A stretch of DNA of 64,000 nucleotides from an uncultured Clostridia bacterium. Lineage in GTDB: Bacteria; Bacillota; Clostridia; Christensenellales; UBA1242. This document shows positions 1 to 64,000 of the stretch, piece after piece. The notes beneath the pieces were generated by a model, which ran no database searches, had not been told where the DNA came from, and was given only the letters and a program-made list of their open reading frames with translations. The position numbers were made by a program, and so were the translations under genes. The stretch's first letter is position 1. Every line of letters starts with the position of its first letter. The stretch lies in NCBI GenBank assembly GCA_944377165.1, contig CALWEJ010000002.1, positions 69,764 through 133,763 on the forward strand, written 5' to 3'.

Positions 1-660
1 GATAATGTATTTTTAACTAAATCTATGCTAAATAAGTTTAGACGAGAAGTTATTGATAAAATTTATGTTGAGCTAACTAAAGTAAATCATAATAGCATTA
101 CAAAATGTAAATTAAGTCCGTTATATGAAAAAGCATCAATGTTTAAAGATTTTCAATATATAACAAATCTTAATGAGAAGTTAGTTAATAAAAATATTGT
201 ATTTTCACCAGAAACATATGATATGAATGAAATAAGAAATTTCAAGATAATGTGCGAAAGCAAAAATAAAAATGCATATTTAGATTTACCGAATTTCGCA
301 CTTAAAGAAGATATTGAAATTTTAAAAGAGATAATTTCTAGTACTAGTATTTCGGTAGTTGTAAACAATTTATGGGCTATTGGTTTAAATTGTAATAAAG
401 TCGCTGGTTGGGGTATGAATGTTTTTAATTCATATTCGGCTTTAGTCCTTTCAATTCCGTATATGAGTGCCGAAGGTGAAAATAAAAATTATAATGCACC
501 ATATATGACATTGCGACATTGTCCTTTAAAAGAGCAAATGCAATCAAATTGCAATAATTGTCCGTATAAAGATGGCTATAAATATGTATGTCAATCTGGT
601 AAAATCTTAAAGTTAAAACGAAAGAAGATTTCAAGTTGTACCTTTTATTTAGTGGACTAA
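1..660 (+). CDS. 3' part of a gene entering from upstream; U32-peptidase-like C-terminal region (tentative)
   Basis: Frame 1 is open from base 1 (no stop before the listed ATG at 25) to the stop at 658-660. The Cys-rich tail RHCPLKEQMQSNCNNCPYKDGYKYVCQSGKILKLKRKKISSCTFYL resembles the end of collagenase-like U32 peptidases. Family assignment is from memory only. Confidence 0.35.
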   Translation, partial: DNVFLTKSMLNKFRREVIDKIYVELTKVNHNSITKCKLSPLYEKASMFKDFQYITNLNEKLVNKNIVFSPETYDMNEIRNFKIMCESKNKNAYLDLPNFALKEDIEILKEIISSTSISVVVNNLWAIGLNCNKVAGWGMNVFNSYSALVLSIPYMSAEGENKNYNAPYMTLRHCPLKEQMQSNCNNCPYKDGYKYVCQSGKILKLKRKKISSCTFYLVD

Positions 661-693
661 AATAAAAAAAATTTATAAATTTTAGTAAAAGTC

Positions 694-722
694 TTGACAA
701 AAGTTGCATAATATGGTAAATG
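694..722 (+). promoter_or_regulatory. candidate promoter for tRNA-fMet
   Basis: TTGACA at 694-699, 17-nt spacer, TG-extended -10-like TAAATG at 717-722 (TG at 714-715), about 30 nt upstream of the tRNA 5' end. Confidence 0.4.
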
Positions 723-751
723 TATAGATGTACGAAACGTGCATCTAATAT

Positions 752-828
752 CGCGGGATGGAGCAGCACGGCAGCTCGTCGGGCTCATAACCCGAAGGTC
801 GTTGGTTCAAATCCAACTCCCGCAACCA
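752..828 (+). tRNA. initiator tRNA-Met (anticodon CAT)
   Basis: 77-nt cloverleaf: acceptor CGCGGGA/TCCCGCA with C1xA72 mismatch, D stem GAGC/GCTC, anticodon stem TCGGG/CCCGA (three G-C pairs), loop CTCATAA, T arm GTTGG-TTCAAAT-CCAAC, encoded CCA. Confidence 0.95.
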
Positions 829-1245
829 AGTAAACTTAGTTTAACTACTAAGTTTTTTTTATTATAATATAGACCTTCGGGTTGGGGTCCCAGTAAAACG
901 CAAGTTTTAATGGGGAAAGGAGCAATCGAGTAAAAGGCGAAAAATGCGAATGAAGAGAGCATTGAGCAAATACGAGAATTGCGACGCGGTCGTTGGTTCA
1001 AATCCAACTCCCTTTAGCGAAGTAAACTTAGTTTAACAGCTAAGTTTTTTATTATAATATAGACCTTCGGGTTGGGGTCCCCGTAAAACGCAAGTTTTAA
1101 TGGGGAAAGGAGCAATCTAGTAAAAGGCGAAAATGCGAATGAAGAGAGCATTGAGCAAATACGAGAGTTGCGACGCGGTCGTTGGTTCAACAAAACTCCC
1201 TTTAGTGAAGTAAACTTAGTTTAACAGCTAAGTTTTTTATTATTA
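797..1245 (+). repeat. tandem ~190-bp units each beginning with a copy of the tRNA-fMet T-arm
   Basis: GGTCGTTGGTTCAAATCCAACTCCC occurs at 797-821 (in the tRNA), at 988-1012 (identical) and at 1177-1200 (degenerate). Each copy is followed by the same terminator hairpin. Copies 1 and 2 are also followed by a near-identical ~125-nt GC-richer segment. Confidence 0.9.
832..860 (+). terminator. rho-independent terminator after tRNA-fMet
   Basis: Stem AAACTTAG (832-839) / CTAAGTTT (848-855) followed by a T-run to 860. The same hairpin recurs after each T-arm repeat copy. Confidence 0.8.
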
Positions 1246-1471
1246 TTTATACTTTTAATAAAAGAGAGATAAAATCAAACTATTATTTTTAAAAATTAAT
1301 TTAAAAGAAACTAAACTGTATTTATATGGTTCATTATTTCATTTTGCTAATTAAATATAAATTTTGAATTTAACATATTTTAATATGTTTGTCGTATTTT
1401 GGAATATTTTGCGAATAAGTACTATTAAGTATTTAAAAACATATTATATATAATATTGCTTAGGAGTGACT

Positions 1472-1735
1472 ATGATTCAAAAAAGATACAAGTTAATTAA
1501 TTTACAAGTAAATACAAACGGAGATTGTCGATTTGTTGCATTAAACAATAAGGAAGATTACGAAACTATTATTAAACAAGCGGTGGAATTTTATAATTTA
1601 TTGAACTTAACTGCATCTATTAAACTTATTTTAGAAAATATAGAACTATACATAGATAAAAATAAGTCAAAGGTTGATTTAATAAGAGAATTCGAACACG
1701 AATATTTTTTAACTACTGGTATTATGGTGGAATAA
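1472..1735 (+). CDS. hypothetical small protein
   Basis: ATG at 1472 is preceded by AGGAG (1462-1466). The track start at 1466 is a GTG inside the RBS spacer. No recognisable motif. Confidence 0.5.
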   Translation: MIQKRYKLINLQVNTNGDCRFVALNNKEDYETIIKQAVEFYNLLNLTASIKLILENIELYIDKNKSKVDLIREFEHEYFLTTGIMVE

Positions 1736-1980
1736 ATTTTTATTAGTCATTTAGTTGTAAAATTAAGGGTGTGTATTATTTTTTATTAAAAATGTAAATT
1801 TACTTAATAGCGGAAACTATTAATTATTGTTTTATTAGAGGTACAAATTACAACAACTTAAGTATAATTAAAGAAATAAATTACAATGACTAAGTCCGAA
1901 TAACATACTATTACAAAATAAAAAAGAATGATATTTTTCTATCATTCTTTTTGCTTATTGAGTCATTAATTATAATAACT

Positions 1981-4011
1981 TTAGAACAAATCGTCGTCAT
2001 CATCGTCATCGTCGTTTTGTTTAGCCATAAATTGATTTCTTTTACGTGCGTCGTAAAATACTTCATTTTCATCAAACATTCTGCGCGGACGATAAGTGTC
2101 GCCTTTTTGCGAGATATTGTAAACTTTTGAACCATAGCAAGATGAGATTTTTGTCTTTAAGCACGCATTAGGTGTAAAGGTTTTAATTATTATTTCGCCC
2201 TTATCTCTATAGGTCATTAATTGTTCAGGATATACAAGCGGTACAGATTCTACAACTTCGCTATACGACTTAGTTTCTTTGCCATCTGGTCCCACTGATT
2301 TGTTTTCAGAACCTTTTCTTATTGTTCGTTTGCCTAACAGTTCGCTAAATTCCTTATTAGTAGTCATATCTTCACTGGCAATATAAACTTGAATAGGGCA
2401 GTTATCTTTAATGATTTTACCTTCGTCTTGACCATATACTTGATACAACTGACTATATGATTGAACGGCAAGTTCAAAGAAAATACCACGTGATCTACCT
2501 ACCGTCATTATAGAACCGAATTGTGGGAACTTAGGCATATTACCAAATTCATCAAGCATAAAGTAAACATTTCGTTTTAATCTAGCGCCACTCAATGATT
2601 GTGCTTTTTCTACTAGACGTTTATATAATTGTGTGACGAACAAAATTGCTAGCGGATAACGGACACGAATTTCATCCGGTATAATAAGGAAGATTGCTGT
2701 AGGTTTTTCGTCCATATCTACGAAGTCGATTTCCGTTTTTTCCGTCAAGAAGCTAATACCTGCGTCACTAAATAGTGCAGTTTTACTAGAAACAAAGCCC
2801 ATATAGTTCTTTGTCGTTCCTTCCGCGTTATTCAAAGCGGTAGAAGCTAAGTCGTGAACTTGTGAGAATTTATCTCTATAGTCAAAAAGATATTTCTTAA
2901 TTGAAGCATAAGTATCACGTCCGCTATCTGTCATATTACATATTTTTTGTACATTGTATAGGTTGTATTTATCGCGGGTCATACCAAGTTCAGGGATACG
3001 GCTATCTTCAAGCATTGCAAGCATAACTGCGTGAATTAGTCGCTGAGCAGTACGTTCCCACGAAGGGTCTTTATCGCTCTCAATAGGTGCTAGGGTGGTA
3101 CAAATGTCGTTTAATGCGTTAAATGTATCATCGCGGAGTTTCCTTGACATAACGCGCATATCGTTTTCAAGCATTGATTTATCAACATATGCCTTTTTGT
3201 CAAATTCGAACCAAGTAGAAGAAGAATAATCAAAATCTCTTTGTATGATTAAATTATATTGCTTAGGATTATCTCCCGGTGGGTGCACGCGCACTTCATT
3301 TTCTAATGAGAAACTTCTTGTGTAAGTATCGAAAGGATAAGTCAAAGGGTTCCATTGAGTAGATGAGAATGGGTCACGAAGGTCAAGAACTTTAACATCG
3401 TATCCTTGGTTCATAAAGTGAACTGCATCTTTATCGTACAATTCGCCCTTAGGGTCAGTTATAACGAATGAAGGCTTTGAAGCAGTCATACTCATAAGTT
3501 GAAGAGAAGGCACTACGAAGCGTGACGTTTTACCAGAAGATGTTGTACCAACGACAAGGGTATGGATTGGCTCAACGAAGTTGATTTCCATTTTCCCTTT
3601 ACTTTCTTCCGCACGAACAAGGATTCCGTCTTTTTTGCTGTTCTTAATAGTAGATAAAGTATTATAATTAAATCCTTTATTTGTCTTTAATTCTTCTTCT
3701 GTGACGAAATCTCTATTAAAGAATTGACTCGTTTCATTGCCGTGTGTGTCTGTCACTTTGTCTATTGCTTTTTCTTTTTTCTTTTTGCCACCTTTACCAT
3801 CTAATACTCGCAATAGGTCATAAACCAATAGCGCGCCTAATGCTAAAAAGACGAAAATAAAAGGTTGTCCGCTTAACGCATATTTTACATTAAAACTGAG
3901 TGTCTTGTCATTTATATAAGTCATTATTACTGTCGCAACTAAGAACACAACTACCCCGACAATAACATATTTTAAGACTTTCATTAATACATTTTTTAAA
4001 TTGTCTTTCAT
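1981..4011 (-). CDS. virD4: T4SS coupling protein, TraG/VirD4/TraD family
   Basis: Two N-terminal TM helices, Walker A VVGTTSSGKTS, Walker B VYFMLDEFGN, 676 aa, C-terminal poly-Asp tail DDDDDDDDLF. Confidence 0.8.
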   Translation of the reverse strand: MKDNLKNVLMKVLKYVIVGVVVFLVATVIMTYINDKTLSFNVKYALSGQPFIFVFLALGALLVYDLLRVLDGKGGKKKKEKAIDKVTDTHGNETSQFFNRDFVTEEELKTNKGFNYNTLSTIKNSKKDGILVRAEESKGKMEINFVEPIHTLVVGTTSSGKTSRFVVPSLQLMSMTASKPSFVITDPKGELYDKDAVHFMNQGYDVKVLDLRDPFSSTQWNPLTYPFDTYTRSFSLENEVRVHPPGDNPKQYNLIIQRDFDYSSSTWFEFDKKAYVDKSMLENDMRVMSRKLRDDTFNALNDICTTLAPIESDKDPSWERTAQRLIHAVMLAMLEDSRIPELGMTRDKYNLYNVQKICNMTDSGRDTYASIKKYLFDYRDKFSQVHDLASTALNNAEGTTKNYMGFVSSKTALFSDAGISFLTEKTEIDFVDMDEKPTAIFLIIPDEIRVRYPLAILFVTQLYKRLVEKAQSLSGARLKRNVYFMLDEFGNMPKFPQFGSIMTVGRSRGIFFELAVQSYSQLYQVYGQDEGKIIKDNCPIQVYIASEDMTTNKEFSELLGKRTIRKGSENKSVGPDGKETKSYSEVVESVPLVYPEQLMTYRDKGEIIIKTFTPNACLKTKISSCYGSKVYNISQKGDTYRPRRMFDENEVFYDARKRNQFMAKQNDDDDDDDDLF

Positions 4012-4427
4012 ACCTATCCTTTTACCTAAAACAAATTTTCTTTATAAAATTAATACATATTTATAATAAATATTAATTAAAGTTTTGTCAATTAAAATAT
4101 ATACAGAAATTCATATCGGATTTTTGTATAATAAATAGAAGTTAAATTTATGTTTTAAATTAGGTGTTTAAACTAAGAATAAAATCTAAGTAAAAATCGA
4201 AGAATAAATAAAATAGTTCATTTTTGATAAATAAAAATAAAAAATATGATAATAATATCATAAAGTTTTTAATTAATATTTTTTAATTGATATAAAAATC
4301 ATTAATTAAAAATAAAAAATTTATAAAAATATATCAAAATTAGTTGATTTTATTTTTTAATATTGTTAATATTATGACATAAATTGACACAAAATAATTT
4401 TGTTGTGTTGTATAAGGGGGAAATTTT

Positions 4428-4784
4428 ATGAGTACTTTATTGTCAACTTTATTGGCAGAAGCTGTCAATACACCTGAATGGTTAAATACATTAACTAATG
4501 CTATTACAAATATTATTAATCCTATATTGATTTTAGTGGCTACAGCAGGTGTTATTTATGCTATCGTAGTAGGTGTTAAATTTGTTAAGGCTGATGAGAA
4601 AAACGAACGTGACGAAGCAAAACAAAAGTTAATTTCAGTTATCGTTGGTATAGTTGTCACAGCTATATTGATAGTTGTATTCTATTGGTTAGCGAGCGCA
4701 ATTAAAAGAGGAGACCTTGACTTTAAACAATGGTGGGGTGTAAACAACGGAGCTGTCACAATGGCAAAAGTTTTAGTTGCTTAA
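4428..4784 (+). CDS. small two-TM membrane protein, VirB2/TrbC pilin-like topology
   Basis: 118 aa with two hydrophobic helices separated by the charged loop KFVKADEKNERDEAKQKL. RBS GGGGGA upstream. Lies in the T4SS module. Family resemblance is from memory only. Confidence 0.5.
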   Translation: MSTLLSTLLAEAVNTPEWLNTLTNAITNIINPILILVATAGVIYAIVVGVKFVKADEKNERDEAKQKLISVIVGIVVTAILIVVFYWLASAIKRGDLDFKQWWGVNNGAVTMAKVLVA

Positions 4785-4801
4785 TTGTATTTATTATAAA
4801 A

Positions 4802-4826
4802 AGCGGAGAAATCCCGCTTTTTATTT
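4802..4826 (+). terminator. rho-independent terminator
   Basis: AGCGG (4802-4806) / CCGCT (4814-4818) followed by TTTTTATTTTT. Confidence 0.7.
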
Positions 4827-5257
4827 TTATTTAATACTTAATTTAATACTTTTTTAACTTATAAAATTTTGATTAAAGTAAATTAATACATTAAAAACAC
4901 ATTAATTATTTAAATTATTTAATTTTGAATAAAAATAATCCTTTCATATAAATAGATTTTAGATATATTAGATATATAAGACAATTAATAAAATTTTATT
5001 TAACTATGATTTATAAAAATATAAATAATTATAGAAATCATAAATTATATTTACTTAATTTTTTATTTTAACCTATTTCATATAGTTTGACGGTCTTCTA
5101 TTATATAATAATTTTGGTATTTTTTATAATAATAATTTTTATTGTTTATTAAGTTTACATTATGATAAAAGAATTAATAGCAATTAATGATTTATTTATC
5201 TTATAAAATAATTGTAATTTTATGCCGAATTTGATATAATAATTTTAAGGAGATTCT

Positions 5258-6736
5258 ATGGCAGATAATTTTAATGATACTGAGATTGAAGACGATGATG
5301 AAGAACAAGATGAATCCGAACTAGAGGAAGAATATCTTGAAGACCTTGAACTTGAAACTAATGCGAACGAAAGTGCTAAAAATCTTAGTTTAAAAAATCA
5401 GTTAACAGAATTAAGGAAAAAACTTCGTGGTAGATTACTGCCTGTTTTATCACCGTCTGAAAAACACCTTGTAAGTAAAGGTAGGCGCAAATATCCAAAC
5501 TTAGTAAAGAGAATTAATTCAAGTTTAAAAGCTAAACAAGATAGATTAAAATTCTTTTTAAGTATATTGGGGACGATAGTAGTTGTTGCATTAGGATTAT
5601 TTATTGTAATTTTTTTAGCAGTTGCAATTGGAGCTTGGTTTGATAGTATGTTTAGTTGGTTGTATGGCGGTGACGATAGTAAAGGTATATCGTCCGATAC
5701 ACCTATTATGACAGGTGCAAATTATTACGGACTCAGGGCAATTTTTAGAGATGAAGAACAAGCGCGCGCAGATTTAATTAATCAATATGTCGATATTGTG
5801 GATAACGCAATAGATTCGGTGGAAGCAGGTGCTCAAGATTATTCACTCACGATAAATATAGACTTGCCCGTGGAGTATGATTTTGCTTCGTTCGAAGAAT
5901 TGACATTTGCTAGTGAATATCCTGAACTATATACTATTATTGCAGGGAACGGCACGACTAACGGTATTGTAGATATAGTGTATTTAAATGATAATCCGCA
6001 AGGAACAGCGGTTGAATTATATGAACAATTAGACGCAATTATGTACTTCGGTCTATCGAGCGAATTGAATAGCGAAGTGGCTAATTTGTTGATAAATTAT
6101 ATTAATTCAAACGATTTGTATAGTATAAATTCAGAAAGTAGCGGAATGGATAATTCTCAAATAGAAACAAATATTGAAAACTCTATAAATCAATATTTTA
6201 CTAATGCCAGCACAGTTAGGACGGAAAAATTATATATTCGTGACTATATATTTAGTGGAAGTGATAAGGGAATTAATAATTTAGTTAGAGAAAATTATAT
6301 TTCGGCAATTTATATGCCTTTAACTAATGTTTCAGTAAGTGATTTTGAAATCGTTTTAGGAGGAGAAAATATTGACTTAAGTACTTTTGCTATCACAGTA
6401 TCAGATGGGACAAATAGTGCAATTATGTCAGCTGAACTTTTAGATGATAGTGATGGTAAAGGTGTGTATTACTTTAAAGCAAAGAATATGACATTTTCTT
6501 CTAATAAATACGAAAATATTGATGAAGATAATTTGTCATATTTAGCTAATGGAAAATCAATATATAATATTTTCACTGAATCTAGCGAAAGTGGTGTTGA
6601 TTATAATATTTATTTACAGGAAAAATCAAATACTGAAAACGAAAATATTAAATATTTGACATTTAAAGATAATGGCGGTATTAAACTTGATTTTTCTGGC
6701 GACTTTAACTTTGCTTTTGCTGATAGTAAAAATTAA
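5258..6736 (+). CDS. bitopic membrane protein of the T4SS module (acidic N-terminus, one TM, large extracytoplasmic domain)
   Basis: RBS AAGGAG. N-terminal run EDDDEEQDESELEEEYLEDLELE. Single TM helix ILGTIVVVALGLFIVIFLAVAIGAWF. No catalytic motif recognised. Confidence 0.55.
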   Translation: MADNFNDTEIEDDDEEQDESELEEEYLEDLELETNANESAKNLSLKNQLTELRKKLRGRLLPVLSPSEKHLVSKGRRKYPNLVKRINSSLKAKQDRLKFFLSILGTIVVVALGLFIVIFLAVAIGAWFDSMFSWLYGGDDSKGISSDTPIMTGANYYGLRAIFRDEEQARADLINQYVDIVDNAIDSVEAGAQDYSLTINIDLPVEYDFASFEELTFASEYPELYTIIAGNGTTNGIVDIVYLNDNPQGTAVELYEQLDAIMYFGLSSELNSEVANLLINYINSNDLYSINSESSGMDNSQIETNIENSINQYFTNASTVRTEKLYIRDYIFSGSDKGINNLVRENYISAIYMPLTNVSVSDFEIVLGGENIDLSTFAITVSDGTNSAIMSAELLDDSDGKGVYYFKAKNMTFSSNKYENIDEDNLSYLANGKSIYNIFTESSESGVDYNIYLQEKSNTENENIKYLTFKDNGGIKLDFSGDFNFAFADSKN

Positions 6737-6740
6737 ATTA

Positions 6741-6767
6741 AGTGCGGTAATTTATCGCACTTTTTTA
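6741..6767 (+). terminator. rho-independent terminator
   Basis: GTGCG (6742-6746) / CGCAC (6756-6760) followed by TTTTTT. Confidence 0.7.
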
Positions 6768-7051
6768 TTGTGAAATATATAAATTGCTAATTTATTAAAA
6801 TTTAACAATAAATTTTTAATTGTTTATTTTATAAATTTAAATTATTTGATTATTTTTTTATATAAAAATTATATAAACTATTTTTCTTATTTTTATTTAT
6901 TTTTAATGATGTATTATTATGTTTGTTTTTTAAAAAAATACTTAAATAAAATCAGTTATTGAATTGACTTACTTTAATTCTTCAAATTAAAAAATATTGT
7001 AAATTTTCTTTTATAAATAATGGTTTATTTATAATTTTTATTGTCTTTTTA

Positions 7052-7080
7052 TTGATTAATTTGTCGCAATAGTATATAAT
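7052..7080 (+). promoter_or_regulatory. candidate promoter for the 751-aa membrane protein gene
   Basis: TTGATT at 7052-7057, 17-nt spacer, TATAAT at 7075-7080. RBS AAGGAG lies ahead of the ATG at 7127. Confidence 0.5.
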
Positions 7081-7126
7081 ATATTTAAATAATATTAAAA
7101 CTATGGTTGCATAAGAAGGAGAAATT

Positions 7127-9382
7127 ATGGTTGAAGGACTTTTAGAAACTTTAGGTTCGTTAATATATCCGTTGTTTAGTATAATTTTTTTACTAGTAGA
7201 TTTATTGCAAGAATTATTTGCAATATTTGCCGGTACAAGCCTTCCGAATTTAAATTCAATTAATGCAAATATTAGTAATGAAAATACAGGAGAGTATAAC
7301 GAAACTGGGCTGGTGTTCTATCTATTAAATACGTCCGTTGTACGTAATTTGCTTGTATCAATATCTTTCTTAGCATTATTCCTTCTTATAATATTCACTA
7401 CAATGGCATTTATTAAGAACGTTTATGCTGCACAACCAAAGTCGTGGAAAGTCATTGCTGGAGATGCGATAAAGGGCTTAGCTAACTTTATATTCTTGCC
7501 AGTATGTTGTTTGTTAGGTATTTGGTTAGGTAATATTTTATTAAATGCTATCGATGGAGCGACTAGGCTTAGTGATTCTACAAACCTTAGTAGGCAATTA
7601 TTTGTTGTGTCCGCATATGATGCGAATCGGGTCCGAAATGGCGATTGGGGAGATACTATTGATATAGACGAATATAATCTAATAGCTACTATATGTGAAA
7701 ATAATAGCATCGCAATTAAAGAATTTAGCAATGACCCTAACGGAGACGGCGATGTGGAATATTATGCAGATATTATTGATCAATGCTTTTCTAAAATGAC
7801 TCAAAATGTGACGAGTTGGTCAGTTGTAAATAGATATTATAACCTTATGGGCATTAACTACATAATTTTAGGTGTAGGTGGTGTATCGATACTTTACTCT
7901 ATGTTCTATATAACATTTGGTATGGTTAAACGTATGTTTATGCTTTTATTCTTGTTTGTAATTAGTCCAGCATTATGTTCATTGTATCCACTAGATAACG
8001 GTAGTGCTGCAGGGAAATGGAAAAACAATTTCATTAGCAATACAATTAGTGCGTATGGAGCTATCGCAGGTATGAACTTATTCTTTAGCATTTCTCCTTT
8101 GATACAAGAAATTGATTTGACAACATCATTCGGCGGATTTAATGTAATAACTCAAGTAGCAGGAATTACAACCTTATTGTTATCTGTCGCAGGATTGTAT
8201 GTCGTAAAAGACTTCATTTCATTAGTTAACGGCTATATTGGTGGAGGAAACGCATTAGACGAAGGTAAAGGCTTGTGGGGTTCTACAAAAGGTGGAATTA
8301 AAGATAAATTAACTAAAGCTAGAGATAAGGTCAGTAAGAAAGTTAATGGAGCTTTTCAATCATATAATAAACGAAGAGGGCAGGAAAGATTTTTTGCTGA
8401 TCAGGTTAAAAGTGGAGCAATGACCCAAGCTGAAGCTGATGCAGAATTAAAGCGACAAAGAGAGAAAGCTACCAAAGATGCTTTCAAAGAAACTATAAAG
8501 AAATGGACGGGCATTGACACTAAAGGAATATCTGATGCCTCAGATGAAGGCTATCAGCGAGCAGGATCTGAATTTGCTAAACAAGCACATAAACGTCAAC
8601 AAAAGCAAGCACTAGAAAATATTAAAAATGAGATGCCCAAGATTGTTGAACAAAGGGCTCAGGTTCTATCCGATAGACGAGATAAAAAAATTACTAATGA
8701 AGAAGAGAAAAAGCAATTAGATGCAATTAATAAAAATCTAGAAAGATTGGTAGGCAAGGCGGAAGATGCTGGGACTAAAGAAGCTATTTTGTCCGTAGCA
8801 GGATATAATCCTGAAAGTTATAAAAAATACAAAGACGCGAAAAAAGAAGTTGATGATACTATTAATGATGTGAATAAAAAGGCGGCGGAAGTTGCATCGA
8901 TATTACAAACGTATAGGGGAGATACTAAATTCGAAGGATTATTGCGAAGTGGCGGATTGCATTCAGCTAAAGAAATAGAGAGAGCATCTTCTGATGCTGA
9001 GAGACAGGCTATGAACGAACGAAACCAACAATTAATAAGAGTTCGTGCATTGAATGATAGTATAGAGCAAATGAAAAAAGGATTTGAGGGTAAAGTCCAA
9101 AAATTTACAGAAACAGGATCAAAGGTGGATGGTAGAGATAAGGATAGGCAATATCTTGGACAAGAAATGGTTTCTTATATTTCGAAATTGTCTGAATCAC
9201 TTAAGTCAACTTCAACTATCGCTGCTGCTAACAGTGCTATTGATAAATTAAAAATTAATTTAGAATCATCTAAAACAATGGATAGGTCAATAACTGAAAA
9301 ATTAGCAAGGACTGTTGAATCAAAAATGGACGACATATTAGAAGCTGTTAAACAAAGAGAAAAGGCAAGCAATAAAAAATAA
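7127..9382 (+). CDS. polytopic membrane protein with long coiled-coil tail, VirB6/TcpH-like channel candidate
   Basis: At least 6 hydrophobic helices in the first ~370 aa, then a ~380-aa Lys/Glu/Ala-rich tail. Position immediately upstream of the VirB4-like gene. No motif-level proof. Confidence 0.5.
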   Translation: MVEGLLETLGSLIYPLFSIIFLLVDLLQELFAIFAGTSLPNLNSINANISNENTGEYNETGLVFYLLNTSVVRNLLVSISFLALFLLIIFTTMAFIKNVYAAQPKSWKVIAGDAIKGLANFIFLPVCCLLGIWLGNILLNAIDGATRLSDSTNLSRQLFVVSAYDANRVRNGDWGDTIDIDEYNLIATICENNSIAIKEFSNDPNGDGDVEYYADIIDQCFSKMTQNVTSWSVVNRYYNLMGINYIILGVGGVSILYSMFYITFGMVKRMFMLLFLFVISPALCSLYPLDNGSAAGKWKNNFISNTISAYGAIAGMNLFFSISPLIQEIDLTTSFGGFNVITQVAGITTLLLSVAGLYVVKDFISLVNGYIGGGNALDEGKGLWGSTKGGIKDKLTKARDKVSKKVNGAFQSYNKRRGQERFFADQVKSGAMTQAEADAELKRQREKATKDAFKETIKKWTGIDTKGISDASDEGYQRAGSEFAKQAHKRQQKQALENIKNEMPKIVEQRAQVLSDRRDKKITNEEEKKQLDAINKNLERLVGKAEDAGTKEAILSVAGYNPESYKKYKDAKKEVDDTINDVNKKAAEVASILQTYRGDTKFEGLLRSGGLHSAKEIERASSDAERQAMNERNQQLIRVRALNDSIEQMKKGFEGKVQKFTETGSKVDGRDKDRQYLGQEMVSYISKLSESLKSTSTIAAANSAIDKLKINLESSKTMDRSITEKLARTVESKMDDILEAVKQREKASNKK

Positions 9383-9452
9383 TGCCACATAATTAAAGTT
9401 GATAAAAAGTAATTTGTTGGAATTTTATTTAAACTAATTAAGAAGGGGTAAA

Positions 9453-12200
9453 ATGATTAGATATATTCCGGGTAAAACTAGGGTCAAAACTGAATTTTTA
9501 AAAAATATTTCGTTGGGAGATATCATACTTGCGATAATCTGCCTTATATTTGCTATCGTGATTGTTGCTAGTAATTTATTTAAAATTGATGGTGTAGATT
9601 ATCGTTGGTATGCCCTACTCGGTTGGTTGGCCATTGCTATTGCTATGTACATACCAATTGACGAAGGATTGAGATTGTATAGTTCAATAGGACTTATTAT
9701 TAGATTCGCAGCCTTCCCTAAGAAATATATTAAGCCTTCTTCAGCAAAAAAATCTAGAGCTAAGTCTATTGAAAAAATTACACCTTTCTTTAAAATTGAT
9801 GTTGGTAAATTCATAGATTTTGGTGATTATTCAGGAATGGTGATTGAAATCCACCCTGTTGCGTTAGACCTTATGCAAGAATCTGCGCAAGATTCATTAA
9901 TTATGACTTTTAGTAAAGCGCTTAAACGTATATCGCAATATCAACGTGCGAGTTTAATTAAAAATGTTAAACCAATGAGATTTGATATTTTCTTGCATAA
10001 TGACGATAAGAAATTCGAACTTTTAAATGAACTATACGAAGCGGGACAATATTCTGAAGCAGAAATGGAAGCACGTTCAATTATATTCCGTGAGCGTGTT
10101 GATAGATTAAATAATGCTATTCGCGCAGAACCTGTATTACAAGACCACTATTATTTCGTGCTTTATGGTAATGACAGAGAAAACTTAGAAGAAACGTGTA
10201 TAGGTATTTGTAATGATTTAGCTACAGGACAATACACGATATCAGCCGACATATTAACTGAAAATGATTTAGTTAGTTTCTTAAAATCAAATTATCAGTC
10301 AGTGTATAGCGAAAGAGAGATTGAAGGTTTGGCTCCAAGTCAGTTTAATAACTGGATTATGCCAAATCAAGTAAACTTTAAAGTAGCACGTGTTGAAATC
10401 GATAAAAAGAATTATAAACAAATGGTGATTTCAGATTATCCGCTTGAAGTGGGTAATGGTTGGGCTTACACAATATTTGGACAACCGGGCACGCGTGTTA
10501 TAATGAACATTATGCCGGTTGATAAGGAAAAGGGCGAACGAACAATTGACCGTGCCGTAATGGAAAAAGAGTCTAAACTTGATAGAACGTTCCGTTCAAG
10601 TGAGATTATAGAAAAAGAAGCTGATATTGATTCGCTTCAAACATTGTTAAAAGACTTAAAAACTAACAATGAACAGTTATATGATATTTCTATTCATATG
10701 CGAGTTGAAGAAGAACGTCGTAAAGAAATTAGAAATGTATTAAAGCAGTATGGTTTTAAATATTCAGATTTGTTCGGTAGACAAGTAGATGCATTTATTT
10801 CGTCTAGCGTAAACAGAATTGATACCTTAAAACCATTCTATCGTAGTATGCCGTCAACTACTATTGCTGCATCGTTCCCTATGGTAGATTCAATAATGCA
10901 AGACCCAGCTGGCTTTGCTATAGGACAATCGTCCGCTAGTGGTTATCCTGTGTTTATCGATTTCTTCGTGCGTGATGCACGTAAAGGCCGTATTAACTCA
11001 AATATGATGGTTATAGGTAAGTCTGGTTCAGGTAAATCGTATGCTACTAAAACCATTCTAACAAACCTTGCCGCCGACCGAACAAAAATGTTCATTCTTG
11101 ACCCAGAGCAAGAATACGATGTTATGACTAGAAATCTTGGCGGAAAGGTTATTGACGTAGGTACTAACACATCTGGTATTCTAAATCCGTTCCATATAAT
11201 GGCATCACTTGAAGACTTAGACGCGGCTAATACTTCGGACAATATTGATAATGAAGCTATTGACGATATTGTGAAAAAGGGTAGTAATAAAACATTCTTT
11301 ACTCACTTACAGTTCTTAGAACAATTCTTCCGCGCAATTTTGGAAGGAATTAGTTCGGACGCGTTCGAAACATTGAATACTCTTGTCGTTGAATTGTATA
11401 ACAAAAAGGGTATTAATGAAAAGACGAATATCGGTAAATTAAAAGCGGAAGATTATCCAATATTTGACGACTTATTCGCACTGATTAAATCGAAAATTAA
11501 GACGGTTAAAGACCAGTTCTATCGAAACAACCTTTTGATACTTGAAACATATATTCAGAAGTTCGCTACTGGTGGACGAAATTCGGATTTGTGGAATGGA
11601 CCAACGTCAATTCTTACAGACGAAAACTTGATTACATTTAACTTCCAGACATTATTCGCTAGTAAAAATAATAAGCTTGCTAATGCACAAATGCTACTTG
11701 TATTCAAATATTTGAACAACGAAATTATTAATAATAAACGTTTTAACGAGCAATATTATCAACGTACTGGTAAAGATATTAAGCGACAAGTCGTAATTGC
11801 CGTCGATGAAGCACATATGTTTATTGACCCAGATAGTCCGGTCGCTTTGAACTTTATGGCGGAAATGGCTAAACGTATTCGTAAATATCAAGGTATGCAG
11901 ATAGTTATTACGCAAAATATTAAAGACTTTTTAGGTACACCTGAAATTCAACGTAGGTCAGCAGCAATTATTAATGCTTGTCAATACAGTTTAATTCTTC
12001 AGTTAGCGCCTAATGATATGGCTGACTTGTTGGAACTTTATAAATCAGCCGGCGGTATTAATGCGCGAGAGCAAGAAGGTATCGTCACTGCGCCACGAGG
12101 TAGAGCATTCTTTATTACAGGTCCAATGGATAGGTCATTCATTGATATTGTTGCATTTCCTAATGTTCAATACATTATGGGTGAAGGTCCTAAAAGATAG
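9453..12200 (+). CDS. virB4: T4SS ATPase, VirB4/TraE/TcpF family with N-terminal VirB3-like TM segment
   Basis: Two N-terminal TM helices, Walker A MVIGKSGSGKSY, Walker B VVIAVDEAHMF, 915 aa, RBS AGAAGGGG. Confidence 0.8.
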   Translation: MIRYIPGKTRVKTEFLKNISLGDIILAIICLIFAIVIVASNLFKIDGVDYRWYALLGWLAIAIAMYIPIDEGLRLYSSIGLIIRFAAFPKKYIKPSSAKKSRAKSIEKITPFFKIDVGKFIDFGDYSGMVIEIHPVALDLMQESAQDSLIMTFSKALKRISQYQRASLIKNVKPMRFDIFLHNDDKKFELLNELYEAGQYSEAEMEARSIIFRERVDRLNNAIRAEPVLQDHYYFVLYGNDRENLEETCIGICNDLATGQYTISADILTENDLVSFLKSNYQSVYSEREIEGLAPSQFNNWIMPNQVNFKVARVEIDKKNYKQMVISDYPLEVGNGWAYTIFGQPGTRVIMNIMPVDKEKGERTIDRAVMEKESKLDRTFRSSEIIEKEADIDSLQTLLKDLKTNNEQLYDISIHMRVEEERRKEIRNVLKQYGFKYSDLFGRQVDAFISSSVNRIDTLKPFYRSMPSTTIAASFPMVDSIMQDPAGFAIGQSSASGYPVFIDFFVRDARKGRINSNMMVIGKSGSGKSYATKTILTNLAADRTKMFILDPEQEYDVMTRNLGGKVIDVGTNTSGILNPFHIMASLEDLDAANTSDNIDNEAIDDIVKKGSNKTFFTHLQFLEQFFRAILEGISSDAFETLNTLVVELYNKKGINEKTNIGKLKAEDYPIFDDLFALIKSKIKTVKDQFYRNNLLILETYIQKFATGGRNSDLWNGPTSILTDENLITFNFQTLFASKNNKLANAQMLLVFKYLNNEIINNKRFNEQYYQRTGKDIKRQVVIAVDEAHMFIDPDSPVALNFMAEMAKRIRKYQGMQIVITQNIKDFLGTPEIQRRSAAIINACQYSLILQLAPNDMADLLELYKSAGGINAREQEGIVTAPRGRAFFITGPMDRSFIDIVAFPNVQYIMGEGPKR

Positions 12201-12202
12201 AG

Positions 12203-12236
12203 AAAAAATCGAGTATTTAATTTACTCGATTTTTTA
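12203..12236. terminator. bidirectional terminator between convergent genes
   Basis: ATCGAGTA (12208-12215) / TACTCGAT (12223-12230), flanked by an A-run upstream and a T-run downstream. Confidence 0.75.
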
Positions 12237-12252
12237 ATATATTTATTTTACT

Positions 12253-12699
12253 TTATATTTTTTCGCTTGTCTCATTTTCAGGTGTAGTAGGATTTGATTG
12301 CTTATTCTTCTTTACTAAAGATAATATTCCTGCGCTTAGAGTCATTGCTAATACTATTATCCATATTGTATAGATTATAAAAATAGAGAAATTTAAGTTC
12401 AATTTATATGTAGCTAAAGTTATTGGGAAACTAGCACATAATACAGTCGATATAATTAAAATTATTCCGCCGGCTTTTGCGTGTTTGTATGACACAATTC
12501 CACCGATTATTGCGAGTATAGAAGCGAATAACGAAATATAGGAAACGACGGTAAAGGGTAATACATTAATCTCATTATTTACTGTGATTATAAATGTTAT
12601 TGCAATAACCATTACAAGCATCATAAGCAAAGACATACAAAGTAATGCTAGCCCTCCAATAAGACCTAAGATTAAACCCAATTTATTATTAACTTTCAC
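12253..12699 (-). CDS. hypothetical integral membrane protein (4 TM)
   Basis: 148 aa, almost entirely hydrophobic helices with a polar C-terminal tail. No motif recognised. Confidence 0.55.
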   Translation of the reverse strand: MKVNNKLGLILGLIGGLALLCMSLLMMLVMVIAITFIITVNNEINVLPFTVVSYISLFASILAIIGGIVSYKHAKAGGIILIISTVLCASFPITLATYKLNLNFSIFIIYTIWIIVLAMTLSAGILSLVKKNKQSNPTTPENETSEKI

Positions 12700-12772
12700 T
12701 TTTATCTCCTTATTGATAAAATAAGCATAACATATGAAAAATTATATGTCAAATGATATAATAATCTTTTTA

Positions 12773-13309
12773 TTAAGTAATTTGGTCGCTTAGGTATTTG
12801 CTAAAAGCCTTGCAAACCTTTACACTGCTGTCATCAAAACACATATTTTCAGTAGCAAGTATGATTATTGCTCCTATAGCATCTCCGTCTTTTATTATAG
12901 GGACAATAAGTTGACAGGAATATTCACCCGATAAATCATTAAAGAATTTCAGCATATCACTACCGTCTGACTGCTTTTTAATAATGATTTCTTTGTTGTA
13001 AATTAATTCTTGCACTTCTTCGCTAAGTGTTTTATTTATGTACTTTTTTTTGTTTGAAGAAAGGACTTTTTCCATATCTGAAATTAGAACATCGTGTTCA
13101 ATGCTAACTGAAATAGCGCTGGCTACCGCATCACTATATTCCTTAAGGCTTGCCATATCGCTGTATTTTGTTAGCAAAAATTTATTTCCATCGACAATCC
13201 CTATTTCTAATTTTGTGCCCACACGTACATTTAACATTTTTCTCATTTCGCGTGGAAGAACTATTCTACCTAATTCATCAACTCGTCTTGTTATACCTTT
13301 TCCTTCCAT
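12773..13309 (-). CDS. spoVT: stage V sporulation protein T (AbrB/SpoVT N-domain plus GAF-like C-domain)
   Basis: From the internal ATG at 13309 (RBS AGGAGA) the product is 178 aa. GITRRVDELGRIVLPREMRKML is the swapped-hairpin AbrB fold motif. IVPIIKDGDAIGAIIILA parallels the B. subtilis SpoVT C-domain. Confidence 0.85.
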   Translation of the reverse strand: MEGKGITRRVDELGRIVLPREMRKMLNVRVGTKLEIGIVDGNKFLLTKYSDMASLKEYSDAVASAISVSIEHDVLISDMEKVLSSNKKKYINKTLSEEVQELIYNKEIIIKKQSDGSDMLKFFNDLSGEYSCQLIVPIIKDGDAIGAIIILATENMCFDDSSVKVCKAFSKYLSDQIT

Positions 13310-13396
13310 AAAATCTCCTAATCGTAGTATTGCGCAATTATTTATTTTTATGCGGTTAAAGTGCAAAGAAAATATAGGAAAGAATATAATTATATA

Positions 13397-14308
13397 TTAT
13401 TTATTGCTTTTGAATTGGCTTAATAATAGTAAATAACTTTCTTGCCCGCTTTTGCATAAATTAATTAAAATATTGCTAGAACTTTTCCAATCTTTAAAAC
13501 ACTTTTTGTATTCATTGTCGAATTTGTGGTCGATGTAAAAAGGAACTATTCCATTTTTCAAACATTCTTTTAGGGTAATAAGGCGACCGATTGCATCATT
13601 ATAATTATCAAATGGCGATATCTTTACAAAATAATATAAGAATTTAATAATCGCACCTAAATTTTTTGTCTTTAAATTATTGTAGCAATTAAGTAATGAA
13701 ACCAATTTGTTTTCATTGTCATTAATCTTGCTGTTTTCAGTTTCAGGGCTGAATTGATTTGATTTTTTATAAGAAAAAAATTCTTTTATTACACTATTAT
13801 CTGAAGAGTCCGTACCTTCATTTAATATGAAATATAACGTTTTAATAAAATCTTCATCTAACTTTTTGTTTGCATTGTCTATGACGTAGTCTATACATTT
13901 AAAGTGATTTTGTATTTTAACTAGCGTGTTAATAGCGGTTGATATTGGTAGGGTGGCAATATTGCTTGTTTCGAATATGTGCGCAATTTGATTTTCAGTT
14001 AAGCCATAGTTTTTCACATCAAGCGCGGAATACGTAAATTTTACTTGAGTTGCTTCGTACAATTTTCCTTCTATACATTCGTCTTTTTCTTTTTTAAGTG
14101 TTTGCAATAGTCCACAGTCAAAAGATATCTCATTTGTTTTGCATTTAAGGAAATTGCATATTTTATGTATCTTTTCTGGAGAAATATCATCACTTAATAG
14201 AATGCTTGACAAAGTCTTTGCGTCTATGCCTACCGAATTGATTAATTCAGTTATTTTACAACTTCGTTTAGTTAAAATCAAATTTAACTTTGCCATATTA
14301 ATCCGCAT
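13397..14308 (-). CDS. HTH plus Fic-like protein with degenerate active-site motif
   Basis: N-terminal XRE-type HTH (ITELINSVGIDAKTLSSIL). C-terminal SPFDNYNDAIGR stands in place of the Fic signature HPFx(D/E)GNGRxxR, so the catalytic His is absent. RBS AGGAGA. Confidence 0.5.
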   Translation of the reverse strand: MRINMAKLNLILTKRSCKITELINSVGIDAKTLSSILLSDDISPEKIHKICNFLKCKTNEISFDCGLLQTLKKEKDECIEGKLYEATQVKFTYSALDVKNYGLTENQIAHIFETSNIATLPISTAINTLVKIQNHFKCIDYVIDNANKKLDEDFIKTLYFILNEGTDSSDNSVIKEFFSYKKSNQFSPETENSKINDNENKLVSLLNCYNNLKTKNLGAIIKFLYYFVKISPFDNYNDAIGRLITLKECLKNGIVPFYIDHKFDNEYKKCFKDWKSSSNILINLCKSGQESYLLLLSQFKSNK

Positions 14309-14592
14309 AATTTCTCCTAATTTTTACTTTAATATTATACAAAATATGACATAATTAGTAAAGAATTTTGAACAATATTTAATTATTTTTTTACAAAAAT
14401 ATCAATATAGAGTATAATATGTTGAAAAATATTTTATTTTGTACAAAAATATATCGTAAAAATAATACGATTGATAGCATATATTATATAGACTATTAGT
14501 TTTATAAGGAATTTAAATAAACGAATATAAAAATAAGACAATGTAAATGTCAATTAGCATTGAAAATTCTTATTACAATAAAATTTAGTCTA

Positions 14593-14616
14593 AATAAAAA
14601 GCAGTCAGAAGACTGC
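14593..14616 (-). terminator. terminator downstream of the orphan tRNA-Arg 3' half
   Basis: On the minus strand: GCAGTC-TTCT-GACTGC followed by TTTTTATTTA. Confidence 0.7.
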
Positions 14617-14625
14617 TACAAATCT

Positions 14626-14669
14626 TGGTGACCCCGCCGGGACTCGAACCCAGAACAATTCCTTAGGAG
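14626..14669 (-). pseudogene. 3' half of a disrupted host tRNA-Arg(CCT), left junction of the island
   Basis: Minus strand reads CTCCTAAG-GAAT-TGTT-CTGGG-TTCGAGT-CCCGG-CGGGGTC-ACCA. This is an anticodon loop, T arm, acceptor 3' strand and CCA with no 5' half adjacent. Confidence 0.85.
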
Positions 14670-14812
14670 CAATAGAAAATCATTAAAATATCATTTCTAA
14701 CACCAATTTTATTAATTATCATCAAAATTATAGTCAATTTTGTCCAAAATCTCAACCAAATTGACTATCTTTTCTAACTTTTAATCAAACCTCTCCAAAA
14801 TCACGGTGACGA

Positions 14813-14853
14813 TTTGGTGCACTTTTGAGCAAAATTGCAGTTTGGGTGCACTT
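14813..14853 (+). promoter_or_regulatory. left-end copies of the TTTGG(G)TGCAC repeat (candidate integrase arm-type sites)
   Basis: TTTGGTGCACTTT at 14813-14825 and TTTGGGTGCACTT at 14841-14853. The same two motifs occur at 32451-32470 just inside the other island end, in the same orientation. Confidence 0.45.
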
Positions 14854-14893
14854 AGATAAAATTAAATAATTTAAACAATCTTTGCTACCACTA

Positions 14894-14921
14894 TTCAATT
14901 TTACAATTTTTGTGTTATAAT
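14894..14921 (+). promoter_or_regulatory. candidate promoter for the helicase gene
   Basis: TTCAAT at 14894-14899, 16-nt spacer, extended -10 TGtTATAAT (TG at 14913-14914, TATAAT at 14916-14921). RBS GGAGAAA lies before the ATG at 14945. Confidence 0.5.
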
Positions 14922-14944
14922 GTAAATATATTTGGAGAAATTGC

Positions 14945-17900
14945 ATGCTTAAAAGTATAGAAAATTTTGTAGAAAGTAAAGATAATGGTTTAATGCTTTT
15001 AGATCTACCAACTGGATTTGGTAAAACCGCTAGTGTTATTAATTTCATAAAGAACTTTATTAATAATGACTCACCAGTTGTTAAACGGGTTTATTTTGTC
15101 ACGAACCTAAAAAGCAATTTGCCAGAGAAACAACTTAAAGAATTGTTTGGAAACGCTTACAATGATTATTGCTTATATCTAAAACCATATTGGCAATCGG
15201 TTACCGAAAAGTGGAAATATATTCAAATCAATAATTCTGAAATTCTTAATTCAGATGAATATAAAAATTTAAATCTAGATATTGAAACTCTTTATAAATT
15301 TAGAGCCGATAAAGAAAAATTCAAAATTGAAAAAAACTTTGATCACGAATATAAACAGACAAAAAGATTGATTAAATCTTATGAACAAAAAATTGAAAAA
15401 GATACTGAAGTAAAATTTAGACAATTTATTAAAAAGAATTATCTATACAACAAATCAACAAATGACAAAGATAAGTTTCTTAACAGCAATAATTGGATAA
15501 TGGAATTATATCCAGCATGCAAACTTAAAGATGAAAAAATAAAAGTTGTCTTATCGAGCACTAAAAAGTTTTTTAGTCCAATAGATACTTTTTCGCGTAT
15601 GCCTTTTTACATTTATAACAACAATGCAATGATGGATAATACAGTAACATTTATTGATGAATTTGATACTACAAAGGAAACTTTACTTACCCAAATTATA
15701 GATGATGGTTTAAAGTTCGATATTGATATTTTTGCATTGTTTTTAAATATCTACTATTCGCTTACAAATTTGAAATTCCCAAATACGTTAATGAAGCTTA
15801 GTGATTATAGAAAAGAGAAAATCTCAAACGAAGAATGGGAAGACATTGAAACATTAAAAAAACAACTAGAATCACACTTTGTTCAAGTTTATAATGATTA
15901 TAATTTTGAATTGTTTACAAAAAGCAAAGGATTTGAAGAAAAAAAGGCTTTCATTTTTGATGATGGGAAAACTCTGAATATTTTTAATGATAATTCAAAG
16001 CGAGTACTCCATACTAAATTAGATAAAGATGAAAATAATATATCTTTATATGCTGAAACAAAAAGCTGTAAAGAGCAAAATGATAAGAGATTTGATAATG
16101 TATTGAGAAAGGTTAAGTTTGCTATTGATGATTTTGTAAATAAAACAGCATATATTTCAAAAAACTACACAGATTATAAAAATCAATCCTTAAAAGGTTA
16201 TAAAACAAAATACTCTTTTGAAGAGTCGGTATTGACCATTTTATCCGCCTTTAACATAGCAAATGAGTTTAAACAATACCTACTAGATCGTATAATAGAT
16301 AAGGATGCGAATTTAAAGTTGGATTTGCCACTAGATTCAGAATTTGAATTTATGCGTAAAGGGTTTGAGTTTACAGAAATTGAAGACGACCATAACCATG
16401 ATTTACAAACAAAATCTCACGCTTTCAAATTTGATACTACACCAGAAGATATAATAACCAAATTGAGCGTCAAGTCTCGCGTTGTGGGAATTTCCGCCAC
16501 TGCATCAATTGACACAGTTATTGGGAATTATGATATAGATTATCTTAAAAAAATTTTAAAAAATGATTTTTACATAATTCCAATAAATGATTATTCTAGG
16601 TTGGAAAATCAATTTTTAGATAGTCAAAAAATATACAATGATTACAAGATTGAAATAAACACTATTCCTATTGATGATTTTAATTTCTTCTCAGACAAAG
16701 AAAAATGCATAGAAATTATAAATTCATTATTTAATGATGAAAACAAAAAGTTTTATTTGGAACACCTTGAAAAGAATATTAGCAACTATCATTTCTTTAT
16801 AATCTGCAAACTTATGAAACTTTTTAAAGAAGTTGCTGAAAGTAAAAATCTGTATTCATTTTTAGCGTTTCTAAATTCATTCCCAACAACAAAAGATAAA
16901 ACTAAAAGCGAGCATTTTTTAGATAAAGATATTTTAGATAGAGCCATACAAGACTTGATATCTCAAAATAATTATGATAATCCCCCAATGTTGCACATTG
17001 TAAAAAGTAATAATTATGATGAAGAATTTATTAAGATTAATGGAGAATTAGCCGAAGGTAAAAAGGTTTTTGTTTTAAGTACATATAAAACCATTGGAAA
17101 TGGTAAAAATATTCAATATAACATCCCAAATCTAGAACAAATAGAACAAAATGTAATATTGTTTCCAGAAAACAAACCTCAAAAAGACTTTGATGCTATT
17201 TACCTCTCTACTCCTACGAATTTAATTCAAATGTTATCCTACAATTCTGAAAATAAAGTAAATGAGTTATGTAAATACCTTTTTCAGCAAGAATATTTGT
17301 ATCAGAAAAAATACATATATCATAGCGAAAGAAAGACAAACATTGAAGCTGGATTTAGAAAAACATTTTATGGTGATAAAATATTTTCTTCATATAAACG
17401 AAATCAAGATATATTATTACATACGGCACAATTGGTAATTCAAGCCGTTGGAAGAATCTGTAGATGTAGAAATAAAAATAAAACAATAAACATCTTTTAT
17501 GATCAAGAAGTTTTAAATAGATTAAGTATCATAAAAGATGAGTTATTAAGCGAAAGATTCATATTTAACAAAGAATTTCAACAATTGTTAGAGCAACCAA
17601 TAAAAAATGATGATTTAGAATTTGTAAAATATACAAACAAAAACAAAAAAGCTTTTGTAACTATTACAAAAATGTCTAAAGCTGTTAGGAAATCGGAACA
17701 AGCAGTTTTTGACTGGCAAGATCTACGAGATTTTGTTTTAAAGAATCCAACGTCAAACTATATACCAGATAAGTATAAAGAGTTATATTTTGAATTTGAT
17801 ATTGCTTATTCTGGGTATGCGTTTAAACTTAATAGTAAGCACGAATTTACAAAAATCTCATTTAACAATTCTTATGAAACAGATCAAGTTTCTGCAGAAG

Positions 17901-18385
17901 AATGTGAGTTGATTAGATTAATGAATATTCCAGAACTCAGAAAATATTTTGAAGAAAATGGTTATGCAACTGAATTTAAAAGTGGCAAATTCATTATGTC
18001 AGAATCGTTATATAAACAAGTTTACAAAGGAGCTTTGGGAGAAGTTATCGGTAAATATATTATTGATAAAGCTCTCGGTTACGATTTGGAAGAACTTGAT
18101 CATAATGGACAATATGAGGCTTTTGATTTCAAAATAAAAAACTTTTACTTTGATTTTAAACACTGGGACTACTTTATAAAAGATAATGATGGCTATTGTA
18201 ATTTTATAGAATGGAAGCTTAGTACAGTGCAAGGAGCAAAAGCTGTTGTTGCAAATATTCTTCAAAGAGGCAACCACAAAATAAATACATCTGTAGACGA
18301 TAAAATAATTCAAGTTCCTTATTTGATAAATGAAGAAAATGAAATAGATTATAAATTCATAGAAAACTTAATAGACATCATTTAA
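14945..18385 (+). CDS. large SF2 (DEAD/DEAH-like) helicase with C-terminal nuclease-like region
   Basis: Motif I LLDLPTGFGKTA, motif II TFIDEFD, motif III-like GISATAS, motif VI QAVGRICR. The C-terminal ~150 aa carry GEVIGKYI...EAFDFKI...FDFKHW, a possible PD-(D/E)xK signature. Confidence 0.7.
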   Translation: MLKSIENFVESKDNGLMLLDLPTGFGKTASVINFIKNFINNDSPVVKRVYFVTNLKSNLPEKQLKELFGNAYNDYCLYLKPYWQSVTEKWKYIQINNSEILNSDEYKNLNLDIETLYKFRADKEKFKIEKNFDHEYKQTKRLIKSYEQKIEKDTEVKFRQFIKKNYLYNKSTNDKDKFLNSNNWIMELYPACKLKDEKIKVVLSSTKKFFSPIDTFSRMPFYIYNNNAMMDNTVTFIDEFDTTKETLLTQIIDDGLKFDIDIFALFLNIYYSLTNLKFPNTLMKLSDYRKEKISNEEWEDIETLKKQLESHFVQVYNDYNFELFTKSKGFEEKKAFIFDDGKTLNIFNDNSKRVLHTKLDKDENNISLYAETKSCKEQNDKRFDNVLRKVKFAIDDFVNKTAYISKNYTDYKNQSLKGYKTKYSFEESVLTILSAFNIANEFKQYLLDRIIDKDANLKLDLPLDSEFEFMRKGFEFTEIEDDHNHDLQTKSHAFKFDTTPEDIITKLSVKSRVVGISATASIDTVIGNYDIDYLKKILKNDFYIIPINDYSRLENQFLDSQKIYNDYKIEINTIPIDDFNFFSDKEKCIEIINSLFNDENKKFYLEHLEKNISNYHFFIICKLMKLFKEVAESKNLYSFLAFLNSFPTTKDKTKSEHFLDKDILDRAIQDLISQNNYDNPPMLHIVKSNNYDEEFIKINGELAEGKKVFVLSTYKTIGNGKNIQYNIPNLEQIEQNVILFPENKPQKDFDAIYLSTPTNLIQMLSYNSENKVNELCKYLFQQEYLYQKKYIYHSERKTNIEAGFRKTFYGDKIFSSYKRNQDILLHTAQLVIQAVGRICRCRNKNKTINIFYDQEVLNRLSIIKDELLSERFIFNKEFQQLLEQPIKNDDLEFVKYTNKNKKAFVTITKMSKAVRKSEQAVFDWQDLRDFVLKNPTSNYIPDKYKELYFEFDIAYSGYAFKLNSKHEFTKISFNNSYETDQVSAEECELIRLMNIPELRKYFEENGYATEFKSGKFIMSESLYKQVYKGALGEVIGKYIIDKALGYDLEELDHNGQYEAFDFKIKNFYFDFKHWDYFIKDNDGYCNFIEWKLSTVQGAKAVVANILQRGNHKINTSVDDKIIQVPYLINEENEIDYKFIENLIDII

Positions 18386-18617
18386 CAAACAATTCCTTAC
18401 AAACTTTGTAGGTAATCTCAATCACATGGTCAACTTCAAGGTTATGAAGTTGACCTTTTTCTATGTCTAAATTAAAGTATTCTTTCCATTTGTCTTTTGA
18501 AAACCCTTTAACAAAAGCATCTTCAAGTTCACAAATTTTGTTTAATTGCAATTGCATTTCTGCAGACATTTTCTCAGTTTCGAGAATATCTCTGACTAGT
18601 TGTAAAACGTGGTTCAA
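18378..18617 (-). CDS. small hypothetical protein, paralog of 18944-19177
   Basis: TTG start preceded by GGAGGTG (8-nt spacing). Shares FV.G(L/F)(S/T)...(T)(Y/H)K(V/I)CK(E/D)(L/V)F with the other ~78-aa protein. Overlaps the upstream gene by 44 nt. Confidence 0.5.
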   Translation of the reverse strand: MNHVLQLVRDILETEKMSAEMQLQLNKICELEDAFVKGFSKDKWKEYFNLDIEKGQLHNLEVDHVIEITYKVCKELFVK

Positions 18618-18939
18618 CTTTCACACCTCCATTAGATTTTATTGAGCAATACTTGGGATAATTTTCTCCATCGCTATATACCAATACCATTACATCACAT
18701 TGAATACAGCAATACATAAGAACATGAAAAATACCATTTTCATCAATAAACATGTCTTCTTGATACTTAGCAATATTGGGCTCATCTTCTAGTAACCTTT
18801 CACGAAAAGGTATAAACTCTCGCCTTGAAAGATAAACAACCCGCTCAACCACATATTCAGCTTCAAAGCCTTCGCCTTTATCAATTCTATTTCTAAGCAA
18901 TCTGGCATTAGAAACATTACATATAAATCGTGTCTTCAT
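18574..18939 (-). CDS. hypothetical 121-aa protein
   Basis: RBS GAGGT ahead of the ATG. Cys pair MYCCIQCD. No family recognised. Confidence 0.5.
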   Translation of the reverse strand: MKTRFICNVSNARLLRNRIDKGEGFEAEYVVERVVYLSRREFIPFRERLLEDEPNIAKYQEDMFIDENGIFHVLMYCCIQCDVMVLVYSDGENYPKYCSIKSNGGVKVEPRFTTSQRYSRN

Positions 18940-18943
18940 ATCA

Positions 18944-19177
18944 TTACCTCAACTTAAACACATCTTTGCAGATTTTGTGAGTATGCTTGATATATTCTTC
19001 TGTTTGCATTTTAATTATATCTTCGACTTCTACCCAAAACTCTAAAAACTTAATACATTGCTCATCAGTTAAACCAGAAACAAAATTCATCTTCTTTTCA
19101 GCAACTTTTTCTTTTTGAGTTTTAAGTTCTCCAGAACTTATAAAAGACTTATTTACTAAATTAATTAGTTGTTTCAT
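18944..19177 (-). CDS. small hypothetical protein, paralog of 18378-18617
   Basis: ATG at 19177 is preceded by AAGGAGG. The track start at 19183 is a GTG inside the spacer. 77 aa, predicted helical. Confidence 0.5.
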   Translation of the reverse strand: MKQLINLVNKSFISSGELKTQKEKVAEKKMNFVSGLTDEQCIKFLEFWVEVEDIIKMQTEEYIKHTHKICKDVFKLR

Positions 19178-19238
19178 AAACACCTCCTTATAGGTGTTTG
19201 TCTTTTACCGTACTTTCAACTCTTTTGCAAGTCAATTC

Positions 19239-19345
19239 AAAAAAAATGTCACTAAAACTAGCAAAACTGCAAAAAATGTGCAATAACACCTTAAAAAGAT
19301 GTAAAAAATGTGTAAAATATACCAAGAAAAAGTGTAAAAAATGTG
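19239..19345. promoter_or_regulatory. four phased AAAAAATGT(G) direct repeats in a divergent promoter region
   Basis: The ATGT cores lie at 19246, 19276, 19308 and 19341, giving spacings of 30, 32 and 33 bp (about 3 helical turns). The last three copies are G(C/T)AAAAAATGTG. Confidence 0.5.
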
Positions 19346-19488
19346 GTTTCATCACATATCCCTCACATTTACAATTTAAAAAGCACCCTAGTAATTATTA
19401 TAAATAATCTAAAATATTTAATAAATTTTGTTAAATAAGCAGCTTTTTAGAAAAGTTTATGTTATAATACTCACATAGGAGAAATTTC

Positions 19489-20613
19489 ATGAAATTAGAA
19501 ATAAAACAACAAGACATAATACCTTATGTTTATTTTGTTAGTAGCATGGCTCAGCAATCAAAATCTGGAATGTTTGGATCTTTAAGTTCAAAAAGCGATC
19601 TTGTAGGTGGAATTTTTGATAGATGGATAAATATTATTCCAGAAAGTATAGTGTTTAATCAATATTTCTTACCTGAAGCAGTAAAAAAATTAAATATGAA
19701 TAAAAAAGTAAGAGTTTTTTCTGATTTCTATATGTATGATCCAAAAGTTGTAGGTATTGCACCAGATGTAATTGGTTTGCAAATTGAAAACAAAATTGTT
19801 CCTTTTGTTAAATACGATGACACAAAAGAAGATACAAAGTTTTGGGTTCCTCAAACAGAATGTCCTCAAATAGAAGTTAAGTCTTTTTTTGGTAAAAAGT
19901 ATATGGTTAGTTTAAGAGATCAACATTATGGAGATAAGTTCCTAGTAATGGTTGGAGCAAACATTGATGTTGACTACTTGCTTTCTTTCTTTGATAAAAA
20001 TATATTTACTGAAAATGAAATAAGTAAATTGACGATGCCTAATGACTTTATTGAGTCTGATAATAAAGGCTTAATTTCTAAAACAAAGCAAGTTGAATTT
20101 AACAGATGTAGTTTGGGTAGTCTGGAGCTACTTTGTGTCACAAAAGCTTCTCAATTTAGAAATATGGCACTAAAACTTAATGCAGGAGAAATTCCAAGAT
20201 ATTTCGTTGATGTAACGCAAAGAAAAGTTAAAGTAAAAGAAAGTAATTACAGTCCAAACTCTTTATTGAGTGATTATTGTGATAAACAAGAAAGTGGACT
20301 ATACAGATTTAATGACAACTGGTATTCGTTATTTACAACGCCTAAGGAAAAAACATTAGACATTGAAATTGGAGGTCCTAATGCATTAAGAGTTATAAAA
20401 AAGACCACTAATTCTATAACCGTATTAGCCGAAAGCGATACCTTCGTTAATGACTACAACCTACAAAAAGGAAATCAATATAATATAAACTTTGGAACTT
20501 TTGGTTCAATTGCAGGTGAAGAATATTTCATTAATAAAGGATTATTAAAGTATTTGCCTAATATGGAAAGCAATCTAATCGAATCATTAAGTCAGATTAT
20601 AAGGAAAAACTAA
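19489..20613 (+). CDS. putative type II restriction endonuclease (or REase subunit) 1
   Basis: RBS AGGAGA. PD-(D/E)xK-like APDVIGLQ...PQIEVKSFF. First gene of a tightly packed R-R-M-M operon. No family recognised. Confidence 0.4.
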   Translation: MKLEIKQQDIIPYVYFVSSMAQQSKSGMFGSLSSKSDLVGGIFDRWINIIPESIVFNQYFLPEAVKKLNMNKKVRVFSDFYMYDPKVVGIAPDVIGLQIENKIVPFVKYDDTKEDTKFWVPQTECPQIEVKSFFGKKYMVSLRDQHYGDKFLVMVGANIDVDYLLSFFDKNIFTENEISKLTMPNDFIESDNKGLISKTKQVEFNRCSLGSLELLCVTKASQFRNMALKLNAGEIPRYFVDVTQRKVKVKESNYSPNSLLSDYCDKQESGLYRFNDNWYSLFTTPKEKTLDIEIGGPNALRVIKKTTNSITVLAESDTFVNDYNLQKGNQYNINFGTFGSIAGEEYFINKGLLKYLPNMESNLIESLSQIIRKN

Positions 20614-20626
20614 GGAGAATATACAA

Positions 20627-21229
20627 ATGAAAATATCAAGAGAGATTTTACATTTACCCGAAGGAGATAAAAGGGCTGATGTAACAATATTTGATCAGAG
20701 AGATAATGATGAATTGAAAAAAATCTATGATGGTTGGAGATTGTTATGTGATAACTTAAATAAACTAAATGCAAGATCAGTAAATCTCCCAGAAGGACTA
20801 TCTGAAATTGGTTTTGCAATGGCTAAAAATATGTGGAGATGTACCAGCTCAATAACTGGTGCTAACTCTTCTTTTGATTGTTATGATCCTAACGGTTCTA
20901 GAGGCAACAATAGAATACAAGTAAAAGCTTGTAGTGTTCTTCCAGATTTAACTAGTTTCGGACCTCACTCGCAATGGGATAGAATATTTTTTGTTGATTT
21001 TTATAGAGAAGGAAACTGGGATAGAACTTTTGATGTATACGAAATTGCTACAAGCGATATAGAAAACTTCCCTGTAAATGCAAACCAGACAGTTGCGGAT
21101 CAAAAAGCACAAGGAAGAAGACCTCGTTTCAGTATTTATTCTGGATTAATTGAAACTGGAAGATTTATATCTAAAGAAACCTATTGCATAACAGACAATG
21201 GTGTTAAATTAATTAATAAAACAAAATAA
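20627..21229 (+). CDS. putative small type II restriction endonuclease (or REase subunit) 2
   Basis: RBS AAGGAG. FDCYDP...NRIQVKACS...LTSFGP is a PD-(D/E/Q)xK-like pattern, reminiscent (from memory only) of small Bsp6I-like enzymes. Confidence 0.45.
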   Translation: MKISREILHLPEGDKRADVTIFDQRDNDELKKIYDGWRLLCDNLNKLNARSVNLPEGLSEIGFAMAKNMWRCTSSITGANSSFDCYDPNGSRGNNRIQVKACSVLPDLTSFGPHSQWDRIFFVDFYREGNWDRTFDVYEIATSDIENFPVNANQTVADQKAQGRRPRFSIYSGLIETGRFISKETYCITDNGVKLINKTK

Positions 21230-21289
21230 AAATTTCACTGGATATTCATTAGAATTTGTGATATTTTGTTTGCTAAAGGAGAAAATAAT

Positions 21290-22408
21290 ATGCAAAAATT
21301 TAAAGTTGGAAGCCTATTTGCAGGCGTCGGAGGAATATGTTTAGGATTTAAAAATGCAAAATTTGAAGATTATTCATATAGTCTTTCATGGGCAAACGAA
21401 ATTGATCAATACGCATGTGAAACATATAGAACAAATTTTGAGCATTCTGTATTAGAAGGAGATATTAATAAAATTCTCGATACCTCATTATGTACAGAAG
21501 ACGAAAAAGAAAGATATGAACAAATGCAAAATGAGATTTTATCAAAAGATGTTGATATTCTAACAGCAGGATTTCCTTGCCAGGCATTTAGTATAGCCGG
21601 AGAAAGAAAAGGGTTTGACGATGAAAGAGGAAACTTATTCTTAAGTATTGTAAAATTGGTTAACAAAATGAAACAAAAACCAAGAGTATTATTCTTAGAA
21701 AATGTAAAAAACCTATTATCTCATGATAAAGGGCAAACCTACAAAGTCATTAAAAGCGAAATAGAAAAACTAGGTTATCATATTAAAGAGAAAGTATTCA
21801 ACACAATGGAGATGTCCACTCTTCCACAAAATAGAGAAAGAATTTATATAATCTGTTTCAAAAACAAAGAAGATTATGATAAATTTGATTTCACAATTAT
21901 AGAAAAGAAATATAAGAAGAAATATACTTCAGAAGAACGATCTGAGCAAGTTTCAAATATCATAGATTATTCATTAAAGGCAGATAATAAATATTATTAT
22001 ACCGAGTCAAAATATCCTCATTACTTCAAGCATGAGATGGATGGCGAAGATTATGTTAATTTAAATGAGCAGATTACTGAAAGATATCAATTTTATCAAT
22101 TAAGACGTGGTCTTTATGTAAGAAAGAATAAAAGCAATGTATGTCCAACACTAACTGCAAATATGGGAACTGGTGGACATAATGTACCATTGATATACGA
22201 TGGATTTGGAATTAGAAAATTATTACCTGCTGAAACATTTAGATTGCAAGGATTCCCTGTTGGCACAGAATACAAACTTCCAATAAAATTCAAGGGGAAA
22301 AATTATCCCGACTCTATGTTATATAAACAAGCAGGAAATGCTGTATCAGTTCCTGTAATTCAATTATTAGCAACAGAAATACTAAAAGTATTCAAGGAAA
22401 ACAACTAG
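21290..22408 (+). CDS. DNA (cytosine-5)-methyltransferase 1
   Basis: ATG at 21290 after AAAGGAG. Motif I FAGVGG, IV GFPCQAFSIAG, VI ENVKNL, VIII QNRERIYII, X GNAVSVPV. Confidence 0.9.
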   Translation: MQKFKVGSLFAGVGGICLGFKNAKFEDYSYSLSWANEIDQYACETYRTNFEHSVLEGDINKILDTSLCTEDEKERYEQMQNEILSKDVDILTAGFPCQAFSIAGERKGFDDERGNLFLSIVKLVNKMKQKPRVLFLENVKNLLSHDKGQTYKVIKSEIEKLGYHIKEKVFNTMEMSTLPQNRERIYIICFKNKEDYDKFDFTIIEKKYKKKYTSEERSEQVSNIIDYSLKADNKYYYTESKYPHYFKHEMDGEDYVNLNEQITERYQFYQLRRGLYVRKNKSNVCPTLTANMGTGGHNVPLIYDGFGIRKLLPAETFRLQGFPVGTEYKLPIKFKGKNYPDSMLYKQAGNAVSVPVIQLLATEILKVFKENN

Positions 22409-23353
22409 ATGAAAGTTGCAAGTATGTTTGCGGGAATTGGTGGTATATGTTTAGGCTTTAAACAGGCTGGATTTGATATTGTTTGGGCAAATGAAGTTGA
22501 TAATGATGCATGCAAAACATATAGAAAAAATTTAGGCGATCACTATCTAATTGAAGACGATATTAGAAATATTGATCCTAAAACATTGCCAGATTTTGAT
22601 GTTCTAACCGCAGGTTTTCCTTGTCAACCATTCTCTATTGCTGGAAAGCAAAAAGGATTTAAAGATAAACGAGGAAATCTATTCTTTGAAATTGCTAAAA
22701 TAATAGATGTAAAAAGACCTAAGATTGTCTTTTTAGAAAATGTTAGAAATCTTGAAGAGCACGACAATGGTAAAACTTTTTTGGTTATATACAATACATT
22801 AGCACAGTTTGGTTACGGTGTAAGATATAAAGTCTTAAATGCTAAAGACTATGGAGTGCCACAAAACAGAGAAAGAATATTTATTATTGGTTTTTTAGAT
22901 GATTGGCAATGCAATAATTTCAAATATCCTGAGGCTATAAAATCGCCAGAGTCTATTTTTGACATAATAAGAACTTCGGACAAAAAACATCCATTTTATT
23001 ATTATGACGATAAAAGTCCATATTTTCAAATGCTAAGTAAATCTATTATTGATAAAAGCAAAATTTATAAATTAACTGACTATGGAGTAAGAAAAAGCAA
23101 AACTAGTATATGCCCCACTTTAACAGCAAATATGGGGACATTTCCAGATAGAGTCCCTATAATAAAAGATGATTTCGGCATAAGAAAACTAATGCCATCA
23201 GAATGTCTTTTACTTCAAGGCTTTCCAGACAATTTCCAGTTTCAGAAAAACATTTCAATAGAAAGTGCGTACAAGCAAGTTGGAAATTCTGTATGTGTAC
23301 CATTAATAAAATTTTTAGCAGAACAATTAAAAGTTATTATGGAGATTAAATAG
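22409..23353 (+). CDS. DNA (cytosine-5)-methyltransferase 2
   Basis: The ATG abuts the upstream stop (TAGATG). Motif I FAGIGG, IV GFPCQPFSIAG, VI ENVRNL, VIII QNRERIFIIGF, X GNSVCVPL. Confidence 0.9.
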   Translation: MKVASMFAGIGGICLGFKQAGFDIVWANEVDNDACKTYRKNLGDHYLIEDDIRNIDPKTLPDFDVLTAGFPCQPFSIAGKQKGFKDKRGNLFFEIAKIIDVKRPKIVFLENVRNLEEHDNGKTFLVIYNTLAQFGYGVRYKVLNAKDYGVPQNRERIFIIGFLDDWQCNNFKYPEAIKSPESIFDIIRTSDKKHPFYYYDDKSPYFQMLSKSIIDKSKIYKLTDYGVRKSKTSICPTLTANMGTFPDRVPIIKDDFGIRKLMPSECLLLQGFPDNFQFQKNISIESAYKQVGNSVCVPLIKFLAEQLKVIMEIK

Positions 23354-23686
23354 ATGAAAGCATTAATTATTAAAAAGCCTTGGATTGATTACATTTTAGA
23401 GGGTAAAAAAACATGGGAAATTCGTGGAAGTAATACTAATATCAGAGGTCAAATAGAGCTTATACAAAGCGGAAGTGGTTTGGTTGTAGGTTCTTGCGAG
23501 ATTATAGATTGTAAAGAATTGACTTTAGATGATTATAAAAACAATACTGATAAACACAACATTAAAAACGTTGAGGCTCTTCCCTACAAAAAGACATATG
23601 CTTGGGTTATGTTGAACGCAAAGAAATATGAAACAGCTAGAAAATATAAACATCCTAACGGTGCGATAATATGGGTAAATTTATAA
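23354..23686 (+). CDS. ASCH (PUA-like) domain protein
   Basis: 110 aa. IKKPWIDYILEGKKTWEIRG followed by beta-rich segments is typical of ASCH domains. The start abuts the MTase-2 stop (TAGATG), suggesting translational coupling. Confidence 0.55.
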   Translation: MKALIIKKPWIDYILEGKKTWEIRGSNTNIRGQIELIQSGSGLVVGSCEIIDCKELTLDDYKNNTDKHNIKNVEALPYKKTYAWVMLNAKKYETARKYKHPNGAIIWVNL

Positions 23687-24074
23687 GAACGGATAATATC
23701 TGCTCTTTTTTATAGTTTTTACCCTTTTATATACAAAACACCTGCGACACCTGCAACTCCTGCAATATAATCTTTAATAAAATAGCCTTACGATATGTTA
23801 TTTTAGTGAGTAAGTGTTTATATGTACTCACGTATTACAGGAGTCGCATATGGTTACATTAGAAATCCTCTAAAACAATTAAAAATTAATAAAAAGATTT
23901 TCTTTTTGCTAAATTGTGTCTCGATCTAAAGAAAACTTATAAAAAGGCACGAAGTGAAACAAAAGGGAACAAAATGAATACAAAAAGCGTGACCAACCCC
24001 GTATAATAGAAGTATAAAGAAAGAAATTGCCGATAAGAGAAGTTGTAAAAAACTTCTCTTTTTTTGTTGCAAAA

Positions 24075-24625
24075 TTTTTTCCGTCGTAAAAGATGTGTTG
24101 ACAGCGGGCTTTATAAACTATAAGAAAAAAACAAAAAAATTTCCCGTTGGTTCAAATGGTGAGCCAGCGGGAAATGTAAAATAACTTTATAAATTTTTAT
24201 GATCCACAAGATGTGTGTAACAACAAGTGTAAAATTTTATAAAAAATAAATCTCGTAGCACACAACGTGTGTGATGCGACTTTGTTACCATAATAAAGAA
24301 AATAATATTTCCCGCTTGACCAAGCGTTGGTAAAGCGAGCTTGATACAATTTTATAAAAAGATTTCCCGATAGGAAAAATGGTTTCCGAACGAAAGAATT
24401 AAAATAAAAAAAATTTATATTAGGAACAATGATTTCCGAGTTGAAAATGTATTATATGGCAAAGGAGATAAAAATAAAAAATTTTCCCCGATAGGACAAA
24501 TGGTGTCTTATCGAGATTGATAAAATCAAATAAAGTTATAGGTATTCCAATTATTGAAGCACCTTGCCAAATGGAATATAAACACTAAAACCAAAATTGG
24601 TTTTACCGATGGACTGCAGCCGTCG
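24075..24625 (+). repeat. array of about 10 imperfect hairpins with ~55-60-bp period and A/T-rich spacers
   Basis: Stems at 24081-24107, 24140-24174, 24253-24279, 24312-24325, 24368-24392, 24422-24437, 24489-24513, 24543-24578, 24587-24604 and 24607-24625. Recurrent ATTTCCCG and AAATGGT motifs. Confidence 0.7.
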
Positions 24626-24694
24626 TTAAAATATAGCCAAAGTTAAGACTTGATCAACCTTAATATAGGCACAAAATCTAATAAAGGAGATAAA

Positions 24695-25348
24695 ATGAGA
24701 AATTTCATATTTGAATTTGAACAAGATAAAGCATTAGAATTTGGCTTAAAATTAAACGAATTGTTATTGCTTGATTATATGTTGAAATTCTTCCATACAG
24801 ATCGAGTTAAAAGACAAAGAAAAGGAGAACGATTTTATTGTAGACTTACTTATAACAAAGTTCTAGGCGACCTACCTATCCTTAGAATAAAGGAAAGACA
24901 ATTAAGGAATATGATTATTGGTCTTGAAAAGAAAGGAATAGTTGAAAGGTTCTCTGAACTGAAAAATCAAATGTATCTATATGTGGACTTTAATAAGTTA
25001 TTTGGCAATGATTTGCCTAACGATACAAATGGACAAGCAAGTTCTTGCCCAGATGTCGGAAGCAAAGTTCCTACAATAGATAATTATGATAATAATAAAA
25101 TAAAAATAAAAATTAATAACGCGCGTGTACGAGAGTTAGATTTAGAAATTTTCAATAAAGTACTGCATGAGTTATTAAAAGAAAGAGTAAGTAAAATATC
25201 TTACGATTTATTCTTTTATGTTACCAAAGCAATTCAATTAGAAGATGATGGAATTATATTCAGGGTCAAATGGAAAGAACGTATTGAACAGGCTTTTATG
25301 GATAAATTCACATCAATAGTTGAAGAAGCTGTCTCAAAATTTATTTAA
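24695..25348 (+). CDS. winged-HTH, replication-initiator/DnaD-like protein (tentative)
   Basis: ATG at 24695 after AAAGGAG (the track TTG at 24650 is less likely). wHTH-like LTYNKVLGDLPILRIKERQLRNMIIGLEKKGIVERF. Repeat arrays lie on both sides. Confidence 0.35.
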   Translation: MRNFIFEFEQDKALEFGLKLNELLLLDYMLKFFHTDRVKRQRKGERFYCRLTYNKVLGDLPILRIKERQLRNMIIGLEKKGIVERFSELKNQMYLYVDFNKLFGNDLPNDTNGQASSCPDVGSKVPTIDNYDNNKIKIKINNARVRELDLEIFNKVLHELLKERVSKISYDLFFYVTKAIQLEDDGIIFRVKWKERIEQAFMDKFTSIVEEAVSKFI

Positions 25349-25424
25349 TACCCCCAGGGGCGGTCAAATCTCTAAGCAAAACCCTTTTATGAGCGGGACG
25401 GCAGTCACGCAAAAACTTTCGCAA

Positions 25425-25548
25425 AATCAAAAATCAAAGAAAAAATCAAAAAATGAAAAGAAAATGGCTCAAAAGAGTCTAAAAATATGGGGTTTATAGT
25501 GATTTTGATTTTGTGAGATTAATCAAAATAAATCAAATTGAAATCAAA
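25425..25548. repeat. AATCAAA iteron-like repeats directly 3' of the rep-like gene
   Basis: AATCAAA at 25425, 25432, 25444, 25521, 25531 and 25542. Inverted copies lie in GATTTTGATTTTG at 25501-25513. Confidence 0.6.
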
Positions 25549-25680
25549 AATATTCAAAATACATATTGTTCGGCAATTTTAAGTTTTGGAAAGCCGTTAA
25601 AAACGATTGTCGCAAACTTTATTTCAAAATGGATAAATTATTCAAGAAATATGGTTTCAAGCGATTTGAAAGGGTTTTTG

Positions 25681-25766
25681 CAAGGATTTGAGCATTCAAA
25701 CAAGATTACAAAGATGCAAGAATTCAAGATTACAAAATTTCAAGGATACAAAGATACAAGGATTTT
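25681..25766 (+). repeat. CAAG(G)AT(T)ACAAA direct repeats upstream of xis
   Basis: CAAGATTACAAA at 25701 and 25725, CAAGGATACAAA at 25741, and partial CAAGGATTT at 25681 and 25757. Confidence 0.6.
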
Positions 25767-25867
25767 AATTTATTTTGCTGTTTCACTGGACTTGTAAAGT
25801 TCTTTGCGGTACTTTTTGTATCGCATAGAACCTCAAGTCTGGTGTGCATCAGCACGAGAGAGGTATC

Positions 25868-26086
25868 ATGAAAAGAATTAGAACAATAACTGAAACATTA
25901 CAAATGTTAAAAAAAGAAGATCCAAACACTGGGCTTAGCGAGTTCTTAATTAGAAAACTTGCAAACAACTACAAAATTCGCTCATTTAAAACTGGAAATA
26001 AAATACTAATTGACTATGATTCACTAATGGCGTTCTTGCAAAGTCAAGATTATGACCTACCAATGGAACAAATCGTAGTTAGATAA
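25868..26086 (+). CDS. xis: excisionase-family HTH DNA-binding protein
   Basis: ATG at 25868 after GAGAGAGG. 72 aa. The pattern ...LIRKLANNYKIRSFKTGNKILIDYDSLMAFL is typical of Tn916-type Xis/MerR-like excisionases. Lies immediately upstream of int. Confidence 0.65.
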   Translation: MKRIRTITETLQMLKKEDPNTGLSEFLIRKLANNYKIRSFKTGNKILIDYDSLMAFLQSQDYDLPMEQIVVR

Positions 26087-26100
26087 AAGGAGAATTAAAT

Positions 26101-27492
26101 ATGGCATGTATACAGAAAAAGAAATTATTAGATGGAACAATATCTTATAGAGTTCAAGTAAAGGCTAAAAATCAAAGAACAGGAAAATTTGAGGCAAAAG
26201 CAATTACTTGGAAGAAACCGCTAGAACTTACAGAAACTCAAGCAAAGAAAGAACTACAAAGGATTGCACTAGAACTTGAAGAAAGATTTAATAAACAACT
26301 CAACGGGCTATTAGCAGTCGACAACGATATAACCTTTATAGACTATGCCGAAAGATGGCTAGAAAAGATTAAGAATACACGTTCACTTAACTACTATGTT
26401 AAGGGTCGAGATTGCTTGAAGAAATTCTATAAATACTTCGGAAACATAAAACTCAATCAAATAACACCAGTAATGGTGCAAGGTTTCCTAGATGATATGA
26501 TGATGAAAAGATACGAAAAGAAATCCGCTAGACTTACTGGTGACTTAAATCAATACTTAAAATCTCACTGCATCAAGCAAGTAGATGCTTTGAAAAAGAT
26601 TGGAATATCTAAATCAATACTAGCATCGGCAAATGCAGGATATTGCATACGAATAGAAAATGCAGAAAAGATATGTAATGCACTAGGCTTAAAGTATGAA
26701 GATTACTTTACAACAGAGGTGCAAAGTCGCGCCTATGCAAAAGAAACAATAATGAAACTAAAACGAACACTAGCAACAATACTCGCAGATGCAAAGCGAC
26801 AAAGATTGGTTGAGCACAACTTCGCATCTCGTGACTATATAGCACCAATACAAGGTTATAAAAAAGAAGTTAAGATACTTAACGATAAAGAAGCTAAGAT
26901 ATTAGCCAGCTACTTACACACAGAACCAAACCCTAGATGGAAGATTGCATTACTCACAGTATTATTTATGGGATTAAGGCGTGGTGAACTTGCAGGGCTA
27001 GAATGGAAAGATATTGACTACGAAAACAAAACAATGACCATAGCAAGATCGGTTCAAGATATTATAGGGTTTGGACTTATAACCAAAGAACCCAAAACTG
27101 AAAACTCAAAAAGAACAATCTCAATGCCAGACAAACTGATTGACTATTTGAAAGAATACGAAATATGGTGGCTAAATCAAAAGAAATATCTTGGAGATAG
27201 ACTTGGAAATACCGATAGATTATTCTGCACAGAAGATGGCACAGATATCTCACCAGGATTATTCAGAGTATGGCTACAAAAAACACTGGCAAAAGTCGAC
27301 CTGCCAAAAGTAACTCTCCACTCCCTAAGACACACAAACATAACCTTACAATTAGTAGCAGGAGTAGATATGAAAACAGTATCTGCCCGTGCAGGACACT
27401 CAAAAGCATCAACCACAAGCGACTTCTACAGTCACTTCATAAAGAACTCAGATATCCACGCAAGTGAAATACTAAATAAAATATTTGAATAA
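26101..27492 (+). CDS. int: tyrosine site-specific recombinase (phage-integrase family, Tn916-like size)
   Basis: 463 aa. Box I GLRRGELAGLEW, HSLRHT (H-x-x-R), GHSKASTTSDFYSH (catalytic Tyr). N-terminal arm-binding-type domain. RBS AAGGAG. Confidence 0.9.
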   Translation: MACIQKKKLLDGTISYRVQVKAKNQRTGKFEAKAITWKKPLELTETQAKKELQRIALELEERFNKQLNGLLAVDNDITFIDYAERWLEKIKNTRSLNYYVKGRDCLKKFYKYFGNIKLNQITPVMVQGFLDDMMMKRYEKKSARLTGDLNQYLKSHCIKQVDALKKIGISKSILASANAGYCIRIENAEKICNALGLKYEDYFTTEVQSRAYAKETIMKLKRTLATILADAKRQRLVEHNFASRDYIAPIQGYKKEVKILNDKEAKILASYLHTEPNPRWKIALLTVLFMGLRRGELAGLEWKDIDYENKTMTIARSVQDIIGFGLITKEPKTENSKRTISMPDKLIDYLKEYEIWWLNQKKYLGDRLGNTDRLFCTEDGTDISPGLFRVWLQKTLAKVDLPKVTLHSLRHTNITLQLVAGVDMKTVSARAGHSKASTTSDFYSHFIKNSDIHASEILNKIFE

Positions 27493-27498
27493 CAAAAA

Positions 27499-27532
27499 GA
27501 TTCCTAAGAGATGAAACTCTTAGGAGTCTTTT
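27499..27532. terminator. bidirectional hairpin between int and the STAND-like gene
   Basis: GATTCCTAAGAG (27499-27510) / CTCTTAGGAGTC (27517-27528), flanked by A- and T-runs. The right arm contains CTTAGGAG, identical to the island core repeat. Confidence 0.65.
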
Positions 27533-30500
27533 AATGTAGATTAAATTCGTCTAATAAAACTGCCGCTTCTGGAATTCTTAAATTTATTAAGATTTCTAAC
27601 ATTTTTTTGTAAGAATCTATTAACTTTTGGTTCTTTTTTATTAATCTATTTGTCTTTAAATATGCTGTGGTAATAATTTCAACAACTATAAATCTAAATT
27701 CAAAAACTAATTGTTTTAGCAAAACTGCATTTTTATTAAATAAACTTTCAATTATTACACTTAAGGAAATTAAAATATTTGGTACAAGTTTATCAATTTT
27801 AAACTGCTTAATTGTTATTAATACATCTTTAAAACAGAACTCTCCAAATTTTATAAATTGATTATTAATAAAATCAATATTTTCTTCTGTAAATTCTGTT
27901 TTACACTTTTCAAAACTAGACAACCATTTTGGCATTCCAAATATTAATGATTTGTACATACTCTGAGGAGTATTATTATTTCCAAGTATGTAGTCTTCTA
28001 TTTTTAAAATTATGTTTTGATATAACTTTCTTTCAGTTTGGTTATTATAGGAGTCAAAATAATTTAAAGATAATTGAGAAAAAATTTCATTGCAAAAATC
28101 AACAGCCTCATGATCAAAATTTACATTATTTAAATTATTAAACAACATATCAATAACAAAAGAATGTGCTTTTGCATCTATTATTTGTGTTTTTAAAAAA
28201 TCTTTCAAGTCACATACATTATAATATGAAACTACGTCTAACCAACCATGGTTGCTTTTGAGCATGTTGTTAAATAAACAATTTAAACATTGATTAACAA
28301 TCTCTCCTTGCTCATTATTTAATAAAGAAATATTACAGTGCACAATGCTTAACAAAAGAGAAATATCATAATTATTAATGTTAAAATCATTTAAAACGAG
28401 AGCTTCTTCTTTTATTAAATATTTTGTAATTATTTCGTCTTCTTTGCTTTCAAATTTATTTGCACCGTTTTTTTCTATTATATAATCAACTCTAGAAAGA
28501 TGAGGTGTTTCATTAGGAACAAAATCAATGAATTCATTTTGGGTATCTTGATAATATTTTAAGTTATAATACTGATGATTCATTTCATTTTCTGATAACT
28601 TAATAATGGTATTATATAAAGCTTTAGATAATGTTAAATTTTTTCCCAAATATAAATTTAGGATTCTTTTAAATTGAGAAATAGTGCCATCTTGACCATC
28701 AAAAATTATTATATTTAACATTAATAATTTGATTCTTTTTTTCATTTTTGCTGAAATATTTTCGTTCACTTGAGAAAATAAAATTATAATAGGATGCAAA
28801 TCATTTATGATAAATCCTTTATTGTTTAAAAACCCTTCAAATCCAGAAAGTAAGTAATTACAATATTTTTCACGATGATAACTGTCCAATTCTTTATTGG
28901 TTAATATTGATCCTAAAACAACAATTATTGCATCGTCAAATTGTCTCACAATACATTTATTTGAATTTCTTAAAATATTATTTATTAACTTTAAGTCTTT
29001 ATCAAAATCAAAGGTTTGTTCTTTAATTTTCATTAAGCATGCTGAAATTTCTTTATTAATCAAAACATCATATTTGTTAATCTTTTTTGAATGATTTTGA
29101 ATTTCTTTTGCCTCACCAGTTATATTTGCTTCTAAAACTTCTATTCCTGGTGCAAAATTTCTTTTCTTATAAGTTCTGACATCCATTTTCTGAATTTGTA
29201 ATAAATTATTTGGATCTCCATTCTGATTTTTTTTATACAAATAATCTATAATTTTATAGCATTTTTTAACTATAGAATCATCAGATAATAGCTGGCAATT
29301 AGCCATATAATCAACTAACAAAGATGTGTTTTTGTGTTCATATCTATCTTTTATATAAGGAAGTCCTATTTTTAAACACATTTGCTTTATTAAGATTTCT
29401 TTTGTAGGATTTTTTGCCACTAAACTATATCTGGTATAATCCAATAAAACAAAATCAATATTTGTTACCAAATCCAAAGCGTAGCCTGGTAATTCTTTTG
29501 AACACGATAGTCCTATTTCTTCTATGATAGAAAGCAGAAAGATGTTGTTTGTTTTTTCATAAATGGTATTTTTTATAAAATTTGCAAAATTTCTTCTCTT
29601 GTTTATATCAATATTTATGTTTTTAATTTGATCAATACAATAATCTTTCAAAATATACAACAAATCACCAACAAGCATTGGATTGTTATAAGTTTGTGAT
29701 GTTGCCATCCACATTTCTGGCAGTCCCCAATATGTTTTTGTTTTATCAGAATCTACAAATACCACCTCATATTCTAATAAAGGATTCTCTAAGTCAGAGT
29801 ATCTTGAAACGATTTTGTTGACAATCTCTATTGTCCAGTTCAAGCCTTTAATAAAGTTAAAATTAAACATATTATTAAAGAAATTATTATTGTATAAAGA
29901 TTCATTAGAACTATGTTCATATGATTCTGCATTGTGGCTTAGATTATAACTTTTGATTAGTCCTTTCTTTTCTTCTCTGCAAAATACTGGTATTTTTGAA
30001 TAGTCAACAAATTTATCTTCAAACCAATAAAGTTCTAACAATTCACATAATGGTTCTAATAAATATATTGACAACATAAAATTATCCGCTTTGATTGTAT
30101 TTTCTATAATCGTTTTTGCAAAGTCTGATAAATCCTCATCCGGTTCTTTATACCATTTATTCAGTTTCTTCCAAAATAAAATTATCCAATCCTTTGCGAC
30201 TTTTGAATATTTATAGAGAATATTTAAATGATCTAATATTAAAGATTTTAAATGATAATCATTTGATTTTATAAAATCGTCAATTTCAGCTTCTAAATAA
30301 TATTCTAATATACTGCAAGCATCATTTAAATAGCAATCTGAGATTTCATTTTGAATTGTTAGATGATTGCACATCATTAATAGATCTTCTTTGTATTGAG
30401 TATCTTTATAAATCTCTTTTTCATTGCAAATATGTATAATAGCAGAACGTGCTTGTCCGCTTGGGGATAATAACATATGATTGGTAAATCCATTTAGTTT

Positions 30501-32264
30501 TGTTATGTTAAAAGCATATAAGTTAGTCAGTTCTATTAATTCTTTTAAAATTCCACATTCTATAATATCTTCAGAATAGTTTATAATTAAACTAAGACAA
30601 TAATCAGACTTTATAATTCCTATCAATGTCTCTTTTTTTAATGCATTCGGAGTGGTATCAGAAAAAATAATATTATGTAAAATATTGTAGCCAGAGGCTT
30701 GGTTAAAAAGTTTGTTTGAAATCCATATTTGGTATCTTCGATATGCACAGTTTCCATATTGAAGAATAGCGTTGTAGAAATTTAAATAATTGTTTTTGCA
30801 ATCATCAAAAGACTTATCAAAAAGATGTTCAAAACATATATCTTCATAAATATCATATTTTAATCTTATCTTATCATCATCAATGCAACAAAGCACATCT
30901 TCTGAAATTAGAGCATTTATAATGTCACTATCATAGTCTTCTTTATGGACACCAATTAAAAATCGCATTGATCTAGTAGTAGTTATTTTAACGACAGTGG
31001 ATAATATTTCATTGTATTTTAAATCATATTTTTTGCAAACATCTTTTAGACAAATAACATTTTCCCAAATAAACTTTCTTAAAACATGTTCATTCTCAAA
31101 ATTTGATGAGATATTACATTTAGTTATTATTAAATTAAGGTAAAATGGAGATTTGAAAAACTCGCTATATTCAAAGTTTGATGACAACTTAGAAATAATC
31201 GGGTATTTATTTTTTATTTTTGAAAATTCATCTGTATCAATATTTCCAATACTATAATAATCCATGTATTTTGACAATGTAAGCAATATTCCGTTATCAG
31301 TATTTCTGCAAGATGTTATTATATTAATATTTTTAAAATCATTTGTTAACCAATAAAGTTCTTCCAATAATTCTAATTTTGAGTTTTTATCAGATATAGA
31401 CTCTATAGAATCTATAAAAAAAATAATTTTTTTGCTTTTTGTATATTTAATTAAATCCTTAATATTAATATCCCATATATTATTCAAATGGTTTGCTTGC
31501 AAAAAACTTTCGGCTCTTGCATATAATAAAACATTTTCATTTTCAACTAGATTTTTGCAAAGAGCCGATTTACCACAACCAGCTGGTCCTATTATGCAGA
31601 TATTGTTTTTGTTTAAAGCTTTAATATTTTCTATATCTTTAGTTCTGTCTATATGATATTCTCCGTTTATAGTATCCACTATTTTAGGAAGATAAAAATT
31701 TTTACTACGATCAGATATATGTTTAAGCTTCTCTTGTGTTCTTTCGATTTTCTCTGTCTCATCATGTAAAAGATTGTATAAAGAAGTTTTAAACAATCTA
31801 TCGTTTTTTGCTCTTTCAATTATTTTTGTTATTGTTATTAGATTTTTAGATTTTCTAAACGATATATTTCCAATTTTATTTTTACCTATATAATCTTTTA
31901 TTTTTTCTTCATTTGGTGTTAAAGCAAAAAATATTATTTCAGGAATATCTTTGTATTTGTTCGATTTTGAGTCTCTAATCTTTATAAGAGTATTGTGTAT
32001 TTTTTCATTTAAATCAGACTGAGAAGTAACTTGTACATATAAATTAGAATCTTTCGAAATTAAGTCTATATATGGAAATGTAAATGTTCCAGCATTTAAA
32101 TTCTCAAATTCTACGCCATACCATAATTTACAAATCTCTTTTGCAAACAACTCATATAATACCGCATTATTAAACAACCCAGCTTTGTTTGCTGTTTTTA
32201 TTTTTGCAACATATGAAGATAAATATTCAATAATATAATCAATTTCTCTCTCTGCTTTTGTCAT
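27531..32264 (-). CDS. giant P-loop NTPase, STAND/Avs-like architecture (N-terminal module, NTPase, ~1200-aa helical C-terminal region)
   Basis: ATG at 32264 after GGGAGA (the track TTG at 32282 lies in the leader). Walker A IIGPAGCGKS (31566-31589), Walker B-like KIIFFIDSIES. N-terminal FPYIDLISKDSNLYVQVTSQ module. Long Leu/Ile/Asn-rich helical remainder. Confidence 0.65.
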   Translation of the reverse strand: MTKAEREIDYIIEYLSSYVAKIKTANKAGLFNNAVLYELFAKEICKLWYGVEFENLNAGTFTFPYIDLISKDSNLYVQVTSQSDLNEKIHNTLIKIRDSKSNKYKDIPEIIFFALTPNEEKIKDYIGKNKIGNISFRKSKNLITITKIIERAKNDRLFKTSLYNLLHDETEKIERTQEKLKHISDRSKNFYLPKIVDTINGEYHIDRTKDIENIKALNKNNICIIGPAGCGKSALCKNLVENENVLLYARAESFLQANHLNNIWDINIKDLIKYTKSKKIIFFIDSIESISDKNSKLELLEELYWLTNDFKNINIITSCRNTDNGILLTLSKYMDYYSIGNIDTDEFSKIKNKYPIISKLSSNFEYSEFFKSPFYLNLIITKCNISSNFENEHVLRKFIWENVICLKDVCKKYDLKYNEILSTVVKITTTRSMRFLIGVHKEDYDSDIINALISEDVLCCIDDDKIRLKYDIYEDICFEHLFDKSFDDCKNNYLNFYNAILQYGNCAYRRYQIWISNKLFNQASGYNILHNIIFSDTTPNALKKETLIGIIKSDYCLSLIINYSEDIIECGILKELIELTNLYAFNITKLNGFTNHMLLSPSGQARSAIIHICNEKEIYKDTQYKEDLLMMCNHLTIQNEISDCYLNDACSILEYYLEAEIDDFIKSNDYHLKSLILDHLNILYKYSKVAKDWIILFWKKLNKWYKEPDEDLSDFAKTIIENTIKADNFMLSIYLLEPLCELLELYWFEDKFVDYSKIPVFCREEKKGLIKSYNLSHNAESYEHSSNESLYNNNFFNNMFNFNFIKGLNWTIEIVNKIVSRYSDLENPLLEYEVVFVDSDKTKTYWGLPEMWMATSQTYNNPMLVGDLLYILKDYCIDQIKNINIDINKRRNFANFIKNTIYEKTNNIFLLSIIEEIGLSCSKELPGYALDLVTNIDFVLLDYTRYSLVAKNPTKEILIKQMCLKIGLPYIKDRYEHKNTSLLVDYMANCQLLSDDSIVKKCYKIIDYLYKKNQNGDPNNLLQIQKMDVRTYKKRNFAPGIEVLEANITGEAKEIQNHSKKINKYDVLINKEISACLMKIKEQTFDFDKDLKLINNILRNSNKCIVRQFDDAIIVVLGSILTNKELDSYHREKYCNYLLSGFEGFLNNKGFIINDLHPIIILFSQVNENISAKMKKRIKLLMLNIIIFDGQDGTISQFKRILNLYLGKNLTLSKALYNTIIKLSENEMNHQYYNLKYYQDTQNEFIDFVPNETPHLSRVDYIIEKNGANKFESKEDEIITKYLIKEEALVLNDFNINNYDISLLLSIVHCNISLLNNEQGEIVNQCLNCLFNNMLKSNHGWLDVVSYYNVCDLKDFLKTQIIDAKAHSFVIDMLFNNLNNVNFDHEAVDFCNEIFSQLSLNYFDSYNNQTERKLYQNIILKIEDYILGNNNTPQSMYKSLIFGMPKWLSSFEKCKTEFTEENIDFINNQFIKFGEFCFKDVLITIKQFKIDKLVPNILISLSVIIESLFNKNAVLLKQLVFEFRFIVVEIITTAYLKTNRLIKKNQKLIDSYKKMLEILINLRIPEAAVLLDEFNLH

Positions 32265-32284
32265 ATAATTCTCCCATTGCAATC

Positions 32285-32313
32285 ATTATAGCACATTTTT
32301 ACAAGATTGTTAT
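32285..32313 (-). promoter_or_regulatory. candidate promoter of the STAND-like gene
   Basis: On the minus strand: extended -10 TGcTATAAT (plus-strand 32285-32293) and a weak -35 ATAACA at 32308-32313. The implied leader is short. Confidence 0.45.
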
Positions 32314-32320
32314 AAGTATA

Positions 32321-32348
32321 AATAAAAAAGACCAACTTTTTGGTCTTT
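32321..32348 (-). terminator. terminator downstream of the island-borne tRNA-Arg
   Basis: AAAGACCAA (32327-32335) / TTGGTCTTT (32340-32348), followed by a T-run on the minus strand. Confidence 0.7.
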
Positions 32349-32353
32349 AAAAT

Positions 32354-32430
<77 letters not shown>

Positions 32431-32450
32431 ATATTAAGTTTTTTAGTGGT

Positions 32451-32470
32451 TTTGGTGCACTTTGGGTGCA
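32451..32470 (+). promoter_or_regulatory. right-end copies of the TTTGG(G)TGCA repeat (candidate arm-type sites and/or tRNA promoter -35)
   Basis: TTTGGTGCAC at 32451-32460 and TTTGGGTGCA at 32461-32470, matching 14813-14853. On the minus strand GTGCACC lies 17 nt upstream of TAATAT, ahead of the island tRNA. Confidence 0.45.
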
Positions 32471-32555
32471 AATCGTAATTGTGCGTGTTTTGAGTAGTTG
32501 TTAAATGTCCGTGTTTTAGGGATATGTAGCAGTTTTATTTTAGTACAAGTCGGTA

Positions 32556-32595
32556 CTTAGGAGGGAACCGTAATATCCTGTTTTACTACGAGATC
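32556..32595 (-). pseudogene. 5' half of the disrupted host tRNA-Arg(CCT), right junction of the island
   Basis: Minus strand reads GATCTCG-TA-GTAA-AACAGGATA-TTAC-G-GTTCC-CTCCTAAG. It pairs perfectly in register with the orphan 3' half at 14626-14661. Confidence 0.85.
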
Positions 32596-32851
32596 ATATA
32601 AATTATTTTTTAACAAGTATATATTGTGTTTGTTAATACATTTTGCACTTAAATTTATTTTGATTAGCTTAAAAGCAAAGAGAAAATAAAGTCTATTATA
32701 TACTAACAAGGCAATTAATTATTGCTAATCAATATAAACCTTTGTTAGTATATCATATATTTGTTTTAAATGCAAGAGTTTGAGTTTTTTGTTAAATTGA
32801 ATTTTATTAATTTTGTATTTTATTTTTAAAAGAAATATAAATTAAAGGAAT

Positions 32852-33778
32852 TTATTCACTATTTGATAGTGTAAGAGAAGATAATACTTCGTCTATTGCT
32901 TTTAAAGTTGTAAATTGTAATATTTTTAGTTTTGTGCTAGTAGAATTTGGAATAGACTTTACATACCACATTAAATGCTTCTTAAAATAAGCTACTAAAG
33001 TTCTTTCAGATTTAAAATATGTTTTTAATAACTCTAAGTGCTTCTTAATTGCCTGAATTTTAGTATATGGTGGAGTAGTGTTTTTTAATATAGAAAAAAT
33101 TTCAGGATTTCCCATACTTGCACGACCTATCATAACACCCACACAACCTATTGATTTTGCAAATTCTACGTCTTCTTTAGTCGTAATATCTCCGCTCCAT
33201 AAAACTGGAATATTGACCGATTGTACTAATTTTTTATATGCAGTTTTATCGACTTCACCTGAATAACCTTGTTCACGTGTACGTGCGTGTAGAGTTAGAA
33301 AGGATACTCCTTCTTCTTGGCACATTTTAGCGAATTCAAGGTAATTAATATTGTTGTCTATTCCTAGTCTAAATTTGACAGATACAGGTTTATTGGAATA
33401 TTTGACAAGAGTGGAAATTACTTTTCTTGTTTTTTCTATATCGCGCATCATTGCAGAGCCATCATTATTTTTTACGATTTTAGGCGCTGGACAACCGCAG
33501 TTAAGGTCAATAAAATCGAAGTGAGAAAATCTTTCATCTGATATTAATTGAGCGATTTCTGGGTCGTGAAAAAATACTTGACAACCACGTATTGCATTTG
33601 ATTCTTCACGCAACATTTTTTCTGTCAGTTTGCTATTGCGTTCAAATGCTTTTAGACTAATCATCTCAGTGACTACCATATCTGCGCCAAAATCGGCACA
33701 TATTTTTCTAAAAGCAAAATCTGTCACACCTGCCATAGGAGCAAGCGCAATTATAAAGTTCTTGAAATTTAAATCCAT
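32852..33778 (-). CDS. dus: tRNA-dihydrouridine synthase
   Basis: APMAGVTDFAFR, LNCGCPAPKIV (catalytic Cys), FLTLHARTR, 308 aa. Confidence 0.9.
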   Translation of the reverse strand: MDLNFKNFIIALAPMAGVTDFAFRKICADFGADMVVTEMISLKAFERNSKLTEKMLREESNAIRGCQVFFHDPEIAQLISDERFSHFDFIDLNCGCPAPKIVKNNDGSAMMRDIEKTRKVISTLVKYSNKPVSVKFRLGIDNNINYLEFAKMCQEEGVSFLTLHARTREQGYSGEVDKTAYKKLVQSVNIPVLWSGDITTKEDVEFAKSIGCVGVMIGRASMGNPEIFSILKNTTPPYTKIQAIKKHLELLKTYFKSERTLVAYFKKHLMWYVKSIPNSTSTKLKILQFTTLKAIDEVLSSLTLSNSE

Positions 33779-33952
33779 AAAATGATTATAATACTTTTTT
33801 CATAATTTTGAAAATAATTTGTATTATTTTAAAGATTTGTTTTTAAATTTACTTTTATAAAAAATTAATCACTAAATTAAAAATTTTTAATAATTTTTCA
33901 TAAAATTTTATTAATTTTCAATAATTTATTTAAATTTACAGAAAATAAAGTT

Positions 33953-35461
33953 ATGAAAAGAAATAATTTGATGACTGGCGCGCTAATAATGTCGGTGGGC
34001 GGAGTAATGGCAAAACTATTTAGCGCAATATACCGAATAGCAATAACACGAATTTTAGGCGGAGAAGGAATTGGCTTATATCAATTAGTCTTTCCTTTTT
34101 ATTCATTGTGCGTTGTGCTTGCGACTGCTGGGCTACCTATGGCAATATCAAAAGTTATAGCAAAAAACAAAAATAGTGAAAAGTCTGTGTTGAAAAAATG
34201 CTTATTATTTACAACATTGATTTCTTTAGTTTTAACCTTTATACTACTCATTTCAAGTAGAAGTATGGCTCACATTCAAGGGGTAGATGACATATCAATT
34301 TGTTATATGATTCTTGCGCCGAGCATTATAATTGTAAGTACATCGAGTGTGTTGCGTGGTTTTTTCCAAGGGAAAAGGAATTTCACACCTAGTGCTGTTT
34401 CTAATATAGTTGAACAATTCGTAAAACTTGTTGTAGGTTTAGTGCTAAGTTTGTCGTTAATTAGTCTTGGTATTTTACCTGCATTAATAGGCGCGTTTGT
34501 TAGTATAGTCTTTAGTGAAATAATTTCAATAATTGTACTTTTTGTTTACTATAAGCGCTACACACCAAAAGACGAAAGTGAAAAAGAATTGCCTATGAAT
34601 AATTTAATCAAAGATATCTTACCTATTGTATTTACTAATATGATTATGCCTATAGCTGTATTCATAGATAGTTTAATTGTAGTAAATTTGTTAGCAGTAA
34701 ATTTTACGCGCCCTATGTCAATCTTTATGTACGGGCTTGAAAGTGGAGCGGTATCCAGTTTAGCGACGCTACCTACAATATTTTCGTTCGCAATAGCGAG
34801 TGTAATTCTACCAAGCATAACAATGCGCTCAAGCAATTTTAACAAAAATCATCAGTTGAGTTTAGCGATAAAAATAATTTTAATTTTATCTATACCTTTC
34901 ACTTTGCTATTTGTCTTGATACCTGACAGATTAATTGAACTTTTATATTCAAATAGATTAAATGGATTGGGAGTTGAAGGGCTTAATATTAGTTGCAGAT
35001 TGCTAGCAATTTCTGGGATAGGAGTAGTTTTCTTAGCAATTAATCAAGCATATTCAAGTAGTTTGCAAGCAATAGAATTAAGGTATGTGACAATAAGAAA
35101 TTTGACTTTAGCGGTTATTGTGAAATTTATAATTGAAATGATATTTTTGCCGAGTGTACTCGTGAATATTTATGCACTTTCGATTGCAAACACTGCCTGC
35201 TATTTAACGGCGATGATTCTAAATCATCTTGAGATAAAGAACCATTTTAATCTAAGCATAAGTTCTAAATTTTATACAAAATTATTCTTTTCTAATCTAT
35301 TAATGACGTTGGCACTTATAACTGTTTTAGTATTTAATAATAGTTGGCAAAATACTATTTTAGCTTTGTCAGTTGCGGGTATTGTATATTTAGCAAGTTT
35401 ATTCTATACAAAGATATTTAGCGATAAAGACCGCGCGATGTTAAAATATAAATTAAAATAA
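33953..35461 (+). CDS. MOP-superfamily flippase, SpoVB/YabM/MurJ-like
   Basis: 502 aa, about 14 TM helices. The N-terminal RILGGEGIGLYQLVFPFYSLCVVLATAGLPMAISKVIAK is typical of SpoVB/YabM proteins. Confidence 0.8.
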   Translation: MKRNNLMTGALIMSVGGVMAKLFSAIYRIAITRILGGEGIGLYQLVFPFYSLCVVLATAGLPMAISKVIAKNKNSEKSVLKKCLLFTTLISLVLTFILLISSRSMAHIQGVDDISICYMILAPSIIIVSTSSVLRGFFQGKRNFTPSAVSNIVEQFVKLVVGLVLSLSLISLGILPALIGAFVSIVFSEIISIIVLFVYYKRYTPKDESEKELPMNNLIKDILPIVFTNMIMPIAVFIDSLIVVNLLAVNFTRPMSIFMYGLESGAVSSLATLPTIFSFAIASVILPSITMRSSNFNKNHQLSLAIKIILILSIPFTLLFVLIPDRLIELLYSNRLNGLGVEGLNISCRLLAISGIGVVFLAINQAYSSSLQAIELRYVTIRNLTLAVIVKFIIEMIFLPSVLVNIYALSIANTACYLTAMILNHLEIKNHFNLSISSKFYTKLFFSNLLMTLALITVLVFNNSWQNTILALSVAGIVYLASLFYTKIFSDKDRAMLKYKLK

Positions 35462-35509
35462 TACGAATAAATTTCAATCCGTTGGCAAAAATCAGAGCGG
35501 AGGGTAAAT

Positions 35510-35782
35510 ATGAATAAAAATGAGTTCGTAAATCAAGTATATTCAAAAACTGGATTAACAAAAAAAGATTGTAAATTATGTCTTGATGCAATTATTAATG
35601 TTATTAAGCAAGCATTGATAGAGGGTGATAGTGTGACACTATCTAATTTCGGAAGATTTAAGGTTAGTGAAATTAAATCAAAACAAATGTATAATTTTAA
35701 AACAAAATCTATGCATACCGTAGAAGCACGAAAATCTCCTTCTTTTAAGCCTAGTTTGAATTTAAAGCAGTGTATTAAATAA
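35510..35782 (+). CDS. hup: HU/IHF-family DNA-binding protein
   Basis: 90 aa. MNKNEFVNQV...GDSVTLSNFGRFKV...SPSFKPS. RBS GGAGGG. Confidence 0.85.
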   Translation: MNKNEFVNQVYSKTGLTKKDCKLCLDAIINVIKQALIEGDSVTLSNFGRFKVSEIKSKQMYNFKTKSMHTVEARKSPSFKPSLNLKQCIK

Positions 35783-35785
35783 TTA

Positions 35786-35818
35786 AAAAAGATAATATCG
35801 TTAAGGTATTATCTTTTT
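35786..35818 (+). terminator. rho-independent terminator after hup
   Basis: GATAATA (35791-35797) / TATTATC (35807-35813) followed by TTTTT. Confidence 0.7.
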
Positions 35819-35874
35819 AAGTTAAAATATAAGATTTTGTATATAATCGTATAGAAATAAATAAACATATAAAC

Positions 35875-35935
35875 TTATTAAATTATTAAATTATTAAATT
35901 ATTAAATTATTAAATTATTAAATTATTAAATTATT
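35875..35935. repeat. (AATTATTA)n octanucleotide microsatellite, about 7.5 copies
   Basis: Six perfect AATTATTA units at 35881-35928 plus partial units on each side. The tadA stop codon (35931-35933) lies in the last unit. Confidence 0.95.
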
Positions 35936-36383
35936 TCTTGCGCTTTGATTTGAAAAAGTCTTTAATTAATTTAACATTTTCCGCTTCATAATTTGTTAGT
36001 TGGACTGCTTTTGTTGTGTGATTAAGGGTACTATCTAAAATATTAAACCTAGAAATTCCACCGCTAGACTCATCTTTAACGGCATAATATACTGTTCGAA
36101 TCCTAGCATTAATTATAGCGCCAGCGCACATTGGACAGGGCTCTAAAGTCACGTACATATCGCAATCATCTAGTCGCCACGAATGTAATTTTTTATTTGC
36201 CTTTTCAATCGCTTTAACTTCGGCGTGGTGAGTAGCAATTTGGTCTTTTTCACGCGTGTTGAAGGCGCGCGCAATTATTTTATCGTCCTTTACGATAATT
36301 GCGCCAATAGGAACTTCTTCTAGCGTACGCGCTTTGCAACCTTGATAGGTAGCCTGTTTCATGTAATCCATTTTGTTTTCCAT
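35931..36383 (-). CDS. tadA: tRNA-specific adenosine deaminase
   Basis: HAEVKAIE and PCPMCAGA zinc motifs, EVPIGAIIV. The start is ambiguous (ATGs at 36383, 36371 and 36362; the track start at 36419 is less likely). Confidence 0.85.
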   Translation of the reverse strand: MENKMDYMKQATYQGCKARTLEEVPIGAIIVKDDKIIARAFNTREKDQIATHHAEVKAIEKANKKLHSWRLDDCDMYVTLEPCPMCAGAIINARIRTVYYAVKDESSGGISRFNILDSTLNHTTKAVQLTNYEAENVKLIKDFFKSKRKK

Positions 36384-37284
36384 TACTCTTATTTTGCACA
36401 TTTGGTAAAGTAAAGTCAATTTCTTTTGCGTACTGATTTGCTTTTTCTAGTGCAATAAGTGGCACGTCTTTGTTCCTAGCATAAATTTCGGGTAAATATT
36501 CTTCGCCTATGGGGTGTGGCAAGCTGTTATCTCCGACTTCGATAGTGTAAGCTGGAATTTTTAAACTATTTATGCACCAATCTTTGTATCCGCCTGTGGA
36601 ATTCTCAGTAAAGACGAGCGGGTAGCCGGTCACTTCACTTAATGCTTCGCCTATAGTTTGGTCACGTGCAATGTTTTCACTTGTTTCATTTTCAAAACCG
36701 TAATAAATTATATTGCCTTTGCTATGGTAAGAAATAGTTAATAGTGGACGAGTGCGCAGTGTAAAATTAATTAAAGACTGAACTTCGCGTTCGCTGTTTG
36801 GGTAAAAGCCAATGAAGTCTTCAGTCGATGGGCAGAAAACATTTTGACTACCGCCTCCCCACAGCGCATCAAAATTTGTGTTTAGGTCAACAAGATTTAT
36901 ATTTGCTTTATATTGCGAAAAATCAGTACTCGAATTATTAGCCATAATTAAATAATTTTTAGTAATTTCACAATTAACGCTATCAATTCCGTCTAAAACG
37001 ATTTCCGCGCCGTCTGGATTAACTAAAAATACGAAATAAATACCGCCGTTTTTTACTAAATCATTATTGTGAAGATTCCTTGCCATTTCAACTAATAAAA
37101 GTGAAGTTATGTACTCGCGCGCGTGTATTCCGCCTTGAATTAAAATTTGAGTTCCACTATAGTCGCCTACGTGTGTAGCAAGGATATTTTTCCCTAAAAC
37201 AGATTTGCCTGCATTAAAAAGTTCTAGTCCTTCTTCTTGAAGCTGGACTATTCTATTAATCAATTCTTGATATGTCATAATCAC
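36280..37284 (-). CDS. M14-family zinc carboxypeptidase (gamma-D-glutamyl-diamino-acid peptidase-like)
   Basis: GGIHAREYIT (H-x-x-E zinc ligands), 334 aa. The 3' end overlaps the tadA 5' region by about 80-100 nt. Confidence 0.7.
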   Translation of the reverse strand: MIMTYQELINRIVQLQEEGLELFNAGKSVLGKNILATHVGDYSGTQILIQGGIHAREYITSLLLVEMARNLHNNDLVKNGGIYFVFLVNPDGAEIVLDGIDSVNCEITKNYLIMANNSSTDFSQYKANINLVDLNTNFDALWGGGSQNVFCPSTEDFIGFYPNSEREVQSLINFTLRTRPLLTISYHSKGNIIYYGFENETSENIARDQTIGEALSEVTGYPLVFTENSTGGYKDWCINSLKIPAYTIEVGDNSLPHPIGEEYLPEIYARNKDVPLIALEKANQYAKEIDFTLPNVQNKSNGKQNGLHETGYLSRLQSAYARRSSYWRNYRKGR

Positions 37285-37286
37285 CT

Positions 37287-37757
37287 CTATTTGTGATATG
37301 CAATATTTTTTACAATTGTGAATGAGCGGTAAAGTTGTTCTAAGAAAATGACGCGCATAAGTTGGTGCGGAAAGGTCATTTTTGAAAAACTTATTTTTTC
37401 ATTACATTTTAATTTAATGTCTTCCGCAATACCGTTTGACGCGCCGATGATAAAGGTTATTTCGCTTGTACTTAATGACAAATTATCTATTTTGTTCGCG
37501 AGTTCAACACTTGAAAGCATTTTTCCGTTAATATCTAATGCTATTGTATAGCCTTTTAAGTGCTTTTCAATTTCGACAGCATCTTTTTTTAGGGCAATTT
37601 GTATGTCTTTTTGCGAATTTGAAGTGGGTACGTGTTCATTTAGTTCGATTATTTTAACGTTGGCAAATCGAGTTAGTCGTTTTAGATATTCGTTTATTGC
37701 GTCCACGTAGAACTTTTCTTTGATGTCACCCATTGCAATAATGTTTATCTTAAGCAT
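37287..37757 (-). CDS. rlmH: 23S rRNA (pseudouridine1915-N3)-methyltransferase
   Basis: 156 aa SPOUT protein. IIGASNG...FSKMTFPHQLMRVIFLEQLYRSF is characteristic of RlmH. Confidence 0.85.
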   Translation of the reverse strand: MLKINIIAMGDIKEKFYVDAINEYLKRLTRFANVKIIELNEHVPTSNSQKDIQIALKKDAVEIEKHLKGYTIALDINGKMLSSVELANKIDNLSLSTSEITFIIGASNGIAEDIKLKCNEKISFSKMTFPHQLMRVIFLEQLYRSFTIVKNIAYHK

Positions 37758-37765
37758 ACTTCTCC

Positions 37766-38818
37766 TTAAATTAAACCATAAATAAAACTGGTTATTGTGA
37801 TTAAACTTCCTAATACAATACTTGAATAGAAAAATATTTTTTCATTAAAATACAATTTCCTTCCCTTTGGAATTGATTCAGCGACTGGTGATAACTTGCA
37901 TTTTTTCAATATATCATTTGCCACATTTATTCTAACCTGCGCTTCTTCTATAGATAAATTAGATAGCTTTAGCGAGTCGATAATCTTTTTAACGTCCGAT
38001 TTTGCTTTTTCAATAGCTAACCGTTTAGTTAGATATAGATATAACCATACCATAAGCGCGATAAATAAACTTAATGAAATTACAAATAGGAATACATTGC
38101 TCATTAAAAGTGATTGAATTTCATAATAAAGACTAGCAAAAGACCAATCTAAATAATATCCATAATAGAAATATATGCTAAGCGCGTTGTTCATAAAGTG
38201 TATAATCATACTCGGGTATATGCTTCCACTAGCCAATGATGCGTATCCCATTAAACAGCCTAAGATTGTAGCATAGAAAAATTGATTAATATTCATATGC
38301 ATTAATCCAAATAAGATAGAAGAAGCGAGTAAGCAAAAGCGTGGATTTGCATATTTTTTACCCGCATTTAGTACAAGACCGCGGTGCAAAATTTCTTCAC
38401 AAAATCCGGGTAATACAGCAGTTAATAAAAATTCTTGCAACAACATTGAATAATTAAATTCAACCGTGGTAGGAGTGCCTATATTTTCAAAACCAAGTAG
38501 CGAAATAATAGTTTGTGTTGCGTTGGCAACAAAAGTATTAATAAAATACAATACAAAACCTAGAATTACAGATATAATTAGGGCAGAAGCACTTATTTTT
38601 TTGAATCCAAAATCACGAAATGTCTGCTTTACGTTTTTAGTCACTAATAGCGAATACATAAGTAGCGGAATTGCGAACATTACTACAATTTGTATTAAGA
38701 AAGTCGTTATATATGAATTGTCAAAGATTCCCATATATCCTAATACAAAAATTACCGCTATACACAGCATAGCAATAAAATATATTAAGTTAATTTTAAA
38801 GAATGTTGATTTTTTCAT
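37766..38818 (-). CDS. CPBP-family intramembrane glutamic endopeptidase (CAAX protease-like)
   Basis: Motifs CEEILHRG, FGLMH and HFMNN in a polytopic membrane protein with an extra C-terminal extension. Confidence 0.8.
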   Translation of the reverse strand: MKKSTFFKINLIYFIAMLCIAVIFVLGYMGIFDNSYITTFLIQIVVMFAIPLLMYSLLVTKNVKQTFRDFGFKKISASALIISVILGFVLYFINTFVANATQTIISLLGFENIGTPTTVEFNYSMLLQEFLLTAVLPGFCEEILHRGLVLNAGKKYANPRFCLLASSILFGLMHMNINQFFYATILGCLMGYASLASGSIYPSMIIHFMNNALSIYFYYGYYLDWSFASLYYEIQSLLMSNVFLFVISLSLFIALMVWLYLYLTKRLAIEKAKSDVKKIIDSLKLSNLSIEEAQVRINVANDILKKCKLSPVAESIPKGRKLYFNEKIFFYSSIVLGSLITITSFIYGLI

Positions 38819-38826
38819 TTTTTATT

Positions 38827-39744
38827 TTATAGTCTATTAAAATTAATGATAATGTAAATTATAATCATTATAACTAAACTTAGATATAAATATAATTTTT
38901 CGTTATTTGATAATTTAATTGCGCTTCCTTTATTTTTCCTTAAAGTAAAGTAGAGTATTATTCCTAAATATATACAAAATAGTATAACAGCAAGGAGGAT
39001 ATAAGTCCAATGATTAAAGACTAAACTTATATTAAGATAAGATAGAGTTAATGATAGAAAGTTATTTACTGCGTGAACGATGATAGTATATAATATGTTG
39101 TTCTCATTATACATTATTACACCTAAAAGCATACCAATCAAGATAGGATATAACGTTTGCTCGAACGACATATGATAAAGTGAAAACATAATGCTAGATA
39201 TTAAAATTGAAAATGCTTTACCATTTTCTTTTAATCCTTTAAATATTAACCCTCTAAATAAAAGTTCTTCGCATATTGCAGGGAATAAGACTAAAGAGAA
39301 AATTGAAATAATGTATGCAGGGGTATCTAGTTCGTAAGATATTGTATTTAAAGGTATTCCCAATTTTATTAAAAGTGTATCAATGCAGTTTACGATAGGG
39401 GTTAGAGCAAAGAATGAAATTATAGCAATTAAAATATATAAGAATATTTTTTTTGTATTCGGCTTTGAAATAATTTTATTATCTTTTTTTCTATTAAATA
39501 AAATGAAAATTAATACCATTGTCAAATCAAATACAGCCACATTTAATAAATAGCCATAAGGATTTTCTATAAAACTTATAAAAACATTACTATCTAAGTT
39601 GAGAAAAGAGCAAATAGTGACTCCAATAAGTAAAAAAACTATACTTGCGAACTGACAAGCAAAGAAACTAATTATGAAGCCTAATGAAGAAATTGTTGTA
39701 TTTAATTTTTGTTTTTCCACATAAATATTATAATATATAAACAA
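38827..39744 (-). CDS. CPBP-family intramembrane glutamic endopeptidase (second paralog)
   Basis: Motifs CEELLFRG, FSLYH and HAVNN in a polytopic membrane protein. Confidence 0.8.
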   Translation of the reverse strand: MFIYYNIYVEKQKLNTTISSLGFIISFFACQFASIVFLLIGVTICSFLNLDSNVFISFIENPYGYLLNVAVFDLTMVLIFILFNRKKDNKIISKPNTKKIFLYILIAIISFFALTPIVNCIDTLLIKLGIPLNTISYELDTPAYIISIFSLVLFPAICEELLFRGLIFKGLKENGKAFSILISSIMFSLYHMSFEQTLYPILIGMLLGVIMYNENNILYTIIVHAVNNFLSLTLSYLNISLVFNHWTYILLAVILFCIYLGIILYFTLRKNKGSAIKLSNNEKLYLYLSLVIMIIIYIIINFNRL

Positions 39745-39853
39745 TTTTTTAGCAAATATTATAATAATTATAATTAATATAAAATTTTTCTTATTTTATA
39801 TTTTATTCTAACATAAATTAACATAAATTAAAATTTAATAAATATATTAAAAT

Positions 39854-40531
39854 ATGTTAGAATTAAATGATTTAGAAAATATTGATAAAGCGACCCTATT
39901 ATTAATGAATATTGTCATATCAAATTCGGCAATAATTGGGAAAAATGTCAAACTAGGTTCGAATGTAATAATTTCAGGTAAGTCAATAATTGAAGATAAT
40001 GTTGAAATAGGGTCTAATTCACACATAGAAAATTCGCATATTTATAAAGACGTTAAAATTCGTTCTAGTTATATTCAAGATTCTGCTGTTAAAGATAAAT
40101 GTAATATAGGACCTTTTTCGCATATTAGGGCGGAATCAGTTATTGAAGCTAATTGTAGGATTGGAAATTTCGTAGAAATAAAAAATTCAACGATTGGCGA
40201 GAATTCTAAATGTGCACATTTATCATATGTAGGAGATGCAATAATCGGGAAAAATTGTAATATTGGTTGCGGAGTAGTATTTTGTAATTACGATGGCGAG
40301 CAAAAGTATAGAACAACGGTAGGAGATGATTGTTTCATAGGGTCTAATACTAATATTATTGCGCCTATAAAAATTAGCGATAAGGCATATATTGCAGCTG
40401 GTAGTACAATAAATAAAGATATAGCTAGTGGAGAGTTCGCAATAGCGCGTGCTAGACAAGAGAATAAAAACAACTTTAACAATCCTTACATAAAAAATTT
40501 AGCAAATAAAAAATCAGATAGTAATAATTAA
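39854..40531 (+). CDS. left-handed beta-helix acetyltransferase equivalent to the C-terminal half of GlmU only
   Basis: Hexapeptide repeats with NFVEIKNSTIGENSKCAHLSYVGDAIIGKNCNIGCGVVFCNYDG...TTVGDDCFIGSNTNIIAP match the GlmU acetyltransferase domain. There is no uridylyltransferase domain and no clear RBS. Confidence 0.6.
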   Translation: MLELNDLENIDKATLLLMNIVISNSAIIGKNVKLGSNVIISGKSIIEDNVEIGSNSHIENSHIYKDVKIRSSYIQDSAVKDKCNIGPFSHIRAESVIEANCRIGNFVEIKNSTIGENSKCAHLSYVGDAIIGKNCNIGCGVVFCNYDGEQKYRTTVGDDCFIGSNTNIIAPIKISDKAYIAAGSTINKDIASGEFAIARARQENKNNFNNPYIKNLANKKSDSNN

Positions 40532-40735
40532 AAGATTAAATAAAGATATAAATTTCATATAAATATAATTATTTAATATTAAAAAAATTACATAAATACA
40601 ATTAAATTAAATTTTAAAAATCTATAAAATATATTTATTGGAAATAAAAATATATAAAAATTAACAAAAAATCATAAAAAATAATAAAAATACACTTAAT
40701 TTATAGGATTTCAAGTATATTTTTTAATGATTTAT

Positions 40736-41293
40736 TTATTTTTTTGAATTTTCAATATATTTTAAGTATTCAGAATAAATTATATCAGCAAGAGCTTCTG
40801 GAGAAATATTTTCGCTAGAAATAACTAAATCATAATTATTTGGGTCTGCCATATTTACATTGTATAATTTATTATATCGTTCAATTTCTAATTTCTCTCT
40901 ATTTAAAAGTGAATTTAAAGCGGACTCTTTATTTTTATAAATATATTTATCTTTTCTATCTGAGTTTAATAATCTATTTGCCATTTCATCTTCACTTAAA
41001 TCTACATATACTTTAAATGAGTGTGGGACAAAATGCCAAGCCATTCTACTATCAAATATCAATTTTTCATTAGCTCTATCACGTCCGATGCGCGCTGTTT
41101 CATTATCAATTAATTGGTCAAACGAACTATCAGATGAGCATAACTTGTTAAATTCTTCTATTGTGATTCCGCGTTTGTTAGCTTCTTCTTTAAAGATATT
41201 TCCTATCGCAATATGTTCGAATCCGTATTTTGATGCTAAAATTTTTGCAACTGTAGATTTTCCGCTACAAGGTTTTCCTGTTATAGTAATCAT
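40736..41293 (-). CDS. cytidylate-kinase-like P-loop kinase
   Basis: MITITGKPCSGKSTVAKILA Walker A, 185 aa. The start overlaps the upstream stop (ATGA). Confidence 0.6.
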   Translation of the reverse strand: MITITGKPCSGKSTVAKILASKYGFEHIAIGNIFKEEANKRGITIEEFNKLCSSDSSFDQLIDNETARIGRDRANEKLIFDSRMAWHFVPHSFKVYVDLSEDEMANRLLNSDRKDKYIYKNKESALNSLLNREKLEIERYNKLYNVNMADPNNYDLVISSENISPEALADIIYSEYLKYIENSKK

Positions 41294-41520
41294 ATTTCTC
41301 CCTCAATAACAACGTCGTTGTCTATAGATGTATCATTTTCGTTTTTATTTTCCCAATAGTTTAGTTCTTCTTCTAAACGAGAAATTTCTTTTTGCTGTTC
41401 AGCTATTAGATTTTGTTTGTTTTTTATATTCACAATTTGCACAACAGAAATAACAAACAATAATATTATAAGGATTATTGCTAAAATTATAAATAATTTA
41501 ATTTTATTTTGAGCTTGCAT
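41290..41520 (-). CDS. divIC: septum-formation initiator, DivIC/FtsB-like
   Basis: 76 aa: one TM helix followed by the coiled coil QQKEISRLEEELNYWENK. Lies directly after yabP-yabQ, as in Bacillus. Confidence 0.6.
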   Translation of the reverse strand: MQAQNKIKLFIILAIILIILLFVISVVQIVNIKNKQNLIAEQQKEISRLEEELNYWENKNENDTSIDNDVVIEGEI

Positions 41521-41974
41521 TTTTAATTATTTTCCTTTTCTTGCGTTTTTCTATTTTTAAAGCGCGCTTTTCTTTAAGTAGGGCAAGTTTATTTTTGTGT
41601 CGAATTTGTTTTTCTAATTTTACTTTTTCACGTAATAGTTTTCGCGTGTCATATTTAGCTTTTAAAAAATTATACCACTTTAGACTAATAAAATCAACTA
41701 AATTAATACTAAGCCTATTTATCCAGAATATTCCTAAAATAAATGATAAAATTAAGACATATGATAAATGTCCAAAATTATAAAAATTTAATAAAATTAC
41801 AAAAAATATTGCAAAAAATGTATAAAAAATGCTATCAAAAATGATTTTTTGATAAATTTTTAAATATTTCTTCAAAAAAATAATTGAAAATATCTCTAAA
41901 ATTATACCAAAAATAAATCCCCAAAATAGGAATACGAAAAATATAAATAATTGGTTATTTGTTGAAAATATCAT
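41504..41974 (-). CDS. yabQ: spore cortex biosynthesis protein YabQ-like
   Basis: Multi-TM N-terminal region followed by a Lys-rich tail. Overlaps the yabP stop. Conserved yabP-yabQ-divIC order. Confidence 0.6.
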   Translation of the reverse strand: MIFSTNNQLFIFFVFLFWGFIFGIILEIFSIIFLKKYLKIYQKIIFDSIFYTFFAIFFVILLNFYNFGHLSYVLILSFILGIFWINRLSINLVDFISLKWYNFLKAKYDTRKLLREKVKLEKQIRHKNKLALLKEKRALKIEKRKKRKIIKNASSK

Positions 41975-42258
41975 TTAAAAATTTTCCTAAAAAATGGTTC
42001 TTTGCTTTTCCCTTCAACAAAGCGTAAGCTATCTATATTCCCTGATATTTCTGCGCGCTTTGAATTATCGTCTAATTTGATTAATTCAAGGCTAGTACCA
42101 GAAATCATTAGACCGCCGTAAACTGTAGCTAATTGAATTAAATCAGGCTTTAAACTAACAATTTTTTCTGTCCCTGTAATAGATAGCAAATTTCTATTAT
42201 TTAATGTGATAATTTGTTCTTTATTTTTTACGTCTTTATTTTCAATTTTATTTTCCAT
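41971..42258 (-). CDS. yabP: sporulation protein YabP
   Basis: 95 aa. ITLNNRNLLSITGTEKIVSLKPDLIQLATVYGGLMISGTSLELIKLD matches the YabP/YqfC pattern. Confidence 0.75.
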   Translation of the reverse strand: MENKIENKDVKNKEQIITLNNRNLLSITGTEKIVSLKPDLIQLATVYGGLMISGTSLELIKLDDNSKRAEISGNIDSLRFVEGKSKEPFFRKIFK

Positions 42259-42450
42259 AAAATAATATATTTTTAATTATTTTCAATTATGCAAATATTT
42301 AATTTATTTTAAATTAATCGGAAATTTATTTGACAAAATATTACAATTATTTTTATAATTAAAAAGAGTAATTTTAAATTAATTATTTATTAATTTATTT
42401 AATATTAAAATATTTATTGCGTTTTAGCGCAAATTAAATTAGGGGTTAAA

Positions 42451-45400
42451 ATGAGAAAATTTAGGGGTGTAGTTTTAATTGTAATAGCATTCATCTCGTG
42501 CTTTGTTTTTTCTGCGTGCGGAAAAGATTATTCATCTCTAAAAATGAGTTTCTATTCTAGTGATGGAGAAAGTATTTCGAATATTAATCTAATCCTAGAT
42601 GAAAATAATACTGCTACTATCGGTGTAAAATTTGAAGGGATAGAAACAGACGATATAGGAAGCATTAGTGCGCGAACTGAACCCGCTAATCTAGCTGACA
42701 CACCAATAGGCAATTTAGAAGGGAATACATATTTTATAACAATTAGTGCTAATATGGTCAGCAGTGACAATGCAAGATTAATTGTACATCACGATAGTTC
42801 GGGCAAAGAGGCGAGTATTCCGCTTTCAATAAGTAAGCGCTCGACAAATAATGGCATATCGCTAATTAATGAAAATTATTTCTTACCAATTAAAGGTGAA
42901 GAATATACTGCAATTATTGACCCATACGATATTATTAGTATAGACGGTTCGGAAGATGTCTATTTTGCTTTGAGTGATAACTCTAATATGGGCGCACTAA
43001 CTAGCATAACTGAGTCAATTAATGGTGAAGAATTGATTACAGGCTTTACTGTCCCTAATACAATTCAGACAGGGTTTAAGGTTGATTTAATTCCTGTTTT
43101 AGTTCTTAATCAAGATACTAACAGACATTTGACCGACTATACGTTCAGTTTAAATTTTGTTCGTCAATTTAATGAAAGTGAAATAGTGATTGATACCGAC
43201 CAACTTCACGAGCCATATATAAATAACGAACCGATTGTTTTAATCGCTGGAGATACAGATTCGAATCTTTCTCCAGACGGCGAATCATATAACTATAATA
43301 ACGTGCACGTTGAATTAAAGCTAATGGCAGACGAATTAATTGACCTAACTAATGTAGATGGTGTAAATTTTTATAACTACTACACTGTTAAGGCAACATA
43401 TGACGATAGTCTTCCTTTACGAGTAGAATATAGTGCAAACAAAGTAATATTTACCGCCACCGATTATTTTGCAGATGAAACAGATGTGAAGCTTGAATTG
43501 ATTCCTAAGGGAAGCGGGCAAGTAGAGAGCATAGTTAAGTCGTTTAAAATTAAGTGCGCGGTTAAGCCAAATAACATTGAAATAGCTATGCAAGATGAGA
43601 TAATAGATACGGATTCAACTCTAAGTCTATTTGACTATTATCCAAACTCTTTAGGTGCGAAATTTGACTTTAGCGTAATGCCTGAGATAGCATACTCTGA
43701 CTTATCAAATATAAGATTACAGGTGACTCCACAACTCTTAAATATAAGGGTGAATTTCGGAAACGATAATGTAAACGTCATTTATACAGACGATAGTTTC
43801 ACTACTTTAAACACGAATACTAGTGTCACTCATAACGACGGCACTGTCACACAATTCGGCGACAATATGTATTTATTGCAGTTCTATAAAGGTTCAACTC
43901 CGCTTAAATTCTATTACGACGCAGGGTTAAATAAGTTTGTTTCAGAAGAAATAACAGAGAATGATGTAGTATTTGTAAAATATGTAGAAACTGACAGCAT
44001 AGTTGACAGATTCGGGACATTAATGTTTGACGTATGCAATTATTATTCAGGTGATTTAGATTATTTACAAAATATCAAAACACTTTCTAAGACTCTTACT
44101 TTCAACCGCAGAGATGGAGTATCTGATTTAACAATCAATGCAGGCTATATCAGTATCGACGGAAATCACGACCAAACATTTTATCAAAACGCAGAAGGTT
44201 CTATCGAAGTTAAGCAGTTATATTTAGACCGTAATCAAGGAATAGATAATCCTAATGCAACTACATATTTCATTTATGTAAAAGATGTGTTGGGCGAGCA
44301 GGGGAATAATTTAACTAGCGCTACATTTGATGTAAAAGTTGTTGGAGGGGGAGATAATCCTTTAAAAGTAAAACAATATGCAGTTAATGACGGAAACGCA
44401 AAAGATATAGTTGGTCAAACTGAGATAAAATTCAACTACACGTCCGAACTAATATACAACGATATTTTGTTAGTATTTGATAGTAATACAGACATAGGCG
44501 ATTACGAAATTTATATCTATTTCCCTAACTATGACGGCGGAGAAAATGGATTTGTAAAAATTGATTGTAAAGTATATCAATCGCTAACAGAAAAAGATAT
44601 TGAATATGTGATTGAACAAAACGATACTGCGTTTAAAAACTTCTTAGGGTTTAACTTCGATGGAACTAAACAATATTTATTCGATGAATATCAGTCCGAT
44701 TATATTGTTGCTAGCGGTCAAGAATTAAATTTCGCTATTGACTTAGATGAAGTGTATGAAGTTGAATCGTATTTATTTACAGCGGATTATACCGGTGGCG
44801 GAAATTATACTGCAAATGAATTTATTAGTATAAAAAATAATGGTGCGAATGATAGCACTGCAAAATTGTCTTTCGTTAAAGGTAGTTTTGTAGATGGTAT
44901 TCAATATGTCACTCTACACTCATTTATCACTGTGGAAAATTATTCTAATATTGTGACTATTGACGGAACGAATACTATCGAACTTGCTTTAACCTTCTTC
45001 ATATACGAGCCTATTAGTTTAGAAGATATTAATACAAATATAACAATAGACGGGCAAACCCTTAAAGCTAGTAGCGAAACTAGATATATGAATGAATGTT
45101 TAGGCGCATATTACAAAAATTTATCAGTTGCCGAACTTTCTATCGCGTTATCGGACGAATCGTTATGGAATTATGTGCTAAAAACTAATAGTAATGAATC
45201 GACAGACGATAATAATGAAGACGTCAATACCGAAATTCCAACAGAAAATCCAACCGAAACTTCAGGAGATAATACTTCTGAGAATGAGAATGCGGAAGGT
45301 GACACAGGTTCGAGCGAAAACAATAATCAAAATCCTATATACGTGACTTGGAGTAGCGAAACGGATAGCGACCTTGTTGAAATTTTATCTCAGGATTATA

Positions 45401-48400
45401 ATTCTATAGAACTTAAATTCAACAATAATTCGTCATATACAGCATATTCAGTTGTTATTTATGCAACTTTTGTACAATTTAATCAAAAACCTTTCACTTT
45501 GATATTTACGATAAATGTGGAAGTGCCGGTTTTAACTGAACACGTGCAAATACTCAGCGAATTAGAAGAAATTGTAGAAGGAAGCACTGATTATAGCCTA
45601 AACTTAAAAGCAGGCGAAGTATATACTCTTACTGCTAAAAACATTGCAGGAAATAGAGAAGTGACGTCGCCAGAAGTCTATATGGTAGTAGTTGACCGAT
45701 TCGGTAATGTAAGTACTAATAATGTCACTGTAGATAATGAAAATCTCACTTTAACAGTGAACGATAACTTATTGGGCGGAAATGACCTTAAATTAATAGT
45801 GTTTGCTAAAGATGCTTTGAGTGAAAATTTAGAGCATTTTGCATCAGGATATAATGACCCTAAAACATTTATCTTAAATGGTTGGGACGCGACGACTGAA
45901 GGCAGTTTCTATGAAGCTTATATAGTAATAGATTTGATTTTATCAAACGGAACTATTAGTCACCCATATATGATATACAATGCAGACGATTTTTGGGAAA
46001 TTAATTATAGCGATGCAATGAAAAGCGCTAATTACAAACTCGTCGCAAATATTAATCTAAATAACACTACTTATTTAGGACCTAGAGTTATAGACGGATT
46101 TAGTGGTTCAATTAGTACATATGTTGATGATAAGGGTACTGAATATATGTACACTATTTCTGGATTGACATTAGACGAAAATAATAGAAATTTATTTACA
46201 AATTTCTTAGGAAGCATATCTAATATTAACTTTAATGTTCTATATAATTACAATTTGTCACTATCAAAAGAGAGCGAGAAATTAGGTATATTCGCTACAA
46301 ATGAAGGCTCAATAATTAACACTACTGTCACATTCACAACTAACAGTTCAGCAAATTTAGTCGGTAGCGATAGCACTATTAACTTTGGTGGGCTAGTAGG
46401 CGAAAATTATGGAGAAATTAAATATACATCAAATATCATTATAGGTGCTAGCGGAAGCATTACACTAACCGGCAATGCGAACGTGAATTTCGGCGGACTC
46501 GTCGGTTTAAATAGCGCTACAATCTCTGGTTATTCAGGGGAAGAAAGTGCACTAAATGCTAATTCGACTGATACGACAACTGATAGTAATAACAAAAATA
46601 TTATATTCGGTATATTTATCGGCAATGACGGTGCAATCGCTAATGTAAATATCATTTCGAATATGACAAACAATAATAGTTCGTTAGGTGGAGTTATCGG
46701 TGAGAACGAGATAGATGCATCAATTAGCAACGCGTTTGTGACAGGGAATATAGATGCGACGCATAACAATGTTGGTGGTGTTATAGGTAGGAATTTAGGT
46801 GTTAAACATAGTGTATTAGTAGCATTAGATGGCACTACTAATAATATAATCGATTTGACTGTACAAGATAACAATGTAAATTATAGTGTATATAAAGTCA
46901 CGTCTATAGTTAAAATCGCATCTACAGGCGACAATATAGGCGGAGTGACAGGAATAGACACAAACGGTATTTATAGCGAAGTCAAATATCAGATAATGTC
47001 CGATTCGGCTAGGTCTATAGTCGGAGGAAATAACGTTGCAGGAATAATTGGAAATGCAACAAATAGTTATCTTGAATATAGCTCAGTATATAGCTATCGT
47101 TGGGATTATGCGTCTTGTAGTGCTATTGAAGGAGAAGAAGACATTTCAGGATATAACTATGTATCAGGACTTATCGGTATAGCGAACGACGGTGTGACAA
47201 ACGTTTCAAGTGGAGCAAAATATGCGGTTAGTTCAGTAAATAAATCTAATGTGAACGCGTATATTTCAGGTGAAGGTAATACTTCAGGCATAATATCAGT
47301 GAACATTTCTAGTTCTGTTCGATCACCACTAATCATATATTCATCATTTATAGGTAAATTAACTGGCGCGAATACGCAAAATCGATTAGTTGTATCAAAT
47401 ATAGATAATACTTCACTTCTATCTAATCAAGTATTTTCAGTGAATGGAATATTTGAAAATAGTGACACATTTAATTGGACTATTAAAAATCCTAGTGAGT
47501 TAAATAGTGATATATGGGGATATAATGCAGGTATAAACGGCGGATATATTTACGTAATGAAAGACGGCGAACCAATATTTGACCGCGTGCCTAGCGATAT
47601 TACAGCGACACCATCAGATAATGTAAATTCATTTGAAGATAATGTTATATATTTAGAATATTATAACTTTATGAATGACGAAGATAGTTCAATAACTATT
47701 AGAGAGAACACTTATTCTATACTAGATATATTAAACTTTACTATAAGTCCTTCAGATTTAGACAATGTACGTATTAATGTGGCTAGTTCAAATTCGAATG
47801 TAGTTATGATTTCAAATAGCAATATTTTAGTACGTGGCATCGGTCAGGCAACTATCACATTTAGCGCGCAGTTGAATGAAGATATAAATACAAGTGTGAC
47901 GATATATGTAGGACTTCCTTTAGGTAATATATTTAATATTAGTCGTTCGAGTGTGGATAGTAGTTTATCTATAAATAATACAGATTTACGCATTGCTAAA
48001 GACAACGGAGAACAATTCTACATTATTTCTTCAGGCGAAGAAGATTATTTGGGCAATACATATTCGTATGAAACAAATAAGAACGTAAATCTACATATAG
48101 AAGCAAGCACTCCTGCAAGTTATAATATAGATGGTTCTAGCGAAGATGGGCATACTAACATAAATTATTATCTAAATATTAGCGGAGTTAATTTAACGTA
48201 TAAAGAAGAAAAAGATACCTATGATATTTGGGAAGTAGATTTAAGTTATGACACATTATTCAGTATATTTGTATTAAACAAATTAGAAGGTGGAAAGTTT
48301 GCTTTCAGTGTGACACCGTATATTATGGTGGCGGAGCAATATAGATTAACATTTGATAAAAATGTTGTAGTATTTGATTTATATACTCGGAGCGGGCCAA

Positions 48401-51400
48401 CTTCCGTTTCATTGAATTATAACAGCCTTATCCTTTACCCTAATGACGAAACAACTTTGTCAGCATATATCTCAACAGACGTTGAACTAGACGAAACAGA
48501 CTTTAGGGATATGCTAAATTTGACTTTCGATAATGTTGTAGTTAATACTGGGGATTATGATAAATATATTGACATTTTATCTTTAGGCAGTTTAAATGAA
48601 AACACAAATCAACAGATAGTGACATTCTCTGTTAAATTTAACAAGGACGATAGTATTAGCGAAACAATCACACACTCTCTTGATTTAAGTATAGACATTG
48701 AAAACGGCAATAGTGCTAAAGTGGAATTCACTTTAATACCACAACGAATAAATACTCTTGATGTTAAGAATTATCTTGTAAATGAAAAGGGCGAATTAAC
48801 TGCTAGTGATATTATTAAATCAGGTAGTGACGAAGAGCCTAATACTTACGGAATAATAATCATAAATGTTGCACCTATTAACGCATACTATGATTACTTA
48901 GAAATTAGTGACATCACAGGTAGAGAACTAATCGTGTTTACGCAGGTAGATGCGGAGCATAATAGAGTTGGTGTTGATATTCCTTCACGTGACGGAAATG
49001 GAATAATTTTAAATAAAATGTCGGACAAAACAATATATGTTAAAACATTGATTAGTAGAAATTATTCTTCAATAATGCACACTATTCAAGTAAAAGCATA
49101 TGTGTTTAATGATGGTGCTAACGATACAAATAAGTTAGACGATATTTGTGTTTCTCCAAGTACGATAAATGTGACCGCTCGTATGATGCCTAACATAACG
49201 ATGAATTATATTAGGCCAGACGGCAGTATAGAGAGAGAACAAACTACAAAGCATTTAGCAATAGGTACAGTAAACGATTTCTTAATATACGCAACAAACG
49301 CAGATAGCGCTATACCGACATTTAGTTATTCGTTGTCAAAGGCTGGGGCAGTTGACTTAGATTTCAACGACTATTTCATAGAATTATCTTCTAATACTAA
49401 TTTCTATCAATTAACTCCACGTCAAAATGCTAATTTTAGAGATCTATTAGGTTATACTCTTACAATTACAGCAACAGCAACGGCTACTAACGAAAACGGC
49501 GATTTCGATACAACAAGCAAGAGTTTAAGCTTTACATTCGTAAATTTTGTAGTACATAATGTTAGCATTTCACACTCAGTAAATAATGGCTCAACTCTTT
49601 ACGGAAATTATGGTGTAGATATTGATTTCTACTTCTATTTTGACAGTAATGATATTAGTTTCTACGGCAACGACGGAAATAATATTTATTATGACTCTAC
49701 TATAACTAGCAAAGAGCAAGGAACAATTTACTATATAAATGAAATACTTAAGAATTTAAATTCAAGTTTAAGTTTATTTAATTTTAATGAATTTATATCA
49801 GAAAATGAAGACAGTACTATTGAAATAGATACGACTAATTCAATTTTGACGTTAAAAAATAATGGTATAGAAGTTTTAACTATCAAGAATAATAGATATA
49901 CTTATACAATTAATGTCACAGGCAACGAAGAAATTGATAGTATGAACATTATTTTCTTCTTAGATGTGAATGAATTTAACTGGAGTTTTGCTAGTGAAGA
50001 TGCAGAAAAACAATCAAATAATACCCAATTAAAGTATGATTTAGAGTATGGTTTAAGTTTTACTAATGCGCTCACTAATCACGAAACAAATTTGATTGTG
50101 ACGGCAGAAGAATTCTTAAATATGGAGTCTGGTACAGGTTATACTTTAGGACAAGATATAACATTAGAAAATTATACTCCGCTTGACTTGAATTTAACCT
50201 ACTTTGACGGAAACGGACATACGATTACTATTAAGAATTTCTCTACATTCGCAGACGCAAATATTATGGCTGGATTATTCGAACAAGTATATGAAGGTAT
50301 GCGCGTAGAGAATCTTGAAGTGCATTATAGCGAAGGGGATAAAACAGGATTTGGAACATACAAGCGTACTTCGACGAGCTTTGATGTCACATATTACGAT
50401 ATAACAAAGAACTCTGAAGTTGATTATGAATCTGTTATATTCGGCGGAATTACTCCTTCAAATTCAGGTATTATTACGAATTGTAAAGTAAGCGGTATAA
50501 TGGCTCTTACTGCGCCTACAGTCGAAGCTAAGGTGAGCGGATTAAATGTCGCTTTCTATATCGGTGGACTTGTTGGCAACAACAATTCTACTGGCTATAT
50601 TACAAATTCGGTTAGCGAATTGCAGATTTTCGCTAAGGCGAATATTGGGGGCTTTGTTTACTCGAATGCGGGTAAGATTGTATCTAGCGCTTTCGATGCA
50701 AATACTACAACTACAGTAGCTGGTACGATTTCACAAAATAAACACGGATTAATTTATGCATATAATAGAACCAACAGTTATACAAATGTTATACAAGTAT
50801 CCGGTTTTGCAGTGAATAATAGCGGTGAAATATCTATGAGCTATGTGGAATCTGGAGTCACATATGCTACTTTAGGCGCTTCAGCTTCTAACAATAACCC
50901 TATAGGAAATATTTCAGCGAAAGACGTTTCAGCAGGATTTGTATATAGCAACAGCGGTCTAGTTTATGATTCATACGTCCTAATGGAACAAGTTGGAGAT
51001 AATAGTAATAACATATTTTCAGGTTTTGTAAACTCTAATTCGGCTAGCATTGAAAATTGTTATACAATGATTAATAATGGTAATAAGTCAAGTGCGATTA
51101 TTAATATGTTTGCGCCTTACGGAACTACAGGAATAACTAATAGTTATGAGATAAAAATACCGGTCGTTGGTTATACTAACGGAATTGAGGGCTTAAACGA
51201 AATAGAATTTAATAACCGATTTGATGTTAATCAATACAAAACGTTTACTTTCGGCGATAATACAAGCGCAGTTTGGACGATTAGCGGAACTAATACTCCA
51301 AAACTCGTTTCGACTATTGAAAAAGTAGAGTTTAATGGCACTGAAAAACCAGACGGCAATTTAGTTAATATCGACGGAGTAGATTATTACAAGAACTATT

Positions 51401-53448
51401 ACGGATTAAGGAAAATCACGCGTGAAGATAACCCTATCTACGACGAAAATGGAAATGTAGTAGGTTATAACTATAAGTGGATTGTAAGTGATAATGGCTA
51501 TGGCGAGAGCTCTAACCCTATTCTAATTTACGATTTAAATTCGTTTGAAACGTATTTCATACAGTCTAATATGGGTGCATATTTTAGATTTGTTTCAGAC
51601 ATTGACTTTAGCTCTAAGAGCGCTAATCCTACAACTAGCAATTTGACTTTCTCAGGGAATATTCAAGGTAATAATATGCGAATAGACGGCCTTATGATTT
51701 ATTCATTAGAAAGTCTTGAATCTATTGGTCTATTTGGGAAAATCGAGAGTGCGGATAGTTCGGCATATAACTCAATTAGAAATCTAAAAGTTAATGCTTC
51801 TTCTATTTTAGCTAGTAGAACGCAGTCGGTAGGTGTTTTGGCAGGTATTATTCAAGATTATCGCTTGTACAATATTGAATTAAGTGCAGACGATGTTATT
51901 GTTGGTTCAAATGCGGTCGGCGGTTTAGCAGGTATCGTTAGAGGTAGATTTGATATTCAAAATATTTCAAGCTCGGTAAGTGTAAATAGTGTACGTGCTT
52001 CAACTCAATATCAATATTCGATTTATGAGTCAATTAATAATCGTTCAGAAATATCTTCTAACCTTGATACAATTTATTACGCAGGAAGTATTGCAGGAAT
52101 TTTGGACGGATATGATAGTAGCAATTATGATATCACGAAAGCAAGAGATTTAATTGAAGCTAATTATTTCGTTGCGGACGACTTGTACGTTAGCGGAAAT
52201 ATTACAGCAATTGGTGACACAGTAGGTGCTATGTTCGGATTGGTTGGCGAGAGAGTAAAAGTTTCTTCTGCTAGTGTAGAACTTTCTGGCGGAATACTAT
52301 ACGGATATCAATATAGCGCTGGACTTGTGGGTGAAAATCGTGGTTGGATTGAATCAGCAACTGTTAGTAGCGAGACATTGAATTTATTTGAATATTCTAA
52401 TAATGTTAATGCCGGGATTGTAGGATTTAACCTTGGTGGAATTATATTAAATAGTAGTGCGGATATAGTTATTACAAAAGATAATACTTCTTCAACTGCA
52501 GGTGGAATTGTCGGTAGAAACCTTAATGGTTATATCAATTCAAGTGCGTTTAGTGGAGAAATCATAAGTTTCTATGCTGGTGGTATAATGGGTGCTGATT
52601 ATACTTACGAGACGTTCATTAATCGTACTAGCGGTTCGGGAGCTATTGATAGAAATAATCTAAATGTATTGTTGGAAAATAAAGTTGAATATACATCTAA
52701 TGGCATAGAGCTTAATCAATTCAGCGACTTGTCTATTTCAAAGGATAGCCTTGAATATTGGTTAGATAATACACGCGAGTTCTATTCATATCAAGTCAAT
52801 CAAACAGATTTTGATTCTGCTATAAATTATAGTAAAGTCTTAGGTCTATTCGTTGGCTTAAGAACTAACGGAATAGATTATTCAGGCTTAACTTATGGAC
52901 TTTCCGATAATGGATTTATAATTTATCCTACTGATTCAAACATTACTAATTCGGAAGTCGGATTAGTGCAAAATGCAAACTTGATAGGAAATGTACAATA
53001 TGACCTTCCTTATGCTAACATTTTCACGTCAATTACAGTTGATTATACTTACATTACTTACATAGTAGGTTCTAGTGTTAGCGCGTTTGATTCGTGGACT
53101 AGAAATAGTTATGACGATGAAATGATTGTGTTTACAAATTCAACTGATATTAGCTATCCATTCGGAAAAGTTGAAGGATTTTATGCTCGTGGTGATAGGA
53201 ATAATGTCTATTTACGAAATGTTTTAGCTGAGTTAACTTTTGACTATTCATATTTGTTAGATAACTTTATAATAGATGAGGAAAATCCTTTAACTGTTAA
53301 AGTCAATTCAACTGAATTAAGTGAAATAGAAGATAATATAATTAATCTTAAATTTAGTAGTAATGTATGTACTTTAGAGTTCAATGGCACGTCAGCTACT
53401 ACGAACTTAGCATTAAAAATTACAATAAGAATAAGTAAAGTAGATTGA
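42451..53448 (+). CDS. giant (3665 aa) surface lipoprotein with Ig-like N-terminal region and more than 20 GLUG-type beta-helix repeats
   Basis: Signal peptide plus lipobox (VFSAC-G). Repeated motifs include FGGLVGENYG, LGGVIGENE, VGGVIGRNLG, YIGGLVGNNNS, AVGGLAGIVRG and YSAGLVGENRG. Acidic low-complexity insert near 45190-45340. Confidence 0.8.
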   Translation: MRKFRGVVLIVIAFISCFVFSACGKDYSSLKMSFYSSDGESISNINLILDENNTATIGVKFEGIETDDIGSISARTEPANLADTPIGNLEGNTYFITISANMVSSDNARLIVHHDSSGKEASIPLSISKRSTNNGISLINENYFLPIKGEEYTAIIDPYDIISIDGSEDVYFALSDNSNMGALTSITESINGEELITGFTVPNTIQTGFKVDLIPVLVLNQDTNRHLTDYTFSLNFVRQFNESEIVIDTDQLHEPYINNEPIVLIAGDTDSNLSPDGESYNYNNVHVELKLMADELIDLTNVDGVNFYNYYTVKATYDDSLPLRVEYSANKVIFTATDYFADETDVKLELIPKGSGQVESIVKSFKIKCAVKPNNIEIAMQDEIIDTDSTLSLFDYYPNSLGAKFDFSVMPEIAYSDLSNIRLQVTPQLLNIRVNFGNDNVNVIYTDDSFTTLNTNTSVTHNDGTVTQFGDNMYLLQFYKGSTPLKFYYDAGLNKFVSEEITENDVVFVKYVETDSIVDRFGTLMFDVCNYYSGDLDYLQNIKTLSKTLTFNRRDGVSDLTINAGYISIDGNHDQTFYQNAEGSIEVKQLYLDRNQGIDNPNATTYFIYVKDVLGEQGNNLTSATFDVKVVGGGDNPLKVKQYAVNDGNAKDIVGQTEIKFNYTSELIYNDILLVFDSNTDIGDYEIYIYFPNYDGGENGFVKIDCKVYQSLTEKDIEYVIEQNDTAFKNFLGFNFDGTKQYLFDEYQSDYIVASGQELNFAIDLDEVYEVESYLFTADYTGGGNYTANEFISIKNNGANDSTAKLSFVKGSFVDGIQYVTLHSFITVENYSNIVTIDGTNTIELALTFFIYEPISLEDINTNITIDGQTLKASSETRYMNECLGAYYKNLSVAELSIALSDESLWNYVLKTNSNESTDDNNEDVNTEIPTENPTETSGDNTSENENAEGDTGSSENNNQNPIYVTWSSETDSDLVEILSQDYNSIELKFNNNSSYTAYSVVIYATFVQFNQKPFTLIFTINVEVPVLTEHVQILSELEEIVEGSTDYSLNLKAGEVYTLTAKNIAGNREVTSPEVYMVVVDRFGNVSTNNVTVDNENLTLTVNDNLLGGNDLKLIVFAKDALSENLEHFASGYNDPKTFILNGWDATTEGSFYEAYIVIDLILSNGTISHPYMIYNADDFWEINYSDAMKSANYKLVANINLNNTTYLGPRVIDGFSGSISTYVDDKGTEYMYTISGLTLDENNRNLFTNFLGSISNINFNVLYNYNLSLSKESEKLGIFATNEGSIINTTVTFTTNSSANLVGSDSTINFGGLVGENYGEIKYTSNIIIGASGSITLTGNANVNFGGLVGLNSATISGYSGEESALNANSTDTTTDSNNKNIIFGIFIGNDGAIANVNIISNMTNNNSSLGGVIGENEIDASISNAFVTGNIDATHNNVGGVIGRNLGVKHSVLVALDGTTNNIIDLTVQDNNVNYSVYKVTSIVKIASTGDNIGGVTGIDTNGIYSEVKYQIMSDSARSIVGGNNVAGIIGNATNSYLEYSSVYSYRWDYASCSAIEGEEDISGYNYVSGLIGIANDGVTNVSSGAKYAVSSVNKSNVNAYISGEGNTSGIISVNISSSVRSPLIIYSSFIGKLTGANTQNRLVVSNIDNTSLLSNQVFSVNGIFENSDTFNWTIKNPSELNSDIWGYNAGINGGYIYVMKDGEPIFDRVPSDITATPSDNVNSFEDNVIYLEYYNFMNDEDSSITIRENTYSILDILNFTISPSDLDNVRINVASSNSNVVMISNSNILVRGIGQATITFSAQLNEDINTSVTIYVGLPLGNIFNISRSSVDSSLSINNTDLRIAKDNGEQFYIISSGEEDYLGNTYSYETNKNVNLHIEASTPASYNIDGSSEDGHTNINYYLNISGVNLTYKEEKDTYDIWEVDLSYDTLFSIFVLNKLEGGKFAFSVTPYIMVAEQYRLTFDKNVVVFDLYTRSGPTSVSLNYNSLILYPNDETTLSAYISTDVELDETDFRDMLNLTFDNVVVNTGDYDKYIDILSLGSLNENTNQQIVTFSVKFNKDDSISETITHSLDLSIDIENGNSAKVEFTLIPQRINTLDVKNYLVNEKGELTASDIIKSGSDEEPNTYGIIIINVAPINAYYDYLEISDITGRELIVFTQVDAEHNRVGVDIPSRDGNGIILNKMSDKTIYVKTLISRNYSSIMHTIQVKAYVFNDGANDTNKLDDICVSPSTINVTARMMPNITMNYIRPDGSIEREQTTKHLAIGTVNDFLIYATNADSAIPTFSYSLSKAGAVDLDFNDYFIELSSNTNFYQLTPRQNANFRDLLGYTLTITATATATNENGDFDTTSKSLSFTFVNFVVHNVSISHSVNNGSTLYGNYGVDIDFYFYFDSNDISFYGNDGNNIYYDSTITSKEQGTIYYINEILKNLNSSLSLFNFNEFISENEDSTIEIDTTNSILTLKNNGIEVLTIKNNRYTYTINVTGNEEIDSMNIIFFLDVNEFNWSFASEDAEKQSNNTQLKYDLEYGLSFTNALTNHETNLIVTAEEFLNMESGTGYTLGQDITLENYTPLDLNLTYFDGNGHTITIKNFSTFADANIMAGLFEQVYEGMRVENLEVHYSEGDKTGFGTYKRTSTSFDVTYYDITKNSEVDYESVIFGGITPSNSGIITNCKVSGIMALTAPTVEAKVSGLNVAFYIGGLVGNNNSTGYITNSVSELQIFAKANIGGFVYSNAGKIVSSAFDANTTTTVAGTISQNKHGLIYAYNRTNSYTNVIQVSGFAVNNSGEISMSYVESGVTYATLGASASNNNPIGNISAKDVSAGFVYSNSGLVYDSYVLMEQVGDNSNNIFSGFVNSNSASIENCYTMINNGNKSSAIINMFAPYGTTGITNSYEIKIPVVGYTNGIEGLNEIEFNNRFDVNQYKTFTFGDNTSAVWTISGTNTPKLVSTIEKVEFNGTEKPDGNLVNIDGVDYYKNYYGLRKITREDNPIYDENGNVVGYNYKWIVSDNGYGESSNPILIYDLNSFETYFIQSNMGAYFRFVSDIDFSSKSANPTTSNLTFSGNIQGNNMRIDGLMIYSLESLESIGLFGKIESADSSAYNSIRNLKVNASSILASRTQSVGVLAGIIQDYRLYNIELSADDVIVGSNAVGGLAGIVRGRFDIQNISSSVSVNSVRASTQYQYSIYESINNRSEISSNLDTIYYAGSIAGILDGYDSSNYDITKARDLIEANYFVADDLYVSGNITAIGDTVGAMFGLVGERVKVSSASVELSGGILYGYQYSAGLVGENRGWIESATVSSETLNLFEYSNNVNAGIVGFNLGGIILNSSADIVITKDNTSSTAGGIVGRNLNGYINSSAFSGEIISFYAGGIMGADYTYETFINRTSGSGAIDRNNLNVLLENKVEYTSNGIELNQFSDLSISKDSLEYWLDNTREFYSYQVNQTDFDSAINYSKVLGLFVGLRTNGIDYSGLTYGLSDNGFIIYPTDSNITNSEVGLVQNANLIGNVQYDLPYANIFTSITVDYTYITYIVGSSVSAFDSWTRNSYDDEMIVFTNSTDISYPFGKVEGFYARGDRNNVYLRNVLAELTFDYSYLLDNFIIDEENPLTVKVNSTELSEIEDNIINLKFSSNVCTLEFNGTSATTNLALKITIRISKVD

Positions 53449-53479
53449 CAAAATTACAAAAATCATTAAAATAATCAAT

Positions 53480-54049
53480 ATGAAAATTGATTATAATAAG
53501 TTAATGTATGAAGAAATAAGCAGTTTTGGTGATAAACCAAGACTGCTTTTGCATTGTTGTTGCGCGCCTTGTTCAAGTGCGGTTATAGAAAAAATTGCTA
53601 AATATTTTTCTATTACATACCTTTATTTTAACCCTAATATTTATCCTGAAGACGAGTATTATCGAAGGAAGGACGAGTTTTCAAAATTAGGTGTTAATGT
53701 AGTAGATATAGGCTATGACCATAACGAATTTGTCCAACTTGTAAAAGGTCACGAATTAGATAAAGAGGGCGGAGATAGATGTAGAATTTGTATTGCATAT
53801 AGACTAGATAAAGCTTTTTCTTTTGCGCTAGAGAATGGTTTTGAAATAGTGACAACCACTTTGTCTATCAGTCCACATAAAGATGCACAATTTATTAATA
53901 TGCTAGGCGAAAATCTAGAGAAAAAGTATGGTATTAAATATCTTCACGCAGACTTTAAAAAAGAAAACGGCTATTTGCGTAGCACAGAGATTTCAAAAGA
54001 AAAAGGAATTTATAGACAAAATTATTGTGGTTGTGAGTTCGCAAAGTAA
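53480..54049 (+). CDS. queH: epoxyqueuosine reductase QueH (DUF208)
   Basis: LLHCCCAPCSS, GGDRCRICI and the C-terminal YCGCEF. 189 aa. Confidence 0.8.
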   Translation: MKIDYNKLMYEEISSFGDKPRLLLHCCCAPCSSAVIEKIAKYFSITYLYFNPNIYPEDEYYRRKDEFSKLGVNVVDIGYDHNEFVQLVKGHELDKEGGDRCRICIAYRLDKAFSFALENGFEIVTTTLSISPHKDAQFINMLGENLEKKYGIKYLHADFKKENGYLRSTEISKEKGIYRQNYCGCEFAK

Positions 54050-54050
54050 A

Positions 54051-54075
54051 AAGGCAAGATACTTGCCTTTTTTTC
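54051..54075 (+). terminator. rho-independent terminator after queH
   Basis: AAGGCAAG (54051-54058) / CTTGCCTT (54062-54069) followed by TTTTTT. Confidence 0.8.
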
Positions 54076-54106
54076 ACAAAAAAATTAATTTATCATAGAT
54101 AAATAT

Positions 54107-55120
54107 ATGTTTAATACTTTTATTGTTGATACGAAGCGACTTATTAAGAATATAAAATATGTAAGATTAACTAATCCTAAATCTATGATTTGCGCTATGG
54201 TAAAAGCAAATGCTTACGGAGTTGGACTTAGCAGTGTAGTAAAAACTATTGATAATTATGTAGATTATTACGGGGTAGTATGTGATAAAGAGGCACGTGA
54301 GACATATAGACTTACTAAGAAACCTATTTTAATAGTCGGCGCGTTGTCTAATAAAATTGATACTAGATTTATTTATACTTGCCACGACCTAGCAGATATA
54401 AAACGGCTAATCGAATTAAAAAAAGATATAAGAATTGACCTAAAAATTAATTCCGGTATGAACCGCTTCGGCTTTAAATCTAAAAATGAATTTATTAATG
54501 CGTTAAAATTAATTAAATATAGCAATCTACATTTACACGGAATTTTCACACATTTTGCAACGGCGGACGAGTATATTCATACGCAAATGCAAGTTTTTGA
54601 CCAATTTGTGCAGTTGGCTAAAAAAATGGGTTTTAATCCGATTGTGCACGCAGATAATAGTATTGTTAGCGAGATAGAAAATCATAATCTTGATATGGTG
54701 AGAGTTGGATTTAGCCTATATGATAAAACTAGCGAACATTTTTTGCCTGTAGTTTCTATTAAAACAAAAATTGTCCAAATCAATAATGTTGGTAAGGGTG
54801 AATTAGTAGGGTATAACCGCATATTTGTTGCACCTAAAAAAATGAAAGTCGCGATTATACCTATAGGATATGCGGACGGATTTGACTTGTCTTACGTAGG
54901 GTTAAATTTGAATATTCGTGGCAAAGATTGTAAAGTTTTAAATATTTGTATGGATTGCTTTATGTTAGATATAAGCGGACTTAGATTAAAAAAGGGCGAT
55001 AGTATTTTTATTCTTGATACTAATAACCCTTTAAGTAAATATTCAAATTATAACAATTCTAGCGAGTATGAAGTAATGACTAAGTTTTCAAAAATCCGCG
55101 CTAACCGACGCAAAATCTAA
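54107..55120 (+). CDS. alr: alanine racemase
   Basis: PLP-lysine motif AMVKANAYGVG. 337 aa with a C-terminal beta domain (PIGYADGF). Confidence 0.85.
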   Translation: MFNTFIVDTKRLIKNIKYVRLTNPKSMICAMVKANAYGVGLSSVVKTIDNYVDYYGVVCDKEARETYRLTKKPILIVGALSNKIDTRFIYTCHDLADIKRLIELKKDIRIDLKINSGMNRFGFKSKNEFINALKLIKYSNLHLHGIFTHFATADEYIHTQMQVFDQFVQLAKKMGFNPIVHADNSIVSEIENHNLDMVRVGFSLYDKTSEHFLPVVSIKTKIVQINNVGKGELVGYNRIFVAPKKMKVAIIPIGYADGFDLSYVGLNLNIRGKDCKVLNICMDCFMLDISGLRLKKGDSIFILDTNNPLSKYSNYNNSSEYEVMTKFSKIRANRRKI

Positions 55121-55846
55121 TTATTTATCTCCGCCACGTACCATAAAGATGAATAGGACTAATCTAAGCAAAGAGAGTATGGAAGTGACAAGCGCCGCAA
55201 CATACGTCCACGCCGCTGCCGAAAGTACTTTTTTTACTCCCTTCGCCTCTTCTAAATCCATTTCCCCTGTAGAGATTAACATTTTATATGCTCGTTTGCT
55301 AGCATTAATTTCAATAGGCAAAGTGATTAAACAAAATATTATATTTAATGCGTATATGCATATTCCTGCGATGAGTAGCCAATCAGCAGAAGTGGAATAA
55401 TATGTCATCTCTAATATTAATCCAATAATAATTAAAGGCCAGACGAAATAACCCAGAATATTAATTGTTGGGACAAGCACGTTTCTGAGTTTGATTAACC
55501 CGTACCCTTGTTTATGCTGAAATACGTGACCTATTTCGTGCGCCGTGACGCCTATCGCAGCGATAGATGATTCGTTATATACCGACTCAGATAAAGAAAC
55601 AGTGTTTGTCTTTGGATTAAAATTATCAGTGAGTTGTCCACTAATTGGTTGAATATTCGTGTCTAAGCAACCACCACCATCTAGCATAAAGCGAGCAACT
55701 TCTTTCGCTGTTTTTCCGTGTTTAGTTTCAATTTTATTATATTCATTAAAAGTCGAATAAACTTTTGTTTGTGCCCAAATTCCTAGCAATATTCCCGGTA
55801 TCATAACAATACCTAATATATAATAGATTATATACATTGACCACAT
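55121..55846 (-). CDS. YugP-type membrane zinc metallopeptidase
   Basis: HEIGHVFQH (HExxH) with flanking TM helices. 241 aa. Its stop codon abuts the alr stop. Confidence 0.75.
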   Translation of the reverse strand: MWSMYIIYYILGIVMIPGILLGIWAQTKVYSTFNEYNKIETKHGKTAKEVARFMLDGGGCLDTNIQPISGQLTDNFNPKTNTVSLSESVYNESSIAAIGVTAHEIGHVFQHKQGYGLIKLRNVLVPTINILGYFVWPLIIIGLILEMTYYSTSADWLLIAGICIYALNIIFCLITLPIEINASKRAYKMLISTGEMDLEEAKGVKKVLSAAAWTYVAALVTSILSLLRLVLFIFMVRGGDK

Positions 55847-56222
55847 AAATACTCCTTTTAATAATTATAATAAAATAATTTATTTTCGTCAATACAGTTT
55901 AATACCATTATTCAATATTAACAGTAAATATGTATATATTTTATTATAATATTATAAAATTATAATTTTTTAATATAAAAATGTATTTTTTATTATATTT
56001 TTATCATATTTTTTAATTATTTTTTTAAAAATAATAAAATTAATGAAAAAAAATAAAAAATAAAATTAAATTATACCATTAAAATTATAAAAAAAATAAT
56101 ATAAAAAATTTTTAAAAAATTATAAAAAATATTTAAAAATTATTAGTAATTAATAATTATTTGTGTTATAATAACATTGTAAATATTTGTCGTATCTAAG
56201 TTTTTAGATAAAAGGGGATTAT

Positions 56223-58787
56223 ATGAACATTTTCAATGAAATTGATAGATTCTTTAGTTCACTATATGGTTATTTAACACTTAACGATTCATTCTTAATA
56301 TTTTTAGGAGTGTTTTTGTTCGTCATTTTAGTGACTATTATTTCAACATCAAAATCATACGAAGCAAAATTAATAAAAACAATTGATATGTTTAATAATT
56401 ATTTCATATCTAATCCGCAAATTAATGAGGCTAACTTAGTTTCGTTTAATAATCGTATGAAAATGAGCAAAGTCCCTAAACATTTGCGTAAACAATGGCA
56501 ACAATTTGTTCTTTATCGTGACCATCCAGCAAGTTATTATATGTCATTTGATATATGTGTTTCTTCTCCGATAAAAAACAGTACATTTAAACGCGATATT
56601 ACAACAATGAATATTATCGCATACATATTAGCAATCGTCAGTTTCTTATTTAATCTTTATTCTGTAATGGCTACCGACCTTGTTTCAGTATTACAACAAA
56701 CATTGCTATGTCCTATATTCATATTAGTATTAAATTATATTGTCACAATTTTCTTAGATATTCGTCATAATGCTATTGTAAGTGACCTAAATCAAAACTA
56801 TCAATATTTTGAAGTTAATATGGATAAGGCTACTCAAACTTTGCCTGAATATGTTGACTATGAAGTCCTATTTGACCGAAATGAAATTAAGCGCGGAATT
56901 CCAATACTTTACTCGTATTTACAAAGACGTGCCGAAGAAGAGAAGAAAGAATTGGAGCGCGCACGTCTGCGCAATGTAGAACACGAGAAATTTAATTTCG
57001 ACGAAGCTGGTGTCGAAAGTTCGCTAGTACTAGAACGTGCAATGCAGGAAGCGGAAAGTTATATTGCAGAACGTAAAAAGTTTATGCAAGATATGGAACA
57101 AGTAAATAACGATATAACGCAAGAAGAAATGAACTTCCGTGAAATTACTAAAGAATATCAAAGACAAATGCAAGTCAGCAAAGAGTCCTTTGAGAACTTT
57201 AAGACTCAACTTAATGAGGCAGCTAGTGCTATCGAAGCAAACTATTTGAAAAAGCAACAACAACAAGAACTTGATAGACAACGAAACTTGGAAAGAGATT
57301 ATGATACGGCTACCGATAGACATAAGAAAGTATTGGAAGGTTATCAAGAAGAACTTACCGCAATTGAAAACGACATTAAAGCGGTAAGGACTAACCTTGA
57401 AAAAGGTATGATGAGCGAATTCGACACATATAGCTCTAAAGTATATAAAGCTGCTGTTAAACAGGCTGAAGAATCTCAAAGCAAGAAAGTTAAAGGTCTT
57501 CAAGACAAAATCAAAGAATTGGAAACAAAACTTGCTAATGCGGATAGTGAATTATCTAATATAAAATCACAACAACCAAATCAGCAACAAGATAATCAAA
57601 CCACAGATAATGGACAAGTTGATAAGCAAGTTGCAGAGCAAGTTCAGCCAGTTATAAATAATGAAAGTCAAGAATATTATAATCCTGAAGATGGTCAAGC
57701 AGAAACTGCAGAAGTTGAAAATACTCAAGATAATAATTCAGAAAACTCCTACAACAATAGTTTAGATGATTCTCAAGTTGAAAATAACGGTTATCAAGAA
57801 GAAAATTATGATACTAAACAAGAGCTAGAGAGTACTGAGAACGAACAAAATGAATATTTGTCGCAAAATGACAATGAACAACCTTTTACCTTCAATTATC
57901 TAGACGAAGATAATCAATCTGAACAACCTACAAGTGAAGACGATACAATGTCTTTAGAAGAAGGGCAGGACGATAATAATGAGGGAATAGCAAACGAAAC
58001 AAATAATTTAGATAATAACGAACCTATTGCAAAAGATGGGGAAGCAATAGGCGAGCCATTCGACACTGTTCAAAGTGAAAGCATTAATCAAAAGAAAAGA
58101 CCGGGCAGACCAAGAAAAGAAAAGGTAGAGAAAGAACATCGCCCAGTAGGTCGCCCTAAGAAAGTTGTTTCAGAAGAAGTGACTAGCGAAAAGAGAAAAG
58201 TCGGCAGACCTAAAAAAGAAACAAACGTAGATGCTTCAAGTGAAACAGAGAAAAAGAGGGTTGGACGACCTAGGAAAGAAACAAACTTAGCCGATGAGAG
58301 CACAACGGAAAAGAAGAAAGTCGGCAGACCTAAAAAAGTCGTAGATGAAAATGCAGAAGCAAATCTTCCAAAACGCGGACGTGGTCGTCCGAAAAAGGTT
58401 ATAGAAAATCCTCAAGAAAGTATAGAAGAATATGACGTTAAACCTACGATAGATTCGAGTGTAGAACCAACGGTTAATGAAGTTGATAATCAACTAGAAG
58501 CTGAAAATCAAGTTGAAACACAATCGGATTTAGACGAAAACAAGGCTAAAGAACCTACAGTAAAAAAGAGGGGAAGACCAAAAAAAGTTGTAGAGAATAC
58601 TGAAGCCGAACCTGTAAAAGAGAATGTAGAAATTCCTAATGAGGAAGAAGGCGACAACGTAGAAGATATTGACGCATATTTAAAGAAAATAGACGAACAA
58701 ATTGCTGAAGAAAATGCAAAAATCGCGGAATCTGAAAAGCAATTAGAGAAGAAATCTAGAATATCGCGTAGAACGACTAAAAAATAA
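56223..58787 (+). CDS. membrane-anchored coiled-coil protein with seven C-terminal AT-hook motifs
   Basis: About 3 N-terminal TM helices, long coiled coil, acidic Q/N/E/D-rich linker. Then RPGRPRKE, PVGRPKKV, KVGRPKKE, RVGRPRKE, KVGRPKKV, RGRGRPKKV and KRGRPKKV (DNA 58090-58590). Confidence 0.8.
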   Translation: MNIFNEIDRFFSSLYGYLTLNDSFLIFLGVFLFVILVTIISTSKSYEAKLIKTIDMFNNYFISNPQINEANLVSFNNRMKMSKVPKHLRKQWQQFVLYRDHPASYYMSFDICVSSPIKNSTFKRDITTMNIIAYILAIVSFLFNLYSVMATDLVSVLQQTLLCPIFILVLNYIVTIFLDIRHNAIVSDLNQNYQYFEVNMDKATQTLPEYVDYEVLFDRNEIKRGIPILYSYLQRRAEEEKKELERARLRNVEHEKFNFDEAGVESSLVLERAMQEAESYIAERKKFMQDMEQVNNDITQEEMNFREITKEYQRQMQVSKESFENFKTQLNEAASAIEANYLKKQQQQELDRQRNLERDYDTATDRHKKVLEGYQEELTAIENDIKAVRTNLEKGMMSEFDTYSSKVYKAAVKQAEESQSKKVKGLQDKIKELETKLANADSELSNIKSQQPNQQQDNQTTDNGQVDKQVAEQVQPVINNESQEYYNPEDGQAETAEVENTQDNNSENSYNNSLDDSQVENNGYQEENYDTKQELESTENEQNEYLSQNDNEQPFTFNYLDEDNQSEQPTSEDDTMSLEEGQDDNNEGIANETNNLDNNEPIAKDGEAIGEPFDTVQSESINQKKRPGRPRKEKVEKEHRPVGRPKKVVSEEVTSEKRKVGRPKKETNVDASSETEKKRVGRPRKETNLADESTTEKKKVGRPKKVVDENAEANLPKRGRGRPKKVIENPQESIEEYDVKPTIDSSVEPTVNEVDNQLEAENQVETQSDLDENKAKEPTVKKRGRPKKVVENTEAEPVKENVEIPNEEEGDNVEDIDAYLKKIDEQIAEENAKIAESEKQLEKKSRISRRTTKK

Positions 58788-58815
58788 AAAGACGGATACT
58801 AATCCGTCTTTTTTA
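58788..58815. terminator. bidirectional terminator
   Basis: AGACGGA (58790-58796) / TCCGTCT (58803-58809), flanked by A- and T-runs, between convergent genes. Confidence 0.8.
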
Positions 58816-58853
58816 AATAGGCATTTAATATTTAACTAGAAATAATAATTAAT

Positions 58854-59039
58854 TTATTTATTTAAAGCTTTTAGTAATTCATTCACATCTATTTGATGGA
58901 CATAACAAGCTTCTTCTAATGTCTCACCTTGTGCAGAAGGACAATATATGCAGTGGAAACCAAAACTCGTTAGAATTTCTTCTGCTTTTTTATGATTTTG
59001 TAATACATAACTAATTAAATCTGTAGATTTAAATTTCAT
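58854..59039 (-). CDS. DUF1858-type redox-disulfide small protein
   Basis: From MKFKSTD (ATG at 59039). FGFHCIYCPSAQGETLEEAC...IDVNELLKALN is typical of hybrid-cluster-associated DUF1858 proteins. Confidence 0.65.
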   Translation of the reverse strand: MKFKSTDLISYVLQNHKKAEEILTSFGFHCIYCPSAQGETLEEACYVHQIDVNELLKALNK

Positions 59040-59137
59040 AATACCTCCAAAATTGCAAATACTAAAATTGCAATACATTAAAAAATTATATACTCCACTT
59101 TTAGATTAGTCAAGAAAATATAACTATAAAACATTTC

Positions 59138-59166
59138 TTGACATTATTTATGCTAGATATTATAAT
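59138..59166 (+). promoter_or_regulatory. consensus sigma-70-type promoter of the LtaS-like gene
   Basis: TTGACA at 59138-59143, exactly 17-nt spacer, TATAAT at 59161-59166. The track start codon (TTG at 59138) is actually the -35 box. Confidence 0.7.
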
Positions 59167-59182
59167 ATTTATAAGGAAAAGT

Positions 59183-61387
59183 ATGGGTAAGACGGTCGCA
59201 AATAAGTTGCTTATCTTGTTGTATTTTGTGGTGAGTGCGCTAATTTTAGAAGCGGTCACCTTTTATTTGCTCGACCTAGGCGGTATGCCTGATTATTTTT
59301 GGTACGATTTTGCTATTATATTTTTTATAGCACTTTTGATTTATGCTATACCGAATTATACTGCACAGTTCGCTGTATCTTGCGTCGTGCTCGGAATTCA
59401 AATTGTACTTATTTACACTAACTATTCGCTCACTATGATATATGGCGATTTGTTCTCGTTTGATATGTTTAATCTGATGGGCGAAGCTGTGAATGCTGTG
59501 ACAACGAATTTTATATATTTTTCAATCTTATGTTCACTTATTACATTATATATGGTTATCGTAATTTTAGGTACACTTTTGTTAAAGTACGTGAAGCGCG
59601 ACAAAGTAGATGCTAAACAACATTATTCTTCACTTATGGTCATTTTGCTAGTTGTTATGCAAGTATTTTCGCTGGGAATAATCGCCTATGATAGATATAA
59701 AGTAAATAATGATGTATCTCTTCAAGATTCCGACTATTATACAAGCGACGCATTTTTAATGAACTCAACATTGCTTAAAAAGAGTAGTTATTCAAAGTTC
59801 GGAACTTACGGATATTATACCAATTTGTTATTTAGTTTAGTTGCGCAAAAGGACCAAGAAGTAATAAATGCTACAATTTCATACTTTAATAACGGCAATA
59901 TGTATGATGGTACTTTTGTTGATTCAGAAAATAACGAAGTTGTCTCTAACAAAGTGTTCGGAATAGATGAAGGGAATAATGTTGTCGTTATAATGATGGA
60001 GTCACTCGAGTGGTTTGCATTTGGTGACGGCAACTATGACAATAGCTTTTCAAATTTCTCATACGAATTAACACCAAATATCTATTCGTTAGTTTATGAT
60101 AATAGTTTAATTGGTACAAATTTCTTCGCAAAGTCTAAAACTAATATATCTGAGAGCTATGCTATATTAGGTATGTATCCTATTGGCGAAACACTTAAAG
60201 ATGTAGTAAAAGATGAAGATGTTGATTCAAATATCTTAGGCTACTCAATGCCGAACGTGCTACAAGAAATGGGTTATACCACTAACTACGTACACTCGAA
60301 TGTAATTAGTTTTTACAATAGAGACGATAGTCATAATTATTTAGGTTTTGATAACGTAATTGGTAAAGATAATTTGACCGATTCTAATGGAGAAAAAGTT
60401 TATACTGGTAAAGAATTGAATTGGGATAATTGGGCGCCTGAAGAAGATTTCGTAAATAATGCAATGGAGTATATTATTCCTAGTGATTATGAAGAAAATC
60501 CTTTTTATACATTTTATCTTAATGTTTCATCGCACGGAGCATATACCGAATCTGCAAATCAAAATGATGGCGACGCACTTAGATACTATGATTATGTAAT
60601 GTATGGTAAAGAAAATTGTGTTCAAGACGATGACGGAAATTGGCAATTAGATGATGAAGCTAAGCGCGATAATCCAGATTATTATACTGAATGGTATTCA
60701 AATGTTGTTAACAAATTTTCTGAAACTGACCCTAGTTTAATTACACAACTTGTTTATTACGAATGTGGAGCTATAGGGCTAGATTCAGCTATTGGTGCTA
60801 TAGTCAATAATTTGAAAAATACTTATTATAATAATGGCGAAAGCTTGTACGATAATACGACGATTGTACTTTTCTCAGACCACTATGCCTATTATGACAA
60901 TTTGTCTAGTAGATTTAAGCGCGGTATAAATGAAAGCGGGGTCGAAGATATAGAGGTAAATACTATTCCGTTAATAATTTCCAGCCCGGGGCTTCGTTCA
61001 TTAGTGTCAAATAGTACAACTTCACTTGATTATATTATAAATGATAGATTTAGTTCCGCTTATGATATTATTCCTACACTTTTTGACCTTTTGGGAATAA
61101 CGTTTAATGAAAATTTCTATGTGGGACATTCGCTATTTAGACCAGCTGATTATGTGTATGTAGATAAGTTTGGCAATAGAGATATGGTGGTGTATTATTC
61201 AAATACTGGCGGAATATTCAGTAAAGATATATATACGTATGACTTAACTCATTTCAATTATGTTGATGAGGAATATGAAAATTTAACTAAATATTTTATT
61301 TCTGAGTCATATAACGTGATACAAAAAATAAATTATTTAAACATTTTAAATAAATATAATTTATACAACAATGTAAATTTGAAATAA
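59183..61387 (+). CDS. LtaS-family (sulfatase-fold) lipoteichoic-acid synthase / phosphoglycerol transferase-like enzyme
   Basis: ATG at 59183 after AAGGAAAAG. 5 N-terminal TM helices followed by an extracellular sulfatase-like domain (VVIMMESLEWF..., FSDHY). Confidence 0.7.
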   Translation: MGKTVANKLLILLYFVVSALILEAVTFYLLDLGGMPDYFWYDFAIIFFIALLIYAIPNYTAQFAVSCVVLGIQIVLIYTNYSLTMIYGDLFSFDMFNLMGEAVNAVTTNFIYFSILCSLITLYMVIVILGTLLLKYVKRDKVDAKQHYSSLMVILLVVMQVFSLGIIAYDRYKVNNDVSLQDSDYYTSDAFLMNSTLLKKSSYSKFGTYGYYTNLLFSLVAQKDQEVINATISYFNNGNMYDGTFVDSENNEVVSNKVFGIDEGNNVVVIMMESLEWFAFGDGNYDNSFSNFSYELTPNIYSLVYDNSLIGTNFFAKSKTNISESYAILGMYPIGETLKDVVKDEDVDSNILGYSMPNVLQEMGYTTNYVHSNVISFYNRDDSHNYLGFDNVIGKDNLTDSNGEKVYTGKELNWDNWAPEEDFVNNAMEYIIPSDYEENPFYTFYLNVSSHGAYTESANQNDGDALRYYDYVMYGKENCVQDDDGNWQLDDEAKRDNPDYYTEWYSNVVNKFSETDPSLITQLVYYECGAIGLDSAIGAIVNNLKNTYYNNGESLYDNTTIVLFSDHYAYYDNLSSRFKRGINESGVEDIEVNTIPLIISSPGLRSLVSNSTTSLDYIINDRFSSAYDIIPTLFDLLGITFNENFYVGHSLFRPADYVYVDKFGNRDMVVYYSNTGGIFSKDIYTYDLTHFNYVDEEYENLTKYFISESYNVIQKINYLNILNKYNLYNNVNLK

Positions 61388-61390
61388 TAT

Positions 61391-61437
61391 AAAGTGCTTA
61401 ATTAAAGTAATCGCTACTTTTATAAGCACTTTTTATT
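61391..61437 (+). terminator. terminator after the LtaS-like gene
   Basis: AAAGTGCTTA (61391-61400) / TAAGCACTTT (61423-61432), with a nested small stem and TTTTATTT. Confidence 0.5.
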
Positions 61438-61501
61438 TAAACGACCTCATTAAAAGAAAGAAAAAATAATATAAATATTTATAAAATTTTTAGAAAATTT
61501 G

Positions 61502-61530
61502 TTGACAATCAAAATTTTTTAATATATAAT
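61502..61530 (+). promoter_or_regulatory. consensus promoter of tRNA-Asn
   Basis: TTGACA at 61502-61507, 17-nt spacer, TATAAT at 61525-61530, 14 nt upstream of the tRNA. Confidence 0.75.
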
Positions 61531-61544
61531 AAGTACGTTTAGTT

Positions 61545-61619
61545 GCCTCGATAGCTCAATGGTGGAGCACTCGGCTGTTAACCGATAGGTTGTAGGTTCG
61601 AGCCCTACTCGGGGCGCCA
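61545..61619 (+). tRNA. tRNA-Asn (anticodon GTT)
   Basis: 75 nt: GCCTCGA...TCGGGGC acceptor, anticodon loop CTGTTAA, T arm GTAGG-TTCGAGC-CCTAC, encoded CCA. Confidence 0.92.
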
Positions 61620-61634
61620 AAATTATAATGAATT

Positions 61635-61666
61635 GTAGTGTAAGATTACTTGCACTACTTTTTTTA
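61635..61666 (+). terminator. rho-independent terminator after tRNA-Asn
   Basis: GTAGTGTAAG (61635-61644) / CTTGCACTAC (61649-61658), followed by 8 T. Confidence 0.85.
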
Positions 61667-62038
61667 TTTATTACAAACCTAAGTTGACTTGAACAATATA
61701 TATTGTCAATAGTTAAATTATGACTTAAAATTGACATAAATATGGAGATAATTGTGTTGATTAAATGATATTGTCCTTTTTTATTCTAATAGTAAAAGGT
61801 TAATAGTTAATATGATGTTTTGATTATTTTTATGGTTTATAATAATTAATGTATATATAGTAGATATAGTGGTAAAAAGATATGCAAGATATTAGTTTTC
61901 TAAATAAAAAGTAGCACACACATATAAATTCAGTAGCACATACTATAAATTCAAACAATAAAGTTATCTTAAAACGCAAATTTCGATTGACAAACATAAG
62001 TAAAATATATTAACATTAAATTAGGAAAGGGAGGTATT

Positions 62039-62548
62039 ATGAAAAAATCTAAATCTAAATTAAAACTATTTAATGTGATTATGATTTTCGCGACAGTTGC
62101 TCTTGCTGTAATGACATTTGTTTCTATGTCATTTAAGTTCGTAATAACGAACGGCGAAGTACTAGGTTTCAGTGGTTCAAAAGAAATGGCTTTGGGCGAT
62201 TGGATGGACTTAGTTTCAGAAGCAACTATTGAGCAATTCGACGTGTGGAAAACTGCGCGCGTATTTATGATTGTGTTATTAGTTTTAGTTGCAATATTGG
62301 CGGTTGCTACACTTTTAAAATTCATTCTTAAAGGGAACAAAATCCTTGATTTAGGTGTGCAAATTTTAGCAATATTGACACTTGTTTGTGCTATTGTATT
62401 TATTGTATTAATGTACGTCGGCGCAAACAATCTAAATGCGGACATTGGAGTAGCATCAAGTGGATACACAGTTTCTGCCGGGGCTTTGTGTATGGCTATA
62501 TTCGGTGGATGTGGTGCGATTACAGGCTTCTTAGCAGTCAAGAAATAA
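62039..62548 (+). CDS. hypothetical integral membrane protein (about 4 TM)
   Basis: RBS GGGAGG. 169 aa. The hydrophobic helices are on this strand; the antisense 190-aa ORF is a shadow. Confidence 0.6.
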   Translation: MKKSKSKLKLFNVIMIFATVALAVMTFVSMSFKFVITNGEVLGFSGSKEMALGDWMDLVSEATIEQFDVWKTARVFMIVLLVLVAILAVATLLKFILKGNKILDLGVQILAILTLVCAIVFIVLMYVGANNLNADIGVASSGYTVSAGALCMAIFGGCGAITGFLAVKK

Positions 62549-62699
62549 AAAATTAGATTTTTAAATTACAAGTATCAGGATTATAATTTAGCATATAATT
62601 TTGATGCTTGTTTTTTATTTTATAAAAATTACAACAAATTTTTCTAAACCTATTTACAAACCGACAAAAATATGATAGCATATCAACGCGAGGTTAAAT

Positions 62700-64000
62700 A
62701 TGCAATTAATTTTCGATTTAATTAAATATCAAGGCAACATACCGCTACCTTCGCCTATGTATGCTTTTATATATTATTTTTGTCAAGTAATGGGATTAAT
62801 TTTCTGCTTAATGTATTTTCATCAGACAATTTATATTATTGTGGGGTCTTTTAAACATTTTAAATTTAAAGGTACTAATTATAATAAACACAAATACGGG
62901 ATTGTTATTAGTGCAAGAAATGAAAGTAAAGTTATCGCAAACTTGATTAATAGCATTAAAGCTAGCGATTATCCGCAAGATTTATTGAAGATTTTCGTAA
63001 TTGCAGATAATTGTACTGATAATACTGCACAAATTTGTCGTGATATGGGCTGTATTGTGTTTGAACGTTTCAATAAAGAAAAGGTGGGTAAAGGTTATGC
63101 ACTTAACTTCCTTTTCACTAAATTGCACACAGAACCAGAGTTTGCAGATATTATTCCGGAAGCCTATATTGTCTTAGATGCAGATAATGTTATTAAACCA
63201 GATTTTATAACCGAAATGAATAAAGCTTATGACAGCGGATATGAGATGGCTACGTCGTATCGTAATTCAAAAAATATGGGCAAAAATTGGATTAGCGCAG
63301 GCTATGGATATTGGTTTATGCACGAAGCAAGACATTTAAATAACTCTAGAATGATGCTAAATTCTTCGTGTGCTATTTCAGGTACAGGATTTTTAGTAAG
63401 CTCAAAAGTCGTTAAAGAATATGACAACTGGAATTTCTTTATGCTTACAGAAGATATTCAATGTTCTACTGAATATGCGCTTTCAGGTAGAAAGGTGGCA
63501 TATGTTAGTACTGCTGAATTATATGATGAACAACCTGAGACTTTCCGTCAGGCTTGGCGTCAGCGTGAGCGCTGGGCTAAAGGCTTTTATCAAGTTTTTG
63601 GAAAGAACGGCGGTAAATTATTAAAAGGTTCGTTTAAGAATTTTGCTTGTTGGGATATTTTGACTACAATTTTCCCTGCACTTATAATTACTATGTTAAT
63701 GTTGATAGTAATGCCTATATGTGCAGTTATTAGCCTATTTATGGGCGAGTTTTATACTGCGTGGTACGCGATAGAATCTGTACTGTGGTCGTTTGGCTCA
63801 CTTGGAATTCTTATGCTCATAATAGGGGCAACGATTGCTATAACAGAATGGAAAAAGATAAAGACATCTAATTGGAAAAAAATCTTATATATATTCACTC
63901 TACCAATATTTATGTTTACTTATATTCCTATTGCTATCGCAGCCTTATTCAAGAAGGTAGAATGGAAGCCTATTACTCATACGGCGAATGTTTCTATTGA
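62700..64000 (+). CDS. family-2 glycosyltransferase, processive membrane-embedded type (3' end beyond window)
   Basis: Not in the ORF track because it has no stop within the window. ATG at 62700 after GAGG. ISARNES, DADN (DxD), TEDIQ and RQRERWAKG (QxxRW), followed by C-terminal TM helices. Confidence 0.75.
   Translation, partial: MQLIFDLIKYQGNIPLPSPMYAFIYYFCQVMGLIFCLMYFHQTIYIIVGSFKHFKFKGTNYNKHKYGIVISARNESKVIANLINSIKASDYPQDLLKIFVIADNCTDNTAQICRDMGCIVFERFNKEKVGKGYALNFLFTKLHTEPEFADIIPEAYIVLDADNVIKPDFITEMNKAYDSGYEMATSYRNSKNMGKNWISAGYGYWFMHEARHLNNSRMMLNSSCAISGTGFLVSSKVVKEYDNWNFFMLTEDIQCSTEYALSGRKVAYVSTAELYDEQPETFRQAWRQRERWAKGFYQVFGKNGGKLLKGSFKNFACWDILTTIFPALIITMLMLIVMPICAVISLFMGEFYTAWYAIESVLWSFGSLGILMLIIGATIAITEWKKIKTSNWKKILYIFTLPIFMFTYIPIAIAALFKKVEWKPITHTANVSI

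What the first reader, a model, noticed from the sequence alone, without database searches (positions are those of the whole stretch)
14945..18385. Orphan 1146-aa SF2 helicase with a nuclease-like tail at the island's left edge
Helicase motifs I (PTGFGKT), II (DEFD), III (SAT) and VI (QAVGRICR) are spread over ~850 aa with large insertions. The last ~150 aa carry GEVIG...FDFKI...FDFKHW, compatible with a PD-(D/E)xK nuclease. This resembles a type III Res or nuclease-helicase immunity protein. However, there is no adjacent N6-adenine Mod subunit; the only MTases in the island are two C5 enzymes 3 kb away behind an opposing three-gene operon. It could be a stand-alone helicase-nuclease defence gene, or a partner of the downstream small genes.
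Basis: partly seen in the sequence, partly recalled or inferred. Interest (0 to 1): 0.6.

Follow-up and report, generated by a model that had tools for sequence, protein, structure and literature searches.

The report
DdmD helicase-nuclease without its Argonaute partner
This 1146-residue gene is a full-length relative of DdmD, the DNA-unwinding and DNA-cutting enzyme that an Argonaute guide protein (DdmE) normally steers onto plasmids. It belongs to a distinct branch from gut Firmicutes that never has that guide, so it probably works as a one-gene defence on a mobile island.

Summary
It is not a type III Res protein. It is a DdmD-family enzyme: an XPD/DinG-like SF2 helicase fused to a C-terminal PD-(D/E)xK nuclease (PADLOC DdmD E=4e-31; PDB DdmD E=6e-46; Foldseek top 20 hits all DdmD). 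K27 and K1072 align with V. cholerae K55 and K1102, whose mutation kills DdmDE.

The defining partner, the Argonaute-like DdmE, is missing. None was found in the window, in the 1.02-Mb genome (96% complete), or in the 25 related loci of this branch. In contrast, 72 more distant DdmD genes all have DdmE directly downstream. In a tree, the window's gene sits in a clade of 23 rows (support 100) with no DdmE-linked member.

The clade keeps all catalytic residues, is under strong purifying selection (dN/dS 0.04-0.10), and is sporadic: 1 of 36 congeners, 0 of 400 genomes sampled from the phylum. It lies among many different defence genes with no conserved neighbour.

Best reading: a stand-alone DdmD-like defence nuclease-helicase on an 18-kb tRNA-Arg island. 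Function and trigger are inferred, not shown. This scan reached the same conclusion earlier on other DNA (e1-4784150). I found no paper describing a DdmE-less clade.

The parts
14661..14668 (.). Left core repeat (CTTAGGAG) of the ~18-kb integrative island. The same 8-mer recurs at 32556-32563, and the 3' half of a tRNA lies at 14626-14668 on the minus strand. This is context for the gene, not part of it.
   Evidence: Sequence read; intact tRNA-Arg(CCT) at 32354-32430; integrase at 26101-27492.
14913..14921 (+). Candidate extended -10 promoter element, TGTTATAAT, 24 nt upstream of the start codon.
   Evidence: Read directly. The consensus scanner did not list it. Inferred, with no expression data.
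14934..14937 (+). Shine-Dalgarno-like GGAG, 7 nt before the ATG.
   Evidence: Read.
14945..18385 (+). Gene for the 1146-aa DdmD-family helicase-nuclease (P0001), a member of the DdmE-less clade.
15008..15028 (+). Helicase motif I / Walker A, PTGFGKT (residues 22-28). K27 aligns with V. cholerae DdmD K55.
   Evidence: K55A abolishes DdmDE activity (10.1101/2024.05.10.593530).
15656..15667 (+). Helicase motif II, DEFD (residues 238-241).
   Evidence: At least 90% conserved in both the solo and the DdmE-linked groups.
16493..16501 (+). Helicase motif III, SAT (residues 517-519).
17441..17464 (+). Helicase motif VI, QAVGRICR (residues 833-840).
   Evidence: ApsA has QAVGRVER (PMC11096173).
18017..18166 (+). 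PD-(D/E)xK nuclease core (residues 1025-1074): E1033, D1061, D1070-F-K1072. These align with V. cholerae E1059, D1085, D1100 and K1102.
   Evidence: Alignment, residues counted by hand. Invariant. K1102A abolishes nuclease activity and plasmid elimination.
18428..18455 (+). Terminator-like hairpin (11-bp stem followed by a T-run), 43 nt after the stop codon and inside the 3' end of the convergent small ORF.

Best explanation
The gene encodes a DdmD-family enzyme: an XPD/DinG-like SF2 helicase motor (5'->3' on ssDNA in characterised DdmD) carrying INS and Arch insertions, fused to a C-terminal PD-(D/E)xK nuclease. It belongs to a monophyletic branch from gut Clostridia, Christensenellales and Anaeroplasmataceae that has lost, or never had, the Argonaute-like guide protein DdmE. 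It rides as cargo on an 18-kb tRNA-Arg integrative island beside a type II R-M operon and an Avs4-like sensor.

Proposed mechanism (inferred). The protein acts as a one-gene defence against incoming DNA. It loads on single-stranded or forked DNA, such as conjugative or rolling-circle intermediates, replication forks of plasmids or phages, or ends left by restriction. It then translocates using ATP and cuts the strand with its nuclease. Target choice would rest on DNA structure rather than on a guide.

Shown here: family membership, the fold, intact catalytic residues, absence of DdmE locally and genome-wide, clade-wide solo state, purifying selection, and a mobile, defence-island context. Inferred: the defence function, the trigger, the polarity, and any autoinhibited dimer.
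For: Family and fold:
- PADLOC DdmD E=3.7e-31 over residues 187-1074.
- phmmer against PDB: L. casei DdmD E=5.7e-46, V. cholerae DdmD about 1e-32.
- AF2 model pLDDT 84, pTM 0.81. Foldseek top 20 hits are all DdmD, E=1e-40 to 2e-48, full length; the next best are DinG/XPD at about 1e-9.
- End-to-end colinear BLASTP alignment with a DdmD that has its own DdmE.

Catalysis:
- K27, D238/E239, Q833/R837/R840, E1033, D1061 and D1070/K1072 are invariant in 21 homologues and at least 90% conserved in both the solo and DdmE-linked groups.
- K27 and K1072 align with K55 and K1102, which are essential in V. cholerae.

No partner:
- The own genome has no match to the DdmE model, to Pfam Piwi, or to a Firmicute DdmE.
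- No DdmE-like ORF in 25 solo-clade loci with up to +-10 kb of flank where the contig allows.
- A DdmE profile hits 1 of 25 solo-clade genomes, and there it lies on another contig next to its own DdmD.
- 72 other DdmD genes have DdmE immediately downstream.
- Tree: a 23-row clade with 19 solo, 4 unknown and 0 DdmE-linked rows, SH-aLRT 100; support 100/100 in the smaller careful tree.
- No neighbour family recurs in more than 3 of 24 loci.

Selection and context:
- dN/dS 0.04-0.10.
- Present in 1 of 36 congeners, 0 of 24 other families of the order, and 0 of 400 genomes sampled from the phylum.
- Neighbours elsewhere include Gabija, BREX, type I and type IV restriction, PDC-S06, PDC-S41, Tmn, Mokosh and PrrC.

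Plausibility of solo activity: V. cholerae DdmD alone degrades ssDNA, unwinds DNA with overhangs or forks, and nicks plasmids in vitro.
Against: Characterised DdmD is an autoinhibited dimer that needs DdmE for efficient action on dsDNA plasmids, and the solo clade shows no extra domain or clade-specific indel that could replace DdmE. A non-homologous or unlinked partner cannot be excluded by sequence searches; other Argonaute-like families escape sequence methods (notes). Most genomes compared are MAGs, so genome-wide absence of DdmE is weaker evidence than the local absence. The trees are unrooted, so loss and never-gained cannot be told apart.
Confidence: 0.6

Rival explanations
1. It is the effector half of a two-part system whose sensor is encoded elsewhere or is unrecognisable: a hidden Argonaute-like or other recruiter, or a host factor. 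On its own the protein would stay autoinhibited.
For: Canonical DdmD needs DdmE for dsDNA targeting. The solo clade keeps the same architecture, with no added sensor domain. One solo-clade genome (G068) also carries a complete DdmDE elsewhere. Earlier notes of this scan describe Argonaute-like families invisible to sequence searches.
Against: The 1.02-Mb own genome has no Piwi or DdmE match. 24 of 25 solo-clade genomes lack DdmE. No neighbour family recurs in more than 3 of 24 loci. The nearest unknown gene, the 374-aa ORF, is not Argonaute-like and belongs to a widespread family of its own. Genes that move alone between unrelated islands usually work alone.
Confidence: 0.2
2. It is a decaying remnant of a DdmDE operon that lost DdmE and is no longer useful.
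For: The partner is absent. The gene is rare and patchy.
Against: Full-length open frames occur in 25 loci spanning 40-97% identity. All catalytic residues are invariant. dN/dS is 0.04-0.10 in both halves. The solo state is shared by a whole deep clade. The gene has its own SD and candidate promoter and a terminator-like hairpin.
Confidence: 0.04
3. It serves the mobile element rather than the host. It could process island or ICE DNA, or exclude competing plasmids and ICEs for the island's benefit (entry exclusion by degrading incoming ssDNA).
For: In this window it lies at the very edge of an integrative island and next to a T4SS module. Two island relatives carry different DdmD-like alleles beside the same three-gene cassette.
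Against: Other clade members sit in chromosomal defence clusters next to housekeeping genes with no mobility genes nearby, for example L002/L014 beside Gabija and the rnf operon. Excluding rival elements is in practice the same activity as anti-plasmid defence, so this is more a shading of the main explanation than an alternative.
Confidence: 0.12
4. It is a type III restriction Res subunit or another R-M helicase working with the nearby C5 methyltransferases.
For: A weak Pfam ResIII match at residues 3-80. An R-M operon lies 1.1 kb downstream.
Against: The ResIII score is below the cut-off and covers only the Walker A region. There is no Mod gene. The fold and full-length homology are DdmD and XPD/DinG. 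The R-M operon is absent from most homologous loci.
Confidence: 0.02

Closest known systems
DdmD of the DdmDE plasmid-defence system (Vibrio cholerae VPI-2; Lactobacillus casei; PDB 9ix4, 9ixm, 8u0u, 9ezx, 9bf1)
   Same: Same length (1146 against about 1190 aa). Colinear alignment over nearly the whole protein. XPD/DinG-like SF2 helicase with INS and Arch insertions plus a C-terminal PD-(D/E)xK nuclease. Equivalents of the essential K55 and K1102 are conserved. Carried on mobile or defence islands.
   Different: Only 18-26% identical. It belongs to a separate, well-supported clade in which no member has the pAgo partner DdmE, whereas 72 of 72 informative genes outside the two solo groups have it directly downstream. 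Six positions are fixed differently between the groups: K721/Q, I723/L, D822/S, C841/T, Q1025/N, Y1057/F. Guide-directed targeting therefore cannot apply as described.
ApsA of the ApsAB anti-plasmid system (E. coli ST38; PMC11096173)
   Same: [quoted passage not shown] Matching motifs: GFGKS, DELH, SAT, QAVGRVER and a D...DxK nuclease.
   Different: ApsA is longer (its nuclease K is residue 1435) and is paired with the Argonaute-like ApsB. No ApsB-size conserved neighbour exists here. ApsA itself was not compared directly.
DinG / XPD helicases, including CRISPR type IV CasDinG
   Same: The helicase core fold; these are the next best structural matches after DdmD (E about 1e-9 to 1e-4).
   Different: They have no fused PD-(D/E)xK nuclease of this kind, and structural similarity is much lower (TM normalised to the query 0.21-0.31).
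Single-gene helicase-nuclease defences Hna and Nhi
   Same: Same concept: one polypeptide with a helicase and a nuclease that gives immunity without a partner (from my own knowledge of Sather et al. 2023 and Bari et al. 2022).
   Different: No detectable homology. The only PADLOC model matched at E<=0.01 is DdmD.

Membership tests
DdmD protein family | Full-length sequence homology to characterised DdmD | tested here: met
   PADLOC PDLC04130 E=3.7e-31, profile positions 225-1104 of 1190. phmmer against PDB: 9ix4_A E=5.7e-46 over residues 182-1132. 26% identity end to end with a DdmE-linked DdmD.
DdmD protein family | Fold: XPD/DinG-like SF2 helicase plus C-terminal PD-(D/E)xK nuclease | tested here: met
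   AF2 pLDDT 84. Foldseek top 20 hits are all DdmD chains, E=1e-40 to 2e-48, TM 0.51-0.59 over the full length.
DdmD protein family | Catalytic Walker A lysine and nuclease D-x-K lysine (V. cholerae K55 and K1102) | tested here: met
   K27 and K1072 align with them and are invariant in the clade.
DdmD protein family | Autoinhibited homodimer through the INS and Arch domains | not testable with these tools
   Only a monomer model could be made. No clade-specific indel in these regions.
DdmDE two-gene system | A long-C pAgo DdmE encoded directly downstream of ddmD | tested here: not met
   No DdmE or Piwi match in the window or the own genome. 0 of 25 clade loci have it, against 72 of 72 informative genes outside the two solo groups.
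DdmDE two-gene system | DNA-guided plasmid elimination | not testable with these tools
   Needs an experiment.
Type III R-M Res subunit | ResIII/helicase domain above the family threshold, plus an adjacent Mod methyltransferase | tested here: not met
   ResIII scores 18.8 bits against a cut-off of 22.5, and only on residues 3-80. No N6-adenine MTase nearby; only two C5 MTases in a separate operon.
ApsAB | ApsB Argonaute-like partner downstream of the helicase-nuclease | tested here: inconclusive
   No conserved large neighbour in 24 loci, but no ApsB model or sequence was available for a direct search.
Hna / Nhi single-gene helicase-nucleases | Sequence match to the family model | tested here: not met
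   The PADLOC scan at E<=0.01 returns only DdmD.

The most novel reading that the evidence does not exclude
A whole clade of DdmD enzymes has become independent of its Argonaute guide. It works as a self-sufficient immune effector that recognises invading DNA by structure (ssDNA entry intermediates, forks or free ends) rather than by sequence. This would be a natural case of an Argonaute/Cas3-style 'recruited shredder' turned into an autonomous sensor-effector, with the few clade-specific substitutions relieving or rewiring autoinhibition.
Probability: 0.45. Interest if true: 0.6.

Novelty: new variant of a known kind. Interest (0 to 1): 0.5.

Why it matters
DdmDE is the textbook case of a catalytically dead Argonaute recruiting a helicase-nuclease. 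All published work treats DdmD as an autoinhibited effector that depends on DdmE.

A deep, conserved, horizontally mobile clade of DdmD without any Argonaute raises a concrete, testable question: how is a dangerous processive nuclease aimed and kept off the host chromosome without a guide?

The answer would inform three things: how defence effectors become autonomous, how annotation pipelines should treat such genes (PADLOC and DefenseFinder would call them incomplete DdmDE and discard them), and which barriers to plasmid and ICE transfer operate in uncultured gut Firmicutes with 1-Mb genomes.

The gene is compact and single, so it is easy to test in laboratory strains.

Tried and rejected
- **Type III Res or R-M helicase reading.** Rejected. 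The ResIII match is sub-threshold and there is no Mod.
- **Downstream three small genes as partner.** Rejected. They are a mobile cassette of unknown function that is absent from most loci. Two of its genes are 90-95% identical in L025, next to a DdmD-like allele of only 40% identity and on its other side. Only the 121-aa protein hits a family, phrog_21303, of unknown function.
- **The 374-aa unknown ORF (19489-20613) as a hidden short Argonaute.** Rejected. It belongs to a widespread independent family with invariant D93...E129-x-K131. Its confident model (pLDDT 85) has no significant PDB match and no MID/PIWI hit.
- **Upstream HTH/PDC-S04 protein as partner.** It lies outside the island's left end and is not conserved next to homologues.
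- **Clade-specific insertions or deletions that might replace DdmE or remove the DdmE-binding bundle.** None of 6 or more residues found. Only three positions are conserved in DdmE-linked genes but free in the solo clade (630, 916, 965). Position 630 maps to V. cholerae F654, just past the published DdmE-contact bundle (603-633). This is too weak to interpret.
- **Phage origin.** Only 2 distant relatives in IMG/VR, and P0001 matches no PHROG.
- **Plasmid carriage.** Five distant hits only. The best, on a Nostoc plasmid, is a canonical DdmDE pair.
- **The original DdmDE paper (Jaskolska et al. 2022).** It is not in the searchable library.
Full report
**Observation**

The window holds one open frame at 14945-18385 on the plus strand. 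It is 1146 codons long with an ATG start.

Reading the upstream sequence directly, there is a TGTTATAAT extended -10-like element at 14913-14921 and a GGAG at 14934-14937, 7 nt before the ATG. A terminator-like hairpin lies at 18428-18455. The gene therefore looks like its own transcription unit.

**Setting**

The region to the left (1981-12200) encodes a VirD4-type coupling protein and a VirB4/TraG-like ATPase.

- At 14626-14668 the minus strand carries the 3' half of a tRNA.
- The 8-mer CTTAGGAG at 14661-14668 recurs at 32556-32563.
- An intact tRNA-Arg(CCT) lies at 32354-32430, and a tyrosine integrase at 26101-27492.

The island's cargo is:

- this gene;
- three small minus-strand ORFs;
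- an operon of a 374-aa unknown protein, a Bsp6I-type endonuclease, two C5 methyltransferases and an ASCH protein;
- a 1583-aa SMEK/AAA protein that an earlier follow-up called Avs4-like.

**What the protein is**

- Pfam gives only a sub-threshold ResIII match on residues 3-80 (18.8 bits, cut-off 22.5). NCBIfam and PHROGs give nothing.
- PADLOC gives one hit, DdmD (PDLC04130), E=3.7e-31, covering residues 187-1074 against profile positions 225-1104 of 1190.
- phmmer against PDB sequences finds L. casei DdmD (9ix4) at E=5.7e-46 over residues 182-1132, and V. cholerae DdmD (8u0u, 9bf1, 9ezx, 9khv) at about 1e-32.
- An AlphaFold2 model built on 21 homologues is confident (mean pLDDT 84.2, pTM 0.81).
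- Its 20 best Foldseek matches in the PDB are all DdmD chains (E=8e-40 to 2e-48, TM 0.51-0.59, full length). There is then a gap of 30 orders of magnitude to DinG, XPD and CasDinG.

Counting through the alignment, K27 aligns with V. cholerae K55. E1033, D1061, D1070 and K1072 align with E1059, D1085, D1100 and K1102. K55A and K1102A abolish plasmid elimination and in vitro degradation (Loeff et al., 10.1101/2024.05.10.593530).

The 'type III Res' comparison is not. The motor is XPD/DinG-like, with INS and Arch insertions that explain the long inter-motif spacers.

**The missing partner**

DdmD is known only as half of DdmDE. DdmE, a catalytically dead long-C Argonaute, uses DNA guides to find plasmids and recruits DdmD, which otherwise rests as an autoinhibited dimer.

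No DdmE was found here:

- The PADLOC DdmE model, Pfam Piwi, a Firmicute DdmE sequence and a three-sequence DdmE profile all find nothing in the window's own genome (1.02 Mb, 12 contigs, 96% complete). The Piwi control did ring in three reference genomes.
- tblastn and phmmer with two DdmE proteins find nothing significant in the window or in any related locus of the clade.

**Is that a property of this locus or of a lineage?**

- The big protein database holds 406 homologues (E<=1e-3; the best 120 listed were 40-94% identical), from Clostridia, Christensenellales and Anaeroplasmataceae.
- The 1.84-billion-protein representative library holds 972 clusters at E<=1e-3 and 399 at E<=1e-30.
- I fetched 32 loci from species-representative genomes, 5 from assemblies, 80 metagenome loci seeded with the 28-39%-identity relatives, a Nostoc plasmid and a second locus of one genome.
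- I scanned all ORFs with a DdmE HMM iterated on the loci themselves.

Result: 72 DdmD genes have a DdmE-like ORF starting within a few bases of the DdmD stop. Another 27 have at least 2.2 kb of downstream sequence and no DdmE anywhere in the locus. Eight are on contigs too short to tell.

In a maximum-likelihood tree of 71 sequences (deduplicated at 90%), the window's gene falls in a clade of 23 rows (SH-aLRT 100). This clade holds 19 solo rows, 4 unknown rows and no DdmE-linked row. All 43 DdmE-linked rows lie outside it. A careful tree on 29 rows gives the same split at 100/100. A second, small solo pair (L034, L075) is nested among DdmE-linked genes.

Genome-wide, the DdmE profile hits both positive controls and only 1 of the 25 genomes carrying a DdmE-less DdmD gene that were searched. 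That genome is G068. There the DdmE lies on another contig directly after its own 1147-aa DdmD, which is 26% identical to the window protein. That genome therefore carries both kinds.

**No substitute partner**

- All-against-all clustering of ORFs of 70 aa or more in 30 loci finds no neighbour family shared beyond integrases (8 loci) and the three-gene cassette (4-5 loci, four of them close relatives of the window).
- For two genes of that cassette, the copies in L025 are 90-95% identical to the window's. There they lie upstream of a DdmD-like allele that is only 40% identical. The cassette is therefore island backbone or a separate mobile module, not a co-evolving partner.
- A PADLOC scan of 113 neighbours (+-3 genes in 24 loci) matches 250 different defence models. 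None occurs in more than 3 loci. They include type I and type IV restriction, PbeA, PDC-S06, PDC-S07, PrrC, Mokosh and BrxL.
- Individual loci show Gabija, BREX, Tmn, PDC-S41 and HKD-Snf2 next door.
- The 374-aa unknown ORF downstream belongs to a widespread family of its own with an invariant D...ExK. Its confident model has no significant PDB match and no Argonaute-like hit.

**Is the solo gene functional?**

- In 21 homologues of 40-82% identity, every catalytic residue is invariant.
- Across the solo and DdmE-linked groups, 83 positions are at least 90% conserved in both.
- dN/dS against four close homologues is 0.04-0.10 for both the helicase part and the C-terminal part.
- No clade-specific insertion or deletion of 6 or more residues exists.
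- Six positions are fixed differently between the groups: K721/Q, I723/L, D822/S, C841/T, Q1025/N and Y1057/F.
- The gene is accessory. It is in 1 of 36 congeners (a 42% allele), in 0 of 24 other families of the order, and in 0 of 400 genomes sampled across the phylum.
- It is essentially absent from viral contigs.

**Mechanism**

What follows from established knowledge of DdmD: ATP-driven 5'->3' translocation on ssDNA by the XPD-like motor, with the PD-(D/E)xK domain cutting the strand. DdmD alone degrades ssDNA, unwinds DNA with overhangs or forks, and weakly nicks plasmids. ssDNA or forked DNA opens the autoinhibited dimer.

My inference for the solo clade is that this basal, structure-triggered activity has become the working mode. 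The enzyme would load on ssDNA or forked intermediates of incoming or replicating foreign DNA without a guide. I give this 0.6.

The main rival, at 0.2, is an unlinked or unrecognisable recruiter. The others are a role serving the island itself (0.12), a decaying remnant (0.04) and an R-M helicase (0.02).

**Novelty**

The papers I could search describe DdmD and ApsA only with an Argonaute-like partner. [quoted passage not shown] I found no report of a DdmE-less clade.

Within this scan, a follow-up on another genome (e1-4784150) reached the same conclusion. I reached mine before reading it and tested it independently here.

I class this as a new variant of a known kind, of moderate interest.

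Noticed in passing
L110:6001-10623 (metagenome contig Ga0209906_100091): A single 1540-aa ORF matches the DdmD profile over residues 1-1121 and the C-terminal two-thirds of the DdmE profile (HMM positions 219-692) over residues 1063-1538. This looks like a natural DdmD-DdmE (MID-PIWI half) fusion, or an assembly or frameshift artefact.
   Followed up: partly
window 19489-20613 (+): This 374-aa protein heads the REase/MTase/MTase/ASCH operon. It belongs to a widespread unannotated family (300 hits, including Erysipelotrichaceae and Saccharibacteria) with invariant D93...E129-x-K131. The AF2 model is confident (pLDDT 85) but has no significant PDB fold match. It is probably an uncharacterised type II-like endonuclease with a novel beta-rich C-terminal domain.
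   Followed up: partly
window 18378-19183 (-); L025:9070-9875: A three-gene cassette (79, 121 and 79 aa) of unknown function. Two of its genes are 90-95% identical in another island (L025), while the third is only 37% identical. The cassette flanks different DdmD-like alleles on opposite sides. The 121-aa protein matches phrog_21303 (unknown function). The first ORF overlaps the DdmD-like stop codon by 8 nt, convergently.
   Followed up: partly
window 13397-14308 (-): A 303-aa protein with an N-terminal Cro/C1 HTH, whose remainder matches the PADLOC candidate single-gene system PDC-S04 (E=2.4e-54) and phrog_11900. It lies just outside the island's left end, next to a SpoVT/AbrB-type regulator.
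   Followed up: no
L042 (G068:C17:30000-42000) and L015: One Christensenella-like genome carries both a canonical DdmDE pair (1147 aa + 586 aa, overlapping genes) and a solo-clade DdmD-like gene on another contig. The two kinds are therefore not mutually exclusive.
   Followed up: partly
L034 and L075: A second, small pair of DdmD genes without DdmE within the fetched flanks, nested among DdmE-linked genes in the tree. This may be an independent loss of the partner.
   Followed up: no
L041 (Nostoc sp. UHCC 0926 plasmid pn2, 44282-59611): A canonical DdmDE pair annotated only as hypothetical proteins. It sits beside a C5 methyltransferase plus ASCH-domain gene pair, the same MTase-ASCH pairing seen in the window's island (22409-23686).
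   Followed up: no

Follow-up and report, generated by a model that had tools for sequence, protein, structure and literature searches.

Bacterial promoters of the extended -10 class are not known to require a -35 element, and promoters also occur in tandem clusters, for example in phage early regions and as the P1/P2 pair of rRNA operons. In theta-replicating plasmids such as P1 (incC/incA), pPS10 and pSC101, an inverted-repeat operator covers the rep promoter and is accompanied by direct-repeat iterons. Transfer origins generally combine an inverted repeat with a nic site, i.e. a hairpin is followed by a conserved motif at a fixed short distance. Multi-hairpin RNAs of the CsrB type work by titrating an RNA-binding protein, and CsrA sites carry a GGA motif. 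Finally, in an engineered E. coli promoter reportedly described by Horwitz and Loeb in Science in 1988, a palindrome is said to extrude under superhelical stress and to shut transcription.

Here, we describe a repeat array found in a 64-kb window (the whole stretch of DNA that was analysed, 64,000 nucleotides of an uncultured Clostridia bacterium). The array is real and conserved, and each of its units is a stem-loop fused to what appears from its sequence to be a complete bacterial promoter. We tentatively propose, with somewhat less than even confidence, that it is the control region heading the core operon of an island (rep-like gene, xis, int) and consists of tandem sigma-A-type promoters with structure-dependent gates. 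It might even represent a natural promoter bank gated by cruciform or hairpin formation, which would sense DNA topology or the arrival of the element in a new cell. Keyword searches of the literature returned no description of such arrays.

The array occupies positions 24072-24632 of the + strand and consists of ~11 units with start-to-start distances of 51-70 nt. Read from 5' to 3', a unit comprises an A/T-rich stretch with TTTCCCG, a stem of 10-12 bp whose sequence is variable and covaries, the loop AATGG, which is closed by C-G and A-T, followed by CG(G), four nucleotides and the motif TGnTAAAAT. The initial annotation had described a ~550-bp array of ten hairpins with ~55-60-bp periodicity, in which each unit joins an A/T-rich, -10-like element to an imperfect hairpin. 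This description holds with regard to extent, period and composition, and the two motifs that it had listed as shared, ATTTCCCG and AAATGGT, are part of the family consensus; the number of hairpins, however, had to be revised. The array in the window contains about six sound hairpins (four in the array, two terminal) and about five relics, and the hairpin TATTCCAATT...AAATGGAATA, given there as an example, folds like shuffled sequence. Scored as single-stranded DNA against shuffles, the units starting at 24135, 24244, 24303 and 24479 and the terminal pair (24584-24634) are clearly stable (z from -2.7 to -6.4; Table 1). Those at 24072, 24186, 24358, 24409 and 24536, about half of the window units, are decayed and fold no better than shuffles.

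As the initial annotation had stated, the array is neither a CRISPR nor coding: the repeats are divergent (62-75% identity to a reference copy), TRF finds no array, unique spacer-like segments are lacking, and the sole ORF comprises 50 aa on the - strand. A 13-nt identity between positions 24145-24157 and the T-arm of tRNA-Met (800-812), to which the initial annotation had drawn attention, is present and recurs at 991-1003. Matches of 13 nt linking the array to other parts of the window are frequent, though (44 versus a mean of 7 for shuffled arrays, with an equally good one at 51901), so that the T-arm match carries no weight and is ascribed to chance. The Rfam search suggested at the time assigned the array to no family: at the gathering threshold of Rfam 15 only the three tRNAs of the whole window were reported, the best permissive match in the array region was LhrC (24.9 bits versus a threshold of 110), and a permissive search of the cleaner array of locus L004 returned nothing. 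Annotated plasmids and phages, searched by BLASTN with the region and with two related arrays, yielded no match. A scan of IMG/VR yielded one chance match for a single unit, which the covariance model rejected, and zero for two adjacent units; the array is thus not a phage feature.

Table 1. Features of the array and of the adjoining rep-like gene, in window coordinates.
Feature	Position	Strand	Evidence
Intrinsic terminator AAGAGAAGTT-GTAAAA-AACTTCTCTT + T-run, directly 5' of array	24035..24066	+	terminator scan
Unit 0, decayed stem TTCCGTCGT...GACAGCGGG, -10-like TAAACT 24114-24119	24072..24121	+	cmsearch 33.8 bits, E 0.0012; fold as shuffles
Unit 1, 16-bp hairpin ATTTCCCGTTGGTTCA-AATGG-TGAGCCAGCGGGAAAT at 24139-24175	24135..24184	+	cmsearch 58.4 bits; -13.5 kcal/mol, z -6.4; inverted repeat I11
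Unit 1 predicted promoter, predicted start 24189	-10 TAAAAT 24177-24182	+	sequence
Unit 2, relic: stem lost, TAAAAT kept 24230-24235	24186..24235	+	sequence reading; fold as shuffles; no cmsearch match
Unit 3, hairpin CTCGTAGCACACA-ACG-TGTGTGATGCGA, decayed -10 TACCAT 24286-24291	24244..24293	+	cmsearch 42.5 bits; z -2.9
Unit 4, hairpin CGCTTGACCAAGCGTTGGTAAAGCG, TTGA, -10 TACAAT 24345-24350	24303..24352	+	cmsearch 50.1 bits; z -3.4
Unit 5, weakened stem CCGATAGGAA-AAATG-GTTTCCGAACG, -10 TAAAAT 24400-24405	24358..24407	+	cmsearch 54.7 bits; fold not significant
Unit 6, relic TTAGGAACAATGATTTCCGAG	24409..24458	+	direct-repeat family D1/D2; fold not significant
Decayed copy of rep RBS and start codon AAAGGAGATAAAAATAAAAAATT	24461..24483	+	repeat D4 with 24683-24705
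Unit 7, hairpin CGATAGGACA-AATGG-TGTCTTATCG, TTGA, -10 TAAAAT 24521-24526	24479..24528	+	cmsearch 59.9 bits (best in window); z -2.7
Unit 8, relic TATTCCAATT...AAATGGAATA	24536..24585	+	fold z -0.64; no cmsearch match
Rep-like gene's own predicted promoter region	24586..24639	+	fold -8.0 kcal/mol, z -3.0
Terminal hairpin AAAACCAA-AATT-TTGGTTTT	24586-24607	+	within rep-like promoter region
Terminal hairpin CGATGG-ACTGCAG-CCGTCG	24607-24625	+	within rep-like promoter region
Rep-like predicted promoter, predicted start A24639	-10 TAAAAT 24627-24632	+	sequence
Rep-like 5' leader hairpin AAGTTAAG-ACTTGATCAAC-CTTAAT	24640..24664	+	comparison of 13 type A loci
Rep-like gene, 217 aa from ATG, SD AAAGGAG 24683-24689	24695..25348	+	

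The predicted terminator in front of unit 0 shields the array from upstream transcription, and in those loci of types A, B and C that were read an equivalent terminator is likewise found 5' of the array. In the window it also closes a ~52-nt transcription unit with a -10 TATAAT at 24002-24007. The first stem-loop of an array stands directly behind the terminator, and the last promoter is not followed by a stem-loop. In between, the distance from stem-loop to -10 is fixed, without gaps, and anything from 44 to more than 100 nt separates a -10 from the next stem; at the DNA level, the unit is thus the stem-loop together with the -10 that follows it. The palindrome spans -45 to -19 of each unit's predicted promoter, with the loop AATGG at -34 to -30. 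Some units can be traced individually: the type of unit 3 has orthologues in 11 loci, that of unit 4 is common to type B and C arrays, and at the position of the decayed RBS copy related arrays (L002, L004, L018) carry an intact RBS and a mini-ORF. A further mini-ORF of 7 codons, starting with the ATG of the loop and stopping at the -10 TAA, stays open in frame in the majority of units (in-frame chance 1 in 3) and lacks an SD. The rep-like promoter region at the downstream end occurs in all type A loci, even the array-less ones, and is absent from types B and C; the arms of its terminal hairpin covary across loci (CAAAGG/CTTTTG in L003, CGAGA/TCTCG in L009). Among the 13 type A loci, the rep leader hairpin keeps its TGATCA loop and shows covariation in its arms.

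Folded as RNA, the + strand of 24075-24650 reaches -138.9 kcal/mol compared to -100.8 +/- 5.7 kcal/mol for shuffles (z = -6.66; 0 of 100 as good), and the - strand of the same region gives z = -4.44. A covariance model was built on 28 units, which align without gaps. In the 64-kb window this model detects 7 units, all on the + strand (starts including 24072, 24135, 24244, 24303, 24358 and 24479) and none outside the array. Together with the decayed units at 24186, 24409 and 24536 and the two terminal hairpins, they bring the count to ~11. In 32 sources (the window and 31 loci) there are 67 + 124 matches, without exception on the gene-sense strand and in one cluster per source. Paired cells make up 72% of the 28-unit alignment versus 54% after shuffling, and the covariation score is 0.496 versus 0.175 for shuffled data (0 of 500 as high; slid controls 0.09-0.19). 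At the six variable stem positions, 81% of the cells are paired among 172 distinct units, compared to 44 +/- 1.5% when arms are swapped between units, with 79 different hexamers present in the 5' arm. The stem structure of the units is under selection; the comparison across homologous islands, which the initial annotation had recommended, finds it conserved. Among the stem mismatches, G-T (89) and A-C (67) differ by a ratio of 1.3 (p = 0.09), which is not decisive as a strand or RNA signature. Such similar numbers indicate that both strands are about equally constrained, as expected of a duplex palindrome or cruciform.

The 3' motif of the units behaves like a sigma-A extended -10 element. Over the 172 distinct units, the hexamer shows T-12 in 90%, A-11 in 98%, A at the third position in 76%, followed by A in 94%, A in 81% and T-7 in 96%, and this order of conservation is the one of sigma-70-type -10 elements. 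TG is found at -15/-14 in 93 of the 172 units (54%); in up to 39 others (up to 23%) the G lies one base nearer to the hexamer, with TTG directly before TAAAAT. A purine occupies the position exactly 7 nt 3' of the hexamer in 159 of 172 units (92%), and also in 92 of the 102 units with odd spacing or in array-terminal position, compared to 51% for TAAAAT elsewhere in the same loci; G at -1 occurs once in 172 units. For the window, the predicted starts lie at about 24189, 24242, 24412, 24533 and 24639. The -35 hexamer TTGACA is present in none of the units, where columns 19-25 read CAAATGG, i.e. the hairpin loop takes its place. Since the host's canonical promoters do possess it (TTGACA-17-TATAAT before tRNA-Asn, TTGACA-17-TGGTAAATG before tRNA-Met), this absence is real. 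A promoter scan of the window reported none of the units. No intrinsic terminator follows a unit: the consensus of the 3' flank is RRATTGnTAAAAT, and the scan of the window shows only the terminator at 24035. On the - strand, a good T-run occurs at unit 1 only.

The unit family recurs across more than 30 metagenomic loci, its copy number ranging from 0 to 15, and the carriers are integrative islands in uncultured gut Clostridia. The array is always single, co-oriented with the first core gene and located just 5' of it, at the head of the genes for maintenance and mobility. The downstream gene varies: it is rep-like, an RHH gene with a MobL relaxase, an RHH-like gene with a serine recombinase, or a tyrosine integrase. 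The order of terminator, array and first core gene, all in the same orientation, recurs in three unrelated island types, and in types B and C a strong SD lies within ~10-15 nt after the last unit. Unit types are discrete, conserved between island families and shuffled between arrays. As cargo, the islands carry restriction-modification systems, a reverse transcriptase beside a PRTase-CE gene, and TIR-domain, Shedu-type (SduA_C) and NACHT/SMEK-type genes. A search for att repeats of tRNA-Arg found none of 13 nt or longer.

According to the interpretation that we favour, each unit would contribute one predicted promoter (TGnTAAAAT, a purine start 7 nt further on, A/T-rich DNA upstream, no -35 hexamer), and all of these would point at the core genes. 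We infer that the stem-loop gates its promoter, either by extrusion of the hairpin or cruciform or by binding of a host factor to the folded form, whereby the folded stem-loop or the bound factor would take the place of sigma region 4 and alpha. The core genes would then be quiet while the island is integrated and supercoiled, and would be fired once its DNA has become relaxed or has just undergone replication or transfer; several units in series would add strength and cooperativity. The data themselves establish the repeat family, the covarying arms, the promoter-like statistics, the genomic context and the independence from the rep-like gene, while the firing of the promoters, the action of the stem-loop on DNA and its repressive effect are our inference. 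A number of observations weigh against this proposal. The promoter activity is deduced from sequence statistics, and arms of 10-12 bp that contain mismatches are barely long enough for a cruciform to extrude in vivo. A pure model in which any cruciform would do is at odds with the strong and asymmetric conservation of the loop AATGG and of the 5' flank TTTCCCG, which points to a specific reader, either protein or RNA. In favour of the proposal, a sequence-specific binder encoded by the element is unlikely, because an all-against-all BLASTP of the ORFs of type A, B and C loci found only distant integrases and spurious intra-array ORFs to be common to A and B/C. A gate at the DNA level is further challenged by the better folding of the + strand (z -6.7 versus -4.4) and by G-U slightly exceeding A-C, both of which lean to a role as RNA. 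Moreover, the transcribed rep leader hairpin, with its conserved loop and covarying arms, implies that RNA-level selection does act in the region. Finally, about half of the window units are decayed, and the type A islands L015 and L016 do without an array, which is thus dispensable.

A function at the RNA level is possible, although we judge it rather unlikely. Here, the promoters would be real but the stem-loops would work as RNA, either as a set of short hairpin RNAs, with each promoter transcribing the hairpin of the next unit, or as a long multi-hairpin leader of the core operon. In both cases the conserved AAUGG loops would sequester or otherwise bind a host RNA-binding protein, or would base-pair with a matching loop, much as in CsrB-type RNAs. 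Among the roles listed in the initial annotation, the nearest to our findings is an array of small structured RNAs that each have a promoter of their own: its promoter part is matched by the sigma-A extended -10 statistics and the predicted start site. The strong covariation of the arms, the conserved and asymmetric loop, the better folding of the + strand and the comparable covarying hairpin in the transcribed rep leader would all fit such RNAs, as would the location of every unit on the sense strand with a predicted start ~8-12 nt 5' of each stem. The excess of G-U (89) over A-C (67) points the same way, but it is weak (ratio 1.3, p = 0.09) and far below what is expected for a selected RNA helix. 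The hairpins also lack U-tract terminators, so that discrete small RNAs would need processing; their gap-free coupling is to the downstream -10 and not to the upstream promoter, the first hairpin of each array follows the terminator with no array promoter before it, the loop has no GGA, and no Rfam family matches. As a variant, which we consider doubtful, each unit may by itself encode a ~50-nt hairpin RNA, transcribed from the unit's own promoter. Unrelated integrative islands would in that case share a library of 5-15 different hairpin RNAs with a common AAUGG loop and few stem types, which would act in trans, perhaps as decoys, or as specificity tags, for a factor of the host or of a helper element.

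We also regard it as improbable that the units are oriT- or sso-like sites for single-stranded DNA transfer. In that case, a relaxase or HUH enzyme or the priming machinery would read the hairpin together with the conserved motif that lies, single-stranded, 5-7 nt beyond the 3' side of the stem, MobL-type relaxases would mobilise the island in cis or in trans, and the different stems could serve different helpers. In type B loci, the array is located directly 5' of an RHH gene and a MobL relaxase (PF18555, E 4e-24), which is the usual place of an oriT relative to mob genes (PMC5313138). The window island, which has no relaxase, would need an oriT for mobilisation in trans, and relaxase-mediated recombination between sites could yield both the copy number of 0-15 and the shuffled unit types. 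This adjacency to a relaxase holds for type B, not for the window island or type C. A serine-recombinase island without a relaxase, however, likewise carries the array, which is missing from some islands. The conserved 3' motif agrees with a -10 element at each position, and the purine that follows 7 nt on is not predicted by a nic site. In the one mapped MobL oriT, that of pLS20, the nic site is GC-rich, the repeats are different and nicking takes place on the template strand (PMC5313138); the array does not resemble it. A direct-repeat array of as many as 15 nic sites would be self-deleting upon transfer, and long-tailed type B loci carry other candidate oriT-like repeats between array and RHH gene. 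A role as transfer site is less well supported than one as promoters.

That the array is functionless debris, i.e. decaying tandem duplications of the rep promoter region, appears very unlikely to us. The decay of about half of the window units, the degenerate copy of the rep RBS and start codon inside the array and the highly variable copy number, down to zero, would be in line with it. Yet 81% of the variable stem positions are still paired across 79 arm sequences, the -10 positions and the start purine are kept across islands with unrelated proteins, and discrete unit types are conserved between island families.

In the rep-like protein, a disordered linker joins an N-terminal winged-helix domain to a C-terminal alpha/beta domain (AF2 model, pLDDT 75.7); it belongs to a family of 43 homologue clusters without a Pfam model, a Pfam search of the protein returned no match, and its fold matches winged-helix proteins of the MarR/ArsR type and, weakly, models for RepA_N, replisome organizer and DnaD. 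Although this weak likeness to initiators, the place of the array directly 5' of the winged-helix gene and the A/T-rich flanks would suit iterons or an origin at which the protein starts replication or represses its own gene, akin to the multi-hairpin origin or single-strand initiation site considered in the initial annotation, such a role has hardly any credibility left and both Rep iterons and such an origin are excluded, since at least 10 of 17 metagenomic loci carry the same units 5' of other genes and without a rep-like homologue, since no units are found in the rep-like loci L015 (protein 85% identical) and L016 (73%) or in those of the more distant homologues L005 and L007, and since the arm sequences (79 hexamers in 172 units) vary more than a sequence-specific duplex binder would tolerate.

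Several known sites were compared with the units and rejected, among them Noc and ParB sites. The Noc-binding site is ATTTCCCGGGAAAT, a complete 14-bp palindrome. The 5' flank of the unit, TATTTCCCG, equals one half-site of it, the 3' half is not conserved, and the window contains no full site with up to 2 mismatches. By eye, none of the sigma-54, H, E/K and B consensus sequences or the LexA, CodY, cre and Spo0A boxes fits the unit consensus. A -35 element made by cruciform extrusion was likewise discarded, as the composite sequence yields no TTGACA-like hexamer.

If the units are working gated promoters, they would form a natural, modular and repeat-built control region common to several unrelated mobile islands, and would show how islands silence and switch on their genes for excision, replication and mobilisation. 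With ~50 bp per unit and natural compensatory variants on hand, they would offer a compact, testable system for structure-dependent promoter control. An easy mis-annotation is also corrected: repeats 5' of a rep-like gene are not necessarily iterons.

Compared to the known systems, the units share with sigma-70/sigma-A extended -10 promoters the motif TGnTAnAAT with near-invariant T-12, A-11 and T-7, the pyrimidine at -1, the +1 purine 7 nt downstream, the A/T-rich upstream DNA and a dispensable -35. Like tandem promoter clusters, the array places several predicted promoters in series towards one operon; it differs from them in its 5-15 copies with a ~56-bp period, in the covarying palindrome that every copy bears, at a fixed distance, where the -35 would be, and in being a module common to unrelated mobile islands. 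With theta plasmid rep regions it has in common repeats 5' of a winged-helix initiator-like gene and palindromes that overlap a promoter, but its ~50-bp repeats each carry a predicted promoter, vary in their arms and are not tied to the rep-like gene. In CsrB/RsmZ sponge RNAs tandem hairpins likewise present a common loop on differing stems, and in the type III antitoxin ToxI a repeat array likewise lies just 5' of a protein gene. In contrast to these, the array has no GGA loop, no near-identical repeats and promoter signals in each repeat, and its downstream gene encodes a DNA-binding protein that differs between islands. The oriT of MobL and other relaxases resembles the type B arrays in its location 5' of RHH auxiliary and relaxase genes, its inverted repeats and, likely, phased A-tracts. 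The array differs from the pLS20 oriT (PMC5313138) in showing no sequence resemblance and in having many tandem copies instead of one nic region, and it also occurs in islands that lack a relaxase. The cruciform-gated promoter, finally, equally has a palindrome inside the RNA polymerase footprint, A/T-rich flanks, a short loop and a folded form that would be incompatible with polymerase binding. It is, however, synthetic and single-copy, whereas the array is natural, its arms are only 10-12 bp and extrusion is hypothetical here. The loop and 5' flank of the array units, unlike those of the engineered promoter, are conserved in sequence, which suggests a specific reader.

The only ORF in the stretch holding the array is 50 aa long and lies on the - strand, in agreement with the initial annotation, which had called the array non-coding. 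Folding of 24075-24650 yields z = -6.66 for the + strand and z = -4.44 for the - strand relative to dinucleotide shuffles. Repeat finding recovered divergent direct repeats with a common ATTTCCCG...AAATGGT, including the shared 5'-side and loop motifs noticed before. Tandem Repeats Finder called no array in the region because the copies are too divergent, and Rfam at gathering threshold returned nothing but three tRNAs, permissive searches giving only noise. In the window the covariance model recovers seven units; all lie on the + strand inside 24072-24528, and the rest of the 64 kb has none. The earlier description as a hairpin array holds insofar as the array is real and several of its hairpins, the terminal double hairpin among them, are significantly stable as single DNA folds; five units fold no better than shuffles, which indicates that the window array is partly decayed. 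The -10-like hexamer is kept in most of these relic units, and the feature as such is real, conserved and unusual. At the position matching repeat D4, loci L002, L004 and L018 carry an intact RBS and mini-ORF.

MAG and metagenome contigs yielded relatives of the rep-like protein whose upstream regions carry an array of this kind, much cleaner in L004 with 14-15 units. In a gap-free alignment of 28 units, 72% of the cells are paired compared to 54% after shuffling, and the covariation score is 0.496 compared to 0.175 for shuffled alignments (0/500 shuffles as high) and 0.09-0.19 for slid-partner controls. In a larger set of 172 distinct units obtained by a PWM scan, pairing at the six variable stem positions reaches 81%, with 79 different 5' arm hexamers among the units; exchanging the 3' arms between units lowers pairing to 44 ± 1.5%. 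Based on these pairing and covariation statistics, the hairpin is under selection as a structure, its loop and base as sequence. The loop ATG (columns 22-24) is in frame with the TAA/TAG of the -10 (columns 43-45), 7 codons apart, in ~85% of the units, which is probably a coincidence since the units provide no ribosome-binding site for such a mini-ORF.

Features of the array region, the unit and the island contexts (window positions; unit columns follow the 50-column covariance-model alignment)
Feature	Position	Content
Non-coding stretch holding the array	between terminator 24035-24066 and rep-like ATG 24695	
Units significantly stable as DNA folds	24135, 24244, 24303, 24479	
Terminal double hairpin	24584-24634	
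Units folding like shuffles	24072, 24186, 24358, 24409, 24536	
Decayed copy of rep RBS and start codon	24461-24483	repeat D4
Rep-like 5' leader hairpin	24640-24664	AAGTTAAG-ACTTGATCAAC-CTTAAT
Repeat block	23737-23850	three direct copies of ACCTGC(R)AC and one inverted (TATTACAGGAGTCGCA), surrounding an AT-rich centre
Terminator module	23955-24066	three GAAnACAAAA repeats, -10 TATAAT (24002-24007), predicted ~52-nt transcript, strong intrinsic terminator
Cargo	19489-23686	374-aa ORF without Pfam match, Bsp6I-type restriction enzyme, ASCH-domain protein, two ORFs judged m5C methyltransferase-like from sequence
Cargo	27531-32282	1583-aa SMEK-domain protein with weak P-loop ATPase match
tRNA-Met	752-828	3' part repeated twice downstream: 988-1012, 1177-1190
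Unit	columns 1-8	AAATATTT
Unit	columns 9-12	CCCG
Unit	columns 13-18	variable arm
Unit	columns 19-27	C-A-[AATGG]-T-G
Unit	columns 28-33	variable arm complementary to 13-18
Unit	columns 34-35	CG, then ~4 nt
Unit	columns 40-42	TGn
Unit	columns 43-48	TAAAAT
Type A (incl. window)		array, rep promoter hairpins, rep-like gene, xis, 463-aa tyrosine integrase
Type B		array, SD and start-stop mini-ORF (AAGGAGGTGnTGAAATGTAA), RHH-like protein, MobL relaxase, HTH_17 excisionase, different tyrosine integrase
Type C		array, RHH-like 156-aa protein; serine recombinase further downstream

The 3' part of the unit has the statistics of a promoter. Among the 172 units the hexamer reads T (90%), A (98%), a third position conserved in 76%, A (94%), A (81%) and T (96%), the order of conservation of a sigma-70-type -10 element, and TG is found at -15/-14 in 54% and one base nearer the hexamer in up to 23%. 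A purine lies exactly 7 nt past the hexamer in 159/172 units, immediately preceded by G in a single one (1/172), which fits the preference of transcription starts for a +1 purine with a pyrimidine at -1. Among units with unusual spacing or in last position 92/102 keep the purine, compared to 51% purines after the other TAAAAT hexamers of these loci; the purine is tied to the hexamer and not to the next unit. A -35 hexamer is missing from the units, which is a real feature, since host promoters are canonical (tRNA-Asn, TTGACA-17-TATAAT; tRNA-Met, TTGACA-17-TGGTAAATG). Setting T-12 to column 43 places the loop AATGG at -34 to -30, the palindrome at ~-45 to -19 and the A/T-rich columns 1-8 at -54 to -47, a position typical of upstream (UP) elements. 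In every type A, B or C locus whose upstream sequence was read, an intrinsic terminator precedes the array, which points into the first core gene; past the last unit of types B and C there is a strong SD within ~10-15 nt. Type B and C arrays close with AAGGAGGTGnTGAAATGTAA, a perfect Shine-Dalgarno and, behind it, a start and a stop codon, placed ahead of the first real gene in L021-L023, L025, L027-L029, L031-L033 and L035.

The array is best read, on sequence grounds, as a tandem bank of extended -10 promoters without -35 that would drive the core operon, each gated by a structure-dependent palindrome at the expected contact site of sigma region 4 and alpha. Established by the data are the unit family with its covariation and promoter-like statistics, its genomic context and the fact that it does not depend on the rep-like gene. 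On the proposed reading the unit promoters would fire, would be blocked by their folded form or by a host factor that recognises it, and would be released by relaxation, replication or transfer. The conserved loop and TTTCCCG flank point to a specific reader of the units. TATTTCCCG matches one half of the Noc-binding palindrome; the other half-site is not conserved in the units and no full Noc site occurs in the window, leaving Noc an unsupported lead.

The initial annotation had also considered small RNAs, each with its own promoter. The promoter part is supported in that the units look like promoters; that they act as an RNA hairpin array or leader is possible but doubtful. An RNA role is favoured by the better fold of the + strand compared to the - strand, by asymmetric loop conservation, by predicted starts ~8-12 nt ahead of all stem-loops but the first, and by a hairpin of similar kind in the transcribed rep leader, whose arms covary and whose TGATCA loop is conserved. 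Against it, the spacing from stem to -10 is gap-free, whereas 44 to >100 nt separate a -10 from the stem after it; the first stem-loop of an array stands right behind the terminator, and its last promoter is followed by no stem-loop; and in the 10-bp core G-T mismatches barely exceed A-C (89 vs 67, p = 0.09), so that both strands are about equally constrained. Spacing, array ends and mismatch balance favour a DNA-level unit of stem-loop plus -10.

Single-stranded-DNA sites of the oriT or sso kind are an unlikely reading, although the position of the array upstream of RHH and MobL (PF18555, E 4e-24) in type B is suggestive. The statistics of the -10 and of the start site account better for the conserved 3' motif, nic sites in many direct repeats would self-delete on transfer, and the mapped MobL oriT of pLS20, as described, looks different from the units (PMC5313138). 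Functionless decay is improbable, being contradicted by covariation and by conservation across island families.

A metagenome scan queried with two adjacent consensus units returned 17 loci, all with one co-oriented array of 2-14 units (124 model matches in total), and only 4/17 encode a rep-like homologue. Apart from distantly related integrases, all-against-all BLASTP found no protein common to type A and types B/C, and discrete unit types, e.g. CGCTTGACCAAATGGTGGTAAAGCG, recur across all three contexts in differing order. The type A loci L015 and L016 (rep-like proteins 85% and 73% identical) contain zero units while retaining the upstream terminator module and rep promoter hairpin, and the array is absent from the more distant homologues L005 and L007. 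With units preceding unrelated genes and missing from L015 and L016, the proposed origin tied to the rep-like gene falls; this distribution rules out a Rep-specific origin and makes Rep iterons scarcely credible. It also argues against an element-encoded, sequence-specific binder of the units.

The rep-like family is small (43 clusters) and has no Pfam model. Its AlphaFold model (pLDDT 75.7) predicts a winged helix at the N-terminus, joined by a disordered linker (residues 106-132) to a C-terminal alpha/beta domain; PDB matches are MarR/ArsR-type winged-helix proteins and, weakly, RepA_N initiators, and viral-library matches include replisome organizer, replication initiator and DnaD labels (E ~1e-3). 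The predicted fold and the weak initiator matches make the label reasonable but unproven. The leader hairpin, whose arms covary across 13 loci around a conserved TGATCA-containing loop, is probably a regulatory RNA or an operator in its own right.

The repeat block upstream of the array is a candidate centromere-like site, att arm site or operator. At this place relatives carry a block of like architecture that is unrelated in sequence (CCGTCAT/CTGTCAT flanked by ACGCGCGCG in L003, L009, L016 and L017; GGTGGCAC in L015 and L017; GTGATAC/GTGACAC in L002 and L018), differing even between loci with 94% identical rep-like proteins. The terminator module, by its sequence a putative small transcription unit or attenuator, is common to the type A loci read (window, L002, L009, L015, L016) and stands in three tandem copies in L016, which is without the hairpin array. 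The tRNA-Met repeats resemble att-type remnants, as tandem integrations at this tRNA would leave them; for tRNA-Arg (32354-32430) no att repeat turned up. The cargo around the core module is defence-related, and sister islands carry at the equivalent position (L009 2307-4794, L011 1-5303, L015 7514-8614) a PRTase-CE protein with a reverse transcriptase, type I restriction-modification systems and a Shedu-type SduA_C protein. Exchangeable defence genes are the load that the core module carries.

The hosts of the array are uncultured Clostridia, one being Candidatus Onthoplasma (Christensenellales). No match to the array was found in Rfam, annotated plasmids and phages, or IMG/VR, and keyword searches of a paper library brought up no account of arrays like these. 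Promoters in tandem are a known kind of element, as are palindromes that overlap a promoter; an array of 5-15 copies of a promoter plus covarying hairpin, common to unrelated islands, is to our knowledge a new form of them.

Follow-up and report, generated by a model that had tools for sequence, protein, structure and literature searches.

The 64,000-nt stretch of Clostridia DNA analysed here (the window) carries, beside the integrase gene of a mobile island, a gene for a protein of 1577 residues, and this locus raises the question of what the protein is and what it might do for its host. The first-pass annotation had read it as a candidate antiviral sensor made of a nuclease-like N-terminal module, a P-loop NTPase and a long helical C-terminus, but could not place it in any named family. 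In this study, we concluded that the gene probably encodes a divergent Avs4 STAND NTPase, a single-protein immune receptor for which portal-triggered tetramerisation and DNA cleavage are proposed. The features on which this assignment draws are collected in Table 1.

Table 1. Features of the island and of the Avs4-like gene, in window coordinates
Feature	Position	Strand	Basis or remark
3' half of the split host tRNA-Arg(CCT)	14626..14669	-	second core copy at 14662-14669; other island boundary
Bsp6I-like REase and two C5 methylases (R-M system)	20627-23353		
Tyrosine integrase of the island	26101..27492	+	Pfam Phage_integrase and SAM-like N domains
Terminator-like hairpin past the stop codon, in the gap where int and the Avs4-like gene converge	27502..27525	-	contains the 8-mer CTCCTAAG
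Probable Avs4-like antiviral STAND gene, 1577 aa	27531..32264	-	ORF; stop codon 27531-27533
C-terminal helical sensor (predicted), residues 521-1577	27534..30704	-	model, Foldseek
STAND NTPase module (predicted), residues ~200-500 (nucleotide-binding, helical and winged-helix parts)	30765..31667	-	invariant columns, model, Foldseek
SMEK (Mrr-like PD-(D/E)xK) nuclease effector domain (predicted), residues 1-165	31770..32264	-	PF21941, NF033859, PDB 26bh
Promoter-like site ATAACA-17-(TG)TATAAT, just 5' of the ATG	32285..32313	-	consensus match only
Terminator-like hairpin 3' of tRNA-Arg(CCT)	32327..32348	-	
Intact island-borne tRNA-Arg(CCT)	32354..32430	-	ARAGORN; replacement for the split host tRNA
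5' half of the split host tRNA-Arg(CCT)	32556..32595	-	ends in crossover core CTCCTAAG (32556-32563); island boundary

The gene and the island that carries it

The open reading frame is intact from its ATG and holds all three parts of the layout first described; an alternative upstream TTG start at 32282 would extend the product to 1583 aa. The identical protein was found on nine metagenome contigs, in the same context in each, and the G+C content of the gene (24%) was lower than that of the DNA around it (29-32%). The Avs4-like gene is a monocistronic unit on the island. It had been credited with its own extended -10 promoter, and a TG-TATAAT element is indeed present upstream of the ATG, as part of the region's best promoter-like match. 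As promoter-like matches are frequent in AT-rich DNA (50 found vs 40 expected), this consensus match counts as weak evidence.

The island (~14670-32555, 17.9 kb) is integrase-borne and splits a host tRNA-Arg, the two halves of which, when joined, gave a clean 76-nt tRNA-Arg(CCT) in ARAGORN. An att site formed by the 3' end of the intact tRNA was rejected: this end does not recur as a direct repeat, and the island is bounded by the halves of another tRNA-Arg, the split one. For the empty site, a 31-mer over the restored host tRNA junction had no match in JGI metagenome contigs. A third copy of the core (8-mer CTTAGGAG at 27519), located inside the terminator hairpin that separates the integrase and Avs4-like genes, is probably a chance occurrence. 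The Avs4-like gene stands alone between integrase and island tRNA, in agreement with its description as single-gene cargo, and the neighbouring restriction-modification genes were recovered as well; the island additionally carries a DdmD-like gene.

Assignment of the protein to Avs4

The N-terminal module had been called PD-(D/E)xK-like and SMEK-type, which curated models bear out. Residues 10-152 matched Pfam SMEK_N PF21941 (E 1.3e-27, 96.8 bits against a cut-off of 27) and NCBIfam SMEK_N NF033859 scored 55.6 bits against a cut-off of 30; the signature FPYIDLISKDSNLYVQVTSQ (residues 63-82) lies within the SMEK_N match. The modelled domain has an alpha-beta-beta-beta-alpha-beta order with a conserved E...D...Q-x-[ST] core.

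The Walker A motif GPAGCGKS and the Walker B-like IIFFIDSIES of the P-loop NTPase, both recognised at the outset, were located at residues 226-233 and 279-288 (Walker B IDSIE), and G226, G229, G231, K232, D285 and E288 do not vary across 62 family members. R320 in the motif TSCR320, which resembles the STAND sensor-1 motif, is also invariant, and further conserved positions of the module are D471/E474/D475. In the AF2 model of residues 1-560 (pLDDT 89.6), the NTPase comprises a beta-alpha core (221-338), helices (344-434) and a helix with a beta-hairpin (446-489). Foldseek with this model returned 8dgf, the solved structure of EcAvs4 bound to the PhiV-1 portal, as the top match (E 6.3e-15), followed by NLRPs, EfAvs5, SAMD9, Avs3 and CED-4. 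STAND proteins ranked above AAA+ proteins, and matches to classical AAA+ (ClpX-like) proteins were limited to residues ~200-325 (E 1e-4 to 1e-7); Pfam nSTAND and NACHT matches to the query were sub-threshold only. With its P-loop, helical and winged-helix parts, conserved arginine and NLR/Avs structural neighbours, the NTPase is, by sequence and model, a member of the STAND class.

The C-terminal part was modelled as almost wholly helical (residues 521-1577, pLDDT 89.7, pTM 0.81); its length is ~1050 aa, against the ~1200 aa first estimated. Foldseek again placed EcAvs4 first (8dgf_B, E 1.5e-19, TM 0.66 over 1153 columns), and all other listed matches in the PDB (karyopherins, CAND1 and similar) had TM values of 0.11-0.21. 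Self-BLAST detected no internal sequence repeats in this region, so the "huge repeat sensor" of the first-pass annotation is true only in the structural, solenoid sense. The Avs/STAND antiphage layout of effector, NTPase switch and sensor was otherwise upheld, with 8dgf leading the Foldseek matches of both models.

Searches with the single sequence (PADLOC, NCBIfam, PHROGs, PDB phmmer) retrieved SMEK_N and weak P-loop/ClpX matches alone, and 8dgf was absent from the phmmer matches in the PDB at E<=1. The unplaced family that such searches would suggest, and with it the earlier failure to name one, was overturned by profiles and structure. A profile of 62 full-length relatives matched 8dgf_A at E 1.5e-71 (profile 171-1354, chain 172-1367), and a profile of 31 SMEK-bearing members matched 8dgf at E 4e-44 over 177-1158, reaching chain residue 1180; the alignments run through about 850-1000 sensor residues. 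Profile and Foldseek results agree that the NTPase, with Walker A/B intact, shares its ancestry with the Avs4 branch of STAND, and the C-terminal sensor with the portal-binding Avs4 sensor. BLASTP of the query against a small set of EcAvs4-like proteins (all <=850 aa, many from short contigs, found by a search with an EcAvs4 fragment) gave 24.6% identity over 468 aa (E 2.7e-14). Identity to EcAvs4 was about 23-25% in the NTPase region and 13-17% in structural alignments, the latter so low that trigger specificity may differ.

PADLOC, also proposed as a check, gave a divided result. The query had no Avs match in PADLOC-DB v2 at E<=1 and is not recognised by its Avs4 model (PDLC02169), which likewise left at least three of four tested SMEK members (P0160, P0209, P0242, P0260) without a score; but two further members of the family did score with this model, P0297 at E 4.5e-147 and P0170 at E 2.5e-38, as did an EcAvs4 fragment at 1e-229. 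The miss is read as a sensitivity limit of one HMM and not as evidence against homology. Because PADLOC and single-sequence search both miss the query, it is assigned to a divergent, mostly Bacillota clade.

Compared with EcAvs4 (PDB 8dgf; PDLC02169), the protein is in the same length class (1577 aa here, 1587 aa there) and shares the order of N-terminal PD-(D/E)xK-type nuclease, STAND NTPase and large helical sensor in a single-gene system, the Walker B D-x-x-E, the hhhT(S/T)R and DIYE(D/E) motifs, and an NTPase and sensor homologous by profile and by fold. It differs in that its predicted nuclease is of the SMEK subtype, that its clade is found in Bacillota and gut anaerobes whereas the EcAvs4 type is found in Proteobacteria, and that it escapes both the PADLOC HMM and single-sequence search. 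A SMEK-like nature of the EcAvs4 N-terminus was rejected, since a SMEK-only profile found no match there even at E<=10. Avs3, Avs5, NLRP3, CED-4 and SAMD9 share the STAND NTPase fold (Foldseek E 1e-5 to 1e-8) and the tripartite effector-NTPase-sensor logic, but their sensors are unrelated, and only Avs4 matches the C-terminal 1050 residues.

Distribution and neighbourhoods of the family

Counted in 50%-identity representatives, the SMEK-bearing clade, which is mainly one of Bacillota, numbers 118 clusters when the threshold is E<=1e-30 and 288 when it is E<=1e-3, and one 90% cluster of a relative holds 6898 member sequences. The protein is common in genomes of gut Clostridia, Lachnospiraceae and Erysipelotrichia and in Acholeplasma-like ones. 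Only three relatives were on viral contigs, so the family is not mainly phage-borne. N-terminal domains, typed with local HMMs, vary within the family: other SMEK-bearing members match the PADLOC Aga_REase model, and in sister members SMEK is swapped for an LmuA/Avs2-type nuclease or for a different domain of ~170 aa (MDLVxAIGLLSSxVTLEEAGRSW...). In a descriptive tally, the neighbours of the homologues included AIPR, YhcG, TIR/SEFIR, ResIII, AAA_21/RloB, type I/III R-M, AriA, MADS and AbiL, in keeping with the defence-island setting that had been expected of them.

Proposed mechanism, alternatives and meaning

Considering what is known of characterised Avs4 proteins, we have proposed a likely model for the action of this receptor. 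Portals activate Avs4 from E. coli, Acinetobacter and Streptomyces, and activation of EcAvs4 involves tetramerisation, which turns on the N-terminal nuclease (PMC11897194, PMC11564622, PMC12642450, bioRxiv 10.64898/2026.04.30.721860). By analogy, the protein would be an autoinhibited monomer in the uninfected cell. Once a tailed phage has infected the cell, the sensor at the C-terminus would bind monomeric phage portal protein, and the ATP-bound NTPase would tetramerise, bringing together and activating four N-terminal nuclease domains. The activated nuclease would then cut double-stranded DNA non-specifically, and the infection would be aborted.

The strongest competing explanation keeps the Avs4 fold and the downstream oligomerisation onto a SMEK nuclease, but has the sensor diverged to recognise a non-portal phage protein or several triggers. 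The sensor is the least conserved region of the protein, with 20-30% identity even to the nearest relatives and 13% when aligned structurally with EcAvs4; KpAvs2 shows that one receptor can sense several proteins (PMC11564622), and the unrelated sensors Avs11 and Avs4 can share a target (PMC12803255). Against this, the fold of the whole sensor matches that of EcAvs4, the sequence profile aligns over most of its length as given above, and every Avs4 homologue for which tests have been published, spanning three phyla and differing effectors, responds to portals (PMC12642450). We therefore regard a changed trigger as unlikely. Equally doubtful, as a joint proposition, is that the SMEK-bearing, mostly Bacillota clade could be a functionally distinct Avs4 offshoot, with its sensor retargeted, for example, to a protein of gut-anaerobe phages and with an Argonaute-type SMEK nuclease lacking the canonical lysine in its active site; under the same proposition, the ~170-aa N-terminal effector of the sister clade may act without enzymatic activity.

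For the preferred portal-sensing Avs4 reading, the effector is the next point at issue. The SMEK domain has the conserved residues E38, N55, N57, D67, Q78 and K88, and its Q-x-[ST] motif (QVT/QVS) sits at the position of the canonical (D/E)-x-K of PD-(D/E)xK enzymes. With the canonical lysine absent from the motif, its part in catalysis would have to fall to K88 or to some other lysine that has been relocated. The closest known counterpart of the SMEK domain is the SMEK/Mrr-APAZ partner of a short prokaryotic Argonaute in Kordia jejudonensis (Mrr domain in PDB 26bh; PADLOC Aga_REase-PNTD), to which ~155 N-terminal residues are homologous (E 2e-11), including the E...NLN...D...Q-x-[ST]...K residues. 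In both proteins the domain is placed as the effector of an immune sensor; there it is fused to APAZ under a guide-loaded Argonaute, whereas the present protein joins it to a STAND NTPase with a protein sensor, and no Argonaute gene was seen on the 17.9-kb island. It is conceivable that SMEK in this protein is not an active DNase and serves for DNA binding, for RNA cutting or for oligomerisation only, with a toxic output unlike that of EcAvs4. The Thr/Ser in place of the lysine and the difference in sequence from the EcAvs4 nuclease would fit such a role, and because the SMEK profile does not match the EcAvs4 N-terminus, the activation geometry of the effector is an extrapolation. However, E38, D67, Q78 and K88 are invariant across the SMEK clade and present in the Kordia domain, which argues for a conserved active site, and PMC10810196, citing Kim et al. 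2020, reports the SMEK-APAZ and pAgo complex as a nuclease that cleaves nucleic acid. An inactive SMEK DNase is thus quite improbable, clearly more so than a changed trigger.

A non-defence role, as a housekeeping AAA+/ClpX-like ATPase or in island maintenance or transfer, is largely refuted and hardly credible: the gene does adjoin an integrase and there are weak Pfam AAA, NCBIfam ClpX and PDB ClpX matches, but these span the P-loop core only and fall under curated cut-offs except for PF00004 (30 bits), so that the housekeeping homology that would have spoken against a sensor was not seen, while profile and structure group the protein with Avs4 and NLR-type STANDs, homologues also occur without integrases in varied defence-type neighbourhoods, and the distribution of the family is patchy and its members are rare, with 288 clusters in a set of 1.84 billion representatives.

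The Avs4 receptor family is an already known kind, and the present assignment is a sound annotation, which adds no new principle of immunity or type of system. What is new, from profiles and models, is a probable further Avs4 member, from a divergent, SMEK-bearing and mostly Bacillota clade that is missed by PADLOC, the one detection library tested here for Avs4 recognition. Since PADLOC v2 under-detects Avs4 in Bacillota, Avs counts in gut anaerobes obtained with it are likely too low. An unannotated giant "SMEK domain-containing protein" is turned into a testable prediction, that of a portal-sensing abortive-infection nuclease. Furthermore, the SMEK nuclease of short-Argonaute systems is tied to STAND receptors, as a shared and swappable effector.

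Assignment to the Avs4 family

The gene is an uninterrupted minus-strand reading frame from 32264 (ATG) to 27531, encoding 1577 aa, and all motifs quoted in the first-pass annotation were located in it (see table). A profile of 62 full-length family members (alignment A1) matched 8dgf_A ('ATP-binding protein Avs4', the PhiV-1 portal-bound Avs4 of Escherichia coli, EcAvs4) in the PDB at E 1.5e-71, with profile positions 171-1354 aligned to chain positions 172-1367, covering the NTPase and the greater part of the sensor. As A1 includes a few rows nearer to canonical Avs4, the profile was rebuilt from the 31 SMEK-bearing members only (A6), and it matched the same chain at E 4e-44 (177-1158 against 179-1180).

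AlphaFold2 models of residues 1-560 (pLDDT 89.6, pTM 0.82) and 521-1577 (pLDDT 89.7, pTM 0.81) were both compared with the PDB by Foldseek, a check proposed in the first-pass annotation, and 8dgf was the top structure for both. For residues 1-560 (E 6.3e-15) it was followed by NLRP14, EfAvs5, NLRP3, SAMD9, Avs3 and CED-4, which belong to the STAND class. For residues 521-1577 (E 1.5e-19) it reached a TM of 0.66 over 1153 columns, against 0.11-0.21 for CAND1, karyopherins and other helical solenoids among the matches listed, so that the sensor has the specific Avs4 architecture and more than a helical repeat fold in common with it. The predicted structures offer independent evidence that agrees with the profile matches, and the protein is very probably a member of the Avs4 family. 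Its sensor is homologous to the portal-binding sensor of EcAvs4, although divergent from it (13% identity in the structural alignment). The proposal of a STAND-like antiviral sensor is thereby supported, except for the statement that it could not be placed in any named family, which is overturned by the profiles and Foldseek: it is a divergent Avs4.

The P-loop region matched only generic entries (AAA, AAA_22, NPHP3_N, nSTAND5, NACHT and ClpX) in Pfam, NCBIfam and PDB sequences. Across A1 (n=62), Walker A residues G226, G229, G231 and K232, Walker B (D-x-x-E) residues D285 and E288, and R320, R431, D471, E474, D475 and W514 are invariant; the TSCR containing R320 resembles the STAND sensor-1 motif hhhT(S/T)R. 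At the N-terminus, SMEK_N was matched in Pfam (PF21941, residues 10-152, E 1.3e-27) and in NCBIfam, and among PDB sequences the domain matched 26bh ('Mrr domain from Kordia jejudonensis Mrr-APAZ pAgo', E 2e-11), with which it shares the E...NLN...D...Q-x-[ST]...K positions; the resemblance to SMEK-type N-domains noted earlier was therefore correct. E38, N55, N57, D67 and Q78 of this domain are nearly invariant in the 62 members. Its active site departs from the canonical (D/E)-x-K, having Q78-V-T80 instead, and the invariant K88 in the helix that follows may be a relocated lysine. A SMEK profile found no match in the EcAvs4 N-terminus even at E<=10, so that the two nucleases represent different subtypes at the sequence level.

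PADLOC gave nothing significant for the protein, and PHROGs nothing useful. The PADLOC Avs4 model (PDLC02169), which scores an EcAvs4 fragment at 1e-229, recognized family members P0297 (4.5e-147) and P0170 (2.5e-38) and gave no score for our protein or for the SMEK-bearing members P0160, P0209, P0242 and P0260, three of which matched only an Argonaute-associated REase model through the N-domain. Identity by BLASTP was only 23% to EcAvs4 residues 172-652 (186 aa, pairwise) and 24.6% over 468 aa to a set of EcAvs4-like proteins. From this scoring pattern and these identities, the protein belongs to a divergent clade tied to canonical Avs4 through intermediates.

Family distribution and effector exchange

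Residues 200-1399 were searched exhaustively against 1.84 billion representatives clustered at 50% identity; no more than 288 clusters scored E<=1e-3, 118 of them E<=1e-30. The full-length matches were almost all 1500-1600 aa long, with match onset near residue 200. The source of our protein in the genome collection is an uncultured Clostridia metagenome-assembled genome (L009), and copies identical to it were found on several metagenome contigs of gut type, each time in the same setting. The 79 family loci in species-representative genomes lie mostly in Lachnospiraceae, other Clostridia, Erysipelotrichia and Acholeplasma-like hosts, with a few in Fusobacteriota, Fibrobacterota and Bacteroidota. 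One member, 31% identical to ours (L074, contig CAVGNR010000003.1), was assigned to a metagenome bin labelled 'Escherichia coli'; as Bacillota account for nearly all other family members, this contig may be mis-binned. Only three relatives were found on IMG/VR viral contigs.

Most of the 79 loci carry SMEK. In about 16, forming a sister clade, it is replaced by an unrelated domain of ~170 aa starting MDLVxAIGLLSSxVTLEEAGRSW (first ~170 codons of the matching ORF in L030, L038, L040, L042-L044, L046, L047, L051, L055 and L083-L085; truncated matches in L063, L078 and L082). This domain has no Pfam match and opens with a hydrophobic segment; its role may be that of an effector acting on membranes or without enzymatic activity, and it might be related to the uncharacterised EcAvs2 effector (bioRxiv 10.64898/2026.04.30.721860). 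The N-terminus of P0297 is an LmuA/Avs2-type nuclease. Such variety is the pattern reported for Avs families, in which N-terminal effectors are swapped on a conserved NTPase-sensor chassis (PMC12642450; bioRxiv 10.64898/2026.04.30.721860).

Genomic setting

Features of the protein, its island and the surrounding window
Feature	Position	Strand	Remark
Motif FPYIDLISKDSNLYVQVTSQ	residues 63-82
Motif GPAGCGKS	residues 226-233
Motif IIFFIDSIES	residues 279-288
Promoter-like site ATAACA-17-TATAAT	32313-32285		TG upstream; best such match of region
Terminator-like hairpin	27502-27526		directly after Avs4-like stop codon, between convergent integrase and Avs4-like genes
Core 8-mer CTTAGGAG; core CTCCTAAG in the split tRNA	14662-14669 and 32556-32563		crossover core
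Host tRNA-Arg(CCT), 5' half	32556-32595	-	upstream of core, minus-strand reading
Host tRNA-Arg(CCT), 3' half	14626-14669	-	downstream of core, minus-strand reading
Intact tRNA-Arg(CCT)	32354-32430	-	island's own, differs from host's
Direct repeats TTTGGTGCAC...	14813-14842 and 32451-32480	+	just inside each island end
DdmD-like protein	14945-18385	+	1146 aa; PADLOC DdmD model E 3.7e-31, residues 187-1074
ORF, 374 aa	19489-20613		precedes R-M module; no family match
Type II R-M module	20627-23686	+	Bsp6I-like endonuclease, two consecutive C5 cytosine methylases, then ASCH-domain protein
Other island content			few small ORFs; tyrosine integrase; Avs4-like gene convergent with it
Type IV secretion coupling protein	1981-4011	-
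VirB4/TraG-type P-loop ATPase	9453-12200	+

The two halves of the host tRNA, 17.9 kb apart, were joined in silico into a clean 76-nt tRNA-Arg(CCT) (ARAGORN), indicating insertion of the element in the anticodon loop. The two core copies and the tRNA halves pin down both ends of the island exactly (~14670-32555, 17.9 kb). The island-borne tRNA would compensate for the split one, and the direct repeats, which would flank the core in the circularised element, are candidate arm-type integrase binding sites. The DdmD-like protein matched nothing in Pfam at E<=0.001, and its gene has no obvious DdmE-like partner beside it.

Promoter-like matches are plentiful in the AT-rich DNA of the region (50 found against 40 expected), so the case for the putative promoter depends mainly on its position; a further terminator-like hairpin lies 3' of the tRNA preceding the gene. 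Judged from sequence, these signals appear to be convincing punctuation. The G+C content of the gene is 24%, against 29-32% on both flanks. The core 8-mer also occurs at 27519-27526 (+), inside the hairpin between the integrase and Avs4-like genes, which may be coincidental, or a remnant left when the Avs4-tRNA segment was inserted in tandem or as a module.

Outside the island, the coupling protein and VirB4/TraG-type ATPase suggest a conjugative element whose end lies a few kb before the 14.6-kb end of the island; a giant ORF (42451-53448, +, 3665 aa) had no Pfam match at E<=1e-5.

By a descriptive tally rather than a statistical test, the 138 immediate neighbours at 35 family loci are of the kind to be expected around a defence gene. 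The commonest Pfam families were ResIII, AAA_21, DEAD, SWI2_SNF2, integrase and SMC_N, further RhuM, YhcG, N6_N4_Mtase, type I R subunit, RloB and SLFN_AlbA_2, and the commonest PADLOC models were MADS, AriA, AbiL, PbeA, type III/IV R-M and PDC candidates. At specific loci of distant homologues, a YhcG nuclease and AIPR are present, or a TIR/SEFIR protein and an NYN protein.

Proposed mode of action

According to published accounts, portal proteins activate Avs4 of E. coli, Acinetobacter and Streptomyces (PMC12642450), tetramerisation of EcAvs4 switches on its N-terminal nuclease (PMC11897194; bioRxiv 10.64898/2026.04.30.721860), and Avs3 and Avs4, when activated, break down DNA non-specifically (PMC11564622). 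By analogy, once the sensor had bound the phage portal, the NTPase would form a tetramer in its ATP-bound state, and the SMEK domains, now juxtaposed, would become active, so that DNA would be degraded and infection aborted. A portal is a fairly probable trigger on this comparison. The main uncertainties are the divergent sensor and the non-canonical SMEK active site. The domain architecture, the conserved ATP-binding and candidate nuclease residues, the homology of the sensor to that of EcAvs4 and the mobile, defence-rich context were shown in this analysis. The value of the finding is practical rather than conceptual, as it improves the annotation of gut Bacillota and exposes a gap in the detection of Avs4.
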